Below, in pieces: positions 1 through 64,000 of a stretch of DNA of 64,000 nucleotides; the stretch's first letter is position 1, and each line of letters opens with the position of its first letter. The notes beneath the pieces are model-generated. The model was not told the DNA's origin. It did not search any database and saw only the letters and a program-made list of their open reading frames with translations. This stretch comes from Kofleriaceae bacterium. GTDB lineage: Bacteria; Myxococcota_A; Polyangia; Haliangiales; Haliangiaceae. The stretch spans positions 1 through 64,000 of the forward strand of contig CBDCCZ010000049.1 in assembly GCA_965215005.1 (NCBI GenBank), written 5' to 3'. The position numbers and the translations under genes were made by a program.

Positions 1-173
1 TCGCCTTCACGCCAGCCAGATGCCGCGGCGGGAAATCGCACCGCCTGCCGCGGGGTCAGCAGCGCCGCTTGCTGCGCCGGCGAGGGCTCGGCGCTCCACG
101 CGCGGTACGTGGTCAGGGCACAGACAGCAGCGAGGATCGAAGAGGTTAGCTTCCAACGGTTTAGTGGTGTCAT
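1..173 (-). CDS. Partial CDS (N-terminus only) of a putative exported or membrane-anchored protein running off the window edge
   Basis: ATG at 173 preceded by GGAG. The frame is open to the window start: MTPLNRWKLTSSILAAVCALTTYRAWSAEP..., which looks like a signal peptide. Confidence 0.45.
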   Translation of the reverse strand, partial: MTPLNRWKLTSSILAAVCALTTYRAWSAEPSPAQQAALLTPRQAVRFPAAASGWREG

Positions 174-356
174 GGGAGCTCCGCGGGCAGTTGGCTCGGC
201 ATAGCAGCCAAGGAACGTACGGCGCAGCAGCAGGTTCTATTCTCATCGTCGACTCCAGGAATCATTGCCCTTGCATCGATGGCGCTGCACGGCGCGTGAA
301 ACTCCGCCACCGGCCCGATTGACGGCCGGATCGGCAACTCCGTAAACTCATCCGCT

Positions 357-713
357 ATGTTGACGCCGGAGCAAGCAAGTCAGCTTCGGGAGCGGCTCCA
401 GGCAGACCGCGCCCGCCTCGCCGAAAGTGCGCTCGGCGCCTTGGGGTTCACGATGGACCGCGATCGCGACCGCGTCGGACGCGACTCCCTGGACGAGTCG
501 GCCGAGGAAGAGCTCTACTCCACCAAGCTGCGGCTCCACGATCGCGAGCAACAACTGCTGGGGAAGGTCACCGAGGCCCTCGAGCGGCTCGATGCCGGCA
601 CCATCGACGAGTGCGAAGACTGTGAAGAACAGATCGGCTTCAAGCGCCTCCTGGCCCGCCCGGTGACGACCTTGTGCATCCACTGCAAAGAGGAGCGCGA
701 GGCGAAAGAATAG
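357..713 (+). CDS. dksA: DksA/TraR family C4 zinc-finger protein
   Basis: Coiled coil with a DSLDES tip motif (DxxDxA-like), CEDC...CIHC zinc finger and an RLLARPVTTLC signature. Confidence 0.85.
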   Translation: MLTPEQASQLRERLQADRARLAESALGALGFTMDRDRDRVGRDSLDESAEEELYSTKLRLHDREQQLLGKVTEALERLDAGTIDECEDCEEQIGFKRLLARPVTTLCIHCKEEREAKE

Positions 714-953
714 CCGTCTGCACGGCAGAGCCCGCGCCGACGGCCCGCGGCTGTCGACGCGGGCCAACCCACGCAACCCACCAAAGGAGCGCTGGTCTCT
801 CCCAGTGCTCTGGCTCATTCCCTGCTGCGGGCGGCCGCGAAGCGCTGCAGCGACCCGCCGGAGTCGGACTTGTTGGTGGAATGGTCCTAACTAGCGATTT
901 CTTCTGCTACAGTTTTGCCGCTACCGGTGCAGAACGTGCAGTCGTGACCACGA

Positions 954-2312
<1,359 letters not shown>

Positions 2313-2318
2313 CCGAAG

Positions 2319-5300
2319 TCACCGCAGTCGGCGCAAGTAGTCGCGCGCCTCACGCGTCAACTCGCCGGTCGGCTGCAGCTCGACATAGCGCTTGAACGCC
2401 CGCTTTGCGGCGCTCGGCTTGCGGCTCTGCAGCGAGGCCTCGCCGAGATAGAACCACGCGTCGGGATTGCTCATCGCGTCGAGCTCGACGACCTCTTCGA
2501 AGGCCTTGGCGGCCGCCGCCCATTGCTTGCGCTCGAGCGCGATGAGGCCGGCGAACAGGTGTGCTTCGGCGTGCGCGGGATCGAGCTCGGAGGCTTTGGC
2601 GAACGCCGCGACTGCCTTATCGAGCGCGCCGGCGTAGTAATGCGCCCGGCCGATCCAGTAGTGAGCACCCGCGACTACGCGCGGCGGGCTGTGCTCGGTG
2701 GTCATCAACTCGAGCGCCTTGCCAAACGCCTCGAGCGCACCCTTCTGATCCTCGAGGAACAAGTCGACGCGACCGATCGCCAGCTGCGATTCCGAGCGCC
2801 CCGAAAACTTCTTGAGCAGCTGGGCGAGTGTCTGTCGCGCCTTGACCTCATCCTCGGTCGCCAAGAAAGCATCGAGCAGCAGCAGGCGCGAGGCGCCGTC
2901 ATCGGGCTCTAGCCCGGCGGCGCGCTCCAGCTCCACCACCGCCGCGCTGGGCATGCGGCTCTGCAGCAACGCGCGGCCACGCTCGCGCGCGATCAACCAT
3001 CGCGGCGCCGACGGCAGCTTCTCCGCTCGCTCCAAGAGCTTCTTTGCAGCTTCTGCGGCGCCGGTGACACTCATGATGCGGGCTGCTTCCAAAAGCACGC
3101 GCCCATCCTCGGGCGCCTCTTCGACCAGCTTGCTGATCGCCTCGCGCGCCCCCGCCGCATCACCGGTGTCGAGCGCAAGCGCCGCCGCTTCCATGCGCGC
3201 CTCTATGGCGTTTGGCAGCCGTTCGATCGCCTGCGCGTACGCTTGCCGCGCCTCGACGAAGTTGGCCTCACCGCGCTCTAGGCGCGCCAGCTCGAGGTAG
3301 GCGCCGCCCGCAGACGGCTGCTCGACGAGCGTCTCGAGGAGGTTGCGCGCCCGGCGAACATCGCCGACTCCGCGGAGCGCCGCGGCGTATACCAGACCGA
3401 GCTCAGCAATCTCGGGATGGTCGCCATACGGTTCTTCGAGCCGCTTCACCGCCGCCGCCGCCTGCCCCCGCGCCAGGTCCACCCGCGCCCGCGCGATCAG
3501 CGCCGGCACCAAGGCTGGATTTTCAGCTAGCGCCGAATCGAGGTCGCTGGTCGCTGCTGCTAGCTCGCCTAATGCCAGCCGCGCGCGTCCCCGCGCCGCT
3601 AGCGCCTCGGGATGCGTGGACAGATCCTCGACCGCCTCGAGCACCGCCAGCGCCTGGGCTGGATCACTAGCCGCGAGGGCAACATTGGCGAGCACCACTC
3701 GCGAGCTCAGCCGATCGGGCCACTTGCCGAGCACCCGCTCCGCCTCTTGCCGCGCGGCCTCGGTATCGCCCACCATCATGAGCAGCTCGGTGAGCGATTC
3801 GGCGAGCTCGAGGTCGCCCGGTGGCCGCAGCTCGCGGGCGCTTTCGAGCGCGGCGCGTGCGCCGTCTGGGTTGCCACGAGCCAGGTGCACCTCGGCCAGG
3901 GTCAGCGCCGCCCAAGCGAGCTGTTTGGCCGAGGGTTGCGCCTCATCGGGGCGCGCTCTGGCGGCCAGCAGCGCTTCGAGCTGGGTTTCCGGATCGCCGG
4001 GCGGCGGCAGTGCGGCGCCGCGAGCCAGCACCTGCGCACGACCGATGACCGCTGCGGGATGGCCGGGAACCAGGTCTGCGGCGCGCTCGAACGCCGACTT
4101 GGCCTCGGCGAAGCGACGGCGGTCGGTCTCCGCTTCGCCTAGTCCGACCAAGATGAGCGGGCGCTGGCCGAGCTCCATCGCGGCCCGAAACGCCTCCGCG
4201 GCTTTACCAGGCTGCTCGGCAAGCAGCGCTGCGCGGCCGCGCAGATACGGCCCAAGCCCCTCCTGTGGATAGCGATCGACGACCTCGTCGGCCCGGGTTG
4301 CCGCCTCCTGCACCCTCCCCTGCGCCAGGGCCAGATAGGCGCGCGCCACCGCCGCATCGGCGTTTTCGAAGTTGCCGAGACGATCGACGGCAACCTCGGC
4401 ATCGGCAAGGCCCTCGCCAAACTCGGCGGCCAACGCCGCGCGAACGCGGGCAAGGCTGGCGCGGGTCGCCGGGCTGTCGCGCACCACCGCAATGCGGGCG
4501 AAGGTATCGCGGGCGGCGCGATAGCCGGCGTAGGTATCGGTTCGCGCCAGCTCGATCGCGGCTCGACGAGCGGCTTCGATCTGCCGCTCGAGGCGAATCT
4601 GGCGGATCTTCAGGCCGGCGAACACGCCCGCCGCCACCACCAGCACCGCCAGCACTCCGTAGAGAAACAGTCCACTGCGCGAGCCGCCTTGACGCGGGAC
4701 CGCCGAGGTGCGGTCGGCTTGTTTGGCGCGCTTGTCGCGTTTCTTCTGCGGAGTCCGCTCCGGCTCGACCGCGGCGCGCGATGGGGCATCGCCAGTGGCC
4801 GGCGCGACCGTGATGCCCGTGGTGTCATCCGCCGCCTTCGGTCCGCGAGGCGCTGCTGCAATGCCGAGGCCGGCGCGAATCATCTGCATATCCCCGTGCT
4901 CGGCGCGCGGCATGGGCTTGGCGCCGCTGCTGCCATCGTCGGGGAACAATTCGTCGATCGAAACCGGCGTGGCCGGCGCGGTCGAGCTGCGTTGCTCGCT
5001 GCGCCCGGGCGAAGGGTTGGCAACCGGCACGACGGAGCTGCGCTCGTAGCTGCGCCCGAGCGGCGTCTCGGGGGTGGTTCCGACCTTGGTCGACCCGGCG
5101 AAATCTTCCAAATGGCCGCGCTTGCCTCGAGCCATGCTCCAGCCCTCGGGAACCACCGCCGGCGCCACCGGCTCATCAAAGCTGCCGGTGGGGCCATCGT
5201 AGGTGATGGGCTCTTGCTCGGGCTCACCGTAATGGCGCGTCGGCTCTTCGCTGGAATCCAGATCGCCAACGACCGTGGCTTCCTCGTCATCGAACGCCGA

Positions 5301-5915
5301 CAGCGGCGCGCGCCTCGAGGCGCCGACCGGCAGCGCAGACGCTCGGCTCTCCTCGAGAATTAGATCGCCCGCGTCGAGCTCGATGATGTCCGAGTCCTCG
5401 CTGCCCAGCGCCATCGCCGGCCGGCTCCGACTGCTCTGCACCATTCCGAGCGTGGGATCGACCTCGACGGTGCCCGAGCCGCCGCTGCCGTAGTCCGATA
5501 CTGGCATCGGATAGTTCTTGGTCGCGTTATCGCCAAGGCTACGGAGGGATCGCGATTCGCGACCCGAACGCCGCGCTTCCGCAAGCAGGGCGGCCACGGC
5601 GGGATCGCCCGGCGCAGCGCGCTTGGCCTCGTCGAGCACTTCGACGGCTTCCTCGGCATCGCCCTTGCGAAGCAACGCCTCGCCCTTGAGCGCCAGCGCT
5701 TCGGCGCGGCCCATCTCGAGCTCGAGCGTGACCCGCATCTCCGCGAGCACCTCGTCGTAGCGGCACAGCGACATCAGCGCGCTGCCGAGAATGATGCGGC
5801 CGTCGGCGTCGGTCGGATGGGCGAGCAGACCCAGACGGCAGACCTTGACGGCATCTTGATAGCGGCCTTGGTCGAGGAGCGCTCGGCCGCGCTGTACGAA
5901 CTCGATCGACGACAC
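2319..5915 (-). CDS. Large bitopic TPR-repeat protein
   Basis: N-terminal TPRs, an acidic/Pro-rich linker, a single TM (LFLYGVLAVLVVAAGVFAGL) and a long C-terminal TPR array. Confidence 0.85.
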   Translation of the reverse strand: MSSIEFVQRGRALLDQGRYQDAVKVCRLGLLAHPTDADGRIILGSALMSLCRYDEVLAEMRVTLELEMGRAEALALKGEALLRKGDAEEAVEVLDEAKRAAPGDPAVAALLAEARRSGRESRSLRSLGDNATKNYPMPVSDYGSGGSGTVEVDPTLGMVQSSRSRPAMALGSEDSDIIELDAGDLILEESRASALPVGASRRAPLSAFDDEEATVVGDLDSSEEPTRHYGEPEQEPITYDGPTGSFDEPVAPAVVPEGWSMARGKRGHLEDFAGSTKVGTTPETPLGRSYERSSVVPVANPSPGRSEQRSSTAPATPVSIDELFPDDGSSGAKPMPRAEHGDMQMIRAGLGIAAAPRGPKAADDTTGITVAPATGDAPSRAAVEPERTPQKKRDKRAKQADRTSAVPRQGGSRSGLFLYGVLAVLVVAAGVFAGLKIRQIRLERQIEAARRAAIELARTDTYAGYRAARDTFARIAVVRDSPATRASLARVRAALAAEFGEGLADAEVAVDRLGNFENADAAVARAYLALAQGRVQEAATRADEVVDRYPQEGLGPYLRGRAALLAEQPGKAAEAFRAAMELGQRPLILVGLGEAETDRRRFAEAKSAFERAADLVPGHPAAVIGRAQVLARGAALPPPGDPETQLEALLAARARPDEAQPSAKQLAWAALTLAEVHLARGNPDGARAALESARELRPPGDLELAESLTELLMMVGDTEAARQEAERVLGKWPDRLSSRVVLANVALAASDPAQALAVLEAVEDLSTHPEALAARGRARLALGELAAATSDLDSALAENPALVPALIARARVDLARGQAAAAVKRLEEPYGDHPEIAELGLVYAAALRGVGDVRRARNLLETLVEQPSAGGAYLELARLERGEANFVEARQAYAQAIERLPNAIEARMEAAALALDTGDAAGAREAISKLVEEAPEDGRVLLEAARIMSVTGAAEAAKKLLERAEKLPSAPRWLIARERGRALLQSRMPSAAVVELERAAGLEPDDGASRLLLLDAFLATEDEVKARQTLAQLLKKFSGRSESQLAIGRVDLFLEDQKGALEAFGKALELMTTEHSPPRVVAGAHYWIGRAHYYAGALDKAVAAFAKASELDPAHAEAHLFAGLIALERKQWAAAAKAFEEVVELDAMSNPDAWFYLGEASLQSRKPSAAKRAFKRYVELQPTGELTREARDYLRRLR

Positions 5916-5990
5916 CAGCGGTCGAATTCTACAACGAACGCGCAGCGCTCGGCGCTGCCGATGCGGTCACGACGACGCCCGGGGCAGCGC

Positions 5991-6452
5991 TCACGAAGCG
6001 CCGTTGGCGGCTGCCTCGTCCTTCACGGGCTCGGCAGCCAGCATTCCCGGCATCGGCTCGCCGCGCAGGTGTTTCTCGCGCACCAGGATCCACAGCGGAC
6101 CGCGCCGCTCCCACTCCTGCACTACGTGGCTCTCGTGTAGGACCCCGTGCGAATCGAGGTACCAGCTGTACTTGACGTGAACCTTGGCCTCGAGCTCGCG
6201 GTCATCGAGGCGAGCGCGAATGATCTCATAGCCGGTGATCTTGAGCTCGTCGGCGAGGCGATCGCGGCGATCGAGGAAGTCATCGCGCTCGGCGGGATCG
6301 ATGCGCGCCGCCGCGTCTTCGAAACGCTGCCAGCGAAGGCCCTCGTTGTAGACCTGCAGCGACGTCGACAGCGGCTCGCGGCGCTCGGCGCCGCCGCAGC
6401 TGAGCAGCGCAACCGTCACGAGCCCCGCAGCGGCGAGACTCAAGCGGCTCAC
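5991..6452 (-). CDS. Hypothetical lipoprotein
   Basis: Signal peptide with lipobox LLSC. 4-nt overlap with the upstream flippase gene. Confidence 0.7.
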
Positions 6453-8047
6453 GCGGCGCCTCGCCGGCGCAAGACAGCCCGCAGCGCCGCGAGATCCGCC
6501 CCGCCGAGCTCGCGCGTCACCACCAGTGTGATTAAAAAGCTCAGCGCCACCAACGCCGCTTCCAAGAGCGAAGGCAGCGGCGCGGTAAACGGCAGCAGCC
6601 GGCCGACCAGCATCGCGACGGCGATCGCGAGCGGCACGCGCACCAGCGTCGCCGCCGGAAGAAACGCGCCGAGCCGCCTTGCCATGACCAGCCCACCGAG
6701 AGCAGCGCCGAGCAGCATCGCGAGCGCGGTGGTGGTGGCGGCGGCGGCGAGCACCTCAGGACCGGGCTCAAAACGGGGAATCACCAGATAGTTTCCCAGC
6801 GCTGCGGCCGCTAGCGTCACCGCCGCGACCGCAATGGCTTGGCGAGTGAGGCCAGCGCCGTTGAGGATGGTCCCGGCGATCGCAAAGATCGAAAACGCGA
6901 CATTGCCCAGCGCCAGCGCCACCAACGCTTTGGCTCCGATGAGGGCGTAGTCGGACTGATACGGGATGTCTAGCAGCGGCTGCGGGTTGGCAGCGAACGT
7001 CACGGCGATGGTGGTCGCAAAGATCAGCGAGTACCGCATGGTGGTGTGGATGTAGCGACGCGTCGAGGCCTGATCGCGCTCGAACGTCGCGCGCGACACC
7101 AGCGGAAAGATGACGAACGTCGCCGCGATGATCGCTTGATACGAGAGCCGCGCGAGGTTCTGCACCGCGCGGTAATAGCCAACTTGCACATCCGCCGCCG
7201 CCGAAGGCGACAGCTGAAACTCCATTACCCGTCGAAGCGGCGCCGGCAACACCTCAATGACCAGCTCGAGCGCGCCGTGGTCGCGGCGCATGAACCATTC
7301 GGTGACCAGCCGCTTGAGCAGCTGCTGATCGACGAACATGAGCAGGTTCATGAGGACCAAGTAGATGGCAACGCCGGCGAAGAACGACACCATCGGCGCC
7401 AGCGGCTGGCGCTCGCTTGGCGGCAGCCGACCCGGCAGTCCCACCGCCACCACCGCGATGACGAGGATGACTCCCACCGCCGCGACCCAGCCACCGATAG
7501 CGCCGTAAAGCCCCAGCCCCGCGAGCGACAGGCCGAGAATGCCGAGCGCGCGGAGGGTCGCGAAGGTGATGTCCAGGCCGGCTTGTTTGCCAAACTCGCG
7601 GCGACCGTTGGCGGTGCCGACGAACACCGCATAAAAGGAGTAGCCCGCAACAATGGCGCCAGCGAGCATGAGCGGCTGGGTCTTGCCAGGATCGTGATAG
7701 AAGCGCGCGAGTAGCGGCGCTAGTGCGATGAAGAGCACCGCCACCGGCAAACCGACGTAGAGGTGCATGCGCAGCCCAGCGGCTTGCACCGCGCGCGCGT
7801 GCTCGGGGCGCTGCGATGTAAACCGCGACACCGCCTGAATCGAGCCGGTGATGAGCACGTTGTTGAGCGGCGACACGGTCGAGGCAACGACCGCGTAGGC
7901 GCCAAACACGACATTGGAGAGAATCACCGGCAAGCGAAACTCGATCACCGCGCCGGCGATCATGAAATACAGCTTCGCGAAGGCAATGAAGAGGACTCCG
8001 CGGCCGGCCGCCGAGGCCTCGGTAGATCGCTTAGAGGATTCGTTCAT
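6449..8047 (-). CDS. MOP-superfamily (MurJ/Wzx-like) flippase
   Basis: Many TM segments, with [13 protein letters not shown] and IFPLVS motifs typical of MOP flippases. Confidence 0.8.
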
Positions 8048-8263
8048 GGGCCAGCATCGAGCGCCGCAGCCGCGAGCTGCGCATAGTTAGGGGATCGTTG
8101 GCTGCGAGCAAATCGCATCCGTTGGTAGCACTGTCGCTGGCCGTCGAGCAACGGCACCAACGAGCCGGATCGCGTTGACGGATGCGCGGGCGCACCTGCC
8201 TCGCGTGCGTCAGCCAGCCTCAGAATCGCCGCTCGTTCCCAGCGGTACGACGCCGCGGCGTTC

Positions 8264-10555
8264 ATGACGCAGAAACTCTGCGGCGGCGGACTGACGGGCA
8301 CGGCACCTGCAGAACAGGCGGCGATGACCTCGATGGTCATGTTCAAACGTCTCAGTCCCACCGAGTGGGAGTGGTTTCCGCCTCGCGACCAGTCGCCGTC
8401 GGAGCGCGCGCGGGGTCCGAGGCTCGCACCCGAGATGGGCGCTCGGCTGCGCCGCGATGCCGACGCGGTCTCGGTGCGAGTGCGGTGGTTCGACGGCCAT
8501 CGCGTCGTCGAAGACTCGCGCGACGTCGAGCTGCACGGCGAGTCCAGCTTTCTGGCTGGGCCGCCGCTGCCGAGTGACCGACTGGCGCGCGCCGAGCGCG
8601 GCGCAGTGATATGCGTGGCCGCCGAACGAATAGCCGACGTCGTCGATCAAGAGCGCTGGCTGCTCACCATCGATCTATGGGATCGGCCGCTTGGCGCCGA
8701 GACCGAGCGGCTCCGCGAGATCGCCGCCGACGTCATGGGTGAGCACGTGCTCGGTTGGGCGTTTGGCGACGATGCGCATTCGATCCTCGAGCTGGCGCGC
8801 GGTCACCTGCCGGCGTTTGGCCGTCGTAACCTCTGGACCGGCGCTGGCCTGGATGAAGAAGAGTGGTTGGCGGTGCGAAGCTGGCTTGCAGAGCATGTCC
8901 GCCACGAGGCGCTGCAACGGCTGCTCGAGGCTGCACGCACGCCCGCAGTCGAAGCAATTTGTGCGGCTTTGGGCGAGAGCGAGCGCCGCGCGACTCGCAG
9001 CGAGCTCGCCGCCGCCGTCGTGCGTCGCTACGGGGACGAGCTGCTCGCGAGGCGCGCGCGACGACGGCTGCTCGTCAAAGAACGGTTTCGGCACGCGCAG
9101 TCGGCACCCGAGCCGCCGCACTCATGGGTGCGCGGCGGCCCCGCAGCCCACGCCTTCGTTCGCGAGCTCGAGTTGCCTTCCTCGCTTGCGGGGCGCCCTA
9201 CGCCGCGAACGCCGGAGTTCGAAGAAGCCGCGGCGCTGCCGCCGCTCGGGCCGCTGCATGATTACCAGCGGCAAATCGCAGCGGGACTTCGCGAGGTGCT
9301 CGGCGCTCGCGACCACCAAGATAGACGCGCGGTGGTGTGGCTTCCGACCGGAACCGGCAAGACCCGCGTGACGGTCGAGACGCTGCTCATGGAGGTGCCG
9401 CTGGTGCCGCCACGAAACGTCATCTTGTGGATCGCTGACCGCGAGGAGCTGTGCGAGCAAGCCATCGCCAGCTTCCGTCATGTTTGGATGGTGCGCGGCC
9501 GGCAAACCCCCGGCGCCCGCGCCCGCAGCATCGCGACGCTGCGCATCGCGCGCCTCTACGGCGGTCGCGGCTGGCAAGATGTCACCTCGCTGCCGACGCT
9601 GGTGTGCGCCAGCGTGCAAACCCTCGCCAGCCGCGTCAAAGACGAGGAATTCGAGCTGCGCCTGGCCGAGCTCGGTCGCCGCTGTGCGGCCGTGGTGTTC
9701 GATGAAGCACACCACGTCGTCGCGCCGAGCTACGGCGAGGTTATCCGCGCGCTGGGACTTGGCCAGGAGCCGAACGTGCTCGACGACGACAGCACCACCG
9801 GTGCGCCGCTCATCGGCCTCACCGCCACCCCGTTCCGCAGCCGCCAAGACGAAACCGAAGAACTAGCCGAGCGATTCCACGGCCGCTTGGTGGAGCCCGA
9901 GCCGCCGTACGCCTCGATTCGCGGGTTTATTCGCCGCGGTTATCTTTCGCGTCCGCGGCTCGAGGTGGTGGCCACTGGCTACACGCTGCAACAGTTTGAA
10001 AGCGACTTCGAAGACTGGCGCGCGCACCAGCGCCTGCCAGCGACCACCCTGGCGCAAGCCGGACGCGATCCGGCGCGCACGGCGGCTATTTTGGCCGACC
10101 TCGAGCCGCGGCTCGACGATCTGCGTTCGGTGCTGGTGTTTGCGTGCTCGGTCGAGCACGCGCAAACCATCGCCGAGGTGCTCTCGCGCCGCGGCCATCG
10201 CGCCGAGTCGCTGCACGGCGGCAGCTCGCGGGCGGTGCGTCACGGCGCGATCCGGCGATTTCGCAGCGGCATCCTCGAGGCGCTCGTCACCTGCGAGCTG
10301 CTCACCACCGGCTTCGACGCCCCCAACTGCGACGCGGTGGTGCTAGCGCGACCGGTGGAGAGCCCGGTGCTGTTCGCGCAGATGGTCGGCCGCGGCCTGC
10401 GAGGGCCCAAGAATGGCGGAACCGCCGCGTGCCTGCTGCTCGATTACGAGGACAACATCGGCGACTTCCGCGAGCTCGAACTGCTCCGCGCCGGTTATCG
10501 CACCGCGTGGGACGAGGACGAGGACGAGCCGCTAGCCGCGGACAGTCGCGCATGA
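8264..10555 (+). CDS. Superfamily 2 DExH helicase (ResIII/Helicase_C type) with long N-terminal extension; start uncertain (8264-8339)
   Basis: LHDYQ Q-motif, PTGTGKT, DEAHH, GLTATP, LTTGFDAP and QMVGRGLR motifs. Confidence 0.9.
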   Translation: MTQKLCGGGLTGTAPAEQAAMTSMVMFKRLSPTEWEWFPPRDQSPSERARGPRLAPEMGARLRRDADAVSVRVRWFDGHRVVEDSRDVELHGESSFLAGPPLPSDRLARAERGAVICVAAERIADVVDQERWLLTIDLWDRPLGAETERLREIAADVMGEHVLGWAFGDDAHSILELARGHLPAFGRRNLWTGAGLDEEEWLAVRSWLAEHVRHEALQRLLEAARTPAVEAICAALGESERRATRSELAAAVVRRYGDELLARRARRRLLVKERFRHAQSAPEPPHSWVRGGPAAHAFVRELELPSSLAGRPTPRTPEFEEAAALPPLGPLHDYQRQIAAGLREVLGARDHQDRRAVVWLPTGTGKTRVTVETLLMEVPLVPPRNVILWIADREELCEQAIASFRHVWMVRGRQTPGARARSIATLRIARLYGGRGWQDVTSLPTLVCASVQTLASRVKDEEFELRLAELGRRCAAVVFDEAHHVVAPSYGEVIRALGLGQEPNVLDDDSTTGAPLIGLTATPFRSRQDETEELAERFHGRLVEPEPPYASIRGFIRRGYLSRPRLEVVATGYTLQQFESDFEDWRAHQRLPATTLAQAGRDPARTAAILADLEPRLDDLRSVLVFACSVEHAQTIAEVLSRRGHRAESLHGGSSRAVRHGAIRRFRSGILEALVTCELLTTGFDAPNCDAVVLARPVESPVLFAQMVGRGLRGPKNGGTAACLLLDYEDNIGDFRELELLRAGYRTAWDEDEDEPLAADSRA

Positions 10556-11394
10556 GTCACCCGCGGATGCCCGGCTAAGTCGCGCCGCAGCTCGGGCGGC
10601 TCGAAGGCGCCGACGCCAGCAACGATCGCCGCGACTGCGTCGGCCTGATCGTAGCCGTGCTCGAGCACCAACAGCCCGCCCGACCGCAGCCGCGCCGGCG
10701 CCTCACTGCACAAGCGCCGAATCAAATCCAAGCCATCGTCGCCGCCATCGAGCGCCGCTGCCGGCTCGGCGCGAACCTCGGCATCGAGCTCGGCGAGGTC
10801 ATCGGTGGGGATGTACGGCAGGTTTGCGACCAGCACGTCGACGGTTTCGCCGCCAAGCGGCGCTGTCAAGTCGCCCACCCGAACCTCGACGCGCTCGGCG
10901 ACGCCGTTGCGCACAGCGTTGCCGCCGGCGATGGCCGCCGCCTCGGGTGAGGAATCGATGGCGATGACCCGCGCCGCCGATAGCTCGCGGGCCAAGGTCA
11001 CAGCGATCGCGCCCGAGCCGGTTCCGATGTCGGCGATGGACCAAGGTGCGGCGCGGTCGGCGAGATTGTCGAGAACTACCTCGATGACCACCTCGGTGTC
11101 GCCGCGGGGAATCAGCACCGCGCGGCTCACCGTGAACGGCAGTGACCAAAATTCCTGCTCGCCCACCAGATAGGCCACTGGCTCGCCAGCGAGCCGCCGC
11201 TGAATCAACGCGCGAAACGCGGTGAGCTCTTCGGTGGCCAGCGGCTTATCAAAGCTGGTGTAGAGCTGCACGCGGGTGCATCGCAACACGTGCGCCAGGA
11301 GCACCTGAGCGTCGAGGCGCGGGCTGTCCAGCGCATCGCGTTCGAACCGTTCGGTGGTCCAGTCCAGGACCTTGAGCACCGTCCACTCCGACAC
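10495..11394 (-). CDS. prmC: Release factor glutamine methyltransferase PrmC/HemK
   Basis: RRLAGEPVAYLVG, VLIPR, DIGTGSGAIA, NLPY and ALDGGDDGL motifs. Confidence 0.95.
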   Translation of the reverse strand: MSEWTVLKVLDWTTERFERDALDSPRLDAQVLLAHVLRCTRVQLYTSFDKPLATEELTAFRALIQRRLAGEPVAYLVGEQEFWSLPFTVSRAVLIPRGDTEVVIEVVLDNLADRAAPWSIADIGTGSGAIAVTLARELSAARVIAIDSSPEAAAIAGGNAVRNGVAERVEVRVGDLTAPLGGETVDVLVANLPYIPTDDLAELDAEVRAEPAAALDGGDDGLDLIRRLCSEAPARLRSGGLLVLEHGYDQADAVAAIVAGVGAFEPPELRRDLAGHPRVTHARLSAASGSSSSSSHAVR

Positions 11395-11406
11395 CGGCGC
11401 TACGTA

Positions 11407-12621
11407 TCACGATTTGTCGATGAGGATCAGATCCGCGTGGTTGACCCCGGTCGGTCCGGTGCATAGCACAGCACCCACGCTGGCCAGCGCCGACCCAGCG
11501 TCGCACCGCTCGAGCGCCGATTCGCCGGCGTCGATGCGACTCCAGGTGTGGCCATCGATGATGGCGCCGGCCGCCTGTGAGTTGCCATCGATGCCGTCGG
11601 TGCCCGCCACCAGGACTCGCACGTCGACGCCGGCGAGCTCGCGCGCCAGCCACAGCGCGAGCTGCTGCGCGCGTCCGCCGAGGCCCGGTCGACTCGGCAA
11701 CGCGATGGTCGGCTCGCCGCCGCCGACGTAGCAGCCGGGCGCGGCGTCGCGCACGAAGTCGCGAATGCGGGCGCCAACCTCGACAACGGGCTCGGTGAAC
11801 GGCGCGGCGAAAATGGTGCCTGTGGTGACCTCGGCGGCGACCTCCAGCAGCGTCGCGATGCCGCTGGCGAGAACGGCTCGGTCGCCGGCGCGCATGGCGC
11901 TGGGAGTCTCCGCATCGTCGCGGACGAGGTGCGCTCGCACCGCCGGCGGCACGTTGCTCCAGCCGAGCCGCTCCTCGATGATGTGTCGGGCGACCTCGAG
12001 CGTGGTGGGATCGGGCACCGTTGGGCCCGAGCCCACCGCCGACAGCGAATCGCCGACCACATCGCTTGCGACCACGGTGGTGACCGGATGCGCTGCCGCG
12101 GCCGCGAGCCGGCCGCCTTTGATCGCCGAGAGGTGCTTGCGAACCGTGTTGAGAGCGCCGATGTCGGCGCCGCTGGCTTTGACCGCGTCGGTGACCGCCA
12201 CCTTCTCGGCGAGCGTGATGCCCGGCGCTGGCACTGCGATCAGCGCCGACGCACCGCCAGACACCAAAGCCAGAATTTCGGCCCGGCTCGAGCGCACTGC
12301 TGCCAACAGCAGGCGCCCCGCCTCCTCCGAGCGAGCATCGGGCACCGGGTGCGCGGCGTTCAATGGCGTCAGCCGTGGCGGTAGCGACACCGGCGGCAGC
12401 GCTTTGGGCGCCACGACTACGCCATCAAGCAGACGGCTACCGAGCACCTCGGCGGCGCCGCGCGCCATCGCCGCCGACGCCTTGCCAATCGCCACAACAT
12501 GGAACGGGCCGCGCTCGAGCCGCAGCTCGGCGAGCGCGTCACGGGTTCGCCGCGCCGGATCGAGCCGCTCGACGATCTTCACGAACCACCGCTCCAGCAT
12601 CGCCGCTCGCGCATCGCTCAC
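11407..12621 (-). CDS. Class II glycerate kinase (DUF4147/MOFRL, TtuD-like)
   Basis: AIGKAS, HPVPD, SGGASAL, RKHLSAIKGG, GGEPT, GTDGIDG and TGPTGVN motifs. Confidence 0.9.
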   Translation of the reverse strand: MSDARAAMLERWFVKIVERLDPARRTRDALAELRLERGPFHVVAIGKASAAMARGAAEVLGSRLLDGVVVAPKALPPVSLPPRLTPLNAAHPVPDARSEEAGRLLLAAVRSSRAEILALVSGGASALIAVPAPGITLAEKVAVTDAVKASGADIGALNTVRKHLSAIKGGRLAAAAAHPVTTVVASDVVGDSLSAVGSGPTVPDPTTLEVARHIIEERLGWSNVPPAVRAHLVRDDAETPSAMRAGDRAVLASGIATLLEVAAEVTTGTIFAAPFTEPVVEVGARIRDFVRDAAPGCYVGGGEPTIALPSRPGLGGRAQQLALWLARELAGVDVRVLVAGTDGIDGNSQAAGAIIDGHTWSRIDAGESALERCDAGSALASVGAVLCTGPTGVNHADLILIDKS

Positions 12622-12714
12622 CCACTGTGTTTACGACATCGGCGCTGCCGCTGCGGGCCAAGCGGCATAGCTGCAACCCCGCCCGGGCGCCGCCGAGGCA
12701 ACCGATGCAGCTTC

Positions 12715-15648
12715 TCAGCGGGGGCTACGGTGCTCCGCGAGCCACGCGGCGATTTCGTCACTGCGCTTGCGTCCGGAGCCCTCCAGCACCGTGAGCGCTT
12801 GCTGCGCATGAACCGTGGAGTCGCGGCGCTCGCCCGCGCTCCAAAGCGCCCGCGCGAGCGCGTAATGGGCATCGGCGCGATCGGCGATGCTGTCGGTGCG
12901 ATCGAGCGCCGTCGCCGCCTGTCGAGCCAGCCCAACGGCCGCTGCGGCGCGCCCTACGGTGGTCAAACAGTTGGCTTCGGAGATCATCAGCTTGTACTGC
13001 CACGTGTCCTGCCGCGGCGCGAGAATGCCGCGCGCCTCCTCAAAAAGCTCCTGCGCCGCCGCCACCTCCCCTGCCGCACACTCGGCTTCGCCCCAGATCG
13101 CCAGCGACTCGCCTAGGAACGGATCGTCGGTGCGACCACTCTGATGATAGTAGTCACGGACCTGAGCGTAATGCGGGCGCGCCGCCACCAGGCCTCGCGC
13201 CTCTTTCACCACGTCGCCGAGCCAGGCTTCGACGTCGGCGAGCACCATGGTGTCCGGCGGCGTAGCGGTTTTTTCGAGCGCAGCAGCCCGCAGCAACGCC
13301 GCTTCGGCGTCTTCCCAGTCGCCCTGCCGCGCCAGGTTCGAGCCGAGCCGCCGATAGCCATCTGCCAAGCGATGATGACCGGGCAAGGCGGCCTCGAGCA
13401 GCTCGAGAGCGCGCGTGATGTAGCGGTGGCTCAGCTCTAGATCGCCGGCGCTGGACTCGGTCGATGCGGCGTCGAGGAGCACTCGGTACAGCTCGGGATG
13501 ATTGGGCCCCAGCAGCTGCTCATAGCGCGCGATGGCCTCGGCGGCGTGAGCACGCGCTTGCGCAAATCGTCCCGCAGTGCGCTCCTTTGCCGCGAGCCGC
13601 CGCAGGGCGTCGGCGGCAAGCTGCGACTGGGGACCAAAGGCGCTTCGAGCGAGCTCGAGCGCCTGCTCTTGCTGCGCAACCGCATCATCGAACCGCCCGA
13701 GCTCATCGAGAGCCTGCGCCAAAAGGTTATCGAGCAGCAGCTCGAGCCGCTGCGGCGTGCCCGCCTTGGCGAGCGCGCTCGCCAGCAGCACCCGCGATGA
13801 CAACACCCGCTCGGCGTCCGTAAGGCCCTCGAGGCGCACTTGCGCCTCCTGCAGGAGCGCGCGTGCAAACAAGCTATCATCGTCAGCCTCTCCGGCCGCC
13901 GCAATCGCGACTTCGGCGGCAGCGTGAGCTCCAACGCCATCGCCATCGGAGCGACGTGCCGCCGACAGCGCCAGCGCCACCTCCACCTCGATGGGCGGAT
14001 AGCGGGTCGCGTGGGCGCGCTCGGTCAACGCTTCGAGCAGCGCTCGAGCCTCGCCCACGCGCAACGCCGCGAGCAGCACCGAGGCCTCATCGACCTGCTC
14101 ATAGAGCCAGTCGATCTCGGCGCGAATGCGGCGATCGACCGGCAACGCCACGCCGCTGGCGAGCGCCTCGGCGTCGGCGCACGCCTGCACGTCGCCGAGG
14201 GCGCCGACGATGTGATTGCTCGCGGTCGCCACCTCGCGATCGGCGCGCGCTAGCAACGAGGTGGCCGCCCGCATCTCCCCCAAGCGCCGATCGAGACACT
14301 GCATGCGCCGATCGAGCAGCTCTTCTGACTGCGCGCCCACCACGCGCGTCGCCCGGCAGGCGTCGACGTAGCCAGCGACCCACTCGTCGGAGTAATCGTC
14401 GAGAGCCGACGCGACATGCTGAAGCGCTTCCGAGGCGCCGACCCAGCCGGTGGCGAGGAACGCGGCGGAAACCCGCTGCGCCACCGCCGCATCCCAGACG
14501 CCGGAAAGTCGGGCGCGAGAGCCGGTGCAGGGCGTGCTACCGCCGCGTTGAATGAGCACCACCATCAACAGCAGCAGCAAGGCGCTCGCGATTGCCACGG
14601 TTCGGCGCAGGCGCGCGCGCGGGTCGCGCTCGAGCTCGGCGAGCAGCGCGCCCATGTCGGGCCAGCGACGCGCCGGATCGACCTCGAGCCCGCGCTCGAG
14701 CGCTTGGCGCACATGGCGCGGCAGTCGCGCTGCGCCGCGATCGATGGCCAGATCACCGGCAATCACCCGCAGCCGACGCGTCTTGGAGTCGTCATCGCCA
14801 AACGGGTGCTCGCCGGTGAGCGACTCCCACGCGGCAACGCAAAACGCGAACTGATCGGTCGCTGCAGTGAGGGTGGCCGCCTGCAGCTGCTCAGGCGCCA
14901 TATAGCGCGGCGTTCCCACCAGCGCGCCCATCTCGGTGACCGAGGCATCGACGAGCCGAGAGCCGCGCACCGACGTCGACTCCTCGACCGACGACTCCAG
15001 CGACTCGGAGTCGCTCGAAGTATCGCTGCGCGAGTCGGAGCCGCGCAGGCCGCGCGCCAGGCCGAAGTCGACCACGCGAACCCGGCCATCGTCCGCGACG
15101 ATGACATTGGCTGGTTTGAAATCGCGATGAACGAGCTCGGCGGCGTGCGCGGCGGCGAGGCCACGGCCGGCCTGGCAGTAGAGGCGAATTGTCTCGGCGA
15201 GCCAGCCGCGACTTTCGGCGGGTTTTCGCTCGGCCAGGGTCGCGCCGGGCACGTATTCCATCGCCACGAACACCGCCTCGTCAACGATGCCGACCTCGTG
15301 AACGGCGATGACGTTGGGATGGGCGAGCTTGGCCAACGCCTGGGCTTCTCGCAGCATTCGATCGCGACGATTCTTCGAGCTGCGACCGCGCATCACCTTG
15401 AGCGCCACCACGCGATCGAGGCTGGGATCGTAGGCCTTGTAGACCACGCCCATCCCGCCTCTGCCAAGCTCGCCGAGAATCGTATAGCGGGCCACCGCGG
15501 CGCCCGGGCTCATGACCTCGTCGGTGGCAGCGGGCTCGGGCTCAGTGGGAGGCGGCGCCGCGTCGGCGGTGGTGCCGGTGTCCCAGCTGTTACCGCCGGT
15601 TCCGCGTCCATGGCCACGACTGCTCGCCAAGCCAGTGAAGCGTATCAT
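12715..15648 (-). CDS. Ser/Thr kinase with TM segment and C-terminal TPR array; start uncertain
   Basis: GRGGMG, VALK, HRDFKPAN, DFG and GTPRYMAPE motifs, then a TM segment, a Cys-containing helical region and TPRs. Confidence 0.9.
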   Translation of the reverse strand: MIRFTGLASSRGHGRGTGGNSWDTGTTADAAPPPTEPEPAATDEVMSPGAAVARYTILGELGRGGMGVVYKAYDPSLDRVVALKVMRGRSSKNRRDRMLREAQALAKLAHPNVIAVHEVGIVDEAVFVAMEYVPGATLAERKPAESRGWLAETIRLYCQAGRGLAAAHAAELVHRDFKPANVIVADDGRVRVVDFGLARGLRGSDSRSDTSSDSESLESSVEESTSVRGSRLVDASVTEMGALVGTPRYMAPEQLQAATLTAATDQFAFCVAAWESLTGEHPFGDDDSKTRRLRVIAGDLAIDRGAARLPRHVRQALERGLEVDPARRWPDMGALLAELERDPRARLRRTVAIASALLLLLMVVLIQRGGSTPCTGSRARLSGVWDAAVAQRVSAAFLATGWVGASEALQHVASALDDYSDEWVAGYVDACRATRVVGAQSEELLDRRMQCLDRRLGEMRAATSLLARADREVATASNHIVGALGDVQACADAEALASGVALPVDRRIRAEIDWLYEQVDEASVLLAALRVGEARALLEALTERAHATRYPPIEVEVALALSAARRSDGDGVGAHAAAEVAIAAAGEADDDSLFARALLQEAQVRLEGLTDAERVLSSRVLLASALAKAGTPQRLELLLDNLLAQALDELGRFDDAVAQQEQALELARSAFGPQSQLAADALRRLAAKERTAGRFAQARAHAAEAIARYEQLLGPNHPELYRVLLDAASTESSAGDLELSHRYITRALELLEAALPGHHRLADGYRRLGSNLARQGDWEDAEAALLRAAALEKTATPPDTMVLADVEAWLGDVVKEARGLVAARPHYAQVRDYYHQSGRTDDPFLGESLAIWGEAECAAGEVAAAQELFEEARGILAPRQDTWQYKLMISEANCLTTVGRAAAAVGLARQAATALDRTDSIADRADAHYALARALWSAGERRDSTVHAQQALTVLEGSGRKRSDEIAAWLAEHRSPR

Positions 15649-15740
15649 CGAACGACGAGCTCCCGAGCCTCACAGCGACACTCGCTAGCACCGTAACCAT
15701 TGCGGAGGGAGCCGCCGCGTCGCGATGCATCCGGCGTCCG

Positions 15741-16925
15741 CTAGCCGCTGGCCAGCACGCGATTGAGGCGCTCAATGCCTTCTTCGAGCCGGGCGCTATC
15801 GACGGCGGTGTAGCAAAGCCGACACCACTTGCCGCACATCGAGCCAAACGCGGCGCCCGGAGTCAGCAGCACGCCCGCGTCGGCAAAGCGTTCGAGGAGC
15901 TGGATGCAGCACGGGTCGTCTTGCCGCGTGTGTTCCGAGAGGTCGAGGAACAAATAGGTGCCGGCTTGCGGAACCCTGCAGCGCAGCTCGAGCCCGGCCA
16001 CTGCCAGGTCGCGATGCCGCCGGTACAGTGCTCGCGCCTGAGCCAGAAATCCGGCTCCAGTGGTGAGCGCCGCGAGCGCGGCCCGCTGCATCGCCCGCGA
16101 TACGCAGTACACGGAGGTGTTGGCCATGTTGCGCACCGCCGCAATCGCCGGGCGCGGGCCGACCGCATACCCGACCCGCAAGCCGGCCAGCGCGAAGCTT
16201 TTGGAGAACGAGAACGCGGTCATGGTTCGCTCGCCCATGCCTGGCAGGCTGGCGATGCTCAGATGCGCAGCGTCGTAGCCAAACTCCTCGTACACCTCAT
16301 CGGCGATGACCCAGACGTCGTACCGTTTGGCGATGGCGGCGATGGCCTGCAGCTCGCGAGGCCCCATGATCATGCCGTCGGGATTGTTGGGCGTCGATAC
16401 GTAGATGGCCGCAGTTCGCGGCGTCATGAATGGCTCGATGAGCGCGGTCGGGTCGCAGGATGGGTCGCGCAGGAGGCGATGAGAAAACGGCACCTCCACC
16501 GGCCGCACGCTCGAGGCCAGCGCGATGTTGCGGATCAGCGGCCAATATGGAGCCAGGACCAGCAGCTCGTCGCCCGGGTCGAGCACCGCGCGGATGGCGC
16601 ACGACAAGGCATGGGTTGCGCCGTTGGTGATCTGCACGTTCTCGGCGGCGACCTCGAGGCCGTTTTGCGCGCCAAGCTTCGCGACCAGCGCGTCGAGCAA
16701 GTCGCTATCGCCGCGGGGCGCCGAATACGCGTAGAGCAGTGGATCGGCAGCGACGGAGAAATCGAGGGCCCCGAGACGTGCAAGCTCCGGCGGCGCCAGG
16801 TGGGTATCGCCAATCGAGAACCGAATGGTGTCACCCTCGAAGCGCTCGAGACGCTGATACAGCCGCGCGTAGATCGAGGGCGGCAGTGCTTCGGCGGCAG
16901 CGGATAGCCGCGGGTACTTGCCCAT
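15741..16925 (-). CDS. PLP-dependent aminotransferase class I/II
   Basis: TNGATHAL, PNNPDG, DEVY and SFSKSFALAGLRVG (PLP lysine) motifs. Confidence 0.93.
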   Translation of the reverse strand: MGKYPRLSAAAEALPPSIYARLYQRLERFEGDTIRFSIGDTHLAPPELARLGALDFSVAADPLLYAYSAPRGDSDLLDALVAKLGAQNGLEVAAENVQITNGATHALSCAIRAVLDPGDELLVLAPYWPLIRNIALASSVRPVEVPFSHRLLRDPSCDPTALIEPFMTPRTAAIYVSTPNNPDGMIMGPRELQAIAAIAKRYDVWVIADEVYEEFGYDAAHLSIASLPGMGERTMTAFSFSKSFALAGLRVGYAVGPRPAIAAVRNMANTSVYCVSRAMQRAALAALTTGAGFLAQARALYRRHRDLAVAGLELRCRVPQAGTYLFLDLSEHTRQDDPCCIQLLERFADAGVLLTPGAAFGSMCGKWCRLCYTAVDSARLEEGIERLNRVLASG

Positions 16926-16966
16926 TGCAGCAAAACTAGCACGCCGTCATGGCCGCGCCGTGCCGG

Positions 16967-17386
16967 TTACTTGAGCGCCGCGCGCGGTCGGCCGGCCGAC
17001 TCATCGGTGCCGCGCGCGCAATGCTCGAGCTCCCACGATTCGTGAATGAGCCGCACGAGCTCGCGCTCGATCAACTCGGCGTCGGCGTCGGCGACAAACA
17101 ATGCGTCGATGACCTCGGCGATGTGTCGCACCTGCGCGGCCTGCTCAGCCAGCTCGACGGCCGCGGTCTCAGCGAGCTCGACGGCCGCGGTCTCAGCGAG
17201 CTCGACGGCCGCGCCCGATAGCGGCGTGGAGCCAAACCGGGCAGCGATTGCACCGTCGAGGGCCGCCTGACGCTCGAGGGAACCCACGAGCTCGCTGATC
17301 GCAGTTTCGACGCGATGGTATTGGTGCGGGTCTACGGCCCGTAATCGCGCGCCGAGCGCCTCCCAGGTTGATTCCGTCGTGCTCAT
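16967..17386 (-). CDS. Hypothetical protein with internal 8-aa repeat
   Basis: ORF in the same orientation directly upstream of the aminotransferase; AAVELAE occurs three times. Confidence 0.5.
   Translation of the reverse strand: MSTTESTWEALGARLRAVDPHQYHRVETAISELVGSLERQAALDGAIAARFGSTPLSGAAVELAETAAVELAETAAVELAEQAAQVRHIAEVIDALFVADADAELIERELVRLIHESWELEHCARGTDESAGRPRAALK
17144..17213. repeat. 24-bp tandem repeat, about 3 copies
   Basis: Unit ctcagcgagctcgacggccgcggt starts at 17144 (1 mismatch), 17168 and 17192 (partial). Confidence 0.9.
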
Positions 17387-17547
17387 GACACCAGAGACAT
17401 CGGTCGCTCATCGAGCTCCCTGAAGCGAAATTCTTCGGCACCGCGATACGTATCGGCGCTCGCAATCGCAGCGGATAACGATTGCCGCAGGAGTCGCGGG
17501 AGCGCCCTCTTTACCCGCGCCCGAGCGGCGGGATAGCGTAGACCGCC

Positions 17548-19941
17548 GTGACAGAACCCGCCGAATTCCCACGCGCTGCGGTGCTCGACTATGACCCGCG
17601 CGAGGGCCGCATCCTCCTTTCGCGCGGCTCTAGCGCGTTCGAGCTGCTTCTGGTGGGGGCGCTGGCGCTGGCGGTGCTGTTGCCGGGCATCTGGTCCTAC
17701 ACCCTCGTCGACCCTTGGGAAACCCACTACGCCGAGGTCGCGCGGCGCATGCTGCAGGACAGCGACTGGGTCCATCTCAATTGGCAAAATGAAGGCTTTC
17801 GCTCCAAGCCCGTACTCACCTTCTGGCTCATCGCCGGCAGCTTGCGCACGTTTGGCTTGGCAACCGCCGGCGGCTACTCGGGAGAATTGATTTCCTCGCC
17901 TGCCGTGATGCTCGCCGTGCGACTGCCGTTCGTCCTGTTTGGCGTTCTCGGCCTGGTGATGACGTGGTGGATGCTGGCACGGCTGGTCTCGCGACGGGTC
18001 GCCTGGCTCGCGTTTCTCATCATCCTCACCTGTCCGTTTTATTTCTTGATTGCGCGACAAGCGATCACCGACATGCCGATCGTCGCTTGTCTCATGGGAT
18101 CGGTCGCCTGTTTCGTCATGATGGTCGAAGCCGGCGATGTGCCGGTGCGACCGCTGTGGAAGCGCGTCGATGCGCACCACCTATTCCTCGCGACGCTGGT
18201 GCTCCTGGTCGGGTGGCAGGCGGTGTACTACGCGATTTACTTCGCCAAGAATCCTCAGCTAGCCGCGGGGGTGCGCTTCTTTCATCCCGAGGTGCTGCTG
18301 CCCGCGGCCATGCTGATCGGACTCGCGGCGCTGGTGCTCTGGAGCTGGTATCTGCGACCGACGCGAACCATCGGCCAGGTGTACATGTACTGGTTCTACG
18401 TGTTCGTTGCCATCAGCGTCCTGGGCAAGGGACCACCGGCGGTTGGCCTCGCAGGAGGCACGTGCCTCTTCTATTTGCTGCTAACTGGCAACTGGCGGCT
18501 GCTGGGCCGGATCGAGCTTTTGCGGGGCATTGCCATCTGCGTGCTGATTGCGGTGCCATGGCATCTAGCGATGTGGCTCAAAGATGGTCGCTTGTTCGTG
18601 CGTGATTATTTCGTCTCGCACATGTGGCGGCGCGCGACCTCCGGCGTCTATGGCGATCGCGGCACCTTCAACTACTTCAGCTCGCAGCTCGGCATTGGCA
18701 TGTGGCCCTGGGTTGGCCTCTTGCCTGGCGCTGTCGCCAATGTCATCGGCAACGTCACCGCGCGCAGTCGCGAGGGTCGCCTCCGGCTCGTGATTGGCGC
18801 GTGGGCCATCTTCGGCGTCGCGTTCTTCTCACTCGTCACGACGAAGTTTCACCACTACATCTTTCCAGCGGTACCGGCGCTGGCAGTGATGATCGCGCTG
18901 TGGCTCGACGACTTACTCGCCGGCCGCGTGCGTCACGCCGGTCTCGCCGCGGTCGCAGCCGTGGTCATCGTCTTATTGATCACCGCCGACTTGATGGGCG
19001 AGCACAAGCAGCTCATCGAGCTGTTCGTGTTTCGCTACGATCGGCCGTGGCCGAGCGGCCCGCCGTGGAACCTCGACCTGTCGGATCCGCTGCTCGCGTT
19101 CGGCCTGGTGTTCGCCGGCTTGATGGCGCTGATTCCCCTGCGCCGATACCGGCGGATGGTGCTTGCGGCATTGGGTGTCGCGACGCTGGCCTTTGCATTT
19201 TGGTGCTCCAACGTCTACATGCGCCACGCCGCAACCCACTGGGGCATGCGAGAAGCGCTGCAGGAGTACTACCGACTGCGCACGGTGCACGGCCAGGACA
19301 TTCTGTATTACAGTTCCGCACAGCTGGCCCGCGACTGGCAAAACCGCGACTGGGTGGAAGGCGACGGCGAGGTCTACACCGATTATCGCATCGACACCGT
19401 GGTTCCAGACGCGCTCGAAGTTGGCCAACCCGCCACCATAACGGTCGAGCTCGCGGGCGCACCCGCGGGTAACAGCTCCAGCGCGGCGCTTCCCGCGGTG
19501 GTGAGCCGCGTCGGTGAGCACAGCATCTGGGTGCGACTGCAAAAGAGCGCACTCACGGCGCTCGAGCCGTTGATCGCACTCGACGTCGATCCCTGCCGCC
19601 AAGCCCACGGCTCGTGTCAACCGCCGGCGCCGTGGCGTGTAGTCGATGCCGACCGGCTCATCGCTTGGCAGCTCTACTGGCGCGGGGAAAACTTCTGGAG
19701 CGGCGACGAGATCTGGGGACGCACGGGCAAATACCAGACTGCATTTAAGGAAACCGACAACAAGGCATTTTTGGCGTATCTCGAGACGCACGGCGAGACC
19801 GGAGCACGGTACTTCCTGCTCACAGAAGCAGGCCGCGTGCAGCACCTAAAGAACATATTGCCCACCGAGCGCGCCAAGTCCTCTTGGCAGATCCTCGATA
19901 CCTCGAGCAACAAATTCACGCTGCTAAGCTTCACACTCTGA
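17548..19941 (+). CDS. ArnT/PMT-like GT-C fold glycosyltransferase
   Basis: DPWETHYAEVARRM, KPVLTFWL, RQAITDM, GKGP and TKFHHYIFP motifs; many TMs and a C-terminal soluble domain. Confidence 0.88.
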   Translation: MTEPAEFPRAAVLDYDPREGRILLSRGSSAFELLLVGALALAVLLPGIWSYTLVDPWETHYAEVARRMLQDSDWVHLNWQNEGFRSKPVLTFWLIAGSLRTFGLATAGGYSGELISSPAVMLAVRLPFVLFGVLGLVMTWWMLARLVSRRVAWLAFLIILTCPFYFLIARQAITDMPIVACLMGSVACFVMMVEAGDVPVRPLWKRVDAHHLFLATLVLLVGWQAVYYAIYFAKNPQLAAGVRFFHPEVLLPAAMLIGLAALVLWSWYLRPTRTIGQVYMYWFYVFVAISVLGKGPPAVGLAGGTCLFYLLLTGNWRLLGRIELLRGIAICVLIAVPWHLAMWLKDGRLFVRDYFVSHMWRRATSGVYGDRGTFNYFSSQLGIGMWPWVGLLPGAVANVIGNVTARSREGRLRLVIGAWAIFGVAFFSLVTTKFHHYIFPAVPALAVMIALWLDDLLAGRVRHAGLAAVAAVVIVLLITADLMGEHKQLIELFVFRYDRPWPSGPPWNLDLSDPLLAFGLVFAGLMALIPLRRYRRMVLAALGVATLAFAFWCSNVYMRHAATHWGMREALQEYYRLRTVHGQDILYYSSAQLARDWQNRDWVEGDGEVYTDYRIDTVVPDALEVGQPATITVELAGAPAGNSSSAALPAVVSRVGEHSIWVRLQKSALTALEPLIALDVDPCRQAHGSCQPPAPWRVVDADRLIAWQLYWRGENFWSGDEIWGRTGKYQTAFKETDNKAFLAYLETHGETGARYFLLTEAGRVQHLKNILPTERAKSSWQILDTSSNKFTLLSFTL

Positions 19942-20034
19942 CGCCGAGCCGCTCGAAGGCCACAATTGGCGCTCCTGATCTAGTGCTACACTTTGCGGGA
20001 TGGGCACCGCCGCCCGTGTAGAGAGGCGTCCTAC

Positions 20035-21921
20035 ATGGCCGATATCGCCATCCTCCATCGTTTGATTGCGCGGGCACGTCGCCGGCTGCGAATCCAGTCG
20101 GCGCTCGAGCGCGGCACCACCGCCTCGGTCCTCGCGTCGGCGGTCGCACTGGTTGGTGTCTACCTGCTACGCAGCCACTCCACCTCCGATGCCGTCGGTT
20201 ACGTCGTGCTCGCTAGCGCCGTCGCCATCCTTGCGATTGCCTGCCTCAGCGGCGCGCTGCGCAGCATTCCGAGCCGCGTCATCACCACGCGCATCGATCG
20301 CTCCTCGGGGCTGGCCAGTCGCATCACCAGCGCCGTCGCGTTCGAGGAAGAGCTACCGCGCCTGGAGCGTGAAGCGCGCAAGCTGCCGCCGGAGACCATC
20401 GAGTTGATGCGCGAAGCGGTCCGTGATGGAGTTCGCGCAGCTCCCAGCGCCGATATCATTGCGGCAACTCCGTTTTCGGCGCCGCGGGACTTGCGGGCGG
20501 CGGCGGCGTTCTTCATCGCAGCTGTCGCGACAGCTGGCCTCTATTGGCCGCCTGAGCACCCGCGAGCTCCGGGCAGCGACGCCGCGAGCATGGCCCGTGC
20601 AGCCGCCCTGCGGCTCGAGGACGACGTCGTGCTCGAAGACGACGACCTCGACTACACCCGTGCGCTGCTCCAAGAGCTGGCTGCCACCGCGGAAGCCGAC
20701 GACGACGAAGCGCTAAAGGCGTTCACCGACGCCGTGCAAGCGCTGCTCGAACGCGCCGAGAAAGGCGAGCTGAGCAAAGAGCAGCTGCTCGCCGAGTTGG
20801 CCAAGGCTGAGAAGGCCTATTTCTCGGGTTCCGCGGGGGAGGTCGAGGAGGCGTTGGCGGCGCTGCAACAGACGGGTCGTGAGCTGCAGAGGAGCGCGAT
20901 CACCCGCGAGCTCGGCAAGGCGTTGGCCAAAGACGATCTCGAGCAAGCGCGGGCGCAGATGAAGGAGCTGGCAAAGCAGCTCGAGGATGCTGCACTCGAT
21001 GACAAGCAACGCCAGCAGCTGGCCGATGCGCTGCAAAAGGCGGCGCGTGCGTTCGACGAGCGCGAGAAACAGAAGGACGAACAGGATCGGCAGCGGCTCA
21101 CCGATCAACGCAAAGAGGTTCGGCAGCTCGAAAAGAAGCTTGCAGACGAGAAGAATCAAGGCGAACGCGAGCGCCAGTCACGACAGCTCGACAAGAAGAA
21201 GCGCGAGCTGCAGCGGCTCGAGCGCAAGCAAGAGCAGCAGCAAGCCTCGCCGCAGCGCCGCCGACTCAAAGAGCTCCATCGACAGATGCAGCAGGCCGCC
21301 GAGGATCTTCGCCGCAGCGATCCAACGCAGGGACAGCAGCAGGCCTCGCGGCGGATGCGGGACATGGAGCGCAATACCGGCCGCGTCGATGCCGACCGGC
21401 GCAAGATCAAGACCCAGAAGAAAGTCGCCTCGCAGGTCCAGGACCTCAAAGAAGCGCTTCGGCGGGCAAAACGCCGCGGGCAACGCGGTCCCAAAGACCT
21501 CTTTGGGCGCAACAAGAAGAATCAAGACTTCGAGCGCCGCAGTCGCGGCCAACAGGGATCGCGACAGGCTTGGAAGCCCGGCCAAGGACAAGGGCAGGGA
21601 CAGGCGGCAGGAGCAGGACAACCGGGGCAAGGCGAGCAAGGCGATGGGCACGATCCCAACGTGCTCGGTGATCCAACGCCTCGGGCCGGCGAGGTCAAGG
21701 ACGAGCAAGTCTCAGGGGTTGCAGGTCGCGAAGGGAGCTCGGTGCGCGAGACCATCCTGTCGGCCGCGCAGAAGGGCTTTGCCACCCAGCGATATCGGCA
21801 GGTGTATGCCGACTATAAGAACATCGTCGAAGAGGTGATGCGTAGCGAGAAAGTACCGAGCGGCTATAAGTACTACGTCAAGAAGTACTTTCAGAAGATC
21901 AAGCCGCACTCGATGGACTAG
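20035..21921 (+). CDS. Membrane-anchored long coiled-coil protein of the MoxR cluster
   Basis: ATG at 20035 after GAGAGG. N-terminal TMs, Q/E/K-rich coiled coil and a C-terminal VPSGYKYYVKKYF motif. Confidence 0.8.
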   Translation: MADIAILHRLIARARRRLRIQSALERGTTASVLASAVALVGVYLLRSHSTSDAVGYVVLASAVAILAIACLSGALRSIPSRVITTRIDRSSGLASRITSAVAFEEELPRLEREARKLPPETIELMREAVRDGVRAAPSADIIAATPFSAPRDLRAAAAFFIAAVATAGLYWPPEHPRAPGSDAASMARAAALRLEDDVVLEDDDLDYTRALLQELAATAEADDDEALKAFTDAVQALLERAEKGELSKEQLLAELAKAEKAYFSGSAGEVEEALAALQQTGRELQRSAITRELGKALAKDDLEQARAQMKELAKQLEDAALDDKQRQQLADALQKAARAFDEREKQKDEQDRQRLTDQRKEVRQLEKKLADEKNQGERERQSRQLDKKKRELQRLERKQEQQQASPQRRRLKELHRQMQQAAEDLRRSDPTQGQQQASRRMRDMERNTGRVDADRRKIKTQKKVASQVQDLKEALRRAKRRGQRGPKDLFGRNKKNQDFERRSRGQQGSRQAWKPGQGQGQGQAAGAGQPGQGEQGDGHDPNVLGDPTPRAGEVKDEQVSGVAGREGSSVRETILSAAQKGFATQRYRQVYADYKNIVEEVMRSEKVPSGYKYYVKKYFQKIKPHSMD

Positions 21922-22055
21922 TGGTTTATCAGCCCTCTAGCTAATGAGGCCCGGCCGAGCTCGCATCGCTGGTCGCGACCAGACCAGAAGGCAGCGACCT
22001 TGCCGAGCGAGCGTTCTGCATCCGGCTGCCGCATTGCCGCAATCGAAAGGTGTCC

Positions 22056-23071
<1,016 letters not shown>

Positions 23072-23072
<1 letters not shown>

Positions 23073-23979
23073 TGGCGGCGACGCGCCCCAGCAAGCAAGA
23101 CGACCGCAGCGCGCTGTTTGATGAGCGTTTCCTCGAGAAGCTCGAGTACCTGCACATCGTCTCGCGAAAGGTTTTCTCCGGCGGTCTCCGCGCCGAGCGC
23201 CGAACGCGCAAGGTGGGCGCCGGGATCGAGTTCGCCGATCATCGCAAGTACACCTACGGCGACGATTTTCGCTACATCGACTGGAACGTCTACGGTCGCG
23301 TGGACAAGCTCCTTTTGCGGCTCTTCGAAGAGGAGGAAGATCTCTATATCTACATCTTGCTGGATTGCTCGGACTCGATGGTGCTCGGTGAGCCCCTCAA
23401 GCTCCACTACGCGATGCAGCTAGCGGCTGCGCTCATGTACGTGGGGCTTGCCAACCTCGACCGGGTCGCGCTGATTCCATTTTCCGACCGACTCCTTGGC
23501 CGACTACCGCCAGCGCGCGGCAAGAACCGCATCTTTAAGGCGTTTGACTTCTTGCGCACCTTGCCGGTCGGCGGTCGCACCGGTCTCGGCGCCTGCGCCA
23601 AAACCTTCGTGCACCAAAACAAGCGCCGCGGCTTGGTGGTGCTGATCAGCGATTTCTACGATCCCAGCGGCTTCGAAGCCGGGATCAACACCCTGCGCTA
23701 CAACAAGTTCGAGCCCTTCGTGATGCAGGTCTACGATCAACGAGAAGCCAATCCGCTGTTGCACGGCGATCTGACGCTGATCGACTGCGAGACCGGAGAG
23801 GCCAAGGACGTCACCATCTCGCGCTCGCTGCTCGAGGCCTATCGCCGCGAGCACGATAGGTACATGGGCGAGCTTGCCGATTTTTGCACCGCCCGCGCCA
23901 TTCCCTACTTCCGCACCGACACCCGCGTGCCTTTCGACGAGCTGGTGCTGCGCATTTTCCGCTCGGGAGGCTTTCTGAG

Positions 23980-23983
<4 letters not shown>
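23072..23983 (+). CDS. DUF58 family vWA-like protein
   Basis: GIEFADHRKY..GDDFRYIDWN, LDCSDSM and ISDF motifs; directly follows MoxR. Confidence 0.92.
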
Positions 23984-26260
<2,277 letters not shown>

Positions 26261-26261
26261 C

Positions 26262-28970
<2,709 letters not shown>

Positions 28971-28973
28971 CTG

Positions 28974-29573
28974 TTAGGAGGAGCGCAGGAATTCGCCGAG
29001 GCCGAGAGCGGTGGCCAGATTTCTGGCTCGACCGAGATCGAGGACGTAGACGCCGTCCTGATCGCGCACCACCTCGCTGATACCGCCGTGTTCCTGCTCC
29101 AGGGCGGTCATTAGCGCTTCGCGGCGCTCGGCTCTCCGGCCCGCTTCACTCACCATCTCGAGCTCGCGCTTTCGCACCAGCGCTTCCGCGACCACCCGCC
29201 GCAGCTCGAGCGGGTCGAACGGCTTTTCGACAAACCGATGCACCTCGCCCTCGTTGATCGCGCGCAACACGGCGTCTTTGGTACCGATGCCGGTCACCAG
29301 GATACGAATCGCGGTTGGACATTTCATCCGCGCCGCCCGCATGAGCTGATGCCCATCCATCGCTGGCATCTCGATATCCGAGAGGATCAAGTCCAGGGGA
29401 GCGCGGCCAAAGATCTCGGCGGCATCGAGCGGGCTCGTGGTGCACACGATCGCGTACTCGGGATTGGAAATTGCGCGGCGGATTGCGGCGAGCACGTCCG
29501 GATCATCATCGACGATCAAGATGCGCCGGGGACCAGCGCCTCGTTTGCTTATGCTGGCAGCCACTTGCGCCAC
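28974..29573 (-). CDS. Response regulator (receiver domain plus short helical tail)
   Basis: ILIVDDD, SDIEMP (phosphoacceptor Asp), TG and FVEKPF motifs; no HTH seen. Confidence 0.9.
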   Translation of the reverse strand: MAQVAASISKRGAGPRRILIVDDDPDVLAAIRRAISNPEYAIVCTTSPLDAAEIFGRAPLDLILSDIEMPAMDGHQLMRAARMKCPTAIRILVTGIGTKDAVLRAINEGEVHRFVEKPFDPLELRRVVAEALVRKRELEMVSEAGRRAERREALMTALEQEHGGISEVVRDQDGVYVLDLGRARNLATALGLGEFLRSS

Positions 29574-30865
29574 CCCTTTCGATCGATGCTGCGCTCGATG
29601 CGCTCGAGCTCACGGGCCAGCTCGGCCGCGGTTTGAAAGCGTTCGTCGGGTGCTTTGCGCAGAAGCCGCGCCACCACGCGCTCGAGATCCGGCGGCAGCG
29701 CTTCGTGCGGGCTCACCGGCACCGGCGCGGGCGTCTTGACCTGATGGGCGACGATCTCTCTGATCGTGGGAGCATCGAAGGGTACGCGGCCGCAGATCAT
29801 CTCGAAGAGAATGATTCCTAGCGCATAAAGGTCCGAGCGAGCGTCGGTCTCGAGACCGCGAGCCTGCTCCGGCGGCATGTAATACGGCGTGCCGAGAACG
29901 ATGCCGGGCGGGCCATCGGGCACTTCTACCGTGTTTGGGTCGGCGCTATGCGCGGCGCCAAAGTCGAGAAGCTTCACCCGTTCTTCGCCATCGACCGCAT
30001 CGAGAAAGATATTGGTTGGGGTTAGATCGCGATGAATCACGCCGGCCTCATGAGCCGCGCGAAGGGCCCGCGCCGCGCACCGCGCCAGATACACCGCCTG
30101 CCGCACTGGCAAGGCGCCTTCGGCTTCGAGCATCTCGCCTAAGCTTCGGCCATGCATCAGCTCCATGACCAAGTAGGGGCGGCCATCGGCAAGACTGCCG
30201 TAGTCGGTCACCGTAACGATGCCATCGGCGCGAATCCGCGCGGCTGCACGACCTTCGCGCATGAAGCGCCGCACGCTGTCCGGGTCCACCGTCAACAGCT
30301 CCCGCCGCAGCACCTTCATCGCCAGTTGCTTGGCCAAGAGCGTGTGCTCGACCCGGTACACGATGCCCATACCGCCGGCGCCGAGGACCTCGAGCACGCG
30401 ATACGGTCCCACCGCCGTCTGCGCGCCAAGCACGTCGGGAAGCACGCTGGTGACGCTGGCAACGTCGCCGACCTCGTCTTTGACGACCCTCACCTCCGCC
30501 CGCAGCCCATTGGCCGCCGAGCGAATGGTCACCCACACGGTCACGACAGTCGCTTCTAGGCGCATCGTGCAGCGGCCGGTGTGAGCGCCGCGCTCGAGCA
30601 GATCGAGCTCGCAGAGCAGCGCCAAGCGCGCGATCACCGCATCGCCGAGACCACCCTCGAGAATGGTCGCGGCTACTTCGCGCCGCCCGCGCTCGATGCT
30701 CACCCGGTGAGCGTCGCGGCCGTGCTTGCCAGCCTCCGGCTCGAGCCACAGCGCGGTGGCACCGCGCGCGATCGCCGCGGCCAAGACCACGTCTGTCACC
30801 TCGACGGCGTTGGCCTGCGCGGGCGGCCGATCGGAAGCGAGGATGGAAGCGGCTTCGGCGGTCAC
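29549..30865 (-). CDS. Ser/Thr kinase with N-terminal GspE/PilB-N2-like domain; probable GTG start at 30865
   Basis: GAGGMG, AMK, HRDLTPTN, DFG and GTPYYMPPE motifs; N-terminal AIARGATALWLEP...IARLALLCELDL...GR pattern. Confidence 0.85.
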   Translation of the reverse strand: MTAEAASILASDRPPAQANAVEVTDVVLAAAIARGATALWLEPEAGKHGRDAHRVSIERGRREVAATILEGGLGDAVIARLALLCELDLLERGAHTGRCTMRLEATVVTVWVTIRSAANGLRAEVRVVKDEVGDVASVTSVLPDVLGAQTAVGPYRVLEVLGAGGMGIVYRVEHTLLAKQLAMKVLRRELLTVDPDSVRRFMREGRAAARIRADGIVTVTDYGSLADGRPYLVMELMHGRSLGEMLEAEGALPVRQAVYLARCAARALRAAHEAGVIHRDLTPTNIFLDAVDGEERVKLLDFGAAHSADPNTVEVPDGPPGIVLGTPYYMPPEQARGLETDARSDLYALGIILFEMICGRVPFDAPTIREIVAHQVKTPAPVPVSPHEALPPDLERVVARLLRKAPDERFQTAAELARELERIERSIDRKGWRKWLPA

Positions 30866-30956
30866 CTCGGCAAAATCGGTCGCATCGAGGTCTTCCTTGA
30901 GGGCTTGCTGCGGCGACCGCCGTGCGGGCGCCAGAACCCGTTGCTCTACGAGAGCG

Positions 30957-32588
30957 CTAGAAGCGGTAGGCCAGGCGCAAGAAGCCCGTGGTGGTAAATA
31001 ACCCCGGTTGCTCGGCAGCCATGAGACCGACTTGTGTGGTGAGGTCCTGCAAGCCGGCGCGGAGACCGATGAGCACGAACCAATCGAGCTTGAAGCGATA
31101 GAAGCCGACGCCGCCGACGCTGATGTTGCGGACCTTGGACGTGCCGTAGCAGGTGGTGATGTCGGCGGCGTTGCAGACGGTGCCTGCGTTATCGTCTTCG
31201 CTGCGCAGATACGTCGCGTCGAGCTCGAGCTCCGCCCGGCCGTCGGCAAGCTCACGAGACGCAAACAGCCGCGCGATGTCCGAGGTCGAGCGTCGCAAGT
31301 TCTGCTCGCCCACTCCGAAGATGCGCAAGTAATCGGCGCCGAGGCGCAAGCCGGCAATGGAGCGCCGGTCGAGAACCCCGACGCTGAGCTCCGCGGACTG
31401 CGCCGCGGCGATCGTCACTGTGACGGGTTGGTTCTGTTGGTTGAGGTTGCGCTGCTCCAGCTCGATTTCTGGCCTGCGACGAATCGCGCCGCTGGTCGAG
31501 AGCTCGAAGCGCTGATCGGCAAACGCGACGCTGAGACCGAGGCGCGCGGCCTCCGAGGAGATCCGCGTCACCTCGACATTGTTTTGCACCAGCGCGTTCT
31601 GCTCAACATCCGGATCCTCGAGTCGCGTTTGCGCCTGCACGTTGAGCGTCTCGGTATCCACCCGATGCACCTGCCCCGTGAGCCGCACGTTATGACGTGG
31701 CTTGTACTGGACTCCAATCGAGGCGTTGGTGAGTCCGCGACCGCCAGCACCTTCGAGATCGATTACCGCCAGGTGATAGATATACAGGTTGTTGCTCTGC
31801 TGCCAGTAACCATTGGAGGTCACGAAGATTCGCGGCTTCTCGACGTTTCCGGTGGAGCGATCTTCGGTGCGCGGCACGATGGCGGCAGCGGCAAAGGAGC
31901 CGTAGAGTCGCTGGTAGCGATATCCAGCGCCAAGACCTCCGGTGATCGGCAACACGCGCTCGCCCGCCTCGCCCATCATGAGTGGCTCGGTCTTGGGATA
32001 GTCGTCTTCGATGGAGCGCGAGCCGCGAGTGGGAAAGAGGCCGCCAAAGCCAAAGTAGGACCACTCGGTCGAGGCACGCCGCACCACGCGCAGGCCGTCC
32101 ATCTTGACTCCAGCAACGTCGAGCAGAAACTGCCGGCCTACGTAGATGTCGGTCTTGTCGCCGCCGCGCTTGAAATAGAGCTCGCGCAGGTCGTACTCAT
32201 TGCCGCCAAACGTGCCGGACTGAAAACGCTCGTCGCCGGTTACCCGGACTCGCGCGTCGGCGTGGAGGTCGTAGCCAGCGCCGCCGATATGGCGAGCATC
32301 GAACAGCCCCCGCAGATCGGTGAAGATTCGATTGATGGGGCTGGCGTTCTCAATCTCGACATTGCCCGCGATGATCGGATCGGACAGCCGGCCCGTCTCG
32401 CGGTGCAAGAAGGTGGTCGAGGTGAGGCTTCCTTGCACGAGCGTCTCATCGACCTCGTCGGAGACTTTGTCATTGAAAAAGCGGTCGTCTTCCGCGAGCT
32501 CCACGTCCTGCGCTGCGGCAAAGCGCCCCCACCCAACGACCGCCACGATACCGACAGTCATCGCAAAGGTTGCGCGCCTCACCGGCAT
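30957..32588 (-). CDS. Putative outer-membrane beta-barrel (porin) protein
   Basis: ATG at 32588 after AAGGGAG; signal peptide ending AAA-Q; amphipathic beta-strand pattern; C-terminal FLRLAYRF beta-signal. Confidence 0.8.
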   Translation of the reverse strand: MPVRRATFAMTVGIVAVVGWGRFAAAQDVELAEDDRFFNDKVSDEVDETLVQGSLTSTTFLHRETGRLSDPIIAGNVEIENASPINRIFTDLRGLFDARHIGGAGYDLHADARVRVTGDERFQSGTFGGNEYDLRELYFKRGGDKTDIYVGRQFLLDVAGVKMDGLRVVRRASTEWSYFGFGGLFPTRGSRSIEDDYPKTEPLMMGEAGERVLPITGGLGAGYRYQRLYGSFAAAAIVPRTEDRSTGNVEKPRIFVTSNGYWQQSNNLYIYHLAVIDLEGAGGRGLTNASIGVQYKPRHNVRLTGQVHRVDTETLNVQAQTRLEDPDVEQNALVQNNVEVTRISSEAARLGLSVAFADQRFELSTSGAIRRRPEIELEQRNLNQQNQPVTVTIAAAQSAELSVGVLDRRSIAGLRLGADYLRIFGVGEQNLRRSTSDIARLFASRELADGRAELELDATYLRSEDDNAGTVCNAADITTCYGTSKVRNISVGGVGFYRFKLDWFVLIGLRAGLQDLTTQVGLMAAEQPGLFTTTGFLRLAYRF

Positions 32589-34924
32589 ATGGACTCCCTT
32601 CCATACGCATTCAACAGCAGGGCGGGCTTCCACGCGTTGGGATTGTGACACGCCGAGCACGTGACGTAGGCGGGACCGGTGTGCGGCGGCGACACGACTT
32701 GCATTGCCGAGTCGCGATGGCACGAATAGCAAGTTGGCGATAGTGCGCCAAAGCTGCCGGTCTTATGGCAGTCGTAGCATGGCAGCGTGCGGTGCAATCC
32801 AGTGAGATTGCAGCCAACCGTGGTGTGATCGAAGCGCGCTGGCGCAAATGTCCATTGGGTATGGCACTCGCCGCAGCGCGGGGACAGCGAGTTGGAGTGA
32901 ATGTCATCTTGACGATGACAATTGATGCAAAAGTTGCCCGAGCCGGCGAGCGGCCGGCTGTCCTTATGGCATCGCTCGCAGGCTAGGCGGTCGTGTGAGC
33001 CGCGCAGCGAGAAATCCCCAACGTCGTGAAGCGCCTGAATCTCAAGCCAACCTTGGGTGGTGTGGCACGTCTCGCAGTTGGTTCCGTATTGCCCAAGATG
33101 CACCTCGGGCTCGGGATGACAGCCAAAGCAGTTGGTCGGTCGTGGCTTGAAGGTGATCGACGGATGGCACTCGCTGCACTTGGTGGTCACGTGCTGGCCG
33201 GTGAGCGGGTAGTCGCTCATCGTGTTGTGGTTGAAGATGTTGTCGCCCGCTTCGGTGTGACAACGCTCGCAGGCATCCCCCAGCTTGCCGAGGTGCGCAT
33301 CGTCTTTGGCGTGACAGCCCTGGGCACTGCACGTGGTGGGGGTGCCGCTGTATTGGCGCGCGGGGTGGCAGTCGGCGCAATCGGGAACGTTCTTGTGCAT
33401 TCCCTTGAGCTCCCACTCGGTATCTTCCGTGTGGTCGAAACGCACCGCCGGCCACTGTCCAGGCGAATGACACCGCGAGCATTGATCACCCAGCGAGCCA
33501 CGATGCAGCGAGTCTTCGTGGCATCGCACGCCACACTCGGCCGGCGTTTCCTTATACACATCGTTGATATGGCACTCGGCGCATTCGACGCCTTTGTGCC
33601 CTAGCACCAACGGGAACCGCGACTTTGGTCCATGGTAGAGCTGCACGCTCTTGGCGGTGAGTGTCACTTGACCGGGGGCTTTGTGACACCGCAGACACTC
33701 GTTATCTTTGAATTCGCGGTCGTGAACGTTGGTGTGCTGATGGCAGCCCATGCAGCCGACCTTCTTGGGATCGAAACGCTCGAATTGCGCTGGGTTCTTG
33801 CCGCGATGGCACTGCCGGCACTCGATCACCGCGTGCTTCCCCGTTAGGTCGAACTGGGTTTGGCGATTGTGATTGAACACGCTCGGCTTCCAGCTCGACG
33901 ACGGATGGCACGTTGAACACTTAGGTGGCGTACCAAATGCTTTAAAGCGATCTTTATGGCGATTGTCATCGGCATGGCAGATCTCGCAGTTGCGATTTGG
34001 CTTGGTTTTGCCGAGCTTCTTGGTGTGGCACTGGTAGCAGGTGAGCTTGGCGTGCTCGCCGCCGAGCGCGAATCTTGTGCGCTGGTCGTGCTCGAAGCGG
34101 ATTTTATCGAGCGAGCGAAACTTGGGCGAATGACACCAGTTGCAATCCTTTTCGCCGAATAGGTGGCCGTCGTGAGGACTGTCGTGGCAGTTGCCGCAAA
34201 AGTCGGGGTCCTTCTTCTTCAGGTTGAACTGCGCCTTGGGATGGCACTTGGCGCAGGATACTTCCTGATGAGAGCCCTCGAGCGGCATCTCCGCGTCTTT
34301 GGGATCGTCATGATTGAAGTCGAGTTGCCTCTTGGTGGGCTTCCACACGCTTTGGGTGTGGCAGCGCGCGCAGTCCATCATCGCCTTTTTATCGAACCCA
34401 TGCGGCTCGTCGCGGTCGTGGCACGACTCACACGACTGGTCTTCACCGAGGAAGGTCCGCAGTCCCTGGACGTTGGTGTTCTTATGACACTCGGCACAGT
34501 CGGTGGCCGCATGCTTGCCTTCGAGCGGCCAGCCGGTGAGCTCATGGTCGAAGCTCTTCATGCCGCCCACTGACTTCCAGCCCATCAAGTCGTACCCGCG
34601 CCCCTTATGCTCTAGATGGCAGGTCTCGCACTTGCGATTGCGCACTTTGGCCGATGCGTGGAAGCCCTCGCCAGCGCGGATGCGCGCCCTTAGATCGTTG
34701 TGATCGTGGCAGTCGAGGCACTTGTCATTGGACAGTCCCTTGCCGCCGGTGTGGCAATCGTTGCAGTGGTCCTGGCCGTCGATCGATGCATGCGAACGAC
34801 TCAGATCGCCCGGCGAGCTGCGCAAGAAGTCATCTTGCGCCCACGCCACGCGCTGGGCCGAGAGCACCGCGACCACCACGACCGCCGCGGCGACCGCTAT
34901 TAGACAAACGCGCCTACGGTACAT
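32579..34924 (-). CDS. Exported multiheme cytochrome c with 30 heme-binding motifs
   Basis: Signal peptide (AWA-Q). Counted by hand: 28 CxxCH, one Cx3CH and one Cx4CH. Confidence 0.95.
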   Translation of the reverse strand: MYRRRVCLIAVAAAVVVVAVLSAQRVAWAQDDFLRSSPGDLSRSHASIDGQDHCNDCHTGGKGLSNDKCLDCHDHNDLRARIRAGEGFHASAKVRNRKCETCHLEHKGRGYDLMGWKSVGGMKSFDHELTGWPLEGKHAATDCAECHKNTNVQGLRTFLGEDQSCESCHDRDEPHGFDKKAMMDCARCHTQSVWKPTKRQLDFNHDDPKDAEMPLEGSHQEVSCAKCHPKAQFNLKKKDPDFCGNCHDSPHDGHLFGEKDCNWCHSPKFRSLDKIRFEHDQRTRFALGGEHAKLTCYQCHTKKLGKTKPNRNCEICHADDNRHKDRFKAFGTPPKCSTCHPSSSWKPSVFNHNRQTQFDLTGKHAVIECRQCHRGKNPAQFERFDPKKVGCMGCHQHTNVHDREFKDNECLRCHKAPGQVTLTAKSVQLYHGPKSRFPLVLGHKGVECAECHINDVYKETPAECGVRCHEDSLHRGSLGDQCSRCHSPGQWPAVRFDHTEDTEWELKGMHKNVPDCADCHPARQYSGTPTTCSAQGCHAKDDAHLGKLGDACERCHTEAGDNIFNHNTMSDYPLTGQHVTTKCSECHPSITFKPRPTNCFGCHPEPEVHLGQYGTNCETCHTTQGWLEIQALHDVGDFSLRGSHDRLACERCHKDSRPLAGSGNFCINCHRQDDIHSNSLSPRCGECHTQWTFAPARFDHTTVGCNLTGLHRTLPCYDCHKTGSFGALSPTCYSCHRDSAMQVVSPPHTGPAYVTCSACHNPNAWKPALLLNAYGRESICR

Positions 34925-34937
34925 GGCTCGAGCCAGT

Positions 34938-37130
34938 CTACATCGAGTACTGGAAGGCAACCCAGATGTGGACCGCAGAGATGAGCACCATGATGACAGT
35001 AAACGGCACGTGCACCTTCTTCCATGAGTGTAGGAGAAGCTGCGCGCGCGGAACCAACACCCTGCGGCGCTCGATCAACATCGCTCGTCCAAGACGCCCG
35101 ACCAGCTCGCGACGTACGCGGCGCGGCGCCGATGTACCACCAATGCGCGCGCGCCTGCGAAGCCAACGCACAGGTCGTTTGAGGTCCTGGAGAATGATCC
35201 ACATCAGCGCGCCCATGATTCCCGAGCTGTCGGCAACCTGCTGCGCATTGGCGCGGTGCGCTTTGAGCTCCGCTTCCGCTTCCGCCGCGGCCGCTGGATG
35301 GTCGGCGCGAAGGCGCGCGAACGCGCGCTGGATTTCCAGCTCCTCGAGCTCGCGCCCATTCAAAAGGTCGGGCACCTGCGTATAGAGATAGCGGCCGATG
35401 ACACCGGACACCACGACGATGACCATGCTCCAAAACGCCGCCGACACCCAATTGTCGAGCTTGAGTGCCGAGTGCAGCAAGATGAACAGCGGACCGACGG
35501 TGCCGGCCATCATGTGAAAGTCGAACCACATCGTGTTAGACGCCAGCCACCGAAAGGCTCGCATCCGCCGAAACATCGGATAGATCGCCGCGATGGCCAT
35601 GAGCCCGGTGCCGAAGTAACCGCACCACACGGCGAGCTCCATGCCCGCGCGATAATCGATGCGCTCGACCAGCGCCGCCATCGGCATCCCGGCAAAGCGC
35701 GGGTCGTGACGCAGCATCAGATACTGCAGCGAGCTCTTGGGTACATACAGCCTGAGCGCGATCTCGAGGAGCGCGAGCATCCAAGCCGCGAGACCAATGC
35801 CCCACATGACCACGGGGCCGACGCGGCCACGGCGAGTCTTGGCCAGGCCGGCATCGCGAACGCCGACGCCGCGGGTGAACGGCTCGGTGGGCAAGACCTC
35901 GACGTCGCGCAGCGACACTTCTTGGTCGTAGCCCGACTTGGCAACTGCCATCTGCGCTTGCGAGCGCTCGCGAAACAGCTCACCGGCGTCGATCTCGATG
36001 AGCGCGCCGGTTGGACACGCCGAAACACACGCCTGATCGCGGTAACTGGCGCAGTGGTCGCACTTGTTGGCAACGCGCCTGGGACGGGCGATCCGCGGCT
36101 TGCCGGCGCCAAAGGCCAGTGAGCCATCCGCCTCGAGGCGCAGCTTGAAGTCCTCGCGATACGTCGGATGCTGAGGATCTTCGACGTCGACCATCTCGAT
36201 GGCGTGGTACGGACACGACTGGGCGCACAGCGTGCAACCGGTGCACGAGGCCTCGTTGATCACCACCTGCTCGAGCTCTGGATCGTAGCGAATCGAGTCG
36301 TACTCGCAGGGATCGACGCAGCGCTGATCGACGCAGGTGCGGCACGTGAAAACGAAATCCAGCATGCCGAGCTGATAGCCGCCCAAGGTGAGCCGCCGAG
36401 AGCCGTAACGCTCCTCGCAGGCTTCTTCGCATTGCTTGCAGTCGATACAGCGATCGAGCTGGCGCACGCGCACGATCGGCCCTGCGACCGAGATGCCGTG
36501 ACGCACGAAGAAGTCGAGGATCTCCTGCTTGACGCCGGTGATGTCGTGCAGCCGCTGTCGGCTGATGGTGATCGCGCGGCGAAAGCGCGCTTCGAAAAAC
36601 GGAAAGCGCACCGCGAACTCGGCCAGCGTGCTCGGCGCGATGGCCGCGAGCTCGGTGGGCGCGGTGGTGAAGAAGGCGGTCGGGAAGCCGTCGGCAGCAC
36701 TCACCGCGGCGCTGTTGAACAGATCACCGGGAAGAAAGGCAGCGACGTTTTTCTTCGCGACCCGCGCCAAGGCCGGCGGTCGCAAGAGCGACAGCTCTTC
36801 GCGCTGTTTGGCGCTCATCGTCGCGATGCGCTCCTGCAGAGCTCGGCGCTCAGCGAGCTCTGCGCCATCGAAAACGCCTGCCGCTACCTGGCCTTCAGCA
36901 ACGAACAGCACCGGCGCCAAGCCGTTGAATCCGGTGAGCGGGTCGGCAATCAAGTGATCCCGTTCGTAGACGGCGCGACGAATGCCACCGGAGGCGATCG
37001 CCGCGGAAAGATCAGCATTGGGAATGCCGTCGAAGATGTTGAGGCGGCGGAGCTGCGCGTAGTCCGCTTCGGCCGGTGCTAGCATGGAGCGCTCGCGGGA
37101 CGCGCCGCTGTCTACAACCAATTCGCTCAT
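34938..37130 (-). CDS. Fusion of a degenerate cNMP-binding domain, a 4x[4Fe-4S] ferredoxin domain and a di-heme b (ferric-reductase-like) membrane domain
   Basis: CIDCKQCEEAC, CRTC..RCVDPC, CTGCTLCAQSCP and CDHC..CVSACP motifs; about 5 TMs with two H-x13-H pairs; start inferred at MSELVV. Confidence 0.88.
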   Translation of the reverse strand: MSELVVDSGASRERSMLAPAEADYAQLRRLNIFDGIPNADLSAAIASGGIRRAVYERDHLIADPLTGFNGLAPVLFVAEGQVAAGVFDGAELAERRALQERIATMSAKQREELSLLRPPALARVAKKNVAAFLPGDLFNSAAVSAADGFPTAFFTTAPTELAAIAPSTLAEFAVRFPFFEARFRRAITISRQRLHDITGVKQEILDFFVRHGISVAGPIVRVRQLDRCIDCKQCEEACEERYGSRRLTLGGYQLGMLDFVFTCRTCVDQRCVDPCEYDSIRYDPELEQVVINEASCTGCTLCAQSCPYHAIEMVDVEDPQHPTYREDFKLRLEADGSLAFGAGKPRIARPRRVANKCDHCASYRDQACVSACPTGALIEIDAGELFRERSQAQMAVAKSGYDQEVSLRDVEVLPTEPFTRGVGVRDAGLAKTRRGRVGPVVMWGIGLAAWMLALLEIALRLYVPKSSLQYLMLRHDPRFAGMPMAALVERIDYRAGMELAVWCGYFGTGLMAIAAIYPMFRRMRAFRWLASNTMWFDFHMMAGTVGPLFILLHSALKLDNWVSAAFWSMVIVVVSGVIGRYLYTQVPDLLNGRELEELEIQRAFARLRADHPAAAAEAEAELKAHRANAQQVADSSGIMGALMWIILQDLKRPVRWLRRRARIGGTSAPRRVRRELVGRLGRAMLIERRRVLVPRAQLLLHSWKKVHVPFTVIMVLISAVHIWVAFQYSM

Positions 37131-37151
37131 CTCGCGGCTTTTCGAGCCTCC

Positions 37152-37805
37152 ATGTTGAACTTCGATAGACGGCACCGCGGCGGAAGCCAAGCAAGCCTCG
37201 CGCCCAACCCCTCTAACCGCCAATCAGGATGCAATTCTAGCAGCTTGAGCACCGATGATGGGAGACCCCCAGACGCCAATCGGGGTCCTCGCCCCCAGCG
37301 ATGGCGGGCCCTGGCGGTGGTCCTCGGACAGCTCGCGCTCACGTGCGTCTTGCTCGCACCTGGCACTGCCGCGGCCGAGGAGCTGGCCTCCACCGCCAAC
37401 CTCGATGGCACCTACATCGGGCTCGGCCCGGTCGCCAGCGCACTCTGGATCGACGGCGAAGTCGATGGCGCGTTTGGCGGCGAAGCGAGCCTTCTCCGCA
37501 TTCGCGAGCACGCCGCCCTCACCGCCGTGGGCGCGTGGGTGGGCGGCTACAAGTACAGTGAGCGCAACGGTGGTCGGGTGTGGCTCGAGCTGCTCTTCGG
37601 CATCAGCACGCCGCTGGTGCCGATCGGAGTGGCGCTGGGGCCCACCATCGAGCCACGGGAGCTCGGCGCGGCTCGCGTAGGCGGTCAGCTGTCCGTGTGG
37701 CTGTTCGCGGGGGCGCTGCCATATGTGCGCGTGGCGACTTTCGATCGGGGGCCAACGGTGTTAGAAGTGGGACTTCGGGTCACACTCCCGGCGATTGAAT
37801 TGTGA
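37152..37805 (+). CDS. Hypothetical exported small beta-stranded protein; true start probably later (e.g. GTG 37317)
   Basis: Hydrophobic signal-like segment ending AAA-E, followed by Gly/aromatic-rich amphipathic strands. Confidence 0.6.
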
Positions 37806-37912
37806 TCTCATCCACGTCGTCGTGGTGACGGAATGGATGGGCAGCAGAAAGATCGCGATTCCGCTGTTGACAGAAATCCCGTCTGGGGATACCTCGTATT
37901 TCGCTGTTTATT

Positions 37913-37989
37913 CGGGGCGTAGCGCAGTCTGGTAGCGCGCCTGGTTCGGGACCAGGAAGCCGGAGGTTCAAATCCTCTCGCCCCGACCA
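37913..37989 (+). tRNA. tRNA-Pro (anticodon CGG)
   Basis: CGGGGCG/CGCCCCG acceptor stem, anticodon arm cctgg-ttCGGga-ccagg, GGTTCAAATCC T-arm and encoded CCA. Confidence 0.97.
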
Positions 37990-38034
37990 TTTTTTTGATG
38001 GGATAGTTTTGCGCCCGAGGCCGAGGGGAGACGG

Positions 38035-38664
38035 GTGGGTACGCCGGTTCCGTCGCGAGAGAGGGAGATCCATCAGCTCAACATCCTAGTCGTCGATGAC
38101 GACCGGGACGTCTGCGAGTACCTCCAGGACTTCTTGACGTCCGAGGGGTACATGGTGACGGTCGTCAACGACCCCACCCGCGCGCTGGAGGCGATGAAGA
38201 GCGACGAGTTCCACGTGGTGGTGCTCGACTTGATGATGCCCAAGCTTTCCGGCATCGATCTGCTCACCCAGATTCGCCAGGTCGATGACGATATCGCGGT
38301 GATCATCCTCACCGGCTATCCCAGCCTCGAAACAGCTACGTCCTCCATCGAGCACGACGTCTCGGCCTACATCCGCAAGCCGTTCACCATCAATGAGTTC
38401 CGCGACGCGATCGTTCGCATCGCGAAAAAAAAGGGACTCATTCTGCGCCGCGAGGACGAGCTGCACGCGACCATCGGGCGCAGCATTCGCGAGCTACGCA
38501 AGGCGCGCGGCCTCACTCTCAAGCAGATGTCGCGCCGCACCAAGCTGTCGGTGTCGCTGCTTTCGCAGATCGAACGTGCCGAGTCTTCGGCATCGGTGTC
38601 GTCGCTCTTCAAAGTCGCCACCGCTCTCGACGTTCGCATCACCGAGCTGTTCGGGCCGTTCTAA
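38035..38664 (+). CDS. Response regulator with XRE-family HTH output domain
   Basis: REC domain (VVDDD, LDLMMP, YIRKPF) followed by [16 protein letters not shown]...SLLSQIER. Confidence 0.92.
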
Positions 38665-38718
38665 ACCCTTGCGCTAGTCGCGCCGCAGGTGGCCCAGCGC
38701 GCCGCGCGGCGAAGGCGC

Positions 38719-39387
38719 CTAGCGAGCCGCTTCGGCGCGGCGGCGCATTTCGGCGATTACGCTAGCGTAGTCGCTGGCGCCGAAGATGCCGCTGCCCGAG
38801 ACCACCACGTTGGCTCCCGCTGCAACTACCTGCGCGACGTTTTCGGTCTTGATCCCGCCGTCGACCTCGATGTCGATCTCGAGCCCTCGCCGATCGATCT
38901 CCGTGCGGAGCGCGGTGATCTTGGGGAGCACCGCATCGATGAACGCTTGGCCGCCAAAGCCGGGATTGACGCTCATGATGAGCACCATGCTGAGCTCATC
39001 GAGCACGTACTGAAGTCCCTCGAGCCCCGTCGCCGGATTGATGACCACGCACGGCTTCTTGCCCAACGCCGCGATCGCTTGAATGCTGCGGTGCAAGTGC
39101 GGGCTCGCTTCGACGTGCACTCCGATAACGTCGGCACCGGCCTCGGCAAACGCCTCAAGGTAGCGATCGGCGTTTTCGATCATCAAGTGCACGTCGAGCG
39201 GCTTGTCGGTCGCGGCGCGGACCGCCTTCACCACCGCAGGACCGATGGTGATGTTGGGAACGAAGTGGCCGTCCATGACGTCGACGTGAATGTAATCGGC
39301 GCCGGCCGCGGTGATTGCCGATACTTCGTCGGCGAGGCGACCAAAGTCGGCGCTGAGGATGGAGGGGGCGATGCGGATCGGTCTCAC
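38719..39387 (-). CDS. rpe: Ribulose-phosphate 3-epimerase
   Basis: [32 protein letters not shown] and EVDGG motifs. Confidence 0.98.
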
Positions 39388-39684
39388 GCGCGCACTCTAG
39401 CCACTGCCGCGGCACGATAACAGCCGCGAACTGCGATCAAGGTATCAATCCCACCGCGCGCGCACCGCGCCGCCGCATCCTGGCGTTCGTCATGGATGAT
39501 CTCGTGGCGGTGCCATCGCCAGAAGCCTTCACCGCAAGCCGTTGCCGCCCCCCGACAGGTGAGTGGTTGCGGCAACGGGAATGCGGCCGACCGCTGTGCG
39601 TCCGACGCCCTGCTCCTAGTGGTCTCTCCAAAGCCAACGCCTTCGCCACCTATGGTGACTGTTGCTTTCGCCGTAAACCACTCG

Positions 39685-39700
39685 TGGCACACGACTGGCA
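39685..39700 (+). promoter_or_regulatory. Candidate sigma54 (-24/-12) promoter
   Basis: TGGCAC-ACGAC-TGGCA, with exact GG-N10-GC spacing, ending 13 nt before the ATG at 39714. Confidence 0.55.
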
Positions 39701-39713
39701 AACGGGCCTGTAT

Positions 39714-40379
39714 ATGAACCACCTGAGCACGTTCACGATCGCGTTCCTCATCATCCTTCCGCTCGTAGGATGCGTGGAGGAGCCGCTCGACGATCCGGAG
39801 CACTCTCCTACGAGCGAGACCGATGGCCGTGACGGCAACAGCGCCGGCGACGACACCGACAATGACGGCAACACCTCGGGCGACGCGGGCGACAGTGGCG
39901 GCAACGATTCCGACGACGATGGTGACAGTGACGTCGGCAACGGTGACTATCGCCATGGTGACGTCCTGGTTCGCGAGCTCACCCCTGCCCAGGCAGTCGA
40001 GACGTGTGAAGATGCCGCGGGGCTCCTGGCGGCCTCCCGCACTCGGGAGCGCTTCCGTTTCGAATGTCTCCTCGCGACCGAGGCCAGCGGCGAGTGTAGC
40101 CCGGAAGAGGTGGATGCCTGCGTCGAGGACGCGGTGCAGTTCTACGCCAACGCGCCGGAGCCGGTCTGTTCCCTCACGGGAGAAGGCGAGCACCTGGCGC
40201 GCTGCAATGCCACGGTGAACGAGGTCGTTGCCTGCCAGACGTCGGTTACCCTTGGAATCGCGCTGATCGGGTTCTCCGCCACCTGCGACACCATCCAGGA
40301 GCGCCTGAGCAACGCGGGCCCGTACGCGGCCTGCGAGGCATTGGCACCGGTCTGCCCGGACTGGGCCAGGATCTTCTGA
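39714..40379 (+). CDS. Cys-rich lipoprotein with Asp/Gly-rich linker
   Basis: MNHLSTFTIAFLIILPLVG-C lipobox, a D/G/N-rich stretch and many Cys in the C-terminal domain. Confidence 0.75.
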   Translation: MNHLSTFTIAFLIILPLVGCVEEPLDDPEHSPTSETDGRDGNSAGDDTDNDGNTSGDAGDSGGNDSDDDGDSDVGNGDYRHGDVLVRELTPAQAVETCEDAAGLLAASRTRERFRFECLLATEASGECSPEEVDACVEDAVQFYANAPEPVCSLTGEGEHLARCNATVNEVVACQTSVTLGIALIGFSATCDTIQERLSNAGPYAACEALAPVCPDWARIF

Positions 40380-40483
40380 TCCCACCGCCAACGATCACGA
40401 TAACGCCCGGAAGCTCGTCGTGCACGCGAGGCAGGTGCGACCGGGCATGCAGCACCTCGACATTTAAACGTTCGACAGCGTCG

Positions 40484-41750
40484 TTACGCGCGAAGTCGCG
40501 CCGCATAAAACGCATCGGCTTCGTGGCGGTGTGGCCAGAGCCGCAACTCGGCTTCGAGCTCTAGCTGCGGCGCACGCTTGCGCAGCGCCGCAATCTGCTC
40601 GGGACCTTCCTTGGCCGTGAAGGTGCAAACGCTATAGAGGAGCACGCCGCCGGGATGAATGAGACCAGCCGCCACCTCCAAGAGCTGCGCTTGCAGCGCG
40701 GCCATGCGACCAACGTCTTCATAGCTCACGCGCCACTTGGCTTCTGGATGCCGGCGCAACACCCCCAGGCCGGTGCACGGCGCGTCGAGCAGAACCACGT
40801 CGAAGCGACCAAGAGCGGTTGCGGCGGCGGGGTCAGTGAAGTCGACGAGGCGAGGCTCGAGCCCGGTCACGCCCATTCGTGCGGCGGCCGCCTGTAGCCG
40901 CGCGAGCTTGGCGGCGGAAACGTCGGCGCAAACGATGGTTGCCTCGCCAGCGAGAGCGGCGAGATGCAGCGCTTTTCCGCCTACGCCAGCGCAGGCATCG
41001 AGGATGCGCATCCCCGCCGCCGGCGCCGCCAGCTCGGCAATCATCTGCGCACCGACGTCCTGCACCGTCCAGAGCCCTTCGGCAAAGCTCGGCGCCCGAT
41101 CGGGCGAGCCGAGCCCTCGCACCAGCAGCGCCGCCGGCGCGTGCGGCGAAACGTTGATGTCGATGCCCGGATGCTCGCGTTGCAGACGCGCCGCCAGCGC
41201 ATCGCGCTCGATGCGCCGGGTATCGACGCGAATCGCCAGGCGCGGCGTCTGCGCAAACGCCGCCGTAGCGGCAGCCAGCTCCTCATTCGGCAGCGCCTGG
41301 CCAAGCTGTCCAAGAAGCCACGCCGGCATGCTGTGGAGCGCGGCGAGGTGCTTGCGCAGATTGCTGATCGGCGGCAGCGCCGGCTCGCCGGTGGTCGCAA
41401 GCCGACGCAGGAGGCCATTGACGAAGCCCGCCAGCTTCTCACCGCCAAGCTCGCGGGCTGCGGCGGCTGCGTCATCCACCGCGGCGTGGGCCGGCACGCG
41501 GTCCAGAAGCAGCAGCTGATACGCAGCCACCCGCAGCACCGTGAGCACCTTGCGACTGGTGCGGCCGCGCCCCAGCAGCGGCTCGAGCGCGCGGTCGAGC
41601 CGGCTGCGATGGCGCAAGACGCCATAGACCAGCTCGGTGGCGAGCGCGCGGTCGCGGTCGCTGAGCGAGGTCGTGGCGAGCTCCTCATCGAGCACGCTCG
41701 AAGCGAAGGCGCCTTGCGACTCGACGCGCTCGAGAACCCGTCGCGCTAGC

Positions 41751-41764
<14 letters not shown>
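40484..41764 (-). CDS. rsmB: 16S rRNA m5C967 methyltransferase RsmB (NusB domain plus MTase); TTG start inferred
   Basis: DRALATELVYGVLR, FVNGLLR, DACAGVGGK, DAPCTGLGVLRRHPE and YSVCT motifs; directly downstream of fmt. Confidence 0.93.
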
Positions 41765-42677
<913 letters not shown>

Positions 42678-42793
42678 GAACGAGCCTAACGGGAGGAAAA
42701 GGAGATGACGGAAACGATGAAGCGCAACATGAACGAAGCCATCGGCTGCCGGGGCCGGATACTAACGGGTTTCGATGGGGGTTGAAACCGCAC

Positions 42794-45211
42794 CTAGTCG
42801 CGCAAGTTGCGTCGGTACGCATCGCGCAGCGAGTCGTCGCAGAGTACTTGATAGGATTCCTCGAGGAGCTCTAGGATCTCGGCGAGCGGCTCCGCCAATT
42901 CGCTGCGCACCTCGTCGGGGAACGAGTCGCTAGCGTAGTCGCGTCGTGCGGCTTCGAACGCGCGCTTGATCTCGAAGCTGGTGGCGTCACGACGCACGCC
43001 GAGCAGCGTGAAGTAGTCGGCCTCCGCGACCAGTGCATGCTTGGCCAGCACGCGTTGGCGATCGATGGCGAGATCGCCCTCGCCTACCAACGCGGGCCGA
43101 GGGGGCTCTTGCGCGACCTCGGTATCGTCCCCGCGGCAAACGACCTCGGCCGCGCCGAGCACCAGCAATCCGTACGCGAGCTGATAGACGACGAGAATCT
43201 CAGCGCCGGCGGCGTCCGCGACCGCCTCGAGCGTACGACTGCCATCGATTCGCTCCACCACGCTGCGCTCCGGCGCGGTGAGATCGGCCGCCGCGACGAT
43301 AGTTTTGAGTCGATCGGCTTCGCCGGTAGCAACGGTGGCCGCTCGTCCACCGACGAGCTCGACGAGGGTGGCGAGCTCGTATTTACGACGCACGCCCTCG
43401 AAGAGCATCGCCGCAGGGTGCCGCGACAGCCGGATCTTTTCCGCGGCGGCGGCCTCGCCGAGTGAAATGACATAGGTGCCCTCCGTCCATGCGAACAGCG
43501 AGTAGATGATGTCTTCGATGTGGCGGCGCACCGCCGGCAAGAGCTCGCGGCGCTTGAGGAAGCCCACATCGACCAACACTTCGCCGAGGCGGCGGCCACT
43601 TTCGAGCACGAGGTCGCGACTTTGAGCGTATTGCCGCGCCGTGATCTTGCCTTCGCGAAACAGCAAATCGCCCATGCGATCGTGCGGCAGATTGGACGTC
43701 GCGAACACCGGACGTCCCTGCTCGAAGCAGATGGTCTTTTCCGCGTCGGGACGAGAAAAAGTGATGCGCGCGGTCTGCTGGGCGAGGAACATCTCCGCGA
43801 TCAACGTGGCCGCATCGTGCTCACCCCGCTGCAGCTCACCGCGGCGCAACACTCCAGCGCTGCTTCGACGTTCGTCGACGCCGGTGGTGGCGGCGCCAAC
43901 CGGCTCGGCATAGCGCTCGGGCGGGGGCGCGAGGTCATCGAAGGACGTGAGCTCTTCGTCGGCGTGGGTGCTCGCGTCGGCGAGCGCAGCGAGATCGATA
44001 TCGGTGTGATGATCATGGGCGAGGCCACCGTGCGCCAAGCGTCGTGCGTGGCCCGATTGCCCAGGAAATAGTCGCTCGGCCATCGCCGACATCTTGCGGC
44101 GCAAGGCGCGCGCGAAATCGGCGCCGTCGTCAGGCTCCTCTGCGTCCGCGGCGTAAAGCTCGGCGTCGAGGCCGGGCTCGGATGCGGCGGCAGCAGGCTC
44201 GAGGTCAACGCCCGACGTCGACGCGGTCGGCGCGTCTTTGGGCACGCTGGCTTCGTCGGCCATCGGCGACAGCACGATTGACTCTACCGGCCGCCAAGGT
44301 GGCGTCGCAGCCCGCTCTTGCTGTGGCGGCGCCGGCGCGAGACCGCCACCAGAAAGAATCATCGTCGGCTCTCGCCACGGAGGAACCGCGGCGGGCTCTT
44401 GCCAGGCTGCGTCGGTTTCGTCGGCCTCGGCAGCCAGCGCATCCGCAGATCCATCCGCAGCTCCATCAGCGAAGTCCGCCGCGTCGGTTTCGTCGGCCTC
44501 GGCAGCCAGCGCATCCGCAGACCCATCAGCGAGGTCCGCCGCGACGACCTCATCTGGCTCATCGGGGCTCGCTGTCTCGACGCGCTCGAGGTCCTGGAGC
44601 GCAGTCGGCAACGGCGAGGCCGGCGCCAACGATTGCGTGTCTAGCAAGCCGCCGCCCGGCTCTTGCGCGTCGCGTTGCGGGACGAGTGCGTGCGAGCGCC
44701 GCTGCTCTAGACTTCGCTTTGACGTCTCCCCCAGCGATGGCTGCGATCCGAGCGCGGTCATCGCGTCGCGCACAAACTCCGCCAGCGCCTCGTCCATCGC
44801 ATCATCCACCGTGCGCGCGCGGCGCGGCCGGCTCGTCGCCTCGAGCGACAGGCGCACCGCGAATGCCAGCGCTTTGGCAGACAGCGGCCGTCCCACGAAG
44901 CGATTGGCCTCGAAGTCGGTGGCATCGAGCGCGTTGCGCACCGGACCGTGCTCTTCGCCAATGAGCACCAGCTGCACCGCCGGGCGCTGCGCACGCATGG
45001 TCAGGCACAGGGACCGCGCATCCCCGTGATCGAGATTGGCGCAAACCACCACCACCGCCGGCTCGAGCGCGGCAAACGAGGTTAACGTTGCGTCGCTACC
45101 ATCCCCGACGTGCAGCTCGCAGGGCAAACGCTCGGCGAGCACCGCGCGGATCTGAGCTGCATCGTCGGGATTGCCGACAACCAGCACCGCTACCTGCGCG
45201 CCACCCGTCAT
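42794..45211 (-). CDS. Multidomain protein: pseudo-receiver, acidic linker, DUF4388-like domain and degenerate J-domain
   Basis: REC-like N-terminus without the canonical Asp residues; KTICFEQGRPVFATSN..DRMGDLL; DYFTLLGV..A...EIKRAF. Confidence 0.8.
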   Translation of the reverse strand: MTGGAQVAVLVVGNPDDAAQIRAVLAERLPCELHVGDGSDATLTSFAALEPAVVVVCANLDHGDARSLCLTMRAQRPAVQLVLIGEEHGPVRNALDATDFEANRFVGRPLSAKALAFAVRLSLEATSRPRRARTVDDAMDEALAEFVRDAMTALGSQPSLGETSKRSLEQRRSHALVPQRDAQEPGGGLLDTQSLAPASPLPTALQDLERVETASPDEPDEVVAADLADGSADALAAEADETDAADFADGAADGSADALAAEADETDAAWQEPAAVPPWREPTMILSGGGLAPAPPQQERAATPPWRPVESIVLSPMADEASVPKDAPTASTSGVDLEPAAAASEPGLDAELYAADAEEPDDGADFARALRRKMSAMAERLFPGQSGHARRLAHGGLAHDHHTDIDLAALADASTHADEELTSFDDLAPPPERYAEPVGAATTGVDERRSSAGVLRRGELQRGEHDAATLIAEMFLAQQTARITFSRPDAEKTICFEQGRPVFATSNLPHDRMGDLLFREGKITARQYAQSRDLVLESGRRLGEVLVDVGFLKRRELLPAVRRHIEDIIYSLFAWTEGTYVISLGEAAAAEKIRLSRHPAAMLFEGVRRKYELATLVELVGGRAATVATGEADRLKTIVAAADLTAPERSVVERIDGSRTLEAVADAAGAEILVVYQLAYGLLVLGAAEVVCRGDDTEVAQEPPRPALVGEGDLAIDRQRVLAKHALVAEADYFTLLGVRRDATSFEIKRAFEAARRDYASDSFPDEVRSELAEPLAEILELLEESYQVLCDDSLRDAYRRNLRD
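44409..44543. repeat. Intragenic duplication with a 41-bp identical core, copies 72 bp apart
   Basis: gcgtcggtttcgtcggcctcggcagccagcgcatccgcaga at 44409 and 44481; encodes ADGSADALAAEADETDAA twice. Confidence 0.9.
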
Positions 45212-45226
45212 CCACGCACACCTTTA

Positions 45227-47667
<2,441 letters not shown>

Positions 47668-47671
<4 letters not shown>

Positions 47672-48699
47672 GCGCCGGAGCGCGGAATGCCTGCCACCAC
47701 CAGCGCGTAGTAGTCTTGCGGCGCTGCGTACCAGCCGCGCAGCTCGAGCCCCGCCGCGGCAATCATCTGCGTCACCGAGTCACGCGTGAACTTGCGGCTG
47801 ATCTCGGTCCGCATCTCTTCGCCGGCGGCAAACACCACCTCGCGCCCCAGCGTCTCGATTCTCACCCGCTGCGCACGAAGCGCCCGCAGGTACATCTCGA
47901 TCTGCGACAGCTCGGGCCGAAACCGCGCTACGTGCTCAAAGCCGTCGACGTCGAAGTTGGCGCCGAGCTCGCGATTCATGACCAAGAGGACGTTCTTGTT
48001 GAACTCGGCGGTGATCCCGGCTGCATCATTGTAAGCAGCGTGCAGCACCGCGGGTTCTTTGACCAAATCGAGTCCCAGCAGCAACCGATCTCCCGCGGTC
48101 ATTCCCTCGCCCAGTCGACGCAAGAAGTCGATGGCGGCCGGCGGATCGAAGTTGCCCAAGGTGCCGCCGAGGAACGCGATGAGCCGACGGGGCCCCTCTG
48201 GCAACAAATGCAAATGGTGATCGTAGTCGGCGACAACGCCGTGCACTCGCAGCATTGGGTAGTCGTCGAGCAACGCCCTGCCGCTCTCGACCAAGATCTC
48301 CTCGCTGATGTCGACCGGGACATAGCGCGGATCGGCTTCGACCTCCGTGAGCGCATCGAGAATGACGCGAGTCTTGCGCGCGGCACCACTGCCGAGCTCG
48401 ATGAGCCCAGTCGGACGATGCTCGGCGACAATCGCCGGCGCATGCGCTTCGAGCAGCGCCTGCTCGGTGCGCGTCGGGTAGTACTCCTCGGTGTCGCAGA
48501 TGGCATCAAAGAGCTGCGAGCCGCGCTCGTCGTAGAAATACTTCGGCAGCAGCGTCTTTGGCACCGCGCTCAGCCCTGCGCGCACGTCCTGGGCAAGACT
48601 GCTCTGCTCCTGCCCGGTGAGGAGTCGCGTGAGCCAAAATCGGCGACCGGAGGTAGCCACGGGGGTGCGCTCGAGTCGGGGCAACGGAATCGGGGTCAT
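47668..48699 (-). CDS. egtD: L-histidine N-alpha-methyltransferase EgtD
   Basis: PKYFYDERGSQLF, EYYPTRTE, ELGSG, AYNDAAGITAEFN and TEISRKF motifs. Confidence 0.93.
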
Positions 48700-48720
48700 A
48701 CAAATCTCCGATCGACCGGT

Positions 48721-49602
48721 TCAGTGCTGTTGCGAGAGGAACTCGCGCAGCACCCCGAGAAGGGGCTCGCGCAGCTCCTGCCGTTTGAGCGCGTAAGCGA
48801 TATTGGCGCGCAGATAGCCGAGCTTGTCGCCGGCATCGTGGCGCACGCCCTCGACCCGCACCGCGTAGAGACCGGGCCCCTCGGCGAGCGCGCGCAGCGC
48901 GTCCGTGAGCTGGATCTCCCCGCCGTGCCCGGGGCGCGTCTTCTCAAGCAGTGGCCAAATGGCCGGAGGCAACACGTACCGGCCCACCACCGCGAGCCGG
49001 CTTGGCGCCGTCCCCGGCTTGGGCTTTTCTACCAGGCTCTCGATTCGAAGATGACCGGTCGAGTCCGGCTGCGCGACCGCGATGCCGTACATGTGCTCCT
49101 TGCCCGCCTCCACCTCCATCACCGCAACCGCTCCAGCGCCGGTCTCTTCGTACACATCGATGAGCTGGGCGATGCCTGGATGCGCATCGTTGTCGATGAG
49201 GTCGTCGCCAAGCAGCACCGCAAACGGCTCCTCGCCCACCACGTCACGTGCGCAGAGCACCGCATGGCCCAGTCCCAACGGCTGCTTTTGCCGGACCGAG
49301 ATCAGCCGGACCAGCTGCGAGATGCTCCGCATCGCCTCCGCCAGCTCATCCTTGCCCCGCTCGGCCAGCGTGTGCTCGAGCTCGTACGCATGATCGAAAT
49401 GATCTTCGATGGCGCTCTTGCCGCGGCCATTGATGACCACCAGGTCGGTGATCCCCGCCGCCGCCGCCTCCTCGACCACTAACTGAATCGTCGGCTTATC
49501 GACGATTGGCAGCATCTCCTTGGGAATCGACTTGGTCGCCGGCAAAAACCGCGTGCCCAGCCCTGCTGCCGGAATCACCGCCTTCCGAACCTTGCCTCGC
49601 AT
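48721..49602 (-). CDS. galU: UTP-glucose-1-phosphate uridylyltransferase
   Basis: KAVIPAAGLGTRFLPATKSIPKEMLP, LGLGHAV, VEKP and GEIQLTDA motifs. Confidence 0.97.
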   Translation of the reverse strand: MRGKVRKAVIPAAGLGTRFLPATKSIPKEMLPIVDKPTIQLVVEEAAAAGITDLVVINGRGKSAIEDHFDHAYELEHTLAERGKDELAEAMRSISQLVRLISVRQKQPLGLGHAVLCARDVVGEEPFAVLLGDDLIDNDAHPGIAQLIDVYEETGAGAVAVMEVEAGKEHMYGIAVAQPDSTGHLRIESLVEKPKPGTAPSRLAVVGRYVLPPAIWPLLEKTRPGHGGEIQLTDALRALAEGPGLYAVRVEGVRHDAGDKLGYLRANIAYALKRQELREPLLGVLREFLSQQH

Positions 49603-49662
49603 GCAGGGCAATGTAGCACCAGCGGTAGCCCGTCGCAGGAAAGCTGAACACAACAGCGACCA

Positions 49663-49740
49663 CCATGGCCTAGCGCCGCAGCTTCTCGCGCGACCCTGGA
49701 CGGGCGCGCGACTGCCATGACCTAGCGCCGCAGCTCTCGC
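49663..49740. repeat. Intergenic imperfect direct repeat (two copies of about 27 bp)
   Basis: ccatggcctagcgccgcagcttctcgc at 49663 and ccatgacctagcgccgcagctctcgc at 49715. Confidence 0.7.
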
Positions 49741-49793
49741 CCGCCCGCGACTGGGGCGAGCGAGAATCGCGTCGCGACGCCAGCGCCGTGGCT

Positions 49794-51305
49794 CTAGTTA
49801 CAGGTGCCGGGCTGGACGTCGCCGGCGCGCGGTAGCAGTACTTGCTGGGAAACGTTGCCGACGCGCCGCCAGTGCATTTGGCCGGTGATGGTGATGCAGT
49901 CGCCGATGCTCGGCTCGTGGGCATCGATGATGTTGCCAACGGTGAGCTCAGCAGTCCCATCGGCGATCGTGAACTCACCGGCCACCAGCGGCTCGCTGAG
50001 CGCCGATACCTCGACGTTCTCGACCCGCACCAGGACGCCCTCATAAGATTCACCGTCAGTGCCCTTCAAGGCGGCCAGCTCGACGGCGAGGGCCGTGGGA
50101 GTCATTGCGGGGGCGGCGGACAGCGTCACCATCGGGTCGACAATCTCCGTTAGCTCGCCGCGGTACTCGGTGATGCGACCGGTGACATCGACCTTGGCTC
50201 CCACCACGATCTCCGCAGCCAGGGGCTCGGCTTGGCGGCGATACACGTAGACGCCTTCGTAGGGCGCGGCCTGGGCGTTGTCGGCCACCCAAAGATGCGT
50301 CCGATCCGCGTCGTCCTGATGCAGCGCCGTGACCACCAGCCCCGTTAGCGTCACCGCACTGTTGGGTTCGATGGTGCCGCGCTGAATGTCAGCCACGGTC
50401 GTGGCCATGACGCACGCTTCGACGGTGTCTTGGCAGGAGAAGTCGGCGCAGTCGGCGAAACCGTCGGCATCGTTATCTTCGCCATCGGTGCACGCGGCTT
50501 CGCCTTCCTCTTCGGCCAGGCAGTCGCTGCCGGCCACAAGGTCGGCCGGCGAACGCGGCAACAGCTTGTAGTTGAAGAAGTAGTCGCCAATGCCGGTGAT
50601 GGACTCATAACAGTCGCCTTGCGCAATATCGTCGGACAGCTCCGTGAGCGCCGAGCCAATCCCGAAGGGACCCGACACGCGCATTTCCTTCAGCGTTGCG
50701 TCGCTGTCGCTCACCCCATTCGGAGCCGCGAGAACTGCGACCTTCTCGAACTTCACCAGCACGCCTTCCCACTTCTCCGCCTCTGCATCGTCGGCCGCCA
50801 ATGCCTGTGGGTCCACCACCGCAGGCTCCGGCACCGCGGCCGTGCCCACCTTGGTAATCGTCAAGCTGCCGCCCTGCGGGGCCGTCACCTCAGTGAGGGT
50901 GCGACCCGTCATGTCGCTATCCAAGGCGAATTCGTCCTTGACCCCGCCGGTGATGTCGATGAGATCGCCGGGAGCAACACGGGCCGCGTCGGTGCCACGC
51001 ACAAACACGAAGACGCCCGAGTAGGGACCGCCTTCGGGCTCCATTACGTACAGGCCACCAGTGCGCGCGCCGTAGGTGTCGACGGCCACGACCACCACGC
51101 CTCGCAGAGTGACCGCCGCGCCGTCTGCGAGCGCATCGTCCTGCAGGTCGTAGATGCTGGTATCGGCGCCGGGATCGCCCGGATCCGAGCCCGGACCGCC
51201 ATCGGTCCCGGAGTTGGGCTCATTATCGTCATCGCTGCGGCAGCCAAGGGGCATCAGGAAGCCCGCGGCGAGCGCGAGCGGCAATAACATACGTGCGATC
51301 ATCAT
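49794..51305 (-). CDS. Lipoprotein with duplicated OB-fold-like modules and a Cys/Asp repeat
   Basis: Lipobox PLG-C; two copies of the pattern (T/S)IxD(L/I)Q..VTLxG.V..A...PY(S/E)GV(F/Y)V...(W/Y)EGVLV; CTDGEDNDADGFADCADFSC between them. Confidence 0.8.
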   Translation of the reverse strand: MMIARMLLPLALAAGFLMPLGCRSDDDNEPNSGTDGGPGSDPGDPGADTSIYDLQDDALADGAAVTLRGVVVVAVDTYGARTGGLYVMEPEGGPYSGVFVFVRGTDAARVAPGDLIDITGGVKDEFALDSDMTGRTLTEVTAPQGGSLTITKVGTAAVPEPAVVDPQALAADDAEAEKWEGVLVKFEKVAVLAAPNGVSDSDATLKEMRVSGPFGIGSALTELSDDIAQGDCYESITGIGDYFFNYKLLPRSPADLVAGSDCLAEEEGEAACTDGEDNDADGFADCADFSCQDTVEACVMATTVADIQRGTIEPNSAVTLTGLVVTALHQDDADRTHLWVADNAQAAPYEGVYVYRRQAEPLAAEIVVGAKVDVTGRITEYRGELTEIVDPMVTLSAAPAMTPTALAVELAALKGTDGESYEGVLVRVENVEVSALSEPLVAGEFTIADGTAELTVGNIIDAHEPSIGDCITITGQMHWRRVGNVSQQVLLPRAGDVQPGTCN

Positions 51306-51351
51306 CGTCGTCTCACATCCTGCGGTAAGTCGTGGGCGCACGTTCTACGAC

Positions 51352-51381
51352 AAAAGAAAACGCCCGCCATGAGGCGGGCGT
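51352..51381 (-). terminator. Rho-independent terminator of the ribosomal/alpha operon
   Basis: Minus strand ACGCCCGCC-TCAT-GGCGGGCGT followed by TTTCTTTT, just after rplQ. Confidence 0.9.
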
Positions 51382-51424
51382 CACATCGTGCGCAACAATT
51401 TGGCGACGCGAGTGCGTCGAAACT

Positions 51425-51844
51425 CTACGCGGCCTCGCCGCCGACGATCTCGATGAATGCCATCGGCGCTGCATCGCCTCGCCGGATGCGGGTCTTGAGA
51501 ACCCGCGTATATCCGCCCGGTCGGCCCGCCAGCTGCGGCCCCACCTCAGTAAACAAGCGACGGAGCGCATCTTGATCTTTGAGGACTCGCTGCGCCATAC
51601 GCCGATGGTGGACCAGCTTGACCCGCTCCTCCTTATCGAGAGCGGTGGTTTCCTTAGCAGTGAGGTCCGCAACTTTGACCGCCCAGTTGATGGTGCGATC
51701 GGCAACGCTCCGCAGCTCTTTGGCCTTGGCCTCTGTGGTCTCGATACGACCGTGCGTGATGAGCGCCGCGGTGAGGTTCGAGAACAGCGCCTTGCGGTGC
51801 GATGAATTGCGGCCGAGTTTTCGTCCAGTCTTGCGATGGCGCAT
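51425..51844 (-). CDS. rplQ: 50S ribosomal protein L17
   Basis: MRHRKTGRKLGRNSSHRKAL and RPGGYTRVLK motifs. Confidence 0.98.
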   Translation of the reverse strand: MRHRKTGRKLGRNSSHRKALFSNLTAALITHGRIETTEAKAKELRSVADRTINWAVKVADLTAKETTALDKEERVKLVHHRRMAQRVLKDQDALRRLFTEVGPQLAGRPGGYTRVLKTRIRRGDAAPMAFIEIVGGEAA

Positions 51845-51901
51845 AGCTCTTCCTTGACTACCTTGTTCCTTGGCAACGCCGCAATCGCGGCGAGGTCTCA
51901 G

Positions 51902-52954
51902 CTACTTCTTCAGCGGCATCGGCCCCGGCCAGTTATCTAGCTTCATGCCGAGCGAGAGACCCATCTCGGCGAGAATCTCTTTGATCTCTTTGAGCGATTT
52001 ACGCCCAAAGTTCTTCGTCTTCAGCATCTCGGACTCGGACTTCTGCACCAGCTCACCGATATACTTGATATTGGCGTTCTGAAGGCAGTTGGCCGACCGA
52101 ACCGAGAGCTCGAGCTCGTCAACGGTGCGCCAGAGATTCTCGTTGAGCTTCTCTTGCTCCTCATCGACCGGCGCCTCGACCGGCTCCGCCATCTCCTCAA
52201 AGTTGATGAAGATGTTGAGCTGCTCCTTGAGAATCTTGGCAGCGAAGGCCACCGCATCATCAGGAGACACCGCGCCGTTGGTCCAGATTTCCAACGTGAG
52301 CTTGTCGTAGTCGGTCTGCTGACCGACGCGAGCGTTGGTGACCGTAAAGTTCACCTTCTTGATAGGCGAGAACAGCGCATCGATTGGCACCGTCCCGACC
52401 GGCGCGCCGATATCTGGGTGGCGTTCCGCGGGCACGTAGCCGCGCCCGGTGCTGATCGTTAGGTCACAGGAAATCTTGCCATCTTTGGACAAGGTCGCGA
52501 TGACGTGCTTCGAGTTAAGGACGTGAACGCCGGTGCTGGCGGCGATGTCGCTCGCTCGGACCGGTCCGTCGCCCTCTTTCTCGAGACGCACGTGATAGGT
52601 CTTGTCGTCATCGACCCGAAACAGCGTCTCTTTGAGATTGAGGATGACGTCGGTGACATCCTCGACCACCCCCGGTAGCGAGGTGAACTCGTGCAGCGCC
52701 TCGTCGAATTTGACGTGGGTGATGGCCGCGCCCTGCAGCGAGGACAACAGGACACGACGGAGCGAATTGCCAAGCGTCGTCCCGAAGCCGCGCTCGAGGG
52801 GCTCACAGCTGAACTTCCCGTAGGTGGCGGTCCGTTCCTCCGTCTCGAGCGTGCGCGGACGGATAAGATCGCGCCAGTTCTTAGCCATGAGCGGCGTCTG
52901 TTCCTGGACAGATCCCTTGCGCTCAAGAGCTTCGGTTTGGAAATGTTCCTCCAA
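51902..52954 (-). CDS. rpoA: RNA polymerase alpha subunit (TTG start, or downstream ATG)
   Basis: [34 protein letters not shown] and NFGRKSL motifs. Confidence 0.98.
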
Positions 52955-53044
52955 GACGATCCCTCTTTCGGTGTTCTGGCCTTGAGGCCCTGCTCCCCGT
53001 AAACCCGCGCGCGTATGCCCGCGGGCAAGGGTGAGCCGTAGACA

Positions 53045-53674
53045 CTACTTCGAGTAGAGCTCGACGATGAGCTGCTCGCGGATCGGGAGCGTTACATCCT
53101 CGCGCGTCGGCAGCTGTTTGACGGTGCCTTTGAAGGCATCCTTGGCGACGTCGATCCAGCTGGGGAAGCCACGGCGATCCACCGCCGCGAGAGCCTCGCT
53201 GATCCGAGTGATCTTCTGCGAGCGCTCACGCACCTCCACCACGTCGCCGGAGCGAACCAGATAGGAGGGAATGTTCACTCGCTTGCCGTTGACGGTGAAG
53301 TGCCCGTGGCGAACCAGCTGCCGACCTTCGGCATGATCGCTCACGAAGCCCATCCGGTAGACGACGTTGTCGAGACGGCGCTCGAGGAGCTGAATGAGAT
53401 TCTCACCGGTGACGCCCTTCATCCGCGTCGCCTTGTGATAGTAGCCGCGGAACTGTCGCTCCGCGATTCCGTAGATTCGCTTGACCTTTTGCTTTTCCCG
53501 CAGCTGCTCGCCGTAGTCCGAGCGCTTGCGTCGCCGCGCCTGGCCGTGTTGACCGGGCGGATAGGACCGGCGCTCGTAGCCGCACTTGTCCGTGTAGCAG
53601 CGCTCGCCCTTGAGGAACAGCTTCATGTCTTCGCGTCGGCAAAGCCGACAAACCGGACCGGTATACCTGGCCAT
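53045..53674 (-). CDS. rpsD: 30S ribosomal protein S4
   Basis: [25 protein letters not shown] and IVELYSK motifs. Confidence 0.99.
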
Positions 53675-53723
53675 CTCTATTCTCCTCCTCGATCCGCGAT
53701 CGGAACGCGATCAGCCGCCACGC

Positions 53724-54113
53724 TCACACGCGCCTTCGCTTGCGCGGGCGGCAGCCATTGTGCGGAATGGGAGTCACATCGCGAATTAGACTGATCTTAA
53801 AACCCGCAGAATTGAGTGCGCGAAGCGCAGACTCACGACCCGCGCCGGGGCCTTTCACAAACACGGAGATATTGCGCATCCCGTGGTCCATTGCCTTTTT
53901 GCCAGCGTCTTCTGCGGCGAGCTGGGCGGCAAATGGAGTCGACTTACGAGAGCCCTTGAAGCCGCAAGTACCCGCCGAAGACCAGGAGATGATATTTCCC
54001 GAGACGTCGGTGATGCTGACGATGGTGTTGTTGAAGGTCGCCGAGATATGAGCAATCCCGGTTTGAACGTTCTTGCGAACCTTCTTCTTACCCTGACGCT
54101 TTGGTTGTGCCAT
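53724..54113 (-). CDS. rpsK: 30S ribosomal protein S11
   Basis: [12 protein letters not shown] and [12 protein letters not shown] motifs. Confidence 0.99.
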
Positions 54114-54134
54114 GGTTGGTCCTCGAGCCTGCGG

Positions 54135-54515
54135 CTATTTCTTACCCGCGCCCTGCTTCTTGACCGCCATGCGGCGCGGTCCTTTGCGGGTACGGGCGTT
54201 GGTCTTGGTACGCTGGCCGCGAACGGGCAGGCCTTTGCGGTGGCGCAACCCTCGGAAACAACCGAGGTCCATCAAGCGCTTGATGTTCATATTGACCTCG
54301 CGACGGAGATCGCCCTCAACCTTGAGGTCGGCCTCGATGGCATCGCGGATCTTGCGGACGTCGTTCTCGTCCAGCTCGTCGGTGCGCTTTTCACCGGCTA
54401 CGCTCGACTTCTCGAGGATATCCACGGCGGTCTTGCGACCGATCCCGTAAATGTAGGTAAGGGCAATGTCGATCCGTTTGTTGCGGGGAAGGTCGACTCC
54501 GGCAATGCGCGCCAT
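54135..54515 (-). CDS. rpsM: 30S ribosomal protein S13
   Basis: [10 protein letters not shown] and [18 protein letters not shown] motifs. Confidence 0.99.
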
Positions 54516-54529
54516 TTCTCGCTACTCCT

Positions 54530-54643
54530 TCAGCCCTGCCGCTGCTTGTGGCGCGGGTTGTCGCAGATTACTCGCACGACCCCTTTGCGCTTGATGACTT
54601 TGCACTTGGGGCAAATTGGTTTTACTGACGCTCGAACTTTCAT
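54530..54643 (-). CDS. rpmJ: 50S ribosomal protein L36 (Zn-binding type); not in the ORF track
   Basis: Manual translation: [37 protein letters not shown]. Confidence 0.97.
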
Positions 54644-54666
54644 GACCAAACCCTCGCCAAATCGTA

Positions 54667-55455
54667 TCAGTCGCTACCCAGAGAACCAGGCTTAGAGTCT
54701 CTTCGGCTGAGCACCCAGGGCCCGTCATTGGTGATGGCGACCGTGTGCTCGAAGTGTGCAGACAGGCTGCGATCTTTGGTCACCGCAGTCCACTTATCGT
54801 CCAAGACCTCTACGGAATGGGCTCCGGCATTTACCATAGGTTCGATAGCAATGACAAGCCCATGTTTCAAACGCTTACCCTTTCGGGCTTCGCCGTAGTT
54901 GTGAACGGCGGGCTCCTCATGCATCGCTTTGCCGATGCCATGGCCTACGAAATCCTTCACCACTGAAAAGCCGTTTGATTCCACGTACGACTGCACAGCG
55001 GCACCGAGATCGCCAAGACGGCTCCCTACCTGACACTGCTCGATCGCTTGCTGCAGCGCCTCGCGCGTGCAGTCGACCAGCCTCTGCGCGGCAGAAGAAA
55101 CGGTTCCCACACACACGGTCCGACACGCGTCAGCGCACCAGCCGTTCTTGAAGATCCCGAAGTCGATCCCGATGATGTCCCCGTCCTTTAGCACCACGTC
55201 ACGTCGCGGGATGCCATGCACCACGACCTCGTTGACGGACGTACAGAGAACCGCTGGGTAGGGATCGTAGCCATACCCTAGAAACGCGCTCACTACCTGA
55301 TGGCGCTCAATTTCGCGTCGCGCTATCTGATCGAGCTCCCATGTCGAAACCCCAGGAGACACGGCTGCGCAAACGACGTCGAGAATGTCGGTCAAGACCA
55401 CGCAGCTCTCCCGCATGGCAGCGATCTCATCGAGTGATTTCAGCTTGATCCGCAC
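54667..55455 (-). CDS. map: Type I methionine aminopeptidase (GTG start inferred)
   Basis: [28 protein letters not shown] and SAHFEHT motifs. Confidence 0.97.
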
Positions 55456-55493
55456 GAGATTCGAGCAAACGCGATGTCTGGTGGAAACGACGA

Positions 55494-55515
55494 CGCCGAA
55501 CCCGAAGGTCCGGCG
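55494..55515 (-). other. cUUCGg tetraloop hairpin between secY and map
   Basis: Minus strand CGCCGGACC-TTCG-GGTTCGGCG: a 9-bp stem with one G-U pair. Confidence 0.7.
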
Positions 55516-55540
55516 CAAGGCATGCCTCTAGAGGATGGGC

Positions 55541-56887
55541 TCAGCTCCCGCGAGCGGTTGTGCGACCGCGAATTCGCGGTCCGCGGGGGCCGGTAAAGCC
55601 CTCGTAGTTGCGAGTGATGAGATGCGACTCAATCTGCTGCACCGTATCGAGCGCGACGCCAACGACAATGAGAAGGCCCGTTCCGCCGAAGTAAAACGGA
55701 ACCTGCATCCACTTCTGAAGCAGCGCCGGCAACACGCACACCGCCGCGAGATACATGGCGCCCGCGAACGTAATGCGGGTTAAGACGTGGTCGATGTACT
55801 CAGCGGTTTTCTTGCCCGGCCGGATACCCGGCACGAAGCCACCGCTCTTCTTAAGATTGTCTGCAACGTCCACCGGGTTGAACGTGATCGCGGTGTAGAA
55901 GAACGCGAAGAAAACGATCAGCGCGACGTAGATGACGTTGTACCGCCAGTCGGTCGGCTGAAGCGCGTTGGAGATTTGCTGCATCCACGGCGACCCCACC
56001 ATGTTGGCGATCTGCGCCGGGAACATCAGGATCGAAGATGCGAAGATCGGCGGAATCACGCCGGCGACGTTGATCTTGAGTGGCAGGTGGGTCTGCGTGC
56101 CCGCGTACATTTTGCGGCCCACCATCCGCTTAGTGTACTGCACTGGAATGCGCCGGTGAGCTCTCTCGAAGAAGCAGATGGCCGCAATCGTCCCGATCAC
56201 TACCAAAATCAACAAGAGCATCTCGAGGCCGCTGAAGTCGCCACTGGAGCCGCGCGCAAACAGCTGCGTGAGCGCATCGGGCATGCCCGCCACGATGCCA
56301 GCGAAGATGATCAGCGAGATCCCGTTGCCGATGCCGCGCTCGGTAATCTGCTCGCCCAGCCACATGATGAAGGCGGTGCCGGTGGTTAGCGTCAAGACGG
56401 TGAGCAAGCGGAAGCCCCACCCGGGGTCTGTCACCACCTCGCCCGCCGTGAACCCGCCACCGCCACCCCGGCCGAGCGTCTCGAGCCAGGTAGCGATGAA
56501 CATCGACTGCACGAGCGAGAGCAGGATGGTCCCGTAGCGAGTGTACTGATTGATCTTGCGCCGACCCTGCTCGCCTTCTTTGTTGAGCTGGTCCAGCTTG
56601 GGGATCACGACGGTAAGCAGCTGCAAGATGATCGACGCGCTGATATACGGCATGATGCCGAGCGCGAAGATCGACAGCTGCTCGAGGGCACCACCCGAGA
56701 ACAGGTTGAACATGCCCAAGAACGAGCCTTGGCCGCCAGTCGCGATGAGATTGGACATCTCGACACGATTGACTCCAGGGACCGTGACGAACACGCCGAT
56801 CCGATAAACGGCGAGCATCGCCAGAGTGAAAAGGATCCGCTTCCGTAGCTCCGGAATCTTACCGATGTTTGCGAAGTTGTTGGCCAC
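55541..56887 (-). CDS. secY: Preprotein translocase subunit SecY
   Basis: [33 protein letters not shown] and IPGIRPG-like motifs. Confidence 0.99.
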
Positions 56888-56946
56888 GTCGGGTGCTCTT
56901 GGTCGAGTTGCGTATGAGCTTGGGGCGAAAGTGCGCCTACTCTAGC

Positions 56947-57456
56947 TCACTCCGCCGGTGTCTGCGACCCGACCGCCTCTGACGCGGTTTTCTTGGGCTG
57001 TTTGCGCTCCATGACCTCGACCGTACCGCCGGCGGACTCGATCTTCGCCCGGGCGCTCTTCGAGAACCGGTGCGCGCGAACGGTAAGCGCCTGGGCGAGA
57101 TCGCCGTCGCCGAGGATCTTCACCAGCTCTGCCTTCTTCGGCACCAGGCCTGCGCTGCGCAGCGCGGCGACATCAACGGTTCCTTCGGTGAACTTCTCAG
57201 CAATCTGCCCGAGGTTAACCGCGTGCAACTCGACTCGGAACGGATTCTTGAAACCGCGCTTGGGCAACCGCCGCTGCATCGGCATCTGACCGCCTTCGAA
57301 GCCAATAATTGCCCCGTGGTGGCCGGTCCGGGCTTTCTGCCCCTTCTGCCCTTTTCCTGCGGTTTTGCCGTAGCCCGAGCCCGGGCCGCGGCCAATGCGC
57401 TTCTTCTTGCGAGTCGCCCCGGGAGCCGGAGCTAGCGTAGATAGTGTCGTACCCAT
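56947..57456 (-). CDS. rplO: 50S ribosomal protein L15
   Basis: [24 protein letters not shown] and [15 protein letters not shown] motifs; ATG at 57456. Confidence 0.98.
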
Positions 57457-57587
57457 GGTGATATCCCGTTGGTGTTGCGCGGCCTGCAAATTGGCCAAAA
57501 CAGCTGCAATGTCGACTGCGAGTCTCGTTACAGACTCGAAGAAGCCCAAATCGCTCGTCTGCGATCTCGACTACCTGCGACGACAGC

Positions 57588-57773
57588 TCACTCGACCGGC
57601 TTCACCGTTACTAGGTGACCGACTTTGCGAATCATCCCGCGGATCGCAGGAGTATCGCTCAAGACCACCGAGCGATGCATCTTGTTGAGGCCGAGGCCCT
57701 TGAGCGTCAGCCGTTGCCGTTCCGGGCGGCCAATGCCGCTGCGAACCTGAGTTACCTGGAGCTTGAGTGCCAT
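57588..57773 (-). CDS. rpmD: 50S ribosomal protein L30
   Basis: [18 protein letters not shown] and [15 protein letters not shown] motifs. Confidence 0.97.
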
Positions 57774-57775
57774 GC

Positions 57776-58276
57776 CTAGCCTCGAATTTCCTCGGCCGTT
57801 CGTCCACGCTTGGCGGCAACTTGCTCGAGGGAGCGCAGCGCCTTGAGCGCTTCGACAGTCGCGTGAATGACGTTGTGCTTGTTCGACGTACCCAACGACT
57901 TCGTGAGGATGTCCGTGATGCCAGAGACCTCGAGGACCGGGCGCACAGCGCCGCCGGCGATGACACCGGTACCTGGCGACGCAGGCTTCAGCAGCACTTG
58001 CGCTGCTCCGAAGATGCCCATGACTTCATGGGGAATGGTGCCATTCACCATTGGGATACGGAACAGGTTGCGCTTCGCACGTTCGTTACCCTTGCGAATC
58101 GCCTCGGGGACTTCGTTGGCCTTGCCGAGGCCAGCCCCCACGTAACCAGCTTGATCCCCCACGACAACGAGTGCCGAGAAGGAGAATCGCCGGCCGCCCT
58201 TCACGACCTTCGCGACGCGATTGATGTAGACGACGCGGTCTACGAGCTCTCCAACTTGATCAAAATCGATAGCCAT
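57776..58276 (-). CDS. rpsE: 30S ribosomal protein S5
   Basis: [24 protein letters not shown] motif. Confidence 0.99.
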
Positions 58277-58294
58277 ATTCGTGTACCAACCGCG

Positions 58295-58675
58295 TTAGAA
58301 CTTCAGGCCCGCTTCGCGAGCACCGTCGGCCACCGCTTTGACGCGGCCGTGATAAATGAAGCCGTTGCGGTCGAAGACGACCTGCGCAACCTGCTGCTCC
58401 ATGAGCTTCTTGGCGAGAGCCGCGCCGATTACCTTGGCCCTATCTGCCTTTTTCTTGCCCTCGAGCTCAGCCGCTAGGTCCTTATGCAGGTCCGATATCG
58501 CAGCCAAGACGCGGTTAGCGTCGTCGTCTATGGCCTGGACGTAGATATGCTTCGCGGAGCGAAACACCGACAGTCGAGGTCTCTCAGCGGTGCCACGAAT
58601 CCCCTTGCGAATGTGCTGCTTACGGCGCACCCGCTTGCGGGTCTTCGGATTGACGATTTTGAGATGTCCAGCCAT
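58295..58675 (-). CDS. rplR: 50S ribosomal protein L18
   Basis: RPRLSVFRS and VFDRNGFIYHGRV motifs. Confidence 0.99.
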   Translation of the reverse strand: MAGHLKIVNPKTRKRVRRKQHIRKGIRGTAERPRLSVFRSAKHIYVQAIDDDANRVLAAISDLHKDLAAELEGKKKADRAKVIGAALAKKLMEQQVAQVVFDRNGFIYHGRVKAVADGAREAGLKF

Positions 58676-59208
58676 CAGCCGGCTGCCTTTCCGACCTTGC
58701 GAGTAATCTGCTCTTCCACGTATTTCACGCCTTTGCCCTTGTAGGGTTCGGGCGGTCGGAAGCTGCGAACATTTGCCGCGGCGGCGCCGAGGAGCTGCCG
58801 GTCAATCCCGCTCAGGACAATGATGTTCTTCTCGACCTTCGCACCCACGCCTTGCGGAAGCTTATAGTCGATCGGATGCGAATAGCCGAGGTTGAGGGTG
58901 AGAGTGTCACCCTTCACTTCGGCGCGATAGCCGACGCCATTGATCTCTAGCCGACGCTCGAAGCCAGTGCTAACGCCCGTGATCATGTTCTGCGTAAGCG
59001 CTCGCATGAGACCATGCGCCGCACGGGTTTCCTGCTGATCGTTGGGCCGCTTGAACGTGAGCTCGTCGTTCTCGAGCTCAACGTCGATGAGCTCGTGACG
59101 GGGCGCCGCTAGCTCCCCCTTCGGTCCCTTCACCTTCACTCGATCGTCGGTGACGGTGACCTGGACGCCCTTGGGAACCTTGATAACTTTTCTACCGATG
59201 CGTGACAT
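58675..59208 (-). CDS. rplF: 50S ribosomal protein L6
   Basis: MSRIGR and [11 protein letters not shown] motifs. Confidence 0.99.
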
Positions 59209-59210
59209 GG

Positions 59211-59609
59211 CTACCAGACCTCGCAGAGAACCTCGCCGCCTACACCGAGCTGGCGCGCCTGCTTATCGGTCATGACACCTTGAGAGGTGGACATGATCGC
59301 GATACCCAGTCCATTACGGACTCTGGGCACATCCTTGGCGCGCACATACGAGCGCTGCCCAGGTTTCGAGATGCGCTTGAGCCCTGAAATGGCGGACGTA
59401 TTGCGGTTGTCGTAGCGCAGGGTGACGGAAATCATTCCCTGCTGCGTATCATCGAAGTTCGCCACCGCATTCACGAATCCTTCTTCACGAAGGATCTCGG
59501 CAATGCGAAGCTTGACCTTCGACCGGGGGCATTCAATTTCCAGCTTCCGCGCGCGGATTCCATTACGGAGGCGCGTGAGGAAGTCGGCGATGGGATCGGT
59601 CATCGACAT
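59211..59609 (-). CDS. rpsH: 30S ribosomal protein S8
   Basis: [14 protein letters not shown] and [11 protein letters not shown] motifs. Confidence 0.99.
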
Positions 59610-59622
59610 TCGCTTATCTCCC

Positions 59623-59802
59623 TCACCAGCTCGACTTGGTCACACCGGGGATATCGCCCTTCAGTGCGAGGCCACGGAAGCACAGACGGCACATATCGAA
59701 CTTGCGCAAATATGCCCGCGGCCGGCCACAAAGCGGGCAACGATTGTGCTGTCGCACCTTGAATTTGTGCTTCTTGGGAAGCATTTTCGAGAGCTTGCTC
59801 AT
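59623..59802 (-). CDS. rpsN: 30S ribosomal protein S14, short Zn-binding (type Z) form; not in the ORF track
   Basis: Manual translation: [59 protein letters not shown]. Confidence 0.97.
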
Positions 59803-60467
59803 GCTACCGCTCCTTCACGAGCCTGCGAGCCTGCTTGCCTAAACGGCATCCCGAGGTGCATCAACAGCGCGCGCCCCTCAGCATCCGTTTTTGCGGTCGT
59901 GACCACGGAAATGTTGAGTCCCTTCACCGAGTCGATCTGGTCGTACTCGATTTCCGGGAAAATGATCTGCTCGCGCACGCCGAGCGAGTAATTTCCTCGG
60001 CCATCGAACGCTTTCGCCGAGACGCCGCGGAAGTCGCGAACGCGCGGCAGGGCAATATTGATGAGGCGATCGAGGAACTCCCACATCCGCTCGCGGCGCA
60101 GTGTCACCATGACGCCGATCTTCTGCCCCTTACGAAGCTTGAACGTCGCGATGTCCCGCTTGGCCGTGCACACCACTGGAGATTGTCCAGCAATCGCGCG
60201 CAGCTCTTCCACGGCGCTCTCAATGAGCTTGGGATTCTGATTCGCGCGCCCAAGGCCTATGTTGATCGTCACTTTGAGGATGCGCGGAACCTCCATGGCG
60301 CTGGAGTATCCAAACTCGTCCATGAGCTTCTTGCGAGCGTCGTCCTCGTACGTCTTCTTCAAGCGCGGAGTTGCTTCGCGTTTGTACTTCTTCAGCTCGG
60401 TCGGCGCGGCGGGAGCCTTCTTGCTCCGTGCGACTTTCTGCTGTGCACCCTGCTCTCTGGCCATCAC
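59799..60467 (-). CDS. rplE: 50S ribosomal protein L5 with N-terminal extension
   Basis: [26 protein letters not shown] and [10 protein letters not shown] motifs. Confidence 0.98.
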
Positions 60468-60832
60468 AACACCTCCGGCGCGAGCGAGACGATCTTCATG
60501 AATCGCTTGGCGCGAAGCTCACGAGCCACCGGACCAAAGATGCGGGTACCGATGGGCTCATTTTCCTTGTTAATGAGCACGGCGGAGTTACCGTCGAAGC
60601 GGATGAAGCTGCCGTCGTTGCGCGGAATCTGCTTGGCAGTCCGCACAATCACCGCGCGAGCAACATCGCCCTTCTTCACCTTGGATCCCGGAATCGCCTC
60701 GCGCACCGACACCACGATGACGTCACCGACCGACGCGTACCGGCGCTTCGAGCCGCCCAGCACCTTGATGCAGTAGACCTTCTTGGCCCCGCTATTATCG
60801 GCGACATCTAAGACGGTGGAGGTCTGAATCAC
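60464..60832 (-). CDS. rplN: 50S ribosomal protein L14
   Basis: [21 protein letters not shown] and SLAPEVL motifs. Confidence 0.99.
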
Positions 60833-61107
60833 GACTGCACCTCCCGAGCCTTTTCGATCGTACGAGCGAAGCGCCAGCGCTTCGTTTTCGAGTACGGTCG
60901 GGACTCGACCAGCTCAACCAGATCACCGATCTGGCAGCTGTTGTGCTCGTCGTGAGCCTTGTACTTCACCCGTCGGGTGACGAACTTGTGGAACCGTTTG
61001 TCGCGGATGCGACGGAGCACGGTGACGACGATCGTCTTCTCCATCGCCGTCGAGGTGACGGTGCCCGCAATCGTGCGGCGAGTACCTCGCTCTGCTGTCA
61101 TGGCCAC
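60829..61107 (-). CDS. rpsQ: 30S ribosomal protein S17
   Basis: [14 protein letters not shown] and [11 protein letters not shown] motifs. Confidence 0.98.
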
Positions 61108-61110
61108 GGG

Positions 61111-61368
61111 TTATTCTTCCTTTCGATCCGCCGCGGCGCTCGCGCCATCGGCCTGCTTTTCGAGGCCGACTTCGCGCGCCTTCATGATCGTGAGAATCTG
61201 AGCGACCTCGGCGCGTTTCTGGCGCACCGATCCGGTGTTCTCAACCTGATTGGTGTGCAGGCCGAGTCGCATTCGGAACAGGTCGTCTCGAGCGCTTTCG
61301 AGCGCTTGCGAGAGCTCATCGCTGGGCAAATCGCGGAGACGCTCCAGCTGCTGCTTGCGCTTACTCAT
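61111..61368 (-). CDS. rpmC: 50S ribosomal protein L29
   Basis: Lies between rplP and rps[17 protein letters not shown]...VAQILT pattern. Confidence 0.93.
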
Positions 61369-61781
61369 AGCGGCGCCTCCCGCGAGACGAACTGGGTCTT
61401 GATGGGAAGCTTATGGTGGGCGCGAATAAACGCCTGCCGTGCCAGCTCCTCAGGCACCCCTTCGAGCTCAAAGATCACCTTGCCGGGCTTGACGATGGCG
61501 ACGTAGCCCTCGTTGCCGCCTTTGCCCTTACCCATCCGGGTCTCTGCGGGCTTCTTGGTGATGGGCTTATCAGGAAACATGCGGATGTACAGCTTGCCGG
61601 TCTTTTTCACCGTTCGGGTGATCGCCACGCGAGCGGCCTCAATTTGTCGGGCAGTGATGGCACCCGGCGATAAGACCTGCATGCCGAAGTCGCCGAAGGA
61701 GACTTCATCACCGCCCTTGGCCGCACCGGTCATGCGGCCCTTCATGCGCTTGCGATATTTCGTTCGCTTGGGAGCTAGCAT
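61365..61781 (-). CDS. rplP: 50S ribosomal protein L16
   Basis: [18 protein letters not shown] and ETRMGKGKG motifs. Confidence 0.99.
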
Positions 61782-61816
61782 CGGAGTTACTCGCTATCTA
61801 GAGGCTGCGGCCCCCG

Positions 61817-62494
61817 CTACTTGCGGCCACCAGAGCGGGGCTGTTGCCGCTGATTCTCTGGCTGGGCACCCGGGAGCACCTCGCCGTGGAACAGCCAGCA
61901 CTTCACTCCAATGGTGCCGTAGGTCGTCTTGGCCTCGGTGAATCCGTAATCGATGTCGGCGCGAAGCGTGTGAAGCGGTACTCGACCTTCGCGATACCAC
62001 TCGCTGCGACTCATCTCCGCGCCGCCAAGGCGGCCCGCCGACGCTACACGAATGCCTTTGCCGCCAAACTTCATCGCCGTTTGCACGGCTTTCTTCATGG
62101 CCCGCCGGAACGCAATGCGGCGCTCGAGCTGAGTGGCGATGTTCTCAGCGACCAGCTGCGCGTTGGTTTCCGCCTTGCGCACCTCAACGATGTTGAGGAA
62201 CACTTCATTGGCGGTAAGCGCTTGAACATCCTTCTTGAGCTGCTCGACACCGGCGCCGCGCTTGCCAATCACGATGCCGGGGCGCGCCGTGTAGATGTTA
62301 ATCTTGCACTTGTTGGCCGCGCGCTCGACGTCGATGTAGCTAACACCAGCGTGGTTGAGCTTCTTCTTAATGAAGCGCTTGAGCTTGAGATCCTCGTGCA
62401 GCCATTTCGAGTAGTCCTTCTCCGAATACCACTTGGAGGACCACGTCTTGATGATGCCGAGGCGGAAGCCGATTGGATGCGTCTTCTGGCCCAT
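61817..62494 (-). CDS. rpsC: 30S ribosomal protein S3
   Basis: [13 protein letters not shown] and [14 protein letters not shown] motifs. Confidence 0.99.
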
Positions 62495-62497
62495 CTA

Positions 62498-62839
62498 CTA
62501 TTCCTCGTCGCTCACGACCACCGTTAGGTGGCTGGTGCGGTGATTGATGCGGTTGGCGCGCCCCATGGCCCGCGGCATCCAGCGTTTGATGATGCCGCCA
62601 CCGTCGACGAAGATTCGGCTGATTACCAGCGACTCCACGTCGACCTCGCCGCCAGACGTATCTTCGGCGTTGGCCGCTGCCGATACCAGCGCTTTGGCGA
62701 TCACTCCTGCGGCCTTCTTCGGCATGAGGCGGAGCTCGCCGAGCGCTTCCTCGACCCGACGGCCGCGGAGCTGGTTCACGACCACACGCATTTTGCGCGG
62801 GCTCATCTGGATGTCTCGTACGATTGCTCGTGCCTGCAT
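62498..62839 (-). CDS. rplV: 50S ribosomal protein L22
   Basis: SPRKMRVV and PRAMGRA..I..RTSHLTV motifs. Confidence 0.98.
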
Positions 62840-62841
62840 GA

Positions 62842-63111
62842 CTATCTCTTCTTATCGCCGGAGTGCCCGGTGTACGTCCGCGTCGGCGCAAACTCGCCGA
62901 GCTTGTGACCGACCATGTTCTCGGTGATGAACACTGGAATGAACTTCCGGCCGTTATGCACCGCAAACGTGAGCCCAACCATATCGGGAGCCACGACGGA
63001 CCGTCGCGACCAGGTCTTGATGACCTTCTTCGATTGCTCTTTTTGCGCAATGGTCACCTTACTCATGAGGTGATCATCGATGAACGGACCCTTCTTAACG
63101 CTGCGTGGCAT
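62842..63111 (-). CDS. rpsS: 30S ribosomal protein S19
   Basis: [10 protein letters not shown] and [13 protein letters not shown] motifs. Confidence 0.99.
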
Positions 63112-63121
63112 CAGTCAGCCC

Positions 63122-63949
63122 CTATTTCTTCCCGCGACGGCGAACGATGAACTTGTCCGTCCGCTTGTTTTGACGCGTGCGATACCCTTTGGTGGGCTTG
63201 CCCCATGGCGTGCACGGATGACGACCGCCGGATGACCGACCCTCGCCGCCACCCATGGGGTGATCGACAGGGTTCATCACCACGCCGCGGTTATGAGGAC
63301 GACGGCCTTTCCAGCGGAGTCGGCCAGCCTTGCCCCAGTCGACGTTCGAGTGTTCTGCATTGCCGACGCCTCCCACGGTTGCGCGGCAGTCGATATGCAC
63401 TTTCCGCATCTCGCCCGACGGCATCCGCAGCGTCGCCCAGTCGCCTTCCTTGGCCATCAAGGTGACACCGGTGCCCGCTGAACGGCCGATCTTGGCGCCG
63501 CCACCGATTTGCATCTCCACGCAGTGGACTTCGGTGCCGGTGGGGATGTGGCGCAGCGGAAGCGCGTTGCCCGGTTTGATGTCCGCCGAGTTCGCCGCGA
63601 TGATGCTGTCGCCGACCTCGAGGCGGTTGGGGGCCAGGATGTAGGCTTTCTCGCCGTCCGCGTACTGCAGAAGCGCGATGCGCGCAGACCGATTGGGATC
63701 GTATTCGATCGCAACGACCACCGCCGGCACGCCGGTTTTGCGACGCTTGAAGTCGATGATCCGATACCGCTGCTTATGACCGCCGCCGCGGAACCGAGAG
63801 GTGATCCGCCCATAGTTATTACGACCGCCCGACTTGGTCTTCTTGTCGAGCAAGGCCTTCTCCGGAGCACCTTTGGTGACGGTGGAGAAGTCCTGACTGG
63901 TCATGCCGCGCCGACCCGCAGAGGTTGGCTTGAAACGCTTGATGGCCAT
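63122..63949 (-). CDS. rplB: 50S ribosomal protein L2
   Basis: [12 protein letters not shown] and [13 protein letters not shown] motifs. Confidence 0.99.
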
Positions 63950-63953
63950 GGTC

Positions 63954-64000
63954 CTACACTCCCTCGAAGAACTCGATGGTGTCGCCCGGCTTGAGGGTGA
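63954..64000 (-). CDS. rplW: 50S ribosomal protein L23, C-terminal fragment
   Basis: Manual translation ...[14 protein letters not shown], immediately upstream of rplB. Confidence 0.88.

Follow-up and report, generated by a model that had tools for sequence, protein, structure and literature searches.

A candidate electron conduit across both membranes in Haliangiales, predicted from a NOX-like membrane protein, a 30-heme cytochrome, and an outer-membrane barrel

Within the window, a 64,000-nucleotide stretch of DNA from a member of the Kofleriaceae, three genes that we call g1, g2, and g3 follow one another on the minus strand:

34938-37130, minus strand: g1, ATG at 37130 and stop at 34938, 730 aa, predicted inner-membrane protein
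32579-34924, minus strand: g2, 781 aa, predicted secreted multiheme cytochrome c
30957-32588, minus strand: g3, 543 aa, predicted outer-membrane beta-barrel

From the ORF list and translations, 13 nt (34925-34937) separate g1 from g2, and g2 and g3 share 10 nt (32579-32588), which confirms the tight packing described in an earlier note on this DNA. The operon has no outer-surface cytochrome, and no other heme-rich ORF lies near the trio within the window. An electron-donor gene is likewise absent from the operon, as judged from the window ORFs and Pfam.

The g1 product is predicted to unite in a single chain a cNMP-binding-like domain, four [4Fe-4S] motifs, and a five-TM putative di-heme b domain:

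36501..37073, minus strand: CRP/FNR-type cNMP-binding-like domain, g1 residues ~20-210 (Foldseek, VIA)
35997..36461, minus strand: four-cluster ferredoxin domain, g1 residues ~224-378 (Cys motifs, Pfam)
34941..35825, minus strand: five-TM domain, g1 residues 436-730 (His pairs, AF2 model)

Orthologs of g1 are 58-70% identical to it. The protein has no signal peptide, and the other traits that the earlier note had read from it, four Fe-S Cys motifs, about five TMs, and two H-x13-H pairs, are likewise seen in the translation or the AF2 model. The N-terminal cNMP-binding-like domain of about 200 aa had been overlooked. AF2 gives a pLDDT of 73-92 across most of it, down to 60 at residues 111-120. 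Foldseek matched this domain to CRP/CNB domains with E values of 1.6e-4 to 2.9e-3, and VIA aligned 103-145 residues with such domains at Z 8.2-11.5. A TM-domain relative, P0375, reaches Pfam cNMP_binding with 29.2 bits (cut-off, 27.5). A phosphate-binding Arg is not evident in the g1 domain. In the ferredoxin domain that follows, 16 of the 17 Cys of g1 fall into four motifs starting at 228, 263, 296, and 357 (CxxCxxCxxxC, CxxCx4CxxxC, CxxCxxCxxxC, and CxxCx7CxxxC, in that order), with a single Cys outside them. These motifs follow the I-IV spacing of DmsB/HydN/NrfC-type four-cluster ferredoxins, and all 16 cluster Cys are invariant in 32 ortholog sequences. Pfam Fer4_7 matches at 9.8e-11, other Fer4 models match as well, and the confidence of the AF2 model is low over this part. 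Since the top NCBIfam equivalog, HydN, stays far below its cut-off of 260 with 46.2 bits, we assign g1 to the four-cluster ferredoxin fold type, outside every named enzyme subunit family.

The AF2 model places the TM helices of g1 at residues 437-462, 498-520, 532-553, 569-589, and ~705-729. A hydropathy scan with a 19-residue window and a threshold of 1.5 picks out 436-463, 499-517, 560-583, and 705-730 but misses 532-553. H539/H553 lie on TM3 and H707/H721 on TM5, each pair with H-x13-H spacing, and these four His are invariant both in 32 g1 orthologs and in 60 distant relatives with 21-64% identity. A third pair, H611/H625, which is not conserved as such, belongs to a soluble insert rich in Arg. 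This insert, which the earlier note had also overlooked, is cytoplasmic and helical in the AF2 model and runs for ~110 aa (~590-700) from TM4 to TM5. Arg/Lys-rich loops at 431-435, 521-527, and 650-690 fit a predicted N-in, C-out topology. On the TM part alone, DUF4405 scores 23.2 bits, short of the Pfam cut-off of 26.7; a TM-domain relative, P0350, scores 26.6 bits with Ferric_reduct (cut-off, 28), and a sequence-profile search with the TM domain gave no solved-structure match. Numerous TM-domain relatives are stand-alone proteins of ~290 aa with no Fe-S domain. A preprint describes the DUF4405 family as MsrQ/PepSY-like and reports heme b in one purified member (bioRxiv 10.1101/2024.03.13.584918). 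Together with the four invariant His, the weak DUF4405 and Ferric_reduct matches, and the four-cluster Cys spacing, this supports the earlier view of g1 as a ferric-reductase/MsrQ-type di-heme b domain joined to a DmsB-like ferredoxin.

The product of g2 begins with a signal-peptide-like sequence (MYRRR..., ending AWA|QDD), and counting motifs on its translation bore out the 30 heme sites noted before: 28 CxxCH, one CGVRCH, and one CSAQGCH. The protein has 64 His and 10 Met. Chance would not place thirty heme motifs in a 781-aa protein and keep every one of the 30 C-H dyads unchanged across 34 ortholog sequences. By spacing, the sites group into ten threes, that is, ten c7-like triheme units, and Pfam Cytochrome_C7 matches five stretches (6.4e-30). 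Two additional Cys, C705 and C780, are invariant, and the C-terminus is conserved (..S[IV]C[RQ]). With the MtrA/DmsE model (TIGR03508), g2 reaches 26.5 bits where 192.2 are required, and only over residues 615-764, which rules it out as a decaheme of that family. No solved chain matches g2 in sequence.

Like g2, g3 starts with a signal-peptide-like sequence, ending AAA|QD, and its C-terminus, ...RLAYRF, contains the terminal LAYRF beta-signal that had been pointed out. Y541, R542, and F543 recur in 90% or more of 38 homologs, and C472 and C480 are invariant. AF2 models g3 with a mean pLDDT of 81.6 as a barrel of ~22 strands with no plug domain. Foldseek finds outer-membrane barrels (E 1.9e-10 to 3.7e-7), and VIA gives Z 12.6-17.3, chiefly with barrels of TonB-dependent transporters and also with porins, ushers, and MtrB. 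These predictions agree that g3 is a transmembrane beta-barrel, a point that the earlier note had set as a test. At E <= 0.01 g3 matches no Pfam family, and neither Pfam nor NCBIfam offers a named family model for it. A genome-wide search with MtrB_PioB (PF11854), at 92.8% genome completeness, gave zero matches, and membership of g3 in that family is ruled out.

The earlier note had proposed modelling the barrel and the cytochrome together. The g2-g3 model reached an ipSAE of 0.73 (runs, 0.73, 0.71, and 0.78), and the best of three controls reached 0.00. The ipSAE mark is reached by 116/157 solved complexes and 2/215 mismatched pairs, counts that are only approximate here because our own alignments were used for g2-g3. 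The chain was modelled free of heme and comprised only g2 residues 436-781. The runs share at least 61% of contacts, with a partner pLDDT of at least 72. In the interface, g2 residues 634-781 meet alternate, lumen-facing residues of most g3 strands, and the model thus supports placement of the two C-terminal triheme units of g2 within the g3 lumen. Resemblance to the solved MtrCAB arrangement may account for part of this result. The C-terminus of g2 lies at long g3 loops, which the standard topology of outer-membrane proteins puts outside the cell. The invariant Cys of g2 and g3 cluster at those loops in the model, and an inter-subunit disulfide is therefore possible.

Co-occurrence of the three genes in other genomes had been expected, and it was found. 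In all 95 same-contig pairs, g1 and g3 have the same strand and order, with g3 2353-3412 nt downstream; the pairs come from 123 listed ortholog-class g1 matches (93/121 when the two unpublished genomes G434 and G435 are left out). All of the 40 full-length loci contain g1, g2, and g3, and an ORF with 29-30 heme motifs lies between g1 and g3 in 17/17 fetched ortholog loci. The titles of the trio loci are all Kofleriaceae, Haliangiales, Myxococcales, or broader labels. The trio is conserved throughout a whole order of myxobacteria.

There is also a paralogous cluster. In each of its four loci, a protein with 2x[4Fe-4S] and Pyr_redox_3 (5.2e-41) adjoins the g1 paralog, and the cytochrome has 30 motifs; the barrel is just 34-36% identical. 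In the three of four loci that extend far enough, the barrel is directly followed by another cytochrome, this one with 31-32 heme motifs. Two of 26 scanned TM-domain relatives, P0326 and P0375, are fusions of Fer4, Pyr_redox_3, and the TM domain, with cNMP_binding matched only in P0375. The present genome encodes a stand-alone copy of the FAD/2x[4Fe-4S] oxidoreductase (52% identity). Its stand-alone ortholog in four other genomes is 69-72% identical to it, and the copies in the paralogous cluster (three confirmed, the fourth presumed) are 53-58% identical. Given the oxidoreductase adjoining the paralog and the fusions in distant relatives, NAD(P)H is the most likely source of electrons. In this genome the candidate oxidoreductase is G000:C1:38662-40179, which we connect with the trio by analogy to the paralogous cluster.

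Based on sequence and structure models, we propose that g1, g2, and g3 form a conduit by which electrons leave the cytoplasm and cross both membranes, a reading to which we give a probability of about 60%. A cytoplasmic reductant, most likely NAD(P)H with a separate FAD/2x[4Fe-4S] pyridine-nucleotide oxidoreductase as intermediary, would load the four [4Fe-4S] clusters of g1, and the cNMP-binding-like domain may gate this input. The invariant His and the topology suggest that electrons would then pass two stacked b hemes, one at H539 and H707 on the cytoplasmic side and one at H553 and H721 on the periplasmic side. Such a crossing would follow the logic of NOX, ferric reductases, and MsrQ and make a quinone step unnecessary. 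The N-terminal end of g2 would accept the electrons, which would flow along its 30 c-type hemes, and the ten-unit chain could be long enough to bridge the periplasm alone. Inside the g3 lumen, the C-terminal units of g2 would, as the complex model supports, take them across the outer membrane, where an exposed heme would reduce an external acceptor such as a metal oxide, humic material, oxygen, or a partner cytochrome.

The same wire might also serve a quinol dehydrogenase. If g1 were an analogue of CymA, CbcL, or ImcH, its di-heme b would oxidise menaquinol and pass electrons to g2, and the Fe-S and cNMP-like domains would sense redox state or regulate. Quinone sites are common among di-heme b membrane proteins and g1 could hold one too; the missing donor gene and the many small TM-domain relatives that do without Fe-S also fit. 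However, four invariant clusters would make an expensive sensor, a quinone-site motif was not identified, and both the FAD/NAD(P)H fusions and the oxidoreductase beside the paralog favour cytoplasmic input, so we consider this explanation unlikely. Less likely still is inward flow, in which a donor outside the cell, for instance a cathode, Fe(II), or reduced humics, would be oxidised at the surface and the electrons delivered to the cytoplasmic Fe-S clusters, much as periplasmic cytochromes supply the cytoplasmic Fe-S subunits of Tmc/Hmc. PioAB and MtoAB carry electrons inward, the architecture is reversible, and the oxidases of this genome are possible sinks. Nevertheless, bioenergetics would make transfer from such donors onto low-potential [4Fe-4S] clusters at the negative side of the membrane uphill, and an inward path to oxygen could do without Fe-S clusters in the cytoplasm. 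Moreover, the NAD(P)H/FAD partner and the fusions resemble an exporter of the NOX type.

An improbable reading, to which we give the least credence, dispenses with a surface conduit: g2 would be a periplasmic electron store or a detoxifying reductase fed by g1, and g3 an ordinary porin or assembly factor co-transcribed by chance. It would agree with the generic barrel matches of g3, an operon free of a surface cytochrome, and the few multiheme genes in the genome. Gene order and spacing are nevertheless strict in every one of the g1/g3 pairs, g2 and g3 overlap, and in the complex model the barrel, which has no plug, surrounds the C-terminal units of g2, a result that the controls do not reproduce. 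The additional cytochrome behind the barrel of the paralogous cluster speaks against it as well.

Read as an outward conduit, the trio would be a variation on the porin-cytochrome theme in which a NOX-like entry bypasses quinones. In MtrCAB of Shewanella, PioAB, and MtoAB, as proposed here, the cytochrome is sheathed by a large barrel encoded by an adjacent gene, and PioAB and MtoAB also have an operon with no surface cytochrome. A further likeness is that in the g2-g3 model the cytochrome enters the barrel lumen with its C-terminal end facing outward. MtrB is a barrel of 26 strands, whereas g3 has ~22 and falls outside MtrB_PioB; MtrA/DmsE is a decaheme, whereas g2 has 30 hemes in c7-like units. 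Judged by sequence models, no component of the trio falls in the MtrAB families. The operon also encodes its own inner-membrane partner, which, unlike that of MtrAB systems, would not be a CymA-type quinol dehydrogenase; such an entry module is not known from other conduit systems. OmbB-OmaB-OmcB and ExtABCD of Geobacter share the logic of a periplasmic multiheme cytochrome with a porin-like protein, and the c7/c3-type heme domains typical of that group recur in g2. Geobacter conduits use octa- or dodecaheme proteins with periplasmic shuttles, which the single 30-heme protein would replace, and their outer-surface lipoprotein cytochrome is absent from the trio operon. Polymeric c7 cytochromes of Geobacter (GSU1996 type) are likewise built of tandem triheme c7-like units, but g2 is fixed at ten units and 30 hemes and is linked in the genome to genes for a barrel and an inner-membrane module.

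At the inner membrane, g1 resembles NOX, ferric reductases, MsrQ, DUF4405, PepSY-like proteins, and FezC in its H-x13-H pairs on two TM helices, which would stack two b hemes. NOX/FRE-type proteins have cytoplasmic donor domains, as does g1, and TM-domain relatives have fused FAD/NAD(P)H domains. By Pfam, g1 itself carries no such domain on its chain; instead it has five TMs, four [4Fe-4S] motifs, and the cNMP-like domain, its Pfam scores stay beneath the cut-offs, and its acceptor would be a multiheme c wire and not oxygen, iron, or MsrP. In Tmc and Hmc of sulfate reducers, a periplasmic multiheme c, a membrane cytochrome b, and cytoplasmic Fe-S proteins link periplasm and cytoplasm. TmcABCD and HmcABCDEF thus make the same electrical link as proposed for the trio, but they run inward and lack an outer-membrane barrel, and g1 matches no CCG/HdrD-type or NarI-type family (Pfam, E <= 0.01). 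Along with the missing MtrB_PioB match and the low MtrA/DmsE score, this upholds the statement that the architecture is no recognised characterised complex.

Extracellular electron transfer had been called unexpected for a myxobacterium. That does not hold for the phylum: it is known in Myxococcota from Anaeromyxobacter, according to PMC11495043, and the surprise therefore lies in the lineage, Haliangiales, whose members bear heme-copper oxidases. The source organism is not a typical metal reducer; three genes for heme-copper oxidases are present in its genome, where just 14 ORFs have at least three heme motifs.

Two genes on the opposite strand lie upstream of g1:

37152..37805, plus strand: divergent ORF, small secreted beta-rich protein, start codon uncertain
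38035..38664, plus strand: response regulator with receiver domain and XRE-type HTH (Pfam)

The divergent ORF has no Pfam match, was found by tblastn in 39/40 full-length loci, and may be associated with the operon. The response regulator is, by its conserved position alone, a candidate regulator of the operon; it is present in 38/40 full-length loci, with 74-90% identity in 12 of them.

The three genes at the centre of this analysis follow one another in tandem on the minus strand, with a gap of 13 nt between g1 and g2 and an overlap of 10 nt between g2 and g3. The earlier note had described just such a tight trio, and its coordinates, gap and overlap are all borne out.

Genes of the candidate conduit and its flanks
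28974-29573, minus strand: response regulator, after the Ser/Thr kinase, downstream of g3
29549-30949, minus strand: Ser/Thr kinase, with a possible start 8 nt past the g3 stop
32588 to 30957, minus strand: g3, ORF of 543 aa, predicted outer-membrane barrel
34924 to 32579, minus strand: g2, ORF of 781 aa, 30-heme cytochrome c
37130 to 34938, minus strand: g1, ORF of 730 aa, candidate inner-membrane Fe-S and putative di-heme b protein with a cNMP-binding-like domain
37152-37805, plus strand: small secreted ORF divergent from g1, no family match
38035-38664, plus strand: receiver + XRE-HTH response regulator, upstream of g1 on the opposite strand
38719-39387, minus strand: rpe, ribulose-phosphate 3-epimerase (match 3.9e-84)
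40484-41884, strand n/a: rsmB, housekeeping block
41751-42677, strand n/a: fmt, housekeeping block

Scanning positions 28500-38500, we saw no terminator-like sites between g1, g2 and g3 (10 in the scanned region against 6.6 expected) and no promoter-like sites (0 against 1.7 expected). Downstream of g3, the kinase is kept in only 4 of the 40 loci with full flanks, and the kinase and response regulator stand together directly 3' of g3 in only two of the 40. Upstream, the small secreted ORF, which starts only 21 nt from g1, is found in 39/40; a signal-like stretch lies inside it, its C-terminal part is beta-rich, and its true start is probably further downstream than called. The receiver + XRE-HTH regulator occurs in 38/40, with 74-90% identity in the 12 copies compared, and is better conserved than g1-g3 themselves. 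Beyond it, rpe, rsmB and fmt form a housekeeping block adjoining the cluster; an ORF at 38689-39420 (plus strand) was discarded as spurious, the opposite strand there encoding the epimerase. On the other side, an aerotolerance (Bat)-type cluster occupies 23884-28970 (plus strand): it is a run of VWA-domain proteins, with parts that are BatA-like and GATase1-like, and its 902-aa member recurs near the conduit in 10/40 loci.

We then followed the trio through other genomes of the Haliangiales. Matches to g1 were present in 140 and to g3 in 136 of 147 genomes of the order, and in 76 and 77, respectively, of the 79 that are at least 90% complete. The 147 include two unpublished genomes, G434 and G435, both of which match; without them the counts are 138/145 and 134/145. 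Among 401 sampled genomes of the phylum, g3 was found in 10, nine of them in the order, counting the window's genome, and the tenth a weak, partial match outside it. Nearly every genome of the order that was searched thus holds matches. The genes also stay together, a point on which the earlier note had let its proposal stand or fall. For 95 of the 123 listed ortholog-class g1 matches, a listed g3 shares the contig (93/121 without G434 and G435), and in all 95 pairs g3 is on the same strand, 2353-3412 nt downstream. For most of the other 28, the contig of a fragmented assembly ends within a few kb. A tblastn survey of 80 loci around g1 relatives in species-representative genomes recovered g1 in 80, g2 in 73 and g3 in 64, and all three genes in 40/40 loci with full flanks. 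All 80 loci are MAG records assigned to Kofleriaceae, Haliangium, Haliangiales, Myxococcales, Myxococcota, Deltaproteobacteria or Proteobacteria. Database proteins labelled Haliangium ochraceum, a cultured species, are 60% identical to g1 and 67% to g2.

Behind its signal peptide, the cytochrome g2 carries 30 heme sites, of which 28 read CxxCH, one CxxxCH and one CxxxxCH, in agreement with the motif count made earlier. The sites fall into ten groups of three, Pfam Cytochrome_C7 matches over five stretches (6.4e-30), and the surplus of His (64) over Met (10) suggests bis-His ligation for most hemes. At an E value of 0.01 or below, g2 matched no solved chain by sequence. Orthologs are 56-69% identical, and the heme number is held constant: across 34 sequences none of the 30 C-H dyads varies, nor do 28 of the 30 first Cys, and the remaining two are at least 90% conserved. 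Downstream cytochrome ORFs show 28-30 simple motifs in 65 of 66 cases, the exception being cut by a contig end; judging from the alignment, simple counts fall below 30 because the spacing of the first Cys varies. We counted 29-30 motifs in the g2 position in 17/17 separately fetched loci and 30 in g2', the paralog found in other genomes of the order (4/4 loci). Conservation is highest in the ninth triheme unit (mean identity 0.83) and lowest in the tenth (0.53). The C-terminus reads ..S[IV]C[RQ] in 63/63 complete ORFs, and two extra Cys, C705 and C780, are invariant. In MtrA, ten hemes extend over ~8 nm, and in GSU1996 twelve over ~12 nm; at such spacing thirty hemes would span roughly 24-30 nm. 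This is of the order of the periplasm plus the outer membrane, and we infer that the fixed heme number fits a constraint on length.

No Pfam or NCBIfam family covers g3, and its homologs, the named ones mostly from Kofleriaceae MAGs, are all annotated as hypothetical. The earlier note had taken it for a barrel, and an AF2 model, Foldseek and VIA all point to one. The model, built from 38 sequences (pLDDT 81.6, pTM 0.75), is all-beta with ~22 long strands; since only ~20 residues precede the first strand, it has no plug domain. Foldseek returned ushers, AlgE, Occ porins and TonB-dependent receptors (E 1.9e-10 to 3.7e-7, TM up to 0.49). VIA gave Z 12.6-17.3, mostly for TonB-dependent-transporter barrels over 371-428 aligned residues, with smaller porins and ushers; MtrB (6r2q_B) ranked 34th (Z 13.7, rmsd 7.0, 389 residues). 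In the ESM Atlas, g3 falls in hypothetical clusters confined to Myxococcota, the nearest named family being BBP2_2 (0.92). By prediction, g3 is therefore an outer-membrane barrel, one that forms a sequence family by itself.

To model the pair, we gave g3 residues 28-543 and g2 residues 436-781 each its own alignment. The complex scored an ipSAE of 0.73 (runs of 0.73, 0.71 and 0.78), with the best of three controls at 0.00. Solved complexes reach the 0.73 mark in 116 of 157 cases and mismatched pairs in 2 of 215, a calibration that is approximate here, with custom alignments. The runs agreed on at least 61% of contacts, with a partner pLDDT of at least 72. The chain is modelled free of heme and covers g2 residues 436-781 only, and the solved MtrCAB may be remembered by the predictor. 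On the g2 side the interface comprises residues 634-781, triheme units 9 and 10. On the g3 side it takes in alternate residues of most strands (for example 58/60/62/64, 288/290/292/294 and 343-353) and the loops 72-85, 121-129, 311-343 and 465-484. In the model, this is the contact pattern of a chain inside the barrel lumen. Errors are lowest for pairs of g3 C480/481 with g2 residues 729-731, 705, 778 and 780, so that invariant Cys of the two predicted partners cluster, C472 and C480 of g3 with C705 and C780 of g2. Standard outer-membrane protein topology makes the g3 loop 466-483 extracellular, and from the modelled contacts we infer that the g2 C-terminus points outward, as in MtrA.

The third protein, g1, would be the entry module. 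Pfam recognizes only 4Fe-4S dicluster models (Fer4_7, 9.8e-11) and weakly DUF4405; in NCBIfam the matches, to HydN, DmsB and NrfC-type subunits, are partial and score far under their cut-offs. The motif scan and AF2 model agree with the four Fe-S Cys motifs, roughly five transmembrane helices and two H-x13-H pairs noticed earlier. The four Cys4 motifs are spaced as in four-cluster ferredoxins, the pairs are H539/H553 and H707/H721, and across 32 orthologs none of the 16 cluster Cys or the four His varies. In the model (32 homologs, pLDDT 70), the Fe-S part is of low confidence, and the N-terminal domain is modelled confidently (pLDDT mostly 73-92, dipping to 60 at residues 111-120). That domain resembles CRP/FNR and other cyclic-nucleotide-binding domains (Foldseek E 1.6e-4 and weaker; VIA Z 8.2-11.5 over 103-145 residues). 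Inspection of its sequence turned up no Arg of the kind that holds a cyclic phosphate. A Tat signal ("RRLNIF") was considered and rejected: the stretch opens the cNMP-like fold and has no hydrophobic region behind it. Fold searches with the whole model were filled by the cNMP-like domain, the few matches to the membrane part being unrelated helical proteins. The modelled membrane part has five helices and an Arg-rich helical insert between the fourth and fifth. Judged by the distribution of charges, the C-terminus is outside, and both the N-terminal domains and the insert are cytoplasmic. On this topology, H539 and H707 would be close to the cytoplasmic face and H553 and H721 to the periplasmic one, exactly the geometry that two putative stacked b hemes would need.

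We scored the membrane domain (residues 420-730) against 1.84 billion representative proteins. There were 1936 matches at E of 0.001 or below, 810 at 1e-10 and 42 at 1e-30, with stand-alone proteins of ~285-320 aa numerous among them. The same four His, together with G, G and W, are invariant across 60 aligned relatives (21-64% identity). Of 26 relatives scanned, 14 match no Pfam family and the rest match Fer4 models; some show sub-threshold DUF4405, Ferric_reduct or Ni_hydr_CYTB matches. NCBIfam gave one stray match on 60 members, and a profile of the family found only coiled-coil noise among solved chains (E of 0.14 or above). In the window's genome, Ferric_reduct (PF01794) has no match, and DUF4405 has one sub-threshold match outside g1. 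A preprint reports the purification of a DUF4405 protein together with heme b and describes the family as structurally like MsrQ and PepSY-like cytochromes (bioRxiv 10.1101/2024.03.13.584918). The earlier reading of an MsrQ/ferric-reductase-type di-heme b domain is thus reasonable in view of this precedent and the invariant His, but membership in DUF4405 does not follow, at 23.2 bits against a cut-off of 26.7. The relatives P0284-P0393 represent a widespread unnamed membrane family of ~290 aa with four invariant His, homologous to the g1 membrane domain including its cytoplasmic helical insert; a true conduit would give this family a predicted function.

Fusions hint at a possible electron source. 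P0326 (1008 aa) and P0375 (977 aa) are single chains in which Fer4 is followed by Pyr_redox_3, a FAD/NAD(P)H domain, and then by a g1-like membrane domain; P0375 additionally opens with a cNMP_binding match. One member of the cluster of P0375 bears no more specific name than "NAD(P)-binding domain-containing protein". Of the 401 genomes of the phylum sample, 146 match P0375, only through its Fer4 and Pyr_redox part (residues ~200-675), and none showed the full-length fusion. A second, paralogous cluster occurs in many genomes of the order (g1' 43-44%, g2' 55-57% and g3' 34-36% identical to the window's proteins), and there an oxidoreductase with 2x[4Fe-4S] and Pyr_redox_3 adjoins g1' on the same strand in 4/4 fetched loci. 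The window's genome lacks this cluster and has a stand-alone copy of the oxidoreductase at C1:38662-40179 (G000), 52% identical. Stand-alone orthologs in four other genomes are 69-72% identical to that copy, and the paralogous-cluster enzymes 53-58%; of the latter four, three are placed in the cluster by position and the fourth, in G245, presumably. This split between stand-alone and cluster enzymes mirrors, by sequence, that between g1 and g1'. By analogy, NAD(P)H may feed g1 through the stand-alone partner. In the paralogous loci (L145, which is G418:C2:488000-507999, and L146, L147 and L148), the FAD/NAD(P)H oxidoreductase and g1' share one strand, and diverging from them are an SH3_3-domain protein, a 30-heme cytochrome and the barrel paralog. 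Past the barrel, the 3/4 loci that are long enough hold a second cytochrome with 31-32 heme motifs, ~1200-1400 aa as stop-to-stop ORFs; the L145 copy matches Cytochrome_C7 and GSu_C4xC__C2xCH.

The outer-membrane conduits known so far receive their electrons from quinol dehydrogenases and from carriers that diffuse in the periplasm. The trio, wholly by prediction, would work like a porin-cytochrome conduit outside the MtrAB families, and as the earlier note had supposed, it does not map wholesale onto a characterized complex. Unlike MtrAB, it has an Fe-S/di-heme-b entry module with a cNMP-like domain and a cytochrome fixed at 30 hemes, and its barrel forms a family separate from MtrB and unrelated to it by sequence. 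This suggests a different design, with a cytoplasm-facing Fe-S/heme-b entry, a single cytochrome of sufficient length to join the two membranes and a non-MtrB barrel. In literature listings and abstracts on multiheme cytochromes, porin-cytochromes or extracellular electron transfer in Myxococcota, Haliangium or Kofleriaceae, and in PMC11495043, we found no joint description of such an entry module, 30-heme cytochrome and barrel family.

We tentatively propose, with a probability of about 0.3, that the trio is a bacterial trans-envelope counterpart of NADPH oxidase, quinone-free and reducing something outside the cell. Electrons from cytoplasmic NAD(P)H would pass through the FAD/Fe-S partner to g1, bypassing the quinone pool, and a single 30-heme "ruler" would span the whole periplasm and plug into its own barrel. 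Such a system would be core to oxygen-respiring, largely predatory myxobacteria and gated by the cNMP-like sensor. Rather than conserving energy, it might turn oxygen into superoxide for attack or for oxidizing organic matter, or alternatively reduce Fe/Mn oxides for nutrition. An electron path of the NOX type, from cytoplasm to outside, dissipates membrane potential instead of building it, and we therefore favor a role in outside reduction over energy conservation. Were the trio to function in this way, aerobic myxobacteria of soil and sediment would join the organisms capable of extracellular electron transfer, reduction outside the cell or superoxide production would have a candidate machine, and a compact three-gene module would become available for wiring cells to electrodes. 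The proposal can be tested at the bench, since nearly every searched genome of the order and the cultured Haliangium ochraceum carry matches.

The genome itself (6.2 Mb, 62 contigs, 92.8% complete) has three heme-copper oxidase subunit I genes, only 14 ORFs with at least three heme motifs, the largest being g2, and, at that completeness, no match to MtrB_PioB. Oxidases and few multiheme genes point to an oxygen-respiring organism rather than a typical metal reducer. Elsewhere in the genome, locus L150 encodes at 6414-9418 (G000:C18:135413-138417) a 15-heme cytochrome that matches c7/c3 and MtrC/MtrF-like domains. The next ORF belongs to no family and ends in ...GRF, and the two may be a second, smaller porin-cytochrome pair. 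Two further multiheme ORFs lie at G000:C32:60415-61875 (minus strand) and G000:C6:73159-75207 (plus strand), one with 13 heme motifs (Cytochrome_C7) and the other with 7 and with cbb3-type, class I cytochrome c and MtrC/MtrF-like matches.
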